The notes under the pieces were generated by a model. It searched no databases. It was not told the DNA's origin and was given only the letters and a program-made list of their open reading frames with translations. DNA of 28,326 bases from Kofleriaceae bacterium (GTDB lineage: Bacteria; Myxococcota_A; Polyangia; Haliangiales; Haliangiaceae). The stretch is from contig JBKJLC010000164.1 in the NCBI GenBank assembly GCA_046597055.1, positions 1 to 28,326 of the forward strand, given 5' to 3'. Shown here one piece after another: positions 1-28,326 of this stretch. The translations under genes were made by a program, and so were the position numbers. The stretch's first letter is position 1; every line of letters begins with the position of its first letter.

Positions 1-208
1 ACTTCTGATCCCCGCCCCACTCGCCGCCTCCACCCGTGCCAGCGCACCCGTGCGCCCGTCGCTCCCCGTGGTCGCCCTGGTTGGCGTGCTCCCTTACATC
101 GGCCGCCTCGACGAACATCCTCCGCGCCGGCCGGCGTCACCGCCCGAAGCCCGCGCTACCCGGCCCGCTGCGCCGAAACCCGCATCGTTTCTCTTATCCG
201 CTGACTAG

Positions 209-229
209 GGTTAGGGCTGAGGTTAGGGC
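209..229 (+). repeat. 9-bp direct repeat GGTTAGGGC x2 (12-bp period)
   Basis: GGTTAGGGC at 209-217 and 221-229, preceded by a partial CTAGGG, in a locally less GC-rich non-coding patch. Confidence 0.6.
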
Positions 230-281
230 AAGCGCACCGACTCGGTGGTGACGTTCGCGTCGGCGCGCCGCGAACTCCCAG

Positions 282-426
282 TTGGTGTGGGCCGTTGAGG
301 TGGGCCACTACTTCTTCACCCTCAACCCCGAGATCGGCGACGAGCTGATCGCCGGCGGCGCGGTCGACTCGTTCCGCGGCGGCATCATCGGCCTCGCCGT
401 CGCCGTGCCCCGACCACGACCTGCTA
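282..426 (+). pseudogene. Probable gene remnant (VEVGHYFFTLNPEIGDELIAGGAVDSFRGGIIGLAVAVP)
   Basis: Protein-like composition and GC3-biased codons over about 40 codons; no convincing start or RBS, and it runs into the 3' end of the opposite-strand gene. Confidence 0.25.
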
Positions 427-1491
427 CTCCGCCGGCGGGCGAAAGCGGACGTCGGAATGCGGCATCTCGCCGATGACCTCGGCGCCCCGGCGCAGCACCT
501 GACGCGTCACCAGTGGCTTGGCCTTCAGGTTGTCCGACTCCCACGCCACCCACAGCCCATCGGGTCCGGGCTCGACTCGGGTCCCGACGGCCAGCGGCTT
601 GGGCAGGCAGCCGTCGTGGAGCGCCCAGCTCGAGGCCATCGGACCGTACATCCCGGGCGTGCCGTAGACCACCAAGAGGCGCGGCGGCGACGCCGAGACC
701 CAGTGATGGCTCGAGATCATCTCGCCGTCCTCCACGGAGCCGCGCAGCTGCGACTGCTTCTGCCTGGTCCCCGGCGGGGGCATGCAACCGAGTGCCTGGC
801 CGTCGTCGAGTTCCTTGGTCCGGAAACCGGACACCTCGATCGTGGGCCAGGCCCAGGCGTCAGCGGTCACGCTGCCTGCTTCGACCACCGGCTTGTCGAC
901 CAGCCACAACTTGGCACGGGTCCAGGCCTCGCACTGCCAGCCGTCGTAGGGAAATCCCCACGGACACTCGACCCACCACGCCGCGCCGCTCGCCACCACC
1001 AGCCCATAGCCCTCGTCCTCGATCACGCCGCCTTCAATGAGACCGTCATCATTCGGGGTGGTCGGCCGCGGGGCCTTGAACGCGGTCTCGGGTGGTACGG
1101 CGATCCGGGTCATCCGGTCCGCGGTCACCACCACCACGTCACGCGGCGGGACGTGCACGATGAAGTGATCGTGATCGGCCCAGGCGCCGTCGATCGCCCC
1201 CTGGTAGTCCTCGGGATCCACCTTGGCCAGCTCGACGCTGCTCAGCTCCACCAGCTTGCCGCCGTCGATGGCCCAGCCGGTCACCGTGCCGGTGCCCAGC
1301 GCCACCAGGTCGGCCCTGGCCAGGTCCTTCGGCGACGCCGGCAGTGGCGGTCCCGGCGGCTCGACTGCCTTCGCCGCCTCGGGCTCGGTGCCGGGGCCAG
1401 CCCCGGGCACCACCACGGCGCCGCCGGGCTTCGGCTTGCCGCCACACCCGGCGAGCATCACTACAGCGGCGACGGTTCCTGCGAGGTGCAT
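424..1491 (-). CDS. Hypothetical lipoprotein (355 aa), Trp/Cys-containing beta-rich domain
   Basis: ORF 424..1701 re-started at ATG 1491: MHLAGTVAAVVMLAGC gives a signal peptide with LAGC lipobox, then a Pro/Ala linker. TATTGT -10 hexamer lies 6 nt upstream. Confidence 0.8.
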   Translation of the reverse strand: MHLAGTVAAVVMLAGCGGKPKPGGAVVVPGAGPGTEPEAAKAVEPPGPPLPASPKDLARADLVALGTGTVTGWAIDGGKLVELSSVELAKVDPEDYQGAIDGAWADHDHFIVHVPPRDVVVVTADRMTRIAVPPETAFKAPRPTTPNDDGLIEGGVIEDEGYGLVVASGAAWWVECPWGFPYDGWQCEAWTRAKLWLVDKPVVEAGSVTADAWAWPTIEVSGFRTKELDDGQALGCMPPPGTRQKQSQLRGSVEDGEMISSHHWVSASPPRLLVVYGTPGMYGPMASSWALHDGCLPKPLAVGTRVEPGPDGLWVAWESDNLKAKPLVTRQVLRRGAEVIGEMPHSDVRFRPPAE

Positions 1492-1497
1492 GACTCG

Positions 1498-1503
1498 ACA
1501 ATA
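1498..1503 (-). promoter_or_regulatory. -10 element (TATTGT) of a putative leaderless transcript
   Basis: TAnnnT hexamer 6 nt before ATG 1491, no Shine-Dalgarno; same geometry at four other genes. Confidence 0.5.
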
Positions 1504-1684
1504 CCGCAGGCCGCCGCCGGCTGGCTCAGCCGTGGCCGTTGCGGCGCCCGAGGCCAGCATGCGGCCGATGAGGACGTCGGCCAGCCGCAGCGAGTCGGCG
1601 CCGCTGCCACCGCCGACCTGGACGTCTGTGTTCCTCCGTTCACGGCTGGCAAAGAGTGACGTGCGCGCGTCGCGGGTTAGATGG

Positions 1685-1700
1685 TGGCACCGCGCATGCA
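1685..1700 (+). promoter_or_regulatory. Putative sigma54 (-24/-12) promoter
   Basis: TGGCACCGCGCATGCA versus consensus TGGCAC-N5-TTGCW; GG-N10-GC spacing exact; ends 13 nt before ATG 1714. Confidence 0.6.
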
Positions 1701-1713
1701 ATGCAGCCGGTCC

Positions 1714-2994
1714 ATGTCACGCACCTCCTCCTCCGCGATCGTCTCGACAATCATCGCCATGCTCCTTTCGGCTCACGCGCTCGTCGCCTGTGGGCCGCCG
1801 CCCGACACTGACGCTGCCGACGACAGTGGCGACGTCGACGCGGGCAACGCACCGGATGCGATGCCCGACGCACCGCTGCCGCAGCTGTCGCAGCTCTTGC
1901 CCGATCCGCAGACCGAGCGAGCCGGCTTCGGGCGCGCGATGGCGGTGAGCGGAGACACGCTCGTCGTCGGCGCGACCAACGGCCGCGAGCGCACGCCGGG
2001 CGCGGCGTACGTGTTCGTGCGGCGCGACGGCCAGTGGCAGCAGCAGGCCAAGCTCGCCGGCGATGCGGGTGGGGTCGCGTTCGCCGAGGAGATCGCGATC
2101 GGCGGCGACACGATCGCGGTGACCGAGCGGATGCCGGGCGCATCGATGGACGCGCCGACGCCGCGGCGCGTGCACGTCTTCACGCGCAGCGGCGCCGCGT
2201 GGTCGCTGGCCCAGACGCTCGCTCCGGCGATCGCGAGCTCCAACTACGGCCGCTCGGTCGCCGTCGAGGGCGACACGATCGTTGTCGGTGACGGCGGGCA
2301 CTACGTGATAAGCGAGCTGGTCAACATCGGGGCGCGCGTGTACGTGCGTGATGGCGCCACGTGGGTCGAGCGCGCCTCACTCCTGCCCACCGGCACGACG
2401 CCGAGCTGGAAATACGGCGCCGCGGTCGCGATCGACGGCGACCGGATCGCCGTGAGCGATCCGCGCGCGACCAACGCGGCGAACGAGACCACCGGCAACG
2501 TGTATCTGTTCGAGCGCGACGGTGCCGGAGCGTGGCAGCACGCGAGCACTGTCACACCGCAGTTCGGCAACGTATGGCCGCACGCGATCGGCTTCGGCGA
2601 CTCGGTCGCGCTCGAGGGCGACCGGCTGGTGGTCGGCGTGAGCGATGACAACTGCGTGTCGGCGCGCGTCTACGAGCTCGCCGCCTCGACCTGGAATCTC
2701 GTGGCGAAGCTCGACCCGCATCACAACGCGTGTGGCTTTCAGATGGCGCGCGTGGCGATGGACGGTGATCACGTCGCGGTGGGCGCGACCGGCGCGTTCG
2801 ACGACAACCCGGCCTTCCGGATCGAGGGCGCCGCGTACATCTTCGAGAAGAGCACGGCCGGCTGGAGCGAGCTGCCGGTGACCACGGTCCGCCCCGAGGG
2901 CGCGGTCTCGGCCGGCACGTCGATCGTGCTCACCGGTGAAACGCTGTTGGTCGGCGCGCCTGCTTCGGGCACGGTCTACCTCTGGCGCCGGTAG
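1714..2994 (+). CDS. FG-GAP repeat (integrin-alpha-like beta-propeller) lipoprotein
   Basis: Signal peptide with LVAC lipobox and Asp/Pro linker; repeated FG/YG-x-x-VA-x-x-GD-x-x-VVG ... G-x-x-Y-x-F-x-R units (FGRAMAVSGDTLVVGA, YGRSVAVEGDTIVVG, YGAAVAIDGDRIAV, FGDSVALEGDRLVVG). Confidence 0.85.
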   Translation: MSRTSSSAIVSTIIAMLLSAHALVACGPPPDTDAADDSGDVDAGNAPDAMPDAPLPQLSQLLPDPQTERAGFGRAMAVSGDTLVVGATNGRERTPGAAYVFVRRDGQWQQQAKLAGDAGGVAFAEEIAIGGDTIAVTERMPGASMDAPTPRRVHVFTRSGAAWSLAQTLAPAIASSNYGRSVAVEGDTIVVGDGGHYVISELVNIGARVYVRDGATWVERASLLPTGTTPSWKYGAAVAIDGDRIAVSDPRATNAANETTGNVYLFERDGAGAWQHASTVTPQFGNVWPHAIGFGDSVALEGDRLVVGVSDDNCVSARVYELAASTWNLVAKLDPHHNACGFQMARVAMDGDHVAVGATGAFDDNPAFRIEGAAYIFEKSTAGWSELPVTTVRPEGAVSAGTSIVLTGETLLVGAPASGTVYLWRR

Positions 2995-3190
2995 CTACCG
3001 ATGGCGCTCGGCGAGGGGTCGCGCCAGATCGGCGAGGCCACGCAGGGTGCGGTCGAGCTGGACCTGCGCGCGGTGGCTGCCGACGAGGACGACGCCGACC
3101 AGGCCGCTCACATCCTCGACCGGGCGAACCAAGACGAGCTGGCCCCAGAGCAGCTCGAGCACGCAGTCCGGGTCGGGACACGCAGGCCGT
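2995..3190 (-). pseudogene. Gene remnant (...CVLELLWGQLVLVRPVEDVSGLVGVVLVGSHRAQVQLDRTLRGLADLARPLAERHR*)
   Basis: Hand-translated minus-strand frame with GC3-biased codons ending at TAG 2997-2995; no strong start (an internal GTG would give about 55 aa). Confidence 0.35.
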
Positions 3191-3265
3191 GATCGCAGCG
3201 TGTGTCGCGCCAGGTGGCAAGGGCCGAGGCGCGCCCGCCATGAGGGCGACCGTCGGCGTCGACGG

Positions 3266-3422
3266 CTACGGCTCGACCGTCATGACCAGCATCTGGCCGT
3301 ACTCGACCAGCTCGCTGTCGGGGTGCGGCGCATGGATCTGTACGCCGAGCAGGAACTTGCCGGGCCCGAGGATCTTTCGGCCGATGCAGCGCGCGACCTC
3401 GGAGCTGGCGAACTCGACGCGC
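3266..3422 (-). pseudogene. 3' gene remnant (RVEFASSEVARCIGRKILGPGKFLLGVQIHAPHPDSELVEYGQMLVMTVEP*)
   Basis: Protein-like GC3-rich frame ending in TAG at 3268-3266; an in-frame TAG lies about 18 codons upstream with no start codon before the coding-like part. Confidence 0.4.
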
Positions 3423-3604
3423 TGGGCCCGATTGTCCGCCGCTTCCGGACGTCGGTTGGTGCGGCCTTGGTCCTATGCAACTGCGCGATCGTCCGGGATA
3501 GTGTCGCCGTTGGGGAATACGCACTCGATCCCGTCGGACCTGTCGACGTGCCCGCCTGGTGCATCGCACCGCGGCCGCGGGCGGGCGCATGCCTGGCGAG
3601 CGCG

Positions 3605-5176
3605 ATGACCGAAGACACCCACGGGTTCCACTTCGAGCGGCGCCACCTGGCGCTCGCCTGCGCCGACGTCGGCTGCTTCGAGCTCGATGCCGAGGCCGGC
3701 ACCATCAAGCTCGACCGGCGGGCCGCCGAGCTCGTCGGGATCGAGACGGGGGGCCAGGTCGGGCTCGACGACTACCTCGCGAGGCTCGAGCCGCTCGATC
3801 GCGACCGGGTCGCGCGTCGGGTAGCCACCGCGGTCGCCTCCAGTGGCGACGCTTACCAGGACGAGTTCCGGACCCAGGCGCGACGGTGGATCGCGGCCGA
3901 CGGGCGGGTCGCGCACGACAGCACCCAGCGACGCATGGTGCTGGTGGGGTTGCTCCGCGACGTCACGCTGCGGCGCACCACCGAAGACGAACGCGCGCGT
4001 CTGGTCGACGAGATGGCGAGGACCATGAGGTTCAACGACATGCTGGTCGGCATGGTCGCCCACGACCTGCGCGGTCCGCTGTCCGCCGTCCTCATCGCGG
4101 CGCAAGGCGTCGGCGCTCACGTCCAGGACGACGGCGTCCAGCGCAACGTGGCGCGGATCGAGCAGAGCACCGGCCGGATGTCACGCATCGTCGAGCAGCT
4201 GGTCGATCTGACCCACGCCCGGCTCGACGGCCAGATTCCGTTCCGCTTTCGCCAGAGCGACCTGGCGACGATCGCCCGGCAGGTCTCCGCCGAGACCATG
4301 GCGGCCCACGCGGGCGCGGTGATCGCCGTCGCCGCGAGCGCCGACACGCACTGCAACTGCGACCCCGAGCGTATCGCCCAGGTGGTCTCCAACCTGGTCG
4401 CGAATGCCGTCCTGCATGGCACCGACGTGCGGGCGGTGGGCGTGACCGTCGACGGCGGCGGCCCCGATGTCGTCAGGCTGACCGTGGCCAATCCCGGCCG
4501 GATCGCCCCCGAGACGCTCCCGACGCTGTTCAATCCCTTCCGCCGGGTCCGCCTCGACCAGCCCGCGGGCGGTCGCAGCCAGGGGCTCGGGCTCGGCCTG
4601 TACATCGCGCGTCGGATCGTCGTCGGACACGGCGGGCAGATCACGGTGATCACCGCCGAAGCGCAGGGCACGGTCTTCTGCGTCGAGCTCCCGCGGCAGG
4701 CCGCCTCGGCCACGTTCTCGTTGACGCCCGACGCCGGCGAGGAGGAGGCGATCTCGCTGCAGCGCCTCGGCGTCGCCGATCAGCCGAGCCGGGTCACGGC
4801 GTCCCTGTTCGGCGTGTTGCCGCTGCACGAGCGTGCCCCGGATGCGTTCGCGTCGCTGGTCGAGCGCCATGCCCGCCTGCTCGACGTCTCGCTCGACCGA
4901 CAGATCTATCGCGGCGCCGGCAAGAGCCTCGCGACCGACCTGCGGAGCCTCGCCGATCAGCTGGGCACGCTCGCGGCCGGCGCCGCCGACGTCGCCGAGC
5001 TCCACTCGCGCGCGCTGCAGGCCGCGCTCCGGGGCGCACCCGCCCAGAAGACCACCACGCTGGTGGCCGAGGGCCGCCTCATCGCGCTCGAGTTGATGGG
5101 CCGCCTCCTGACGTTCTACCGCAAGCGCGCCGGCCTGGGCGCGCTGCCCACCGGATCGCCTGGCCGCGGCGCGTAG
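3605..5176 (+). CDS. PAS-histidine kinase fused to a C-terminal KaiA/KaiA3-like domain (523 aa)
   Basis: PAS/PAC (...RWIAADGRV...LVGLLRDVT); H-box VAHDLRGPL, N-box SNLVANAVLHG, F-box LFNPF, G2 GLGLGL. C-terminal about 125 aa (VTASLFG...LADQLGTLAAGAADVAELH...EGRLIALELMGRLLTFYRK) matches the KaiA3 C-domain pattern from memory. Directly upstream of kaiB-kaiC. Confidence 0.85.
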   Translation: MTEDTHGFHFERRHLALACADVGCFELDAEAGTIKLDRRAAELVGIETGGQVGLDDYLARLEPLDRDRVARRVATAVASSGDAYQDEFRTQARRWIAADGRVAHDSTQRRMVLVGLLRDVTLRRTTEDERARLVDEMARTMRFNDMLVGMVAHDLRGPLSAVLIAAQGVGAHVQDDGVQRNVARIEQSTGRMSRIVEQLVDLTHARLDGQIPFRFRQSDLATIARQVSAETMAAHAGAVIAVAASADTHCNCDPERIAQVVSNLVANAVLHGTDVRAVGVTVDGGGPDVVRLTVANPGRIAPETLPTLFNPFRRVRLDQPAGGRSQGLGLGLYIARRIVVGHGGQITVITAEAQGTVFCVELPRQAASATFSLTPDAGEEEAISLQRLGVADQPSRVTASLFGVLPLHERAPDAFASLVERHARLLDVSLDRQIYRGAGKSLATDLRSLADQLGTLAAGAADVAELHSRALQAALRGAPAQKTTTLVAEGRLIALELMGRLLTFYRKRAGLGALPTGSPGRGA

Positions 5177-5201
5177 CAACCACACGGCTGGTGACCCCCC
5201 C

Positions 5202-5519
5202 ATGACGACCTTCCACCTCGAGCTCTACGTGATCGGCCAGTCCGTGAAATCGGAGATGGCGATCGCCAACGTCGAGCGGATCTGCCGGGATCGGCTGCCC
5301 GGTCGCTATCGCCTCGACATCATCGACGTCCTCGATCATCCGGAGGCCGCCGAGGAGGCCAACATCATCGCGACGCCCACCCTGATCCGCAAGAACCCGG
5401 TGCCGGTTCGCCGGGTCATCGGCGACCTGTCGCCGACCGAGGCCGTCCTCGCCGGGCTCGGGATCGACGCAGTACCCGTGGCAATCCCCGACAACGAAGG
5501 CAGCGACCGCAATGGCTAA
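5202..5519 (+). CDS. kaiB: Circadian clock protein KaiB (KaiB3-like)
   Basis: LELYVIG...S..AIAN..RIC...YRLDIIDVLDHPEAAEEANIIATPTLIRKNPVPVRRVIGDLS: canonical KaiB motifs; overlaps the kaiC start by 8 nt. Confidence 0.95.
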   Translation: MTTFHLELYVIGQSVKSEMAIANVERICRDRLPGRYRLDIIDVLDHPEAAEEANIIATPTLIRKNPVPVRRVIGDLSPTEAVLAGLGIDAVPVAIPDNEGSDRNG

Positions 5520-7026
5520 CACCCAGCACGAGATCGAGAAGCTGCCCACGGGCATCCCCGGGTTCGACCTGATCGCGGTGGGCGGGCTGCCGCGCGGGCG
5601 CTCCACGCTCGTCAGCGGCACCGCCGGCAGCGCCAAGACGGTCTTCGCCCTGCAGTTCCTGGTCGAGGGCGCCGCGCTGGGTGAGCCCGGCGTGTTCGTG
5701 ACGTTCGAGGAGACCCCGGACGACCTGCGGCGGAACATGCTCGGCTTCGGCTGGGATCTGGCCAAGCTCGAGGCCGAGGGCAAGTTTCGGTTCGTCGATG
5801 CGTCGCCGCGCCCCGAGGAGGAACGGATCGAGGCCGGCTCCTACGACTTCGGCGCGCTGGTCGCGCGCATCGAAGCGGCCCAGCGCAAGATCGCCGCCAA
5901 GCGGGTCGCGCTCGATTCGCTCGGGGCGGTGTTCACCCAGTTCGCCGATGCCGGCGCGGTGCGCCGCGAGCTCTTTCGACTGCACGCCGCGCTCAAGAAG
6001 CTCCAGCTCACCGCGCTGATCACGTCGGAGCGCAACGAGGAGTACGGCACGATCTCCCGGCATGGCATGGAGGAGTTCGTCGCCGACAACGTCGTGATCG
6101 TGCGCAACGTGCTCGAGCAGGAGAAGCGCCGGCGGACCATCGAGATCCTCAAGTTCCGCGGCACCCCGCACCAGAAGGGCGAGTATCCGTTCTCGGTCAC
6201 CGACCGCGGGATCATCGTGATCCCGCTGTCGGCGATCGACCTCCGGCAGAAGTCGACCACGGTCCGGGTCACGTCGGGCAACGGCGAGCTCGACGTGATG
6301 TGCGGCGGCGGCTTCTTCCGCGACTCGATCATCCTGGTGTCGGGCGCCACCGGCACCGGCAAGACCTTGACGGTCACGGCCTTCACCGCCGGCGGCATCG
6401 AGCAGGGCGAGCGGTGCCTGGCGTTCTGCTTCGAGGAGAGCCGCGAGCAGTTCTTCCGCAACGCGGCCGGGTGGGGCTTCGATTTCGAGAAGCTCGAGCG
6501 CGAGGGGCGCCTCAAGGTCGTCACCGACTACCCGGAGATCATGCCGCTCGAAGATCACCTGCTGCGCATGAAGCGGGTGATCGAAGAGTTCAAGCCCAAC
6601 CGGGTCGCGGTCGACAGCCTGTCGGCGCTCGAGCGCGTCTCGACCATGCGGAGCTTTCGCGAGTTCGTGATCGGCTTGACCGCCTTCGTCAAGCACCAGG
6701 AGATGGCCGGGTTGTTCACCTCGACCACCTCCGACCTGCTCGGTGGCACTTCGGTGACCGAGGCGCACATCTCGACGATCTGCGACTCGATCATCCTGCT
6801 CCGCTACGTCGAGATCCTCGGCGAGATGCGCCGCGGCATGACGGTTCTGAAGATGCGCGGCTCCCCCCACCAGAAGCAGATTCGCGAGTTCTTGATCGAT
6901 GGCGCCGGCATGCACATCGGCAAGGCGTTCCGGAATGTCACGGGGATCATCTCGGGGCACCCGGTGCAGCTGTCGGTGCCGCCCGAGGAGATCGAGCGGT
7001 TTCGCCATCTCTTCACGGAGGAGTAG
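5512..7026 (+). CDS. kaiC: Circadian clock protein KaiC (KaiC3-like, double RecA domain, 504 aa)
   Basis: CI P-loop GTAGSAKT, FEE, KFRG; CII P-loop GATGTGKT, FEE, KMRG; phosphosite motif TEAHISTICD (S421/T422 at 6772-6777); A-loop FRNVTGIISGHP and C-terminal tail. Confidence 0.97.
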   Translation: MANTQHEIEKLPTGIPGFDLIAVGGLPRGRSTLVSGTAGSAKTVFALQFLVEGAALGEPGVFVTFEETPDDLRRNMLGFGWDLAKLEAEGKFRFVDASPRPEEERIEAGSYDFGALVARIEAAQRKIAAKRVALDSLGAVFTQFADAGAVRRELFRLHAALKKLQLTALITSERNEEYGTISRHGMEEFVADNVVIVRNVLEQEKRRRTIEILKFRGTPHQKGEYPFSVTDRGIIVIPLSAIDLRQKSTTVRVTSGNGELDVMCGGGFFRDSIILVSGATGTGKTLTVTAFTAGGIEQGERCLAFCFEESREQFFRNAAGWGFDFEKLEREGRLKVVTDYPEIMPLEDHLLRMKRVIEEFKPNRVAVDSLSALERVSTMRSFREFVIGLTAFVKHQEMAGLFTSTTSDLLGGTSVTEAHISTICDSIILLRYVEILGEMRRGMTVLKMRGSPHQKQIREFLIDGAGMHIGKAFRNVTGIISGHPVQLSVPPEEIERFRHLFTEE

Positions 7027-7032
7027 GCGTCG

Positions 7033-7719
7033 ATGATGACCCCCGCGCGCATCCTGTACGTCGAGGACGACGACGACATCCGCGACACCATGACCATGCT
7101 CCTCGAGCACGAGGGCTACCACGTCACGCCGATGGCGACCGCCGAGAGCGCCCTCGAGGCGCTGACCCGCCACCGCTTCGACCTGCTCCTCACCGACTAC
7201 CAGCTCCCCAACGAGAACGCCGACTGGCTGATCGCGTCGGGCAAGGCGCGCGGCTGTCTGCTCGACACCGCCGTGATCGTCCTGAGTGGGACCGATCACC
7301 CGCGCGGGATCGACGCCTACCGACTGCTCCGCAAGCCGGTCGGCCAGGAGGCGCTGCTGGCGGCCTTCGACGAGGCGATGGGGAGCCGCGGGGTCGCGCC
7401 GCTGGCGACGCTCGGCGGGAACGCCGAGCTGCGGCTGGTCCTCTACGTCTCGGGCGAGTCCCAGGCGTCGCGCAAGGCCCAGCGCAACCTCCAGCTGGCC
7501 CTGCACGGCATCGCCGAGGACCGCATCGCGATCATGGTCCACGACGTCACCGGGACCGATCACGCCTGGGAGAACGCCGCCGAGGACGACCGGATCGTCG
7601 TCCTGCCGACGCTGGTGCGCCATGGGCCGCTGCCCAAGGTGTGGATCGCCGGGGACCTGTCCGATCATGCCCTGGTCCGCGACGCGATCTTGCCCGCGTC
7701 GATGCGGACGCGGGACTGA
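7033..7719 (+). CDS. Response-regulator receiver fused to a KaiB-like domain (228 aa)
   Basis: Intact REC (YVEDD, LLLTD, VLSG, RKP) followed by KaiB-like LVLYVSG..S.KA..NL...DDRIVVLPTLVRHGPLPKVWIAGDLSD; RBS GGAGGAG lies in the last kaiC codons. Confidence 0.9.
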   Translation: MMTPARILYVEDDDDIRDTMTMLLEHEGYHVTPMATAESALEALTRHRFDLLLTDYQLPNENADWLIASGKARGCLLDTAVIVLSGTDHPRGIDAYRLLRKPVGQEALLAAFDEAMGSRGVAPLATLGGNAELRLVLYVSGESQASRKAQRNLQLALHGIAEDRIAIMVHDVTGTDHAWENAAEDDRIVVLPTLVRHGPLPKVWIAGDLSDHALVRDAILPASMRTRD

Positions 7720-7721
7720 GC

Positions 7722-8840
7722 ATGGACCACATGGACGAGCCCGTGGCGGCCCCGGCGGTCCTGCTGGTCGAGAGCAACCCGGCCAACCTCCGCGCGCTGC
7801 GCGCCGTGGTCGACACGCTGGGCCGGCCGGTGATCGAGGCGACCTCGGGGCCGGCGGCGCTCGCGCTCCTCGACCAGCACGAGGTGACGCTGATCGTGAT
7901 GGCCGTGCAGACCCCCGGGCTCGACGGCTTCGCGACCGTCGCGATGATCCGCGCCGATAAGCGGCGGAGTCACATCCCGATCGTGTTCTTCGCCGCCGTT
8001 CACGATGACCCGGCGGCGGTGGCGCGCGGCTACACGCTGGGCGCGGTCGACTACGTCACCATGCCGTTCGACGCGGAGGTCGTGCGCGCCAAGCTTCGCG
8101 CGCTGGTCGGCTGGTACGAGCAGGGTGAACAGCGGCGCCTGGAAGCCGAGGCGCTCGCGTTCGAGCGAGCGGTGCACGCCGAGCGAGAACGGATCCTCGG
8201 GCTGGTCGCCCACGACCTGCGGAGCCCGCTGGCGGTGATCCAGACCGGCGTCGACTACCTGCACGCGCGCGGTGGGCTACGGGTCGACCAGGAGAAGATC
8301 GTCGGCCGCATCCAGCGCAACGCCGCGCGGATGGGGCGCCTGGTCAGCGACCTGCTCGACTTCACCCGGCTGCAGAACGGCCCGCTGATCATCCGGCCCC
8401 GGCCCGCGAGCCTGGCGACCATCGTCTCGGAGGCGGTCGAGGATCTCCAGTTGCTGACCTCGCGCGCGATCGGGCTGTCGGTCCACACGCCGGGCGGCAC
8501 CAGCTGCGACGAGGATCGGGTCACCCAGGCGATCTCGAACCTGGTGCTCAACTCCGTGCAGCACACCCCGGCCGACGCCCGCGTGCAGGTGGAGCTCCGC
8601 GCCGATGGGGACGCGTTCGAGGTCAGCATCTGGAACGATGGCGAGCTCAGCTCGGAGGACGCGGCGACCCTGTTTCAGCCGTTCCGCAAGGGCACCAGCA
8701 GCGTCGGCATGGGCCTCGGCCTCTACATCTCGCAGCAGATCGCGCGCGCCCACGGCGGCGATCTGTCGATGCGCTCCTCGGCGGCGAGCGGCACGACGTT
8801 CACGCTGCGGCTGCCGGCCGCGGCGCCCGCCACGGATTGA
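7722..8840 (+). CDS. Pseudo-receiver-histidine kinase (372 aa)
   Basis: REC fold with degenerate catalytic residues (VESN, IVMAVQTP, FFAA, YVTMP); HisKA VAHDLRSPL; HATPase SNLVLNSVQH, LFQPF, GMGLGL; ATG 2 nt after the upstream stop. Confidence 0.9.
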   Translation: MDHMDEPVAAPAVLLVESNPANLRALRAVVDTLGRPVIEATSGPAALALLDQHEVTLIVMAVQTPGLDGFATVAMIRADKRRSHIPIVFFAAVHDDPAAVARGYTLGAVDYVTMPFDAEVVRAKLRALVGWYEQGEQRRLEAEALAFERAVHAERERILGLVAHDLRSPLAVIQTGVDYLHARGGLRVDQEKIVGRIQRNAARMGRLVSDLLDFTRLQNGPLIIRPRPASLATIVSEAVEDLQLLTSRAIGLSVHTPGGTSCDEDRVTQAISNLVLNSVQHTPADARVQVELRADGDAFEVSIWNDGELSSEDAATLFQPFRKGTSSVGMGLGLYISQQIARAHGGDLSMRSSAASGTTFTLRLPAAAPATD

Positions 8841-8946
8841 TCCGGACGGCATGCTCGCGCGAGGGCGCCGCCGGCGCGCTCGCCGAGGCTGAGCCGCGGT
8901 CGCCGCCACGACCCCGGTTGCCAGCCACCGCCGGACCCGATCGCGG

Positions 8947-8952
8947 TACCCT
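8947..8952 (+). promoter_or_regulatory. -10 element (TACCCT) of a putative leaderless transcript
   Basis: TAnnnT 7 nt upstream of GTG 8960. Confidence 0.4.
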
Positions 8953-8959
8953 CGGCGAC

Positions 8960-9685
8960 GTGCCCCCGACGACGACCTGGTCGAGCCGCCTGCTGATCCT
9001 GTCCGGCCTGCTCGGTGCCGGGTGCGGCGGCGCGGCCGACGACACCGACGCGCGGTCGACCGCGCTCGCGCCGACCCAGCCCGACACCTACTACATCGGT
9101 CAGGCCCACCGCTACTTCGACGCCCTGGACGAGAGCGCGCCGCTCGCCAGCGTGCCGACCTACGCGCTGCGGGTCGCGCGCTGGGAATGGCCGCCGTGGC
9201 TCTACCTGACCGGGTTCGGCGCGGAGCAGATGGTCGCGATCGACGCCTCGGTGAAGTCGCTGACGCCGGCGACGATCCCGACCCGCGACTGCCGCGCGTT
9301 CGCGGTGCAGCCGTTCGCGCGCTGCCGGGTGACGTTCGTGTATGCGGACGGGCCCTGTCCCATCTACGAGGAGTTCACCTTCAACGATCAGGGCGAGATG
9401 ACGTTCGTCGAGGCGTGGTCGGACCTGCCCGGGCTGCTGCCGATGAGCGATGTCGCCGACACGTGGGCCGAGGGCGAGGGCGTGCATCGGCTGTCGACCC
9501 GGGTGCCGGGGCTTGGCAACGCGACCGGCCTGATCGACCTGACCTCCGAGGCGATGCGGCGCGCGGCCGACGGCGACCCGGAGATCGCGGACTTCCGGAT
9601 GCGCGCCGAGTACTTCTGGTCGTCGTGGACCGAGGCGTACCAGGCCGCCGGGCCGGATCTGTTCGCGCGTGGCTGCGGCTGGTAG
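8960..9685 (+). CDS. Hypothetical lipoprotein (241 aa), Trp/Cys-rich
   Basis: GTG start gives signal peptide ...RLLILSGLLGAGC; globular body with ARWEWPPWLYLTG, CRAF..PFARCRV..GPCPIYEEFTFN and terminal RGCGW; strong GC3 bias. Confidence 0.8.
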   Translation: MPPTTTWSSRLLILSGLLGAGCGGAADDTDARSTALAPTQPDTYYIGQAHRYFDALDESAPLASVPTYALRVARWEWPPWLYLTGFGAEQMVAIDASVKSLTPATIPTRDCRAFAVQPFARCRVTFVYADGPCPIYEEFTFNDQGEMTFVEAWSDLPGLLPMSDVADTWAEGEGVHRLSTRVPGLGNATGLIDLTSEAMRRAADGDPEIADFRMRAEYFWSSWTEAYQAAGPDLFARGCGW

Positions 9686-9841
9686 GCCCCGCGGGGAGGC
9701 GCGGCTCAGATCAGGTCACAGCGTGGCCTCTCGTTTCCTCAGTTTCCGTACATCGCGCATTCACGTGGCTGGTCGGCCGAGGACATGGAGGCCAATGTGC
9801 AGATCGGGAGTGGGAATTGCGCCCACGTGGGTCGGTCGGTG

Positions 9842-9847
9842 TAGCTT
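9842..9847 (+). promoter_or_regulatory. -10 element (TAGCTT) of a putative leaderless transcript
   Basis: TAnnnT 6 nt upstream of ATG 9854. Confidence 0.5.
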
Positions 9848-9853
9848 GGCGAG

Positions 9854-10018
9854 ATGACTATCGGAAAGCGCGCGATGCTCGTCATCCTGCTGATCGCGGC
9901 CGTGGGCCTCGCGGCGTGTGTCGTGCGCACGGCGCCGACGCACCGCCACCAGGGCGCCCACCCAGCGCAGAAGCAGAAGCCGCAGAAGCACAAGAAGCAC
10001 AAGAAGCACAAGAACTGA
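9854..10018 (+). CDS. Small His/Lys-rich lipoprotein, 54 aa (not in ORF track)
   Basis: Hand translation: MTIGKRAMLVILLIAAVGLAAC-VVRTAPTHRHQGAHPAQKQKPQKHKKHKKHKN*. Basic n-region, hydrophobic h-region, LAAC lipobox. Confidence 0.8.
   Translation: MTIGKRAMLVILLIAAVGLAACVVRTAPTHRHQGAHPAQKQKPQKHKKHKKHKN
9986..10012 (+). repeat. Tandem 9-bp repeat (AAGCACAAG)x3 encoding (KHK)3
   Basis: Exact copies at 9986-9994, 9995-10003 and 10004-10012. Confidence 0.9.
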
Positions 10019-10098
10019 GACAAGCGCGGATCCCAACCGGCGCGCCGCAAGGCGGCGGCGCCGGTCAGGTAGCTGCCGCGCTCGAGCCCCGGCCGCGG

Positions 10099-10581
10099 GC
10101 CGACGTCACGCTCACGGTGACCAGCCTCAACACCGCCGTCGCCACGATCGCGCCGGCCACCCTTACCTTCACACCGGGCAACCACGACACCACGCAGCCG
10201 GTGATCGTCACCGCGCCCGAGGACATCGACGACGACATGCAGCGCGTCGTGGTGTCGTCGATGACGACGTCCGTCAACGAGGGTGGCACCACGCAGGTCG
10301 GCGTCAGCCTCGGATTCGTGCCCACCGCCGACACCACGGTAAACATCGCCTCCGCCGACATGCTTGCGGCGACGGTGACACCGGCAACGCTCCCGTTCAC
10401 GACGGCCACCTACGCCACGCCGCAGAGCATCACGATCACCGGCCTGTCCGACGCCGACGCGATCGACGACACCACGACGATCAACGCGACGGCGACCGGC
10501 GCGACCGCGGCCGCGATCAGCGTGACCGTGCAGGACGACGATGCGCTCGGCATCGAGACGTCGGTGACCACGATCAAGCCC
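10099..10581 (+). pseudogene. Internal fragment of a Calx-beta/Ig-like repeat surface protein
   Basis: Two Thr/Val-rich repeats (ADVTLTV..PATLTFT..N..T.Q.V.VT / VNEGGT..V.VSL..P.AD..V..PATL.FT..Y.TPQ.ITIT..V.VQDDD); no own start or stop. Confidence 0.65.
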
Positions 10582-10725
10582 ACTCCACAGCGCCACACAC
10601 GCGTGTTCATCGGTATCCCTCCGGGACTCGCCTCGTCGCGTTTCCACCGCAGATGTCAAGCGCAGATACACATCCGGAGCGAGGCGATGGCTGCCCGTGG
10701 TGCGGACCGCATCCCGAGATGCCGG

Positions 10726-10734
10726 TGCTACGCT
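10726..10734 (+). promoter_or_regulatory. Extended -10 (TGcTACGCT) of a putative leaderless transcript
   Basis: TGn-TAnnnT ending 7 nt upstream of ATG 10742. Confidence 0.5.
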
Positions 10735-10741
10735 GCAGCCG

Positions 10742-11446
10742 ATGTCGCATCGGCGCGCGCATCGTCGCTCGTCACCTTCCTTCGAGGCCCGGCCGACGTT
10801 TGGGGAAGAGGTCGACCGCACCGGCCTCCTCGACTCCGTCGTGGTTGCCACGCGCGACACCATCGAACGGAGCAACGCCGCCTCGTCCGCCGCTGCGCGC
10901 GTCCACCTACGCGTCATCACCTGCGACGCGTGCACGGCGCCCAAGGCCTGCTGCGCCATGGTCACCGGTGCGTACCTGCACGAAGGCGCCGTGATCGCGG
11001 CCCGCCTGCTCGCAGACGGACGCGACACGCCGCGCTTGCGCGACACCCTCGCCGCCGCCGCCCACGACATGGAGACCGTGGACGAATCGGCCTATCACCG
11101 CCCATGCGCGTTCCTCGGTCCCGACGAGCGCTGCACCATCCACGACATCCGCCCCTCCGTCTGCGGCGTCCACCTCGTGACCTCACCCGCCGCATCCTGC
11201 GCCGACCGCTCCGCCATCTCCGCCGTCGCTGGCAACGCTCACCTCGAGCTCCCTCGCGCCACCGCCGAGCACGTCCGCGCCACCCTTGGCCTCCCTCACC
11301 TCGCCATCCCCTACCGCGGCGCCCTTCCTCGGATGGTCCTCCTGTGCCTCGAAGCCTGGCACCGCCGCGATCACGTCGCCTTTCTCACCGAGTCCCTCGT
11401 CCCCGCGCTCCACCGCTACCGCTGGGCGACGGGCGCTACCAGGTAG
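10742..11446 (+). CDS. YkgJ-family cysteine-cluster (CxxCxxCC) protein
   Basis: CDAC....ACC, then CAFL....CTIHDIRPSVC motif typical of YkgJ/UPF0153. Confidence 0.85.
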   Translation: MSHRRAHRRSSPSFEARPTFGEEVDRTGLLDSVVVATRDTIERSNAASSAAARVHLRVITCDACTAPKACCAMVTGAYLHEGAVIAARLLADGRDTPRLRDTLAAAAHDMETVDESAYHRPCAFLGPDERCTIHDIRPSVCGVHLVTSPAASCADRSAISAVAGNAHLELPRATAEHVRATLGLPHLAIPYRGALPRMVLLCLEAWHRRDHVAFLTESLVPALHRYRWATGATR

Positions 11447-11550
11447 GCGTCGGCGCCCGGAAGGCGACGGCGCTGATCGCCCGGCGGGTCGACAGCACCT
11501 CGGCCTGGGCCGCGATCTTGTGCGGGTGCCACTCGTCGTCGTCGTCGACA
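11436..11550 (-). pseudogene. Possible glycosyltransferase family 2 remnant
   Basis: DDDDEWHPHKIAAQ resembles the GT2 LDxDDxWxPxKLxxQ motif; flanks do not look coding. Confidence 0.3.
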
Positions 11551-11640
11551 CCACCGCCTCCGCCCGGATCGTGCGCCTGCGCCGGTCGCAGATCGGGGGG
11601 TAGCGGGTGCGAACGTCTCGTCGGAGCGCGCAACCCGTGC

Positions 11641-11964
11641 ATGGACGTGGCGTACGCCCCCGCCGTCGCGGGATCGACCTCGGTCCTCTCGATCGAGCTG
11701 GACGAGGGGGCCGGACGCCTGTGGTTCGCCGTCGGCGAGAACGACGATGGCGTCGAGCCGGCGAGCCGCGTCGATTCGACCGCCGGCTTTCTCAACACGA
11801 CGACGTGGCAGGACGGTGTCGTCTACACCGGTCTCGACCAGCTGCGGTCGAGCGAGTCACATGCGATTGACTCGCTGTCCTTCACCGGAATCGCCCGCGA
11901 TGCGCCGACCGGTCGCATCGGACTCGCAAGCCGAAGTGACGCGATCGTGCTCGTGCCCCGCTAG
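11641..11964 (+). pseudogene. Short ORF (107 aa), probable beta-propeller fragment
   Basis: VLSIELDEGAGRLWFA and FTGIARDAPTGRIGLAS look like propeller blades; too short for a full propeller and no RBS. Confidence 0.4.
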
Positions 11965-12458
11965 CGAAATCGGGCGTCGGGGCCGACATGGCACCGGCGC
12001 ACGGCTACCCGGGGGCGGCTCAGTTCGTGTCCGGCGTCGGGATGATGAAGGGCTACGGCGCCAGGTTCCACGACAACGCCACCCACCTACAGGATGTCGG
12101 CGGAGGCCCGCCGCCACAGCGCCAGCGTGTACACCGTCGCGACCTGCGCCATGCGCTTGCGGTGGCGCTTCTCACCCGTCGTCAGCCGCGTTTCGAGCCG
12201 ACGCGGCTTCGTCGCGGGGCTCGCAGAACGGGCTGTCGTTGGCGATCCTCTTGGCGTTCGTCGTGCTCATCGGGCCGGCGACGCTACCCGCGACCGATCG
12301 ATCCAGATAGATGCGACACGATCAAGCTGCGCGAATCGATGGCATCTCGCCAGCAGGTGCGGCTGCCCAGGGTGGTCAACCTCGCTGGCGGCGCTGCTTC
12401 GCTCGGTTCGCGGCTCGAGCCCCTGGCGGGGGCGCCCGGGCGCGTGCGCTCACGACCG

Positions 12459-12707
12459 GGCGGCGTCGAGGCGATCGAGTACCTGCGTGCCCATCCGCAG
12501 GAGCCGTCGGTGATGCTGCTCGACCTGATGCTGCCGCGGCTCGACGGCCAGGGCGTGCTCGAGACGATGGCGGCGGAGGGCATCACGGTGCCGGTGATCG
12601 TGGTCACCGCGTCGCGGAACCCGACGGTGCCGGCCGGCGTCCGCCTGCTGCAGAAGCCGATCGCGACGGTCGCGCTGGCAGCGGCGATCTGCGAGGTCTG
12701 CGGCTAA
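12459..12707 (+). pseudogene. N-terminally truncated response-regulator receiver
   Basis: GVEAIEYL...MLLDLMLPRLDG...VIVVTA...LQKP present, but beta1/acidic pocket and alpha1 are missing; upstream in-frame sequence is unrelated. Confidence 0.7.
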
Positions 12708-12800
12708 AGGCGCGACGGGTTGCGCACGAGCGTGTGCAGTGGCCCCTCGCGACCCTATGGCCGCCGTACCCGAACGGAGTGCGTCCGAGGGCTTGGCGCC

Positions 12801-12816
12801 TGGAACGAGGCTTGCT
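12801..12816 (+). promoter_or_regulatory. Putative sigma54 (-24/-12) promoter
   Basis: TGGAACGAGGCTTGCT versus TGGCACG-N4-TTGCW (one mismatch); ends 12 nt before ATG 12829. Confidence 0.7.
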
Positions 12817-12828
12817 CGGGCACCCTCC

Positions 12829-14145
12829 ATGCCCAACATCTCCGGAATCACTCTCGCCGCGTGTCTGGCGGCGGTCGGCTCCACGGCTTGTGACGTGGGA
12901 GAGGTCGACAACGGCAAGGCCGGCGATGGACTCGACGAAGGCGACCGGGAAGCCACTGGCGCCATCGCGTCGCAGGTCTGCGGTCGCGGCGCGACGACGC
13001 TCGGCATCGACGTGTCGTTCTATCAGGGCGCCTTCAACTGGACGACGGTCAAGGACGCCGGCGTCGAGTTCGCGTTCATCCGGGTGTCCGACGGGCTCGG
13101 CTACCGCGACAGTCAGTTCGCCCGCAGCTGGACCGAGGCCAAGCGGGCCGGCGTCATCCGTGGCGCGTACCAGTTCTTCCGGCCCGGCGAGAGCGCCATC
13201 GCCCAGGCCGACCTGCTGGTCGACGCGATGGGCACGCTCGCGCCAGGCGATCTGCCGCCGGTGATCGACGTCGAGGCCACCAGCGGCCTCGGGGCGGCCA
13301 CGGTCGCCGCCCGGGTCCAGACCTGGGTCGACCGGGTCCGCACCCGCACCGGCCGCACGCCCATCGTCTACACCGGCAAGTACTTCTGGCAGGACAGCGT
13401 CGGCAACTCGGCGGCCTTCAAGACCCTGCCCCTGTGGCTCGCGCAGTACACGTCGGCGGCATGCCCCAACCTGCCCGATGCCTGGTCGAGCTGGAAGTTC
13501 TGGCAGTACTCCGATCGCGGCTCGATCCGCGGCATCAGCGGTGGCGTCGACGTCAACCGCTTCAACGGCACGCTCCAGGACCTGCAGACGTTCATCGCCG
13601 CAAGCGGCGGCGGCCCGAACCCGTCGGTGGCGATCGAGGTCTACTGGGCGCGGGAGGCCGATGGCACCTACCAGCTCCGGGCGCTGGCACCCGCCGCGAT
13701 CGCCCGCGTCGACTACCTGGTGGACAACAACATCATCGGCGGCGCCAGCCGCGGCGCGGGCGGCAACTTTCCGGACAGCTACCGGTTCACCTCGGCTGGC
13801 ACGGGCCGGGCCTTCGAGATCCGCGGATTCGACGCCGCCAACCAGCAGATCGGCCTTGGCGTCGGCTCCATCGACGTGACCGACGGCACCGCCGTGTACA
13901 TCAAGCAGCTGGGCGCGGCGCTCTACGAGATCGGCCTCGAGCGCCCGCCGACGGGCCTCCAGGCCATCGAGGTCCGCGCCGATGGCATCCTCCTCACCGA
14001 CAGCGTCAGCGGGGTGACCCGGGTCAGCCGCAACGCCGTCCGCTCCCGTTTCAACACGCTGGGCTCGCGCCGGTTCGAGATCACCACCTACAACGCCAAC
14101 GGCACGGTGCGCGGCCGCCTCGACCGCACGTTCACGCTGCGCTGA
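12829..14145 (+). CDS. GH25 lysozyme (muramidase), probable lipoprotein, with two C-terminal beta-sandwich-like repeats
   Basis: GIDVSFYQG, GAYQFF, catalytic DVE, IVYT, LWLAQY, WQYS, VDVN; N-terminal signal peptide with Cys (LAAC/STAC). Confidence 0.92.
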   Translation: MPNISGITLAACLAAVGSTACDVGEVDNGKAGDGLDEGDREATGAIASQVCGRGATTLGIDVSFYQGAFNWTTVKDAGVEFAFIRVSDGLGYRDSQFARSWTEAKRAGVIRGAYQFFRPGESAIAQADLLVDAMGTLAPGDLPPVIDVEATSGLGAATVAARVQTWVDRVRTRTGRTPIVYTGKYFWQDSVGNSAAFKTLPLWLAQYTSAACPNLPDAWSSWKFWQYSDRGSIRGISGGVDVNRFNGTLQDLQTFIAASGGGPNPSVAIEVYWAREADGTYQLRALAPAAIARVDYLVDNNIIGGASRGAGGNFPDSYRFTSAGTGRAFEIRGFDAANQQIGLGVGSIDVTDGTAVYIKQLGAALYEIGLERPPTGLQAIEVRADGILLTDSVSGVTRVSRNAVRSRFNTLGSRRFEITTYNANGTVRGRLDRTFTLR

Positions 14146-14336
14146 CGCGCGCGCCGGCGATCACGCGGCCCGCTGACTGCGCTGCGCATTGCCTCCTTGC
14201 GCAACTCGATGAAGTCGGCACCCTGGGCGGTGCGGCCGGGAGCCGGCCCAGTGCGGCACCGGTTCGGCCGCTACCGCTCGAGAGCCCGGCCGACTGACTA
14301 GCTGATCCGGCGGCAGCTTGACGCGTGAGCTCGTAC

Positions 14337-14342
14337 TAGATT
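14337..14342 (+). promoter_or_regulatory. -10 element (TAGATT) of a putative leaderless transcript
   Basis: TAnnnT 6 nt upstream of ATG 14349. Confidence 0.5.
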
Positions 14343-14348
14343 GGCGCC

Positions 14349-17204
14349 ATGGGCGAGCTGGGATGGGGCCTTCGCGGGCAGACGGGCGGCGGTGATCGCA
14401 ACGAGGAACGAGAGCTGTGGATCCGCGAGGAGCTCGCGCGCCGGCTCGCGTTTCAGCCCGTGCGCGAGATCGCCGCGATCTACGCCGAGTTGTACGACCA
14501 GTGGGAGCAGCGCGCGACGACGCCGCCACCGATCGCGCTGCGGCGGCGACCAGGACCGGCCGGCAAGCGGACGCGGACGCTGCCCCTGGCCGCCGCGACG
14601 CCGGCCCCACCGGGCCCGATGGTGCGGCGCGAGATCGACGGCGCCGGGCAGGTGACGCCGGACGTTGCGGAGGTGCTTGATCGCGCCCTGCGGGGTGCGG
14701 CCGAGCGGCTCGACCCGCAAATCCGCGCGCGGCTGGAGCAGTTGCTCGGGCGCGAGCTCGGCGACGTCCGGATCCACCGCGACGGGCCTGCCGACGACGC
14801 GGCACGCGCGCTCGGTGCGCGGGCGTTCGCGGTCGGGCGCGACGTCTTCTTTCGCGACGGCAACTACGACCCGGGCACGGCGGAGGGGGCGCGCCTGATC
14901 GCGCACGAGGTGGTCCACACCCAGCAGCCCGAGCGCACCGAGCCCGGTGGGCTGCAGCTCAGCAGCCCTGGCGATGCGTCGGAGCGCGAGGCCGACGCCC
15001 TCGCTGACACCTTCGTCGGCGTGCTGAGCGAGGCCGACCGCGCCCGCACCGACCAGCGCGCGTCCGAGGCCTTCGGCCCCGCGCGCCCGGCGCCGGCCGC
15101 GCTATCATCGTCGCGCCGCGCCGCGGTGTCGCGGGTCGACGAGCCGGGGCGCCGCCCGGCGCCGATCGCGATCCCGCCCGGGGGAGTGGCGGTCGATCAG
15201 GTCGGGGTGGTGGCCTGGGACGGGGCGCCTGAGCTGCGACTGCGCGCGACGCCGTCGACGACCGACGACAACACGATCGGCAATCTGCCGCTGAACACCC
15301 ACGTCCAGGTGATCAAGCGGTTTGCAGGCGACTGGCTGTTCGTCTCGACCCGCGACGGCCGCATGGGCTACGTCGCGGCCGCCTACGTGTGGACCGCGCC
15401 GCAGCACCCGCTGCCAGAGCCCAACGCGCGGCTCCACCGGGTTGAAGCCGGGGTGGAGGGCACCGCGATCGCGATCGCGGAGCGCTACTTCCGCGCGGTC
15501 GCCGACGACTGGGGGCAGGACCTCCGCTTCTACGTCAACGTGATTGCCGCGGTGAACGGCGTCAGCATTCCGTCGGGGGTCGACGGCTGGCGATCGGTCC
15601 ACTTCCAGGCCGGGCGGTTCATCTGGATCCCGAGCCTGATCTTCGCGCGCGGGATGCGCGGCCAGGTCAGCTCGGGCTCCTACACGTACGAGGCCGCCGA
15701 CGCGCTGGGCGTCGCCAGCGTGATCGAGCGCGCGGCCGAGCTGCTGTCCGATTTCCGGACGGCCATCGGGCTGTCCCTGCAGTACATCCCGGCCGCGGTC
15801 GCGCGCCATGCCGAGGAGGCGATCATCGCGGTCCTCCAGTCGCTCGCGCTGATGGCGGTGGGCGCGATCGCCCTCCTGGCGATCAGCACGGCGATCGGCG
15901 CGGCGATCGGCGCGCTGGCCGGCGGCGTCGGCGCGGCCCCGGGCGCGGCGGTCGGATTCGAGGTCGGGATGGCGCTGCTCGAGTGGATCGGGCTGGCGAT
16001 GCTGGTCGCGTGGCTAGGCACGTCGATCGCACGGATCGGGACGGCGTTCGGTGCCTTCATCGGCACCGTGTGGAACGCGCGCGGCGATCGCGCGCAGCTC
16101 GAGCTCGCCGCCCACCAGTTCGCCGAGGCGATCGGTACGCTGATCGGGGTGCTGATCGAGGCGCTGGTGATGTGGGCCGCGGCCCAGGGTGCTACCGCGG
16201 CGGTCGGCGCGCTGCGCGGCACCGCGTTCGGACGGGCGTTTGGCGAGTCGCGGCTCGGCACCTGGTTGACCGAGCGCATCGCACGGTACCAACGCGGCGA
16301 GACGACCTTGCCGGGCCCGCGCGAAGCCCTGCTGCGCGCACGTGCGCGCCAGCTGGCGCCACGCCTCGGGCTCACCGAGGCCGAGACGCTCGGGCTTCTG
16401 CGCGCGCTCGACGCCCCGACCCTGACCGGGCTCAAGGACGAGGTCGGCGTCGAGGGGCTGCGCTCCCTGGTCGGCCGGTCCGAGGGTGTGCTGGCGGCGA
16501 TGGCGCGCGCGCTCGCGATCACCGGCGCCGATCCGGCGGCGCGCGCGGCGCTGATCGAGGGCGCCCGGCTCAACGGCCGCGGCACGCTGTCGAACAGCGT
16601 GTTCGAGCAGGCACTCGACGCGTACACCGCGTTCCGCGCGCGCTACGGCAACCGGGCTTCGGGAGACTTCGCCAGCCGCTTCTGGCGTCGCCTGGGACAA
16701 GACACCCGCCAGGCCGAAGCCGAGATCCGCCTGGCCGAGGATCTCCTCGCGGGGCGGACGCCGCTGGGCGAGGCCAGCCGCGTCGACGGGTTACCCGAGA
16801 GCACGGTGGCTGGCGAGCGCGTGCCGGAGTACCGGGTGACCACACCGGAGGGCGCACGCCTGGTCGAGAGCAAGGCCATCGGCGAGCCGGGACGCCCCCT
16901 GACCGAGACCTCGGTCGGCAACAACGCCCGCAGCGCCAACCAGCAACTCCGCGACCAGGCCGGGCGCACCGGCGAGACCGAGGGCGGTCTGATCCGCCTC
17001 GACGGACGCGACGCCGGCAACACCGCGGCGACGCCGGCCCAGATCGGTGAGTGGGTCAGCGCGCGCATCCCGAGCCCGCGCCCGAGCCGGGTCACCGGGT
17101 GGGTCGAGGTCTTCTACCGCGACGCTGGCGGACGCACGATGCGCGTCGTGCTCCGGCTTGACGGCACCCGCTTCGTGGTCCACACCTCGGAGGTGATGCT
17201 GTGA
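14349..17204 (+). CDS. DUF4157 (eCIS core domain) polymorphic toxin: DUF4157-SH3b-LysM-like-hydrophobic region-putative nuclease C-terminus
   Basis: LGDVRIH..ARAFAVGRDVFF..YDPGT..G.RLIAHEVVHTQQ (HExxH 14904-14918) plus EREAD; SH3b LRLRATPST...GDWLFV..GYV; long Gly/Ala hydrophobic helices; C-terminal E...PEYRV...VESK. Confidence 0.85.
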   Translation: MGELGWGLRGQTGGGDRNEERELWIREELARRLAFQPVREIAAIYAELYDQWEQRATTPPPIALRRRPGPAGKRTRTLPLAAATPAPPGPMVRREIDGAGQVTPDVAEVLDRALRGAAERLDPQIRARLEQLLGRELGDVRIHRDGPADDAARALGARAFAVGRDVFFRDGNYDPGTAEGARLIAHEVVHTQQPERTEPGGLQLSSPGDASEREADALADTFVGVLSEADRARTDQRASEAFGPARPAPAALSSSRRAAVSRVDEPGRRPAPIAIPPGGVAVDQVGVVAWDGAPELRLRATPSTTDDNTIGNLPLNTHVQVIKRFAGDWLFVSTRDGRMGYVAAAYVWTAPQHPLPEPNARLHRVEAGVEGTAIAIAERYFRAVADDWGQDLRFYVNVIAAVNGVSIPSGVDGWRSVHFQAGRFIWIPSLIFARGMRGQVSSGSYTYEAADALGVASVIERAAELLSDFRTAIGLSLQYIPAAVARHAEEAIIAVLQSLALMAVGAIALLAISTAIGAAIGALAGGVGAAPGAAVGFEVGMALLEWIGLAMLVAWLGTSIARIGTAFGAFIGTVWNARGDRAQLELAAHQFAEAIGTLIGVLIEALVMWAAAQGATAAVGALRGTAFGRAFGESRLGTWLTERIARYQRGETTLPGPREALLRARARQLAPRLGLTEAETLGLLRALDAPTLTGLKDEVGVEGLRSLVGRSEGVLAAMARALAITGADPAARAALIEGARLNGRGTLSNSVFEQALDAYTAFRARYGNRASGDFASRFWRRLGQDTRQAEAEIRLAEDLLAGRTPLGEASRVDGLPESTVAGERVPEYRVTTPEGARLVESKAIGEPGRPLTETSVGNNARSANQQLRDQAGRTGETEGGLIRLDGRDAGNTAATPAQIGEWVSARIPSPRPSRVTGWVEVFYRDAGGRTMRVVLRLDGTRFVVHTSEVML

Positions 17205-17845
17205 GGCCGGACCGCGACCAGCCGTGCATCGAGGCGGTGATGGACACCTGGCGCAACTGGAGCGGCGCTGGCACCTGGACCTGGGCGCCGCGCACCCGAC
17301 CTACCGGCGACGCCGCGGCCGATCTCGACCGCTGGGGCGCGGCCCAGGTCGCGGCGCTGCTCGAGGCCCTGCGTCCGTTTGCGCGCGTGCGCGAGGCCCT
17401 GCTGGACGGGCCGCCGGAGGCTCCCCTGGTCGCGAGCGGCGAGTTCCGCTGGTCCGGCGAGGCGCCGCACGCGGAGTTCGAACGGGCAGTGATCGACGCG
17501 GTGCGCACCGCGTCGGGCCCGGTCACCACCATCGACCTGGCGTTCGATCTGCACGTCTGGGTGCGGACCGCGGCGTCGCCAACCATGCCGGTGCGCGGCT
17601 GGGTCCGCGGCCTCGGCACGGCGTCGCTGGTGGTCCGGCGTGCCGACCCGTACGGCGCGCTGAGCGTGCACCATACGCTGTTCGTCGACGGGATCCTGAA
17701 CGGCGATTCCAACGCCGAGCTGCACCGCCTCGATCAGCCGCTGCTGCGCGACGCCCTCGACAGCCTCGAGGCGCGGCTGGGACCGATCGTCGAGGTCGCG
17801 GGTGTCCCGGGGGTCGGGCGGACCGGCTTCGCGTCGGTCGCCTGA
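17201..17845 (+). CDS. Hypothetical protein, candidate immunity protein
   Basis: GTG start overlaps the toxin stop (GTGA, 17201-17204); 214 aa, no signal peptide, GC3-biased; alternative ATG at 17240. Confidence 0.7.
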   Translation: MRPDRDQPCIEAVMDTWRNWSGAGTWTWAPRTRPTGDAAADLDRWGAAQVAALLEALRPFARVREALLDGPPEAPLVASGEFRWSGEAPHAEFERAVIDAVRTASGPVTTIDLAFDLHVWVRTAASPTMPVRGWVRGLGTASLVVRRADPYGALSVHHTLFVDGILNGDSNAELHRLDQPLLRDALDSLEARLGPIVEVAGVPGVGRTGFASVA

Positions 17846-18055
17846 CGCGTCCCGGCGCTGCCAGCTCGATCGCGGCGGTCGACGCCGCCGGCCACGGGCG
17901 TGAGCGGGCAGACCCGTCTGGCGGTGCGACGTGCGCTGTTCGCAGGTAGTGCGAGCGACTGTTACCGCGCGAAGGTTCGCAGAACCGGGCCCAGCGCACG
18001 ACGATGGCCCCAGGTCGAGCGGCTGGGGAGCGCGCGCGGCCCGGAAGGTCCATTC

Positions 18056-20227
18056 ATGCTGTCCAGACCGCTGCTCTTGTCGCTCACCACCGCCGGGCTT
18101 TGGGCATCGAGCTCGGGGTGCACGCCGGGTGCCGTCGACGATGCGTCAGCCCCGCGCGCCGCCCCGATCGGCATCGTCACCCCGTGGGGACCCTTCACGC
18201 GCGTCGATCGGGTCGCGGTCGCCCCCGATGGCGTGCCCGATTTCATCCGCGGCAGGCTCGGCGAGGTCGCGCCGGCCCGCCTCGCCGCCGCACGCACGGC
18301 GGAGGAGGCCGCCGAGGTGCTCCAGGCTGCGCTGCCGCAGCTGGTCGCGGCCTTCGGCGTCTCGCCCGACGGGCTCGTCGCCACCAGCGTCCGGCGCGAC
18401 CGGCTCGGCATGACCCACGTGCGCTACGCCCAGTCCGCCAGCGGCCTGCGCGTGGTCGGCGGTGAGTTGGTCGTGCACGTCGCGGCCGACGGCCTGATCC
18501 GCGCGGTGACCGGCACGGCCCGCGACGTGGCTGCGGTGAGCGTGATCCCGGTCGTCGGCCAGGCCGAGGCCGCCACCATCGCGCGCCTCGCGACCGCGCA
18601 CGGCGACGTCGACGTGCACAGCACCGAGCTGACCTACGTCCTGACGACGCGCGACGGCCGTCCCCACCTGGCCTGGGAGGTCGGCGTGATCGGCCGCGAT
18701 GGGCTGCTGGTCATCGACGACGTCTACGTCGACGCGCATGACGGCCGCGTCGTCGACCGTCGCCCGCACGTCTTCACCGCGCGCAACCGCGAGATCTTCG
18801 ACGCCCAGGGCCGGTCTCCGCCGTTCTTCGGCAGCCCCGGCCCTCGCCTCGGCACCGAGGTCAGCCCGCCGACCGAGACCGTCGGGCTCGCCGCGTTCAG
18901 CAACACCGGGATCACCTACGACTGCTACCAGGACCTGTTCGGCCGCGACTCGTACGACGACGTCGGCGCCAAGCTGACCTCGGTCGTGCACGTGCGCTTC
19001 CGCACCCCGAACGGCATGAGCACCGGCAACAACGCCGCGTGGATCGGCGGGTTCGGCGGCGGCGGCGGCCAGATGGTCTACGGCGACGGCGACGGCACGC
19101 TGATGGGCCCCACCAGCGAAGGCTTCGACGTCACCGCCCACGAGCTCACCCACGCCGTGACGTCGTCGACGGCGCAGCTGGCCTACCAGAACGAGTCGGG
19201 CGCGCTCAACGAGGCGATGAGCGACATCATGGCCGCCGTGTGCGAGGCCTGGCGCGATCAGGCCGTCAGCCCCAACACCTGGCTGATCGGCGAGCAGATC
19301 TTCACCCCGGCGACCAGCGGCGACGCGCTGCGCTACATGGCCAACCCGACCGCCGACCGCGCGCTCTACCCGCCTGCGCTCGGCGGGTCGCGTGACTTCT
19401 ACGCGGATCGTTACGCCGGCACCGAGGACAACGGCGGCGTCCACCTCAACTCGGGCATCGCCAACCTGGCGTTCTACCTCCTGACGCAAGGCGGCACCCA
19501 TCCGCGCCAGCGCACCACGTTCGCGGTCCCCGGCATCGGCATCACCAAGGCCGGGGCGATCTTCCAGCGCGCCCTCACCGAGGGCTACCTCCTGCAGAAC
19601 TCGACGTTCGCGCAGGCCCGCACCGCCACCGAGGAAGCGGCCATGGATCTCTACACCGCCGCCGAGGTCGCCGCGGTCGGCACGGCGTGGGCAGCCGTCG
19701 GCATCGGCGAGCGGCCGGCGGTCGACACCACGCCGCCGCAGGTCGCCATCACCGCGCCGGCCGACGGCGCCATCGTCGCGCCCGGCGTCGCGGTCGACGT
19801 GACCGCTGGCGACGATCAGGGCGTGCTGCGCGTCGAGCTGGCCGTCGACGGCGTGACGGTCGCGATGGACACCACCGCGCCGTACGCGTTCACCACGGCC
19901 GCCGACCTGGCCGCCGGGCCGCACACGATCACCGCCACCGCGTTCGACACTGCCAACCAGGCCACCGCGACGATCGACGTCACCGTCGACAGCGGCGACG
20001 GCTCGAGCTGCACGCCGACCTGCCCGACCGGCGCGGTCTGCACCGACGGTGTCTGTGTGCCACCCGGCGCGAGCGCCGACGGTGACGAGGCCGGCGGCTG
20101 CGGCTGCACGACCGCAGCCGATCCCCGCGGCACGCTGGTCCTCGTCGCGCTGATCGCTGGCGCCTGGCGCCGGCAGCGGCGCATCGGCGGCGCGACGGCC
20201 CGAACCAGGCCGCGCCGATCACGGTAG
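18056..20227 (+). CDS. M4 (thermolysin/bacillolysin) metalloprotease with FTP/PepSY propeptide, Ig-like domain and MYXO-CTERM tail
   Basis: DRLGMTHVRYAQ (FTP), YVDAHDG (PepSY), NNAAW, HELTH, GALNEAMSD, GGVHLNSG; DTTPPQVAITAP Ig-like domain; GGCGC..LVLVALIAGAWRRQRR tail; RBS-like GGAAGG. Confidence 0.93.
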   Translation: MLSRPLLLSLTTAGLWASSSGCTPGAVDDASAPRAAPIGIVTPWGPFTRVDRVAVAPDGVPDFIRGRLGEVAPARLAAARTAEEAAEVLQAALPQLVAAFGVSPDGLVATSVRRDRLGMTHVRYAQSASGLRVVGGELVVHVAADGLIRAVTGTARDVAAVSVIPVVGQAEAATIARLATAHGDVDVHSTELTYVLTTRDGRPHLAWEVGVIGRDGLLVIDDVYVDAHDGRVVDRRPHVFTARNREIFDAQGRSPPFFGSPGPRLGTEVSPPTETVGLAAFSNTGITYDCYQDLFGRDSYDDVGAKLTSVVHVRFRTPNGMSTGNNAAWIGGFGGGGGQMVYGDGDGTLMGPTSEGFDVTAHELTHAVTSSTAQLAYQNESGALNEAMSDIMAAVCEAWRDQAVSPNTWLIGEQIFTPATSGDALRYMANPTADRALYPPALGGSRDFYADRYAGTEDNGGVHLNSGIANLAFYLLTQGGTHPRQRTTFAVPGIGITKAGAIFQRALTEGYLLQNSTFAQARTATEEAAMDLYTAAEVAAVGTAWAAVGIGERPAVDTTPPQVAITAPADGAIVAPGVAVDVTAGDDQGVLRVELAVDGVTVAMDTTAPYAFTTAADLAAGPHTITATAFDTANQATATIDVTVDSGDGSSCTPTCPTGAVCTDGVCVPPGASADGDEAGGCGCTTAADPRGTLVLVALIAGAWRRQRRIGGATARTRPRRSR

Positions 20228-20416
20228 CGCAGCAGCACCGCGTCGCCCCCACCGCGTCGTGTGCAGGCGAGCCTGCCGTGGTCGGGACCATCGCGACATC
20301 GATGTCACATGTCGAGGCGCCAAGCGGGCGCGACCAGTCCTCGCGATGCTGGCCCGCGCACTGCAGTGTCCCGCGGATACGCCACCTCGCATCCTCGCGC
20401 TCGGCTTCGCGATCGG

Positions 20417-20728
20417 ATGACCTACGCACAGCTCCCGCGCACGGTCGACGGGCGCGCCGAGACCCAGGTCGACGTGCGCACCGCGCGCGCTCCGCAGGGG
20501 CCGTGGAGCGCCGAGCGCCTCTACTCGCTGCCGGTCGCGGTCCGCACCGGCGACTGTGGGCCCGAGGCCAGCGGTCGGCCGTGCCAGCACTACTTCGCGC
20601 ATCCCGAGCATGCCCGCCCCGGCGGCCTGCCGTTCACCGTGGTCGAGCCCACCCATGGCGGTCGCCAGCACCTCTACGAGATCCCGGATGCGATGATCCC
20701 GGCGCCGCGAGCCGCGCCGATGCCGTGA
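20417..20728 (+). CDS. Small hypothetical protein or C-terminal remnant (DUF4185-like motifs)
   Basis: VRTARAPQGPWS and HYFAHPE resemble last-blade motifs of DUF4185-type propellers; GC3-biased; no RBS. Confidence 0.45.
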   Translation: MTYAQLPRTVDGRAETQVDVRTARAPQGPWSAERLYSLPVAVRTGDCGPEASGRPCQHYFAHPEHARPGGLPFTVVEPTHGGRQHLYEIPDAMIPAPRAAPMP

Positions 20729-20889
20729 CCCGGCGCGCGCCACGCGGGCAGGACCGGCGGAGCGGCCGGGGGCGCTGCACTGACTTCGGCGCGCTTCTGG
20801 CACTGGCACCGGCCAGACCGGACGCCGTCGCCACGGCGTGGCATGCTCGGCCGAGCTCGACCGTGTACTGAGGACGTCGGTCCGACCTC

Positions 20890-23800
20890 ATGCCCAGCGA
20901 GCGCGCACCCATGCTTGCCGTCCCTGGCTACACGCTGCAGCAACAGATCCACGGAGGCCGCCGATCCTCCGTGTATCGCGCCTGGGCGGTGAACGACCAG
21001 CAGCGGGTGGTGCTGAAGGTGAGCCCGGCGGCCTCGACCGACCCGACCGCGCTGATCCGGTTCCGCCACGAGTACCGGCTCGGCCGGACGTTCGCGCACG
21101 AGCACGTGCTGAGGTACCTGGCGCTCGAGCCCTGCGGCGAACGCCTCGCGCTCGTCGAGGAGGACGTCGGTGGCCGCGCGCTGGCCGAGCTGCTGGCCGA
21201 CGGCCCGCTCGGGCTCGACACGGCGCTGGACATCGCGATGAAGATCGCCCGCGGGCTGGGCGAGATCCACGCCCACGAGGTCATCCACCGCGCGATCTAT
21301 CCCGGCAACATCCTGGTCGACCCCGCCCGCGGGATGACCAAGATCTTCGACTTCGCCGACGCGACGTTGATCCGCCAGCACGCGGAGCCCGCGCTCCGGG
21401 CGCGCGACCTCACGCTGCCGCTCGCGTACATCTCGCCGGAGCAGACCGGCCGCATGAACCGCGAGGTCGATCATCGCACCGACATCTACTCGCTCGGCGC
21501 CACCCTCTATCACATGCTCGCGGGGCGCCCCCCGTTCCCTGACGACGATCCGCTCGCGCTGGTGCATGCCCACATGGCACGCGTGCCGGTGCCGCTCGCC
21601 GACCTCGATCCGCGCATCCCCGACGTGGTGTCGCGGCTGGTCGACCGCCTGCTCGCCAAGGACCCCGAGGATCGCTACCAGAGCGCGCCCGGCATCGTGG
21701 CCGACCTGGCCGACGCGCTGCGCCGCCTGCGGCTCAACGGCGAGGTCGACAGCTTCCCGCTGGGCCTCGCCGACGCCCCGGATCGCCTCGAGCTGCCGCG
21801 CCGCCTCTACGGCCGCGCCCGCGAGCGCCAGCGGCTGCTCGACGGCTTCGAGCTCGCCGCCGCCGGCGGCAAGCGCCTGTTCCTCGTGGCCGGCCACTCG
21901 GGGGTCGGCAAGTCGTCGCTCGTCCACGAGGTCCGCCGCCCCGTCGTCGAGCGCCACGGCTTCTTCCTGGCCGGCAAGTTCGATCAGCTGCACCGCAACG
22001 TACCCTACGCCGCGCTGCGCGCCGCGTTCCAGCAGCTGTGCGACGAGCTCCTGTCGGGCAGCGAGGACGAGCTGCGCGGCTGGAAGACGCAGATCCTGGC
22101 GCGGCTCGGCGCCAACGCCGCGCTCATCGTCGAGCTGGTGCCCGGGCTCGCGAAGATCATCGGCCCCCAGCCGGCCGCGCCGCCGACCGGCCTGGTCGAG
22201 TCGCAGCACCGCTTCACCGTCGCGGTGCAGCGGTTCGTCGGCGTGCTCGCCAGCGCCGCCCATCCGGTCGTGCTGTTCCTCGACGACCTGCAGTGGGCCG
22301 ACCCAGCCACGCTCCACGTCGTGCGCGCGCTGCTGACCAGCGCCGACCTGACCCACCTGCTGGTGATCGGCGCCTATCGCGACCACGAGGTCGACGCCGC
22401 CCACCCGCTCGCGCTCGCGCTCACCCAGCTCCGCGCCGCGAGCGTGCCGGTGCACGAGGTGGCGCTGCGCGACCTGTCGAGCGACGACGTCGGGACCCTG
22501 GTCGCCGACGCGCTGCGCGCGCCCCGCGACACCGTGGTCTCGCTGGCGCGCCTGGTCTTCGACAAGACCTCGGGCAACCCGTTCTTCATCGACGAGTTCC
22601 TGCGCACGCTGGCGCGCGAGAAGCACCTCACGTTCTCGACCGCGCTGCGCGCCTGGACCTGGGACCCGCGCGCCATCGAGGCGCTCGGCATCACCGCCAA
22701 CGTCGTCGAGCTCATGGTCGAGCGCCTGCAGCGGCTGGCCGAGCCGGTGCAGCGCGCGCTGCGCATCGCCGCGTGCATCGGCGATGACTTCGCGCTGTCG
22801 ACGCTGGCCCAGGCCGCCGACGCTTCGCCCAACGCGACCCGGGCCACGCTCGAGCCAGCGATCCGCGCGCGCCTGCTCGTGCCAGTCGACAGCGCGTACC
22901 CGTTCGACGAGCCCGGCGCCAGCGGCGCGACGCCGGGCCCCGACTACGCCTATCGCTTCCTGCACGACCGCGTCCGCCAGGCGGCCTACGAGCTCACCCC
23001 GGCGGCCGACCGCCCGGCGCTGCACCTGAGCATCGGTCGCCTGCTGCTGGCCCGGACGCCGCCCGCCGACCGCGCCGCCCGCGTGTTCGACATCACCGAC
23101 CAGCTGGTGCGCGGCGCCACGCTGGTGCACGACCCCGCCGAGCGCCGCGAGCTCGCCGAGCTCTGCCTGCTCGCGGGCAAGCAGGCCCGCTCGGCCACGG
23201 CCTACGTCGAGGGCCTCGCGTACCTGCGCGCCGGGCTGGCCGCGTTGCCCGCCGAGGCGTTCGCGAGCTGCTACGACCTGAGCTACCAGCTGCACCTGCG
23301 GGCCGCCGAGTGCGCGTACCTCGCCGGCGAGTTCGACGTCGCCGATACCCTCGCCGACGCGCTGCTGCCGCAGCTGCGCTCGCCGCTCGAGCGCGCCGAG
23401 CTCTACACGGTGCGCATCGTGCTCGAGGCCAACCGCACCCGCTATGATCGCTCGGTCGCGCTCGGCATCGAGGCGCTCGCCGCGCTCGGCGTCGACGTGC
23501 CGGCGCGGCCGAGCACGCCGGCGCTGCTGCGCGCGCTGGCCCGGGCCCGGCTGGCGCGGTTTCGCCGCCGCAAGGTCGACCTGGCGACGCTGCCCGACCT
23601 GACCGACCAGCGCCGGCTCGCCGCGATCTCGATCATCGAGCACCTGTTCGCGCCGGCGTACTTCATGGACCCCAAGCTGTTCTTCTGGCTGGTCCACGAG
23701 TGCCTGCGCATCTCGCTGCGCCACGGCAACGCGCCGCCATCAGCGGTGGGCTACGTCAGCTACGGCCTGCTGCTCGCCGCGGTCATGGGCAAGTACGAGG

Positions 23801-26800
23801 ACGCGAACCGGTTCGGGCGCCTCGGCCTCGCGCTCGCCGAGCGCTACGCCTGGACCGAACGCCAGGCCAAGCTGCACGTGATGTTCGGCCTGTTCATCGA
23901 CCACTTCCGCAACCCGGCGCGGGACAGCCTGGAGTACGTCCGCCGCGCGGTGGCCGAAGGCCTCGAGAGCGGCGACATCGTCTACGCCAGCATCGCCGCC
24001 GCCAACCATGCCGAGGGCGCGGCGCTGGTTGGCGACCCACTCGACGAGGTCTTCCGCCAGGCCGAGGCCGGCGAGCGCTTCGCGCGGCCGCTGCGCCACG
24101 GCGACGTCAACACGATGTTCCTGCTGCTCAAGCAGTTCGTGCGGTGCCTGCGTGGCGAGACCGACGGCATCGCCAGTCTGTCGGGCCAGGGCGTCGACGA
24201 GTCCGTGCTGGTCGCCGACGTCAAGGCCGCCGAGGCCCGCATCATGCTGGCGATCTACCTGATCTGGAAGGTCGAGCTGCTGGTGCTGTTCCATCGGCCC
24301 GCGGAGGCGATGGAGCTGGTGCTCGGCTACGACGAGACGATCGAGGCGATGACGGCGGGCCAGCTGCGCGTGACCGAGTACGGCTACTGCGCCTGCCTCG
24401 CTGCCATCGGCTGCCTGCGCGCGGCTGACCCGTCCGGTGCGCGCCGGCGGCCGCTGCGCCGCGTGCTGGCCCGCAAGCGCAAGCGCCTGGCCGCGTGGGC
24501 GGCGAGCGGCCCGGCCAACTACCTGCACAAGCACCTGCTGGTCGAGGCCGAGCTCGCCGATCTCGACGGCGACGCCGACCGCGCCACCGCGCTCTACGAC
24601 CGGGCGATCCACGAGGCGCGCGGCAGCGGCTACCAGCAGCACGCCGCCTTCGCCGCGGAGCTGGCCGGCCATGCCTTGGCGCGGCGCGGCCGCGGCGTCA
24701 TCGCCGAGACCTACCTGCGCGAGGCTCGCACCGGCTACGTCCGCTGGGGCGCGACCGCCAAGGTGCGCGCGCTCGACGCCGCGCACCCGACGCTGGCGCC
24801 GCCGCCTCCGCCGCGCCCGACCAGCATCAGCGAGTCGCTCGACCTGGTCAGCGTGCTGCGCGCGTCGCAGGCCATCTCGAGCGAGATGGACCTGGGCCGC
24901 CTGCTCGAGCGCACGATGCGCCTGGTCGCCGAGAACGCCGGGGCGGACCGGGCGGCGCTGATCGTCGACGCCGGCGGCGAGCTGCGCATCGAGGCCATGC
25001 TCGACGTGCGCTCGAACACGCTCGAGGTCCTGACCGGCCGGCGCCTCGACGCCTCGGGCGTGGTGCCCGAGGGCATCGTGCGCTTCGTCGCGCGCACCAG
25101 CGAGGACGTCGTGCTCGCCCACGCCGTGCGCGAGGGTGCGTTCATGCACGACGCCTACGTCCGCGCCCACGACGCCCGCTCGCTCGCGTGTCTGCCAGTG
25201 CGCCACCAGGATCGGACCACCGGCGTGCTGTTCCTCGAGAACGAGCTGACCGCGGGCGCGTTCACGACCGAACGCCTCGAGGTCCTGCGCTTCCTGGTCG
25301 CCCAGGCCGCGATCTCCATCGAGAACGCGCGGCTCTACGACTCGACCCGCACGCTGAACCAGGCGCTGCGCGCCAGCGAGACCCGGCTCGACGCGTTCCT
25401 CGAGGGCCTGCCGGTAGGCGTGTTCGTGCTCGAGTACGACGGCCGCCCATCGTTCGCGAACCGCAAGGCGCGCGAGATCGCCGCGGCCGAGCCTGGCCTG
25501 CCGGCGCCCGACGTGGTCGCGCGGTATGCGATGGTCACCGCCGGCACCGCGACCCCCTATCCGCCGGCGCGGCTGCCGCTCGCCCGCGCCCTGCGCGGCG
25601 AGACGTCGATGATCGACGACGTCGAGGTCCACGTCGACGGTCGGGTCGTGCCGCTCGCGATGTGGGGCACGCCGATCCGCGCCGAGGACGGCAGCGTCCG
25701 CTACGCGGTCGTCGCGTTCCAGGACATCGGCCCGCAACGCGTCGCCGAGCGCGCCCGCGGCCGCCTCGAGGCGCAGCTGAAGACCGCCGAGCGCCTGGAG
25801 TCGGTGGGCCGCCTCGCCGGCGGCGTGGCGCACGACTTCAACAACCTGCTGACGCCGATGTTGATCCTGTCGCAGATGGCGCTGCGCTCGCTGCCGGCCG
25901 ACTCCCGCGCCCACGGCCAGATCACGCAGGTGCTGGCGTCGGCCGAGCGGGCCGCCGACCTGACCCGGCAGCTGCTCGCGGTCGGTCGCAAGGAGGTGCT
26001 CGAGACCCGCCTGCTCGATCTCGACGCCGAGGTCGCCGACTTCATGAGCATGCTGCGCCGGCTGGTCCGCGCGAACGTCGAGATCATCCACCGGCCGGCC
26101 GCGACGCCGTGCCGGGTGCACGGCGATCGCGGCCAGCTCCAGCGCGTGCTCATGAACCTGGGCATGAACGCCGCCGACGCGATGCCCGACGGTGGCGAGC
26201 TGTTCATCGAGACCAGCGCGGTCACGCTCGACGCCGCGGACCTCCGCGAGCGGCCCGACATCGAGCCAGGCGGCTACGTCGCGCTCCAGTTCCGGGACAC
26301 CGGCACCGGCATCGACGCGCGCACGCTGCAGCGCATCTTCGAGCCGTTCTTCACGACCAAGCCGCCCGGCGAGGGCACCGGCCTCGGTCTCCCCACGGTG
26401 CACGGGCTGGTCGCACAGCATCGCGGCCACGTGCGCGTGCAGAGCGAGCTGGGCGTGGGGTCGACGTTCGAGATCCTGCTGCCGCACGCCGAGCCCAACG
26501 CGATCGCCGCCGCGCCCCCGGTCGAGCCCGCGGTCGTCGACCGCGCGCCTGCCAGCGATCGCACGCTGCTGGTCGTGGAAGACGACGACGACGTGCGCCG
26601 CCTGCTCGTGAGCGTCCTGACCGACTCCGGGTACCAGGTCGTGGCCACCGGCGACCCGACGCAGGCGCCCGGCCTCGCCCGCCAGCTCGGCGCGCGCCTC
26701 GGGCTGGTCATCAGCGACATGGTCATGCCCAGGCTCAACGGCCGCGAGCTGGCCGCCCAGCTCACGCGCGAGCACCCGCACCTGCCGGTGCTGTTCGTGT

Positions 26801-26934
26801 CGGGCTACTCCGATGCGGTCCTGTCCGCCGAGGGCGTGCTCGAACCCGGCGTGCACCTGCTCCGCAAGCCGTTCACGGTCGACGATCTGCTCGGCCGGGT
26901 CGAGGCCCTGCTCGCGACCGCGGTCCCGGCGTAG
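20890..26934 (+). CDS. Hybrid Ser/Thr-kinase-like / AAA ATPase / GAF / PAS / histidine kinase / receiver protein (HstK-like, 2014 aa)
   Basis: STK (VVLK, YISPEQTGRMNR, DIYSLG); Walker A GHSGVGKS, Walker B FLDDLQW, GNPFF; helical repeats; GAF (AAISIENARL); H-box VAHDFNNLL, DTGTG, FEPFFTTK, GTGLGL; REC VEDD..SDMVMP..SGY..KPF. Confidence 0.95.
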   Translation: MPSERAPMLAVPGYTLQQQIHGGRRSSVYRAWAVNDQQRVVLKVSPAASTDPTALIRFRHEYRLGRTFAHEHVLRYLALEPCGERLALVEEDVGGRALAELLADGPLGLDTALDIAMKIARGLGEIHAHEVIHRAIYPGNILVDPARGMTKIFDFADATLIRQHAEPALRARDLTLPLAYISPEQTGRMNREVDHRTDIYSLGATLYHMLAGRPPFPDDDPLALVHAHMARVPVPLADLDPRIPDVVSRLVDRLLAKDPEDRYQSAPGIVADLADALRRLRLNGEVDSFPLGLADAPDRLELPRRLYGRARERQRLLDGFELAAAGGKRLFLVAGHSGVGKSSLVHEVRRPVVERHGFFLAGKFDQLHRNVPYAALRAAFQQLCDELLSGSEDELRGWKTQILARLGANAALIVELVPGLAKIIGPQPAAPPTGLVESQHRFTVAVQRFVGVLASAAHPVVLFLDDLQWADPATLHVVRALLTSADLTHLLVIGAYRDHEVDAAHPLALALTQLRAASVPVHEVALRDLSSDDVGTLVADALRAPRDTVVSLARLVFDKTSGNPFFIDEFLRTLAREKHLTFSTALRAWTWDPRAIEALGITANVVELMVERLQRLAEPVQRALRIAACIGDDFALSTLAQAADASPNATRATLEPAIRARLLVPVDSAYPFDEPGASGATPGPDYAYRFLHDRVRQAAYELTPAADRPALHLSIGRLLLARTPPADRAARVFDITDQLVRGATLVHDPAERRELAELCLLAGKQARSATAYVEGLAYLRAGLAALPAEAFASCYDLSYQLHLRAAECAYLAGEFDVADTLADALLPQLRSPLERAELYTVRIVLEANRTRYDRSVALGIEALAALGVDVPARPSTPALLRALARARLARFRRRKVDLATLPDLTDQRRLAAISIIEHLFAPAYFMDPKLFFWLVHECLRISLRHGNAPPSAVGYVSYGLLLAAVMGKYEDANRFGRLGLALAERYAWTERQAKLHVMFGLFIDHFRNPARDSLEYVRRAVAEGLESGDIVYASIAAANHAEGAALVGDPLDEVFRQAEAGERFARPLRHGDVNTMFLLLKQFVRCLRGETDGIASLSGQGVDESVLVADVKAAEARIMLAIYLIWKVELLVLFHRPAEAMELVLGYDETIEAMTAGQLRVTEYGYCACLAAIGCLRAADPSGARRRPLRRVLARKRKRLAAWAASGPANYLHKHLLVEAELADLDGDADRATALYDRAIHEARGSGYQQHAAFAAELAGHALARRGRGVIAETYLREARTGYVRWGATAKVRALDAAHPTLAPPPPPRPTSISESLDLVSVLRASQAISSEMDLGRLLERTMRLVAENAGADRAALIVDAGGELRIEAMLDVRSNTLEVLTGRRLDASGVVPEGIVRFVARTSEDVVLAHAVREGAFMHDAYVRAHDARSLACLPVRHQDRTTGVLFLENELTAGAFTTERLEVLRFLVAQAAISIENARLYDSTRTLNQALRASETRLDAFLEGLPVGVFVLEYDGRPSFANRKAREIAAAEPGLPAPDVVARYAMVTAGTATPYPPARLPLARALRGETSMIDDVEVHVDGRVVPLAMWGTPIRAEDGSVRYAVVAFQDIGPQRVAERARGRLEAQLKTAERLESVGRLAGGVAHDFNNLLTPMLILSQMALRSLPADSRAHGQITQVLASAERAADLTRQLLAVGRKEVLETRLLDLDAEVADFMSMLRRLVRANVEIIHRPAATPCRVHGDRGQLQRVLMNLGMNAADAMPDGGELFIETSAVTLDAADLRERPDIEPGGYVALQFRDTGTGIDARTLQRIFEPFFTTKPPGEGTGLGLPTVHGLVAQHRGHVRVQSELGVGSTFEILLPHAEPNAIAAAPPVEPAVVDRAPASDRTLLVVEDDDDVRRLLVSVLTDSGYQVVATGDPTQAPGLARQLGARLGLVISDMVMPRLNGRELAAQLTREHPHLPVLFVSGYSDAVLSAEGVLEPGVHLLRKPFTVDDLLGRVEALLATAVPA

Positions 26935-27059
26935 CGCCGCGCGACGACGCGTTCAGCCCGGGCCGCATGGTCGTCACGTTTCCAGGTGACACCACTGCGC
27001 GCCGCCCGCGAGAAGCCCGTGTCGTCGAGGTCACGCACGAGCCCAGACGAACGGCGGGT

Positions 27060-28211
27060 TCAGGTGGAGTAGCTGCCGTTGATCTCGACGTACTCCTTGG
27101 ACAGATCGCATCCCCACACCGTGGCCGTGGCATTGCCCGCCCGCAGGTCGACCGAGATCTGGACCTCTTGCTGGGCCATCGTCTCGCGCAGGCGGGCCAG
27201 CTCGGACGGGTCGAGCCGGCGGGGATAGACCTCGAGCTCGCCGAAGCGGATCACGACCCGGTCGACGTCGATGTCGCGCTGATCCTCGCACTTGCCGATC
27301 GCCATCGCGACGCGCCCCCAGTTGGGATCGGCGCCGTGGACCGCGGTCTTGACCAGCGGCGAGTTCACGATCGACTTGGCGACCCGCTTCGACTGGACCT
27401 CGTCGCGCCCACCCTCGACCGTCACCTTGATCACCTTGGTCGCGCCCTCGCCATCGCTCACGACCGCGTAGGCGAGCTCGCTGGCGACCTCGAACAGCGC
27501 CCGCTCGAAGTCGGCCAGCGGCACGGTGCCGGCCAGGCCATTGGCCAGGATCACCGCCGAGTCGCTGGTCGAGGTGTCGCTGTCGACGCTGATGCTGTTG
27601 AAGGTCCGGTCCATCACCCGCTTGAACATCGGGCGCAGCGCCGCGACGTCGACCGCCGCGTCGGTGAAGTAGTAGGTGAGCACGGTCGCCATGTTGGGCT
27701 CGCACATGCCCACGCCCTTGGCGACCCCGACCAGCGCGGCGCCGCCGACCGAGCGCGACGCGAGCTTGGGGCGGGTGTCGGTCGTCATCATCGCGCGCGC
27801 GGCCAGATCGAAGTCGGCCGGCGCCATCCGGGCGCCGAGCCCGGCCACGCCGGCGCGGATCTTCTCCATCGGATAGGGCCGCCCGATCACGCCGGTCGAC
27901 GCGATGAGCACGTCACCCGGATCGATGCCGAGCTCGTGCGCGATCAGCCGGACCACCTCGCGCGCGTCGGCGCGGCCCTGATCGCCGTTCGCGACGTTGG
28001 CGTTCTTGGAGATCGTGACCACCGCGCGGGCGCGGCCGTCCCGCACGTGCTCGCGCGAGACCGTCACCGACGGACCGACGAACAGGTTCTGGGTGAACAC
28101 GCCGGTCGCGGCGCACGGCACCTCGGCGAGCACGCACATGAAGTCGAGCGATCCGTCGCGGATCCCGAGGTTCGCGGTGTTCGATCGGAATCCTCGCGGC
28201 ATCGATGTCAT
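27060..28211 (-). CDS. argJ: Ornithine acetyltransferase, ArgJ family (Oat2-like)
   Basis: NAN, ASTGVIG, MTTDT, KGVGMCEPNMAT (autoproteolysis Thr), DSDTSTSD, DGEGATK, NSPLVKTA, DPNWGR, GCDLS..YV.IN; RBS AGGAG. Confidence 0.95.
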   Translation of the reverse strand: MTSMPRGFRSNTANLGIRDGSLDFMCVLAEVPCAATGVFTQNLFVGPSVTVSREHVRDGRARAVVTISKNANVANGDQGRADAREVVRLIAHELGIDPGDVLIASTGVIGRPYPMEKIRAGVAGLGARMAPADFDLAARAMMTTDTRPKLASRSVGGAALVGVAKGVGMCEPNMATVLTYYFTDAAVDVAALRPMFKRVMDRTFNSISVDSDTSTSDSAVILANGLAGTVPLADFERALFEVASELAYAVVSDGEGATKVIKVTVEGGRDEVQSKRVAKSIVNSPLVKTAVHGADPNWGRVAMAIGKCEDQRDIDVDRVVIRFGELEVYPRRLDPSELARLRETMAQQEVQISVDLRAGNATATVWGCDLSKEYVEINGSYST

Positions 28212-28326
28212 GGCGCTACTCCTGGCCGGTCCGGCTGGCGGCTGATTCGAGGTGACCCGTGCGATCCTAGCCGCGAACCGCGGTCAAGTCGCAGCCGGCG
28301 TGCGGCCGTCGCGATCGGCGCGCCCC

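Follow-up and report, generated by a model that had tools for sequence, protein, structure and literature searches.

Results

A PAS histidine kinase with a KaiA3-type C-terminal domain heads a kai gene cluster

The window examined here (the whole 28,326-nucleotide stretch of contig JBKJLC010000164.1 from a Kofleriaceae bacterium) carries on its forward strand a gene at 3605..5176, with an ATG at 3605 and a stop codon ending at 5176, which is the first of a cluster and encodes a protein of 523 amino acids. The protein begins with a PAS domain at approximately residues 12 to 120 (3638..3964) that has PAS-type secondary structure and was modeled with a pLDDT of 81 to 94 over residues 21 to 120; the Pfam match to PAS_3 (residues 34 to 115, E 0.0036) is weak and lies below the cut-off. 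The PAS domain is followed by a HisKA/DHp domain (4043..4213; Pfam, residues 147 to 203), in which a motif check located His153-Asp154 and a Gly rather than a Thr or Asn at His+4, and by a HATPase_c domain (4361..4699; Pfam, residues 253 to 365) with an N box, an Asn variant of the G1 box, and F and G2 boxes. The initial annotation held that a PAS kinase stands here in place of the receiver of KaiA-type proteins. The Pfam domains and catalytic motifs bear this out, as Pfam matched no receiver domain in the 523-residue kinase, the N-terminus of which is PAS-HisKA-HATPase.

The protein continues for 158 residues after the HATPase domain, in line with the approximately 160 first estimated, and both peptides quoted from this region are present, the second being followed by 16 low-confidence residues. 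Sequence searches, a structural model, and conservation delimit a helical domain of about 130 residues (approximately residues 379 to 508). The C-terminal domain that had been proposed is therefore real, but it occupies 4739..5128 and starts slightly upstream of the 4790 originally given. Pfam had no match within the last 158 residues and NCBIfam had none within the last 145, while NF006800 matched the kinase core only (85 bits, against a cut-off of 342). The expectation that automatic annotation would see only a histidine kinase was correct, with public relatives named 'signal transduction histidine kinase'.

Longer reading frames beginning at 2936 or 3332 (the public gene caller's version has 614 residues, 91 codons more) are unlikely because GC3 falls to 0.74 in the 91 codons upstream of the ATG at 3605, compared with 0.92 to 0.96 in the genes of the cluster. 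The nearest relatives of the kinase are 512 to 532 residues long. An assembly chimera was ruled out by one contig of run X2 (3000-5857) and one of run X1 (3518-4965) that bridge the junction, together with 44 other kinase-fused rows in the domain alignment; the two contigs, which come from the same study and possibly from the source of this DNA, have one differing letter each. The host genome (8.4 Mb, 94% complete, 7.6% contaminated) has the KaiA3-type domain in a single copy. No sigma-70 promoter or terminator pattern was found in 2900-9200, and the model of the full-length monomer, with a pTM of 0.46, yields no domain arrangement.

The kinase gene is followed by kaiB, kaiC, and a receiver-KaiB fusion

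A kaiB gene for a protein of 105 residues (5202..5519; Pfam KaiB, E 5e-24) begins 25 nucleotides after the kinase gene, and its product scores below the NCBIfam equivalog cut-offs. It overlaps by 8 nucleotides with kaiC (5512..7026), which encodes a double-domain protein of 504 residues that exceeds the NCBIfam cut-offs for KaiC (703 bits for NF006799, cut-off 408; 631 bits for TIGR02655, cut-off 546). This KaiC scored 582 bits against a 519-residue clock KaiC and 319 bits against 8db3, which we take to be of the Rhodobacter KaiC2 type. Both Walker A motifs, the CII glutamates, the B-loop, the A-loop, Ser421-Thr422, and a conserved C-terminal tail are retained. Ser421 is invariant in all 38 aligned KaiCs and the tail ends in an invariant Phe; Thr422 is replaced by Ser in eight of the 13 KaiCs of the clade that accompanies the kinase fusion. 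Other KaiC-like proteins of the host genome are only 25 to 34% identical to this one.

Six nucleotides after kaiC lies a gene (7033..7719) for a 228-residue fusion of a receiver (Response_reg, residues 7 to 111) with a second KaiB domain (residues 137 to 215; both from Pfam). This gene, which travels with the kinase fusion, did not figure in the initial annotation. The receiver has the acidic pocket, Asp55, and Lys101, and Asp55 is kept in 12 and Lys101 in all 13 of the aligned receivers. No other receiver is conserved in the cluster, and the fusion lacks a DNA-binding or enzymatic output domain. The next gene (7722..8840) encodes a histidine kinase with a pseudo-receiver that lacks the Asp and Lys; it lies outside the conserved core, as gene maps of relatives differ at this position. 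Beyond the four core genes, gene content varies among loci, and no dedicated output gene is conserved within the core. No membrane segment is evident in the sequences of the four adjacent core genes. More than 70 other kinases in the host genome could serve the receiver.

The C-terminal domain belongs to the KaiA3 family

With the last 145 residues as query, phmmer returned 1340 matches at E<=0.001 from 1.84 billion representative sequences, 693 of them at 1e-10. Over 113 residues, the domain shares 42% identity (pairwise E 3e-28) with P0256, the sequence of which matches the shown part of WP_015955003.1, a KaiA3 orthologue from PCC 7424 that is listed in Data S1 of PMC11372060, as far as that source was available; this listed orthologue was used in the comparison in place of Synechocystis KaiA3 (Sll0485). 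The identity to canonical KaiA is 10 to 14%. The initial annotation had placed the domain nearer to KaiA3 than to KaiA, and by sequence we come to the same assignment. Its alignment with the C-terminal helix of KaiA is in the register that HMMER also returned, but the match to KaiA is not significant by sequence alone. With a 50-row profile, four KaiA entries among the PDB sequences appeared at E 0.15 to 0.45 amid unrelated helical proteins and behind a non-KaiA protein, and searches of the PDB sequences with the single sequence and with a 24-row profile found no KaiA. Pfam KaiA (PF07688) gave no match at E<=0.1 for either the whole protein or the domain alone, and two relatives reach E 0.0014 and 0.0072, both below the cut-off.

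An AlphaFold model of the domain (150 alignment rows, pLDDT 87.5) was used to query 48,161 chains. The top three were KaiA C-domains, namely 1r5q (Z 10.9, rmsd 2.5 A, 90 residues aligned), 5c5e (Z 10.3, rmsd 3.0 A, 98 aligned), and 5jwr (Z 10.0, rmsd 2.5 A, 96 aligned), but these values are not decisive, given that a Z under about 13 can reflect a common arrangement of helical bundles and that a stressosome domain ranked fourth (Z 9.7), tied with the second and third. Foldseek, which had been suggested as a check, had no match at E<=0.001 with the model and placed KaiA second at E 0.38. In the ESM Atlas, Pfam KaiA occurs in 26%, 74%, and 80% of the members of the top three clusters (scores 0.96, 0.93, and 0.93), with a recognition of 2216 that falls below the 2300 mark and is weak on its own. 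The Atlas also returned an RsbU_N match at 0.84. Pfam did not match RsbU_N (PF08673) in this domain and matched it weakly in four of 50 members of the domain family (best E 0.0034); its absence from the 50 structural matches shown excludes nothing. The significant link to the Kai family therefore runs through KaiA3, and the structural and language-model matches, weak alone, agree with it. We refer to a KaiA3-type domain, rather than to KaiA3 in the strict sense, because the N-terminal NarL-type receiver is absent.

The domain is the best-kept part of the protein. Among 13 close relatives its mean identity is 0.74, compared with 0.53 to 0.62 elsewhere in the protein, and among 20 to 25 distant relatives it is 0.52, compared with 0.28 to 0.44 for the other parts. 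That the domain is a vestigial tail is ruled out by this conservation. Outside the kinase-fused clade, 270 of the 318 domains have a Pro-Arg-Asp turn after Gly or Ser; inside it, none of the 55 does, and 15 have Pro-Arg-Glu. The present copy has Ala-Ala-Asp and thereby lacks Arg83, a residue kept by at least 90% of alignment A2; an Arg occupies the position at which KaiA has His.

Co-folding of two copies of the domain with KaiC residues 472 to 504 gave a score of 0.49, compared with 0.00 for the best control, with a partner pLDDT of 51 and agreement among runs in at least 60% of contacts. The mark applied was attained by 116 of the 157 solved pairs and 2 of the 215 mismatched pairs, and among scores at 0.60 or under, the range of the present value, it was reached by only 18 solved pairs and by both mismatched ones. 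Because a like complex has been solved (5c5e), the predicted binding to the KaiC tail may reflect likeness only.

Kinase motifs are kept in most, but not all, members of the family

The His153-Asp154 pair, N box, Asn-type G1 box, and G2 box are all present in this kinase. Among 39 full kinase cores of the family, the four motifs (His, N, G1, and G2) occur together in 30; the His is lost in four and the N-box Asn in three more (seven of 39 in total), compared with no such loss in 73 other kinases of the host genome, although single metagenome contigs can carry errors. As judged from these residues, catalysis is decayed or lost in part of the family. Asn at the G1 box is found in 34 of the 39 cores and in 11 of the 73 host kinases, and also in a solved bacteriophytochrome kinase. 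Thr or Asn is kept at His+4 in 24 of the 39 cores; the HisKA phosphatase activity requires one of these residues, according to the accessible text of PMC3510030, and the Gly in the present copy therefore predicts poor phosphatase activity. The KaiA3-type domain has diverged more slowly than the kinase core.

The kinase fusion forms one clade and is linked to receiver-KaiB

Among the best 150 of the 1340 domain matches, 17 have HisKA and/or HATPase, all of them within the top 27; the rest are fragments or have a receiver, PAS, GAF, MEDS, or Hpt domain. Longer proteins, searched separately, yielded 83 matches, 14 of them kinase-fused (this one included), plus two phytochrome fusions. The KaiA3 domain thus takes many inputs (REC, PAS, GAF, MEDS, Hpt, and phytochrome), of which the kinase is one, and in the wider family it is often joined directly to a sensor, as in PAS-KaiA3 proteins. 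Neither this variety of inputs nor the decay of the kinase was part of the initial annotation.

A tree of 373 distinct domain rows places every one of the 45 kinase-fused rows in a single clade of 55. Its support is 0.91 in FastTree with the 373 rows and an SH-aLRT of 97 in a quick IQ-TREE run (SH-aLRT only) with all 55 clade rows and 45 of the 318 others. The remaining 10 clade rows are four short or fragmentary proteins and six PAS-KaiA3 proteins that lack a kinase. The KaiCs of 12 fused loci, together with that of a 5'-truncated locus (L051), likewise form one clade (SH-aLRT 100, 38 KaiCs aligned), drawn inside other KaiA3-linked KaiCs in a midpoint-rooted tree without cyanobacterial KaiC3 or KaiC1. 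Kinase-fused proteins, where named, belong to Myxococcota and Vicinamibacterales. Since both trees place the fusion in one clade, it most likely has a single origin and then spread together with its cluster, reaching among others two Vicinamibacterales records. The cluster is also present in a same-genus genome. Its occurrence is patchy. Of the genomes searched, one of 16 from the same genus and three of 36 from the same family have the domain, two of these three being receiver-type KaiA3. A phylum-wide search matched seven of 401 genomes, but scored only 11 candidates per genome and is too insensitive to give a frequency.

We examined 59 genome loci, of which 16 have the kinase and the KaiA3-type domain in one frame and 43 do not. 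In all 16 fused loci kaiB comes next and kaiC after it. Receiver-KaiB lies beyond kaiC in 15 of the 15 fused loci that have downstream DNA and in none of the 34 non-fused KaiA3 loci in which the DNA extends 1 kb or more past kaiC; eight non-fused loci without kaiC or sufficient room were left out of the count. The truncated L051, the KaiC of which groups with the fused clade, has receiver-KaiB. In L006 the receiver-KaiB gene is frameshifted, L014 has two copies, and L013 has one inverted copy followed by a second. Because the fused loci form one clade, the 15 of 15 should be read as one evolutionary event retained and not as 15 tests. In a reverse search of metagenomes from receiver-KaiB, 80 of at least 383 loci were kept. 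Among the matches listed there were 13 full-length receiver-KaiB fusions, all directly behind kaiC, and the kinase-KaiA3 fusion was present in all three of those with enough upstream DNA. In two further receiver-KaiB loci among these matches a KaiA3 domain is truncated, and the kinase-KaiA3 fusion is also present at one locus where the receiver is truncated; some metagenome loci look the same as, or close to, the genomes of the genome loci. Kinase-KaiA3, kaiB, kaiC, and receiver-KaiB constitute a conserved four-gene cluster.

Discussion

The closest described relative of the cluster is the KaiA3-B3-C3 system of Synechocystis sp. PCC 6803 (Koebler et al. 2024, PMC11372060, as far as its text was available to us), with which it shares the family of the C-terminal domain of KaiA3 (Sll0485), the A-B-C gene order, the Ser-Thr sites of KaiC, and an occurrence outside cyanobacteria. 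KaiA3 outside cyanobacteria is not new, as that paper describes KaiA3-B3-C3 clusters from five genera that are not cyanobacteria. At its N-terminus KaiA3 carries a receiver that awaits a kinase, whereas a PAS kinase takes the place of that receiver here; the orthologues in the shown part of Data S1 are all 275 to 318 residues long, compared with 523 for the present protein, and two Roseiflexus entries labelled 'histidine kinase' are proteins of 283 and 291 residues that are receiver-type in the part shown. Relative to the KaiA3 system, the A protein has gained the kinase and given up the receiver, which is found on the second KaiB instead, and the Pro-Arg-Asp turn has changed. Canonical Synechococcus KaiA (PF07688; 1r5q, 5c5e, and 5jwr) has a four-helix C-domain fold that the present domain may share (Z 10.0 to 10.9), with a like register of the last helices, but carries an N-terminal pseudo-receiver in place of a PAS-kinase, is 10 to 14% identical, and has a Pfam family that does not match this domain. 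In the available part of their study, Dvornyk and Mei (PMC8113500) listed only OmpR-like, REC, AtoC, or PHA02030 N-termini for KaiA.

SasA and CikA resemble the present protein in that a histidine kinase is joined to a Kai-binding module (PMC6378743, accessible text). SasA has a KaiB-like N-terminal domain and CikA has a GAF domain and a C-terminal pseudo-receiver, neither of which was found here with Pfam; the Kai module here is instead a KaiA-type bundle, and the predicted phosphate acceptor is a KaiB fusion rather than a transcription factor. A survey of myxobacterial KaiCs (PMC11832031, in the part available) reported no kaiA, few kaiB, and no B-loop, whereas the KaiC described here has a B-loop, KaiA3-type and KaiB partners, and NCBIfam KaiC scores above the cut-off. 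In the passages available to us, a 2024 survey states that no myxobacterium encodes kaiA and a 2026 review describes KaiA as essentially exclusive to cyanobacteria. PMC11372060, again as far as available, cites Geron et al. (its reference 55) for new KaiA orthologues. Neither a kinase-fused KaiA-like domain nor a receiver-KaiB was found in the literature searched, some of it available in part (including PMC13468521, 10.1101/700500, and 10.1101/2023.09.04.556229); most subscription journals and Geron et al. lay outside this search, and an earlier mention is possible. The kinase fusion and receiver-KaiB together are apparently an undescribed, recurrent rewiring of the KaiA3-B3-C3 system.

How might these proteins work together? 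We propose, with a probability of approximately 0.5, that the KaiA3 domain stimulates KaiC autophosphorylation while the PAS-controlled kinase phosphorylates receiver-KaiB. The DHp dimer and the KaiA-type dimer would form one dimeric protein. By analogy with KaiA3, which binds KaiC3 and promotes its phosphorylation (PMC11372060, available text), it is quite probable that the paired domains would engage the A-loop and tail of KaiC and promote phosphorylation at Ser421/Thr422. A cytoplasmic signal sensed by the PAS domain would set autophosphorylation at His153 and transfer to Asp55 of receiver-KaiB, a step that we favor somewhat less strongly. Receiver-KaiB is the most likely phosphate acceptor of the kinase, and its phosphorylation by the kinase is likely in view of the co-occurrence of the two genes and the conserved residues. 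Phosphorylation may alter the binding of this second KaiB to the CI ring of KaiC, beside the plain KaiB, so that a single input would reach the KaiC cycle through its accelerator and its brake alike. We consider a self-sustained 24-h clock less likely than a damped timer or a switch set by a signal. A more far-reaching view is that KaiA and KaiB have become the two halves of a two-component system in a four-gene oscillator of soil Myxococcota and Acidobacteriota, in which a PAS kinase on the KaiA arm signals to a second KaiB as response regulator, and phosphotransfer times or entrains the KaiC phosphorylation cycle without SasA, CikA, or RpaA; this is tentative and on balance doubtful.

An alternative is that the domain activates KaiC while the kinase core is a dimeric conformational relay from the PAS domain, with phosphotransfer incidental and with other kinases, or none, serving receiver-KaiB. 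The loss of the His or N-box Asn in seven family cores and in no control, the faster divergence of the core than of the domain, the six PAS-only members of the clade, and the frequency of PAS-KaiA3 and other direct sensor fusions in the wider family are all consistent with such a relay. However, 30 of the 39 cores keep all four motifs, and at the loci examined receiver-KaiB with Asp55 is confined to the neighborhood of the fusion, so we regard this explanation as unlikely. The reverse direction of signaling is also conceivable, in that the kinase may act like SasA or CikA, with the domain docking on KaiC or KaiBC, the state of KaiC setting kinase activity, and the phosphate leaving the Kai system. 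SasA and CikA are precedents for kinases with a Kai-binding module, the activity of CikA changes on KaiBC (PMC6378743, in part), KaiA3 joins a large KaiA3-B3-C3 complex (PMC11372060, in part), and the four-gene core has no conserved dedicated output gene. Such an output role is rather improbable, given that the one receiver conserved in the cluster is part of a KaiB fusion lacking any DNA-binding or enzymatic output, and that this copy, unlike what a CikA-type role would call for, lacks the Thr or Asn for HisKA phosphatase activity (PMC3510030, accessible text), although 24 of 39 relatives keep it.

It is very unlikely, in our estimation, that the domain is a generic KaiA/RsbU_N-type dimerization or partner-binding module that does not activate KaiC, and that the cluster is a stress-signaling ATPase system without timing. 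The altered Pro-Arg-Asp turn, the Arg at the position of the KaiA His, the weak RsbU_N matches in four of 50 members (best E 0.0034) and in the Atlas (0.84), and the Ser in place of Thr422 in eight of 13 clade KaiCs would fit this explanation, but the 42% identity to KaiA3, the standing of the domain as the most conserved part of the protein, the presence of kaiB and kaiC after the fusion in 16 of 16 loci, and the conserved A-loop and tail of KaiC argue against it. We favor KaiC activation by the domain combined with phosphorylation of receiver-KaiB by the kinase.

The domain numbers 1340 representatives at 50% identity and is combined with many input domains, yet it escapes both Pfam and NCBIfam, which shows why KaiA has been considered rare. 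According to the available text of PMC11372060, neither the cognate kinase of KaiA3 nor its input and output routes are known, and the cluster described here names a kinase and a receiver for the input question of non-cyanobacterial Kai systems. Since the four genes of the cluster lie side by side and show no evident membrane segment, activation, phosphotransfer, and oscillation are testable in one tube.

Distribution and input domains of the KaiA3-type domain

The KaiA3-type domain that ends the kinase-KaiA3 fusion was recovered in 1340 representatives (phmmer, last 145 residues, E ≤ 0.001), a distribution far wider than the published list (proteins P0007–P0237; loci L016–L059). Record titles place it in Anaerolineae, Desulfobacteraceae, Spirochaetales and Magnetococcales, and also in Nitrospinota, Competibacteraceae, Gemmatimonadaceae and Fimbriimonadaceae. 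In these same proteins and loci the inputs joined to the domain include REC, PAS, GAF, MEDS and Hpt, and the domain itself goes undetected by Pfam. At L016–L059 the gene carrying it is followed by kaiB-kaiC almost without exception.

Kinases and KaiC variants associated with the kai genes

In the window, a pseudo-receiver kinase (7722–8840) follows the receiver-KaiB gene; the acceptor Asp of its pseudo-receiver is replaced by Ala and the Lys by Met, and most related loci have no conserved counterpart. Tritonibacter horizontis encodes a KaiB-like domain-histidine kinase fusion in SasA-like order after kaiC (L059:5329–6660), and on the minus strand of L064, behind a receiver-KaiA3 gene, KaiB and kinase matches were observed to share one frame (5905–7227), a putative single ORF.

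Among the 13 KaiCs of the kinase-fused clade, all have a Cys immediately after the Ser-Thr phosphorylation pair, and in eight (L002–L004, L007, L008, L010, L011 and L051) the Thr of the pair is replaced by Ser. The genome of the window also carries three further KaiC-like genes (contigs C117, C196 and C292; 25–34% identity), one of which has KaiB behind it.

Other genes of the window

The window also encodes an FG-GAP repeat protein (1681–2994), a GH25 lysozyme-type protein (12739–14145), an M4 peptidase with an Ig domain and hydrophobic C-terminal anchor (17900–20227), a 2014-aa hybrid of Ser/Thr kinase, AAA ATPase, GAF, PAS, histidine kinase and receiver (20890–26934), and an ArgJ-family gene (27060–28211). 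The gene at 14349–17204, whose 951-aa product carries eCIS-core, SH3 and DUF6861 domains, overlaps the next one (17201–17845; 214 aa, lacking a Pfam match), and the two look like a bacterial toxin-immunity pair.

Extended and phytochrome-linked relatives

One subgroup (loci L081, L083 and L091, and protein P0025; frames of 650–690 aa) has an additional helical N-terminal domain ahead of PAS. In two other proteins, P0233 and P0236, the KaiA3-type domain is joined to a phytochrome photosensory module, which in P0233 is PAS_2-GAF-PHY, and a Pfam kinase domain is absent from both. These phytochrome-KaiA3 proteins may provide a direct light input to a KaiC system.

Follow-up and report, generated by a model that had tools for sequence, protein, structure and literature searches.

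A receiver-KaiB fusion and a KaiA3-bearing histidine kinase in a myxobacterial kai operon: a putative two-component input into KaiC

The window analysed here, a stretch of 28,326 nucleotides from a Kofleriaceae bacterium, contains an operon that, judged from its sequence, is a KaiA3-B3-C3-type system with a built-in two-component pair, in which the kinase sits on the activator and the receiver on a second inhibitor. A phosphorylation signal would likely tune the clock ATPase KaiC directly through this operon. In the reading that we favour, with a probability of about one half, the upstream kinase would phosphorylate the receiver and so gate the binding of a pre-switched KaiB to the CI ring of KaiC, as argued from the gene content and by analogy to studied Kai proteins.

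Gene content of the operon

The genes and domains of the operon are the following.

3605..5176, + strand: PAS-HisKA-HATPase histidine kinase with a C-terminal KaiA3-type domain (Pfam, structural and sequence comparison); the start is uncertain, with a database call lying 91 codons earlier
4739..5131, + strand: KaiA3-type C-terminal helical domain within this kinase (ESM atlas, VIA, BLAST, alignment by eye)
5202..5519, + strand: stand-alone kaiB, 105 aa, with mixed ground-state and fold-switched sequence signs (Pfam KaiB, 84.2 bits)
5512..7026, + strand: kaiC, 504 aa, two domains, with B-loop segment, S421/T422 phospho-sites, A-loop and short tail, overlapping kaiB by 8 nt (TIGR02655, 630.6 bits, cut-off 546.25)
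7033..7719, + strand: receiver-KaiB fusion protein, 228 aa (Pfam Response_reg and KaiB, relatives, AF2 model)
7042..7386, + strand: receiver domain of the fusion, about residues 4-118, with E11/D12, phospho-acceptor D55 (7195-7197), S85, K101 and the family-invariant W65, alpha4 missing (alignment, AF2 model)
7429..7689, + strand: KaiB part of the fusion (Pfam KaiB, alignments, AF2 model; thioredoxins are the non-receiver structural matches)
7722..8840, + strand: pseudo-receiver, with Asp, Thr and Lys sites replaced, joined to a HisKA-HATPase kinase; accessory (Pfam, synteny)

The fusion starts 6 nt after kaiC, and the second kinase starts 2 nt past the fusion. With a GC3 of 0.96 the fusion gene does not differ from the housekeeping genes of the window. 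Searches for sigma-70 promoters and for terminators gave no matches. Other genes on the plus strand of the window encode a GH25 lysozyme (12739-14145), a 951-aa protein with eCIS-core (DUF4157), SH3 and DUF6861 domains (14349-17204) followed by a 214-aa gene without Pfam match, a thermolysin-type M4 peptidase with Ig domains (17900-20227), and a 2014-aa Ser/Thr kinase-AAA-TPR protein (20890-26934). The 951-aa protein and its 214-aa neighbour look like a secreted effector with its partner.

Receiver and KaiB are joined in an extended protein family

Within the fusion, Pfam identifies Response_reg at residues 7-111 (46.3 bits, cut-off 30.2) and KaiB (PF07689) at residues 137-215, where the score of 37.2 bits lies above the cut-off of 27. 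Two sets of relatives were collected. The first comes from a protein search with 88 matches, of which 85 near-full-length sequences were aligned and three partial or unrelated rows dropped, and the second comprises the best 120 of 217 matches at E 1e-10 or better from a profile search for longer proteins. All 120 of these best matches contain both Pfam domains, and no sequence is shared between the two sets. With at least 205 clusters, the receiver-KaiB fusion thus represents a protein family and not a chance joining, although the relatives were picked by similarity and are kin to each other, so that counts among them are not counts of independent events. Their identity to the window protein goes down to 33%. 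The profile of the family matches all KaiBs in the PDB (E 3e-12 to 2e-9). An initial annotation of this DNA, made from the sequence alone, had described a receiver joined to a second, divergent KaiB, and this description holds for the window protein as well as for its relatives.

A shortened receiver with a complete catalytic set

Phosphorylatable receivers have five catalytic residues, namely DD, D, T/S, and K (PMC12632262). All five are present in the window protein (E11/D12, D55, S85, K101), in 83 of the 85 members of the first set, and in 120 of the 120 listed members of the second, which makes 203 of 205. The model of the receiver is also close to solved receivers at a Z of about 19, among them 7c1j (VIA Z 19.6, rmsd 1.6 over 116 residues). 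Thus, the receiver appears catalytically intact, as had been proposed, though it is not fully canonical by alignment and model. The spacing from the catalytic Thr/Ser to the Lys is only 16 residues in 83 of the 85 first-set members compared to 22 in CheY, and the AF2 model lacks alpha4 and does not have the full (beta-alpha)5 fold. The residue at K-3 is aromatic in 47 of the 85 members of the first set, in none of the 120 listed members of the second set, and is a Leu in the window protein. Because of the absent alpha4 and the low conservation of an aromatic residue at K-3, the usual output route of receivers is, according to alignment and model, degraded. Another residue is kept throughout the family, which is a Trp ten residues after the phospho-acceptor (D+10, W65; 205/205).

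Elsewhere in the window (about 12300-12707, + strand) there is a stand-alone receiver, whose alpha4 region is apparently shortened too.

Fold state of the fused KaiB domain

The fused KaiB is predicted to lean to the fold-switched, KaiC-binding state. The initial annotation had reached the same view through a G89A/D91R-type signature. Its alignment after the GDLS motif is correct, with A218 corresponding to T. elongatus G89 and L220 to D91, so that the Asp is lost, and the stand-alone KaiB of the window indeed keeps the Gly at the G89 position. The signature itself holds up only in part. Gly and Asn are completely absent from the G89 column of the fused KaiBs (0/205), which contains V, A, M, L, I, or T. 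However, the Ala of the window protein is found in only 25 of the 205 sequences (25/85 in the first and 0/120 in the listed second set), and Arg at the D91 position is restricted to seven (4/85 and 3/120). The window protein itself has Leu there and therefore does not combine G89A with D91R. Either exchange by itself, G89A or D91R, leaves the two folds about equally populated in constructs of T. elongatus KaiB (10.1101/2024.05.21.594594).

Substitutions studied in Rhodobacter KaiB describe the fused domain better. The triple exchange I68R/V83D/N84A raises the fold-switched share from 11% to 86% as determined by NMR (PMC10808063; the main text once prints N84R, the methods and legends N84A), and L64E or V83S alone shifts the fold to the switched state (10.64898/2025.12.30.697132). 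Numbering was transferred through an alignment with 8FWJ, in which a two-residue offset places L64, I68, V83, and N84. The positions 64/68/83/84 correspond to G198/K202/D217/A218 in the window fusion, which thus carries a basic residue at 68, a polar residue at 83, and neither Gly nor Asn at 84. Within the family, Lys or Arg is found at position 68 in 192 of 205 sequences (74/85 and 118/120 listed) and a polar residue at position 83 in 185 (69/85 and 116/120 listed), while position 84 is neither Gly nor Asn in any of the 205. The strict combination of K/R at 68, D/E at 83, and not G/N at 84 is present in 52 of 85 fused KaiBs versus none of 16 stand-alone KaiBs, these being the window's own and 15 from related operons. 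By sequence, the Rhodobacter triad accordingly fits the fused KaiB better than G89A/D91R does.

The stand-alone KaiBs give a less uniform picture. All 16 have Val or Leu at 68 and 14 of the 16 have Gly at 84, while position 64 is Ala, Asn, or Thr and position 83 varies among Tyr, Arg, Ala, Asp, and His. In the window's stand-alone KaiB, Val at 68 and Gly at 84 stand beside an Asn at 64, the gating position, an Ala at 83, and a Gly where D91 would be. Given these mixed signs, its kept Gly is no proof of a metamorphic state, and its role as supplier of the delay, as proposed in the initial annotation, is hypothetical.

A structure prediction had been suggested as a check on the fold state. Computed from a family-only alignment, the AF2 model of the fusion (pLDDT 91.2, pTM 0.77) shows the fused KaiB in the fold-switched, thioredoxin-like topology with a pLDDT of about 90. 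However, AF2 favours that state even for a ground-state KaiB (PMC10808063), and for this reason the model is weak evidence. The VIA matches of the whole fusion model are receiver domains and thus uninformative for the KaiB part. Mean-field couplings between the domains, such as Y56-S143 and G92-L209 (205 sequences, effective number 121), were set aside as they may be phylogenetic noise.

The C-terminal half of fold-switched KaiB faces KaiC in solved complexes (reviewed in PMC6378743), and the corresponding segment is the best-kept part of the fused KaiB. P63 is present in 205 of 205 fused KaiBs, and K58 is replaced by Arg in 196 of 205. The surface itself seems to be altered because D79 of the GDLS motif is Thr or Ser in 117 of the 120 listed second-set members (a GTLS/GSLS subclade), the A61 position is a Val in 82 of 85 sequences, and there is an insertion of about four residues before alpha2. 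The beta2 position argues against a role in binding KaiA. Where KaiBs that capture KaiA have a lysine, a basic residue is present in only 4 of the 205 fused KaiBs, compared with 14 of the 16 stand-alone ones, although the stand-alone KaiB of the window lacks it as well. Therefore, the fused KaiB may hold CI without trapping KaiA3.

A quick, unrooted tree (61 rows, 98 columns) separates the fused (33) from the stand-alone KaiBs (28) by one long branch (SH-aLRT 100). As the two groups fall on two sides of one branch, the fused KaiB seems to be an old separate line. A recent duplication of kaiB within the operon was rejected based on this tree.

KaiC subtype

The window KaiC matches PDB 8ZN5 with 691 bits, KaiC1 with about 580-590 bits, and Rhodobacter KaiC2 with 318 bits. 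The window KaiC is closest to the reconstructed ancestor KaiC-beta, followed by KaiC1, and is far from KaiC2. By sequence similarity to KaiC-beta, KaiC1, and KaiC2 it is thus on the KaiC1/KaiC3 side and not on that of KaiC2. The B-loop segment and S421 are kept in all 16 aligned KaiCs, and the tail is kept in the relatives.

The Walker A motif of the CI P-loop (window 5617-5640, + strand) has an Ala before the Lys in 16 of 16 aligned KaiCs, where the canonical residue is Gly. The genome encodes a second kaiC-kaiB pair (C117:1-1680), and at least two further KaiC-like genes, both divergent, are located on C196 and C292.

A KaiA3-type domain on the upstream kinase

The main partner of the fusion, overlooked as such in the initial annotation, is the kinase encoded upstream of kaiB. 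About 140 residues past its ATPase domain have no Pfam name. Pfam KaiA (PF07688) has no match in this C-terminal domain or anywhere in the genome, and profiles built from the kinase tail retrieved no KaiA from the PDB or Pfam; one profile was dominated by receiver columns. In the ESM atlas the tail adjoins clusters of KaiA (score 0.93). A model of the domain (pLDDT 85) retrieves KaiA chains at ranks 1-8 in VIA (Z 9.9-10.9, rmsd 2.5-5.2, 90-105 aligned residues), where the margin to the next family at Z 9.5 is small and all values are below the Z of 13 advised for helical bundles. The identity of the domain is settled by sequence. Counted by eye, 42 of 111 residues are identical to Synechocystis KaiA3 (Sll0485; sequence from the supplement of PMC11372060), and in BLAST the domain matches a 299-aa cyanobacterial receiver-fused relative (P0193) with 38% identity over 115 aa (E 6e-28). 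On these alignments the C-terminal domain is of KaiA3 type, and because the upstream kinase carries it we read the system as KaiA3BC and not as KaiBC.

The family of KaiA3-type domains has 1,285 representatives at E 1e-10 and is not represented by a Pfam model. Among 51 hand-picked top matches, kinase fusions predominate at the highest ranks, and fusions to receiver, PAS, GAF, or MEDS domains make up most of the remainder. Searching plasmids with a KaiA3-like protein yielded partial matches only.

Nearly all KaiA3-fused kinases listed retain the H-box and the N-box. In the G1 box, the usual Asp is replaced by Asn in all 18 listed except for the kinase of locus L088, which has Tyr. The Asn form is a minority in this genome (6 of 51 pattern-matched kinases), and with the G1 Asp replaced by such a minority residue the activity of the KaiA3-fused kinase is not certain. 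The downstream pseudo-receiver kinase also has an Asn in its G1 box.

From its position and its conservation with the fusion, the upstream kinase is likely the cognate kinase of the fused receiver. Control by the kinases of the operon had been proposed before, and of the two kinases it is the upstream one that can be retained. The receiver of the downstream kinase is dead, and this kinase was rejected as core partner because a clear match was obtained only at locus L088, the nearest relative found.

Phylogenetic distribution and gene order

Among 80 loci from genome contigs, 17 cover the whole fusion. They derive from 16 genomes titled Myxococcota-type or Deltaproteobacteria, plus one Vicinamibacterales. 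In all 17, kaiC adjoins the fusion or sits one paralogue away. The order kinase-KaiA3, kaiB, kaiC, receiver-KaiB is found in 14 of the 17 loci, mostly from Myxococcota, and two more loci are cut inside kaiC. Accordingly, a KaiA3 domain is encoded upstream of kaiB-kaiC in the window and in 14 of the 17. Locus L005 contains the fusion and kaiC in another orientation, together with a kinase that has no KaiA3 domain. Of 80 metagenome loci, some of which duplicate genome loci, 16 covered the fusion. There, kaiC is found upstream of the fusion in 15, while the sixteenth has only 118 bp of upstream sequence, and the KaiA3 domain is present in all 6 loci that reach far enough. The kaiC adjacency and the conservation of the KaiC-facing segment both suggest that the fused KaiB is aimed at KaiC. 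Sequence, model, and synteny support the proposal that a KaiB leaning to the fold-switched state is governed by a functional receiver and directed at KaiC, and they do so on a firmer footing than G89A/D91R.

The pairing of fusion and KaiA3 is not obligatory because searches of the genomes of L005 and G104, both with fusion and kaiC, gave no KaiA3 match. In G104 (L168, C69:19800-21900), a divergent kaiC (36% identity) immediately follows a related fusion, and a further KaiB is not found within 14 kb. Two receiver-KaiB paralogues each are present in L001 (7327-8678, in tandem) and in L017 (7104-8666, divergent); these paralogues keep both family tryptophans. A second divergent KaiC-like gene is located close downstream in L003 (11115-12287) and in L015 (8712-10612), in the latter after a small receiver-like gene.

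The operon is rare, and its distribution is patchy. A KaiA3 domain was detected in 2 of 41 near genomes and in 1 of 301 genomes sampled across the phylum, with 14 candidates scored per genome. A GC content of 72%, a size of 8.4 Mb, the genes present, and the titles of related loci point to Myxococcota as the host. The sequencing runs that best match the operon are soil metagenomes of one study, two of which may be where the DNA came from, and no RNA dataset is among the matches listed. A link to phototrophy was rejected, as a reaction-centre gene is present in 1 of 18 operon-bearing genomes, which is not this one, and in 0 of 41 relatives. The exception is a Polyangiaceae genome (L007, G047) with both the operon and photosynthetic reaction-centre genes.

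How the operon could work

In Synechocystis, KaiA3 stimulates the phosphorylation of KaiC3 and KaiB3 opposes it, and the three proteins form one large complex with a damped rhythm (PMC11372060). Fold-switched KaiB in general binds to the B-loop of CI, where it competes with SasA and offers its beta2 strand to KaiA or CikA (reviewed in PMC6378743). Taking the roles of KaiA3 and of the ordinary KaiB from the biochemistry of KaiA3B3C3 and KaiABC, the KaiA3 domain of the kinase would stimulate KaiC phosphorylation via the C-terminal tail of KaiC, and the stand-alone KaiB would be the ordinary inhibitor. The path of the signal is drawn from domain order and synteny and would run from PAS over the kinase and D55 to the fused KaiB. 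A signal at the PAS domain would set the activity of the kinase, phosphate would pass from the kinase-KaiA3 protein to D55, and phosphorylation of D55 would alter the availability of the fused KaiB. Without the need for a slow fold switch, the fused KaiB could quickly occupy the B-loops of CI and there seed or block the stand-alone KaiB. The outcome would be a signal-controlled reset or a fast feedback arm on the KaiA3BC cycle. This cycle may run as a circadian clock, work as an hourglass, or serve as a switch under stress. Rhodospirillum KaiC did not oscillate with Synechococcus KaiA (PMC12081879).

We infer the feedback of the fused KaiB onto CI, and the signal could also run the opposite way, as in SasA and CikA. 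The fold-switched KaiB would then be a sensor that docks on post-hydrolysis KaiC whatever the phosphorylation, the receiver would meet the kinase-KaiA3 protein on the same hexamer, and the phosphate on D55 would report the state of KaiC or drain the kinase, as an output. We consider this possible, though on the unlikely side. SasA reads KaiC through a fixed thioredoxin-like KaiB domain in competition with KaiB for the B-loop (PMC6378743), and the profile of the fusion family reaches SasA weakly (E 0.0014). According to PMC11372060, no SasA/RpaA-type output is known for KaiC3, and a single KaiA3-KaiB3-KaiC3 complex as described there would set kinase and receiver on one scaffold. The absent alpha4 of the receiver would also fit a phosphate sink. 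However, N-terminal receivers normally control their C-terminal domain, and no conserved phosphotransfer or DNA-binding partner is found downstream of the fusion in the genome and metagenome loci. In addition, the invariant W65 and the pTM of 0.77 hint at a fixed contact between receiver and KaiB in the model, as regulation in cis would need.

It is quite improbable that the fused KaiB has lost KaiC binding and is a generic thioredoxin-like interaction domain for the kinase, the KaiA3 linker, or another signalling protein. Such a loss would agree with the divergence of the domain (37 versus 84 Pfam bits), with its long branch in the tree, and with the change of GDLS to GTLS or GSLS in one subclade. 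It is hard to reconcile with kaiC adjoining the fusion in the genome and metagenome loci, even in L005 with its different orientation, and with a cis-Pro loop motif that is the best-kept part of the domain. A still metamorphic fused KaiB, whose ground-to-switched equilibrium would be shifted by receiver phosphorylation, is very improbable: although the prolines implicated in slow switching are kept in the first set (P63 85/85, P70 75/85, P72 78/85) and in T. elongatus constructs carrying just G89A the two folds are only about equally populated (10.1101/2024.05.21.594594), the same cis-prolines are needed by stably fold-switched KaiBs, the V-x-x-hydrophobic-hydrophobic pattern at residues 215-219 suits an amphipathic helix and not a strand, and the polar 83, the K/R 68, and the loss of L64 (Leu in 3/85) disfavour the ground state according to the Rhodobacter experiments (PMC10808063; 10.64898/2025.12.30.697132).

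Returning to phosphorylation-gated binding of a pre-switched KaiB to CI, a further-reaching picture would be a self-contained four-protein oscillator of non-photosynthetic soil bacteria. The kinase would be the KaiA activator, the receiver a permanently fold-switched KaiB, and KaiC a scaffold that times phosphotransfer, with phosphorylation replacing or overriding fold switching for delay and entrainment. This picture is speculative and we would call it rather doubtful.

Relation to other Kai systems

The operon resembles the KaiA3-KaiB3-KaiC3 system of Synechocystis sp. PCC 6803 in its C-terminal KaiA3 domain (Sll0485), the gene order A3-B-C, and a KaiC of the KaiC1/3 side with adjacent Ser/Thr sites. 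The KaiA3 orthologues described in PMC11372060 have 275-318 aa and mostly an N-terminal receiver, for which a cognate kinase is not known. In the window, in contrast, KaiA3 is on the kinase itself (PAS-HisKA-HATPase, without N-terminal receiver) and the receiver is on the second KaiB. With the fold-switch-stabilised KaiBs (KaiB-RS-3m I68R/V83D/N84A, KaiB-TV4 8UBH, Lpp1115 4KUN, and T. elongatus G89A/D91R 5JWO, 5JYT) the fusion has the residue classes at 68/83/84 and the predicted topology in common, but it differs by a W at the R75 position, the insertion before alpha2, and the lack of D91R. A receiver has not been described on any of those KaiBs, and the N-terminal extension of KaiB-4 is unrelated.

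As in SasA, a fixed thioredoxin-like KaiB domain would join KaiC to two-component signalling. However, the KaiB-like domain of SasA is N-terminal to a kinase, whereas in the window the domain follows a receiver and KaiA3 is found on the kinase. The fused KaiB is also far nearer to KaiB than to SasA (49.6 versus 21.9 bits). Kinases with an N-terminal KaiB-like domain are found beside kaiC in Ramlibacter (PMC3164672). The pseudo-receiver of CikA bound to fold-switched KaiB (PDB 5JYV) is similar in that a receiver fold and a fold-switched KaiB would act as one unit on KaiC, but CikA acts in trans with a dead receiver, while the pair in the window is fused and keeps its catalytic residues. Other KaiA and KaiB architectures have been catalogued (PMC8113500, PMC5520375). 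Neither a KaiA3-kinase nor a receiver-KaiB fusion was found described in the open full-text literature, which leaves subscription journals largely outside.

According to a 2024 survey, none of the myxobacteria examined encodes kaiA, and their KaiCs have no B-loop (PMC11832031). The operon contrasts with this picture, as its KaiA3 is hidden in a kinase and its KaiC keeps the B-loop segment. According to PMC11372060, neither the input kinase nor the output route is known for KaiA3-B3-C3 systems, and the operon brings its own kinase and receiver. Its four soluble proteins could be mixed in vitro, which would open a route to studying two-component input into a Kai cycle. The operon bears on a possible phospho-regulation of a naturally fold-locked KaiB and on possible three-component Kai timers in non-photosynthetic bacteria.
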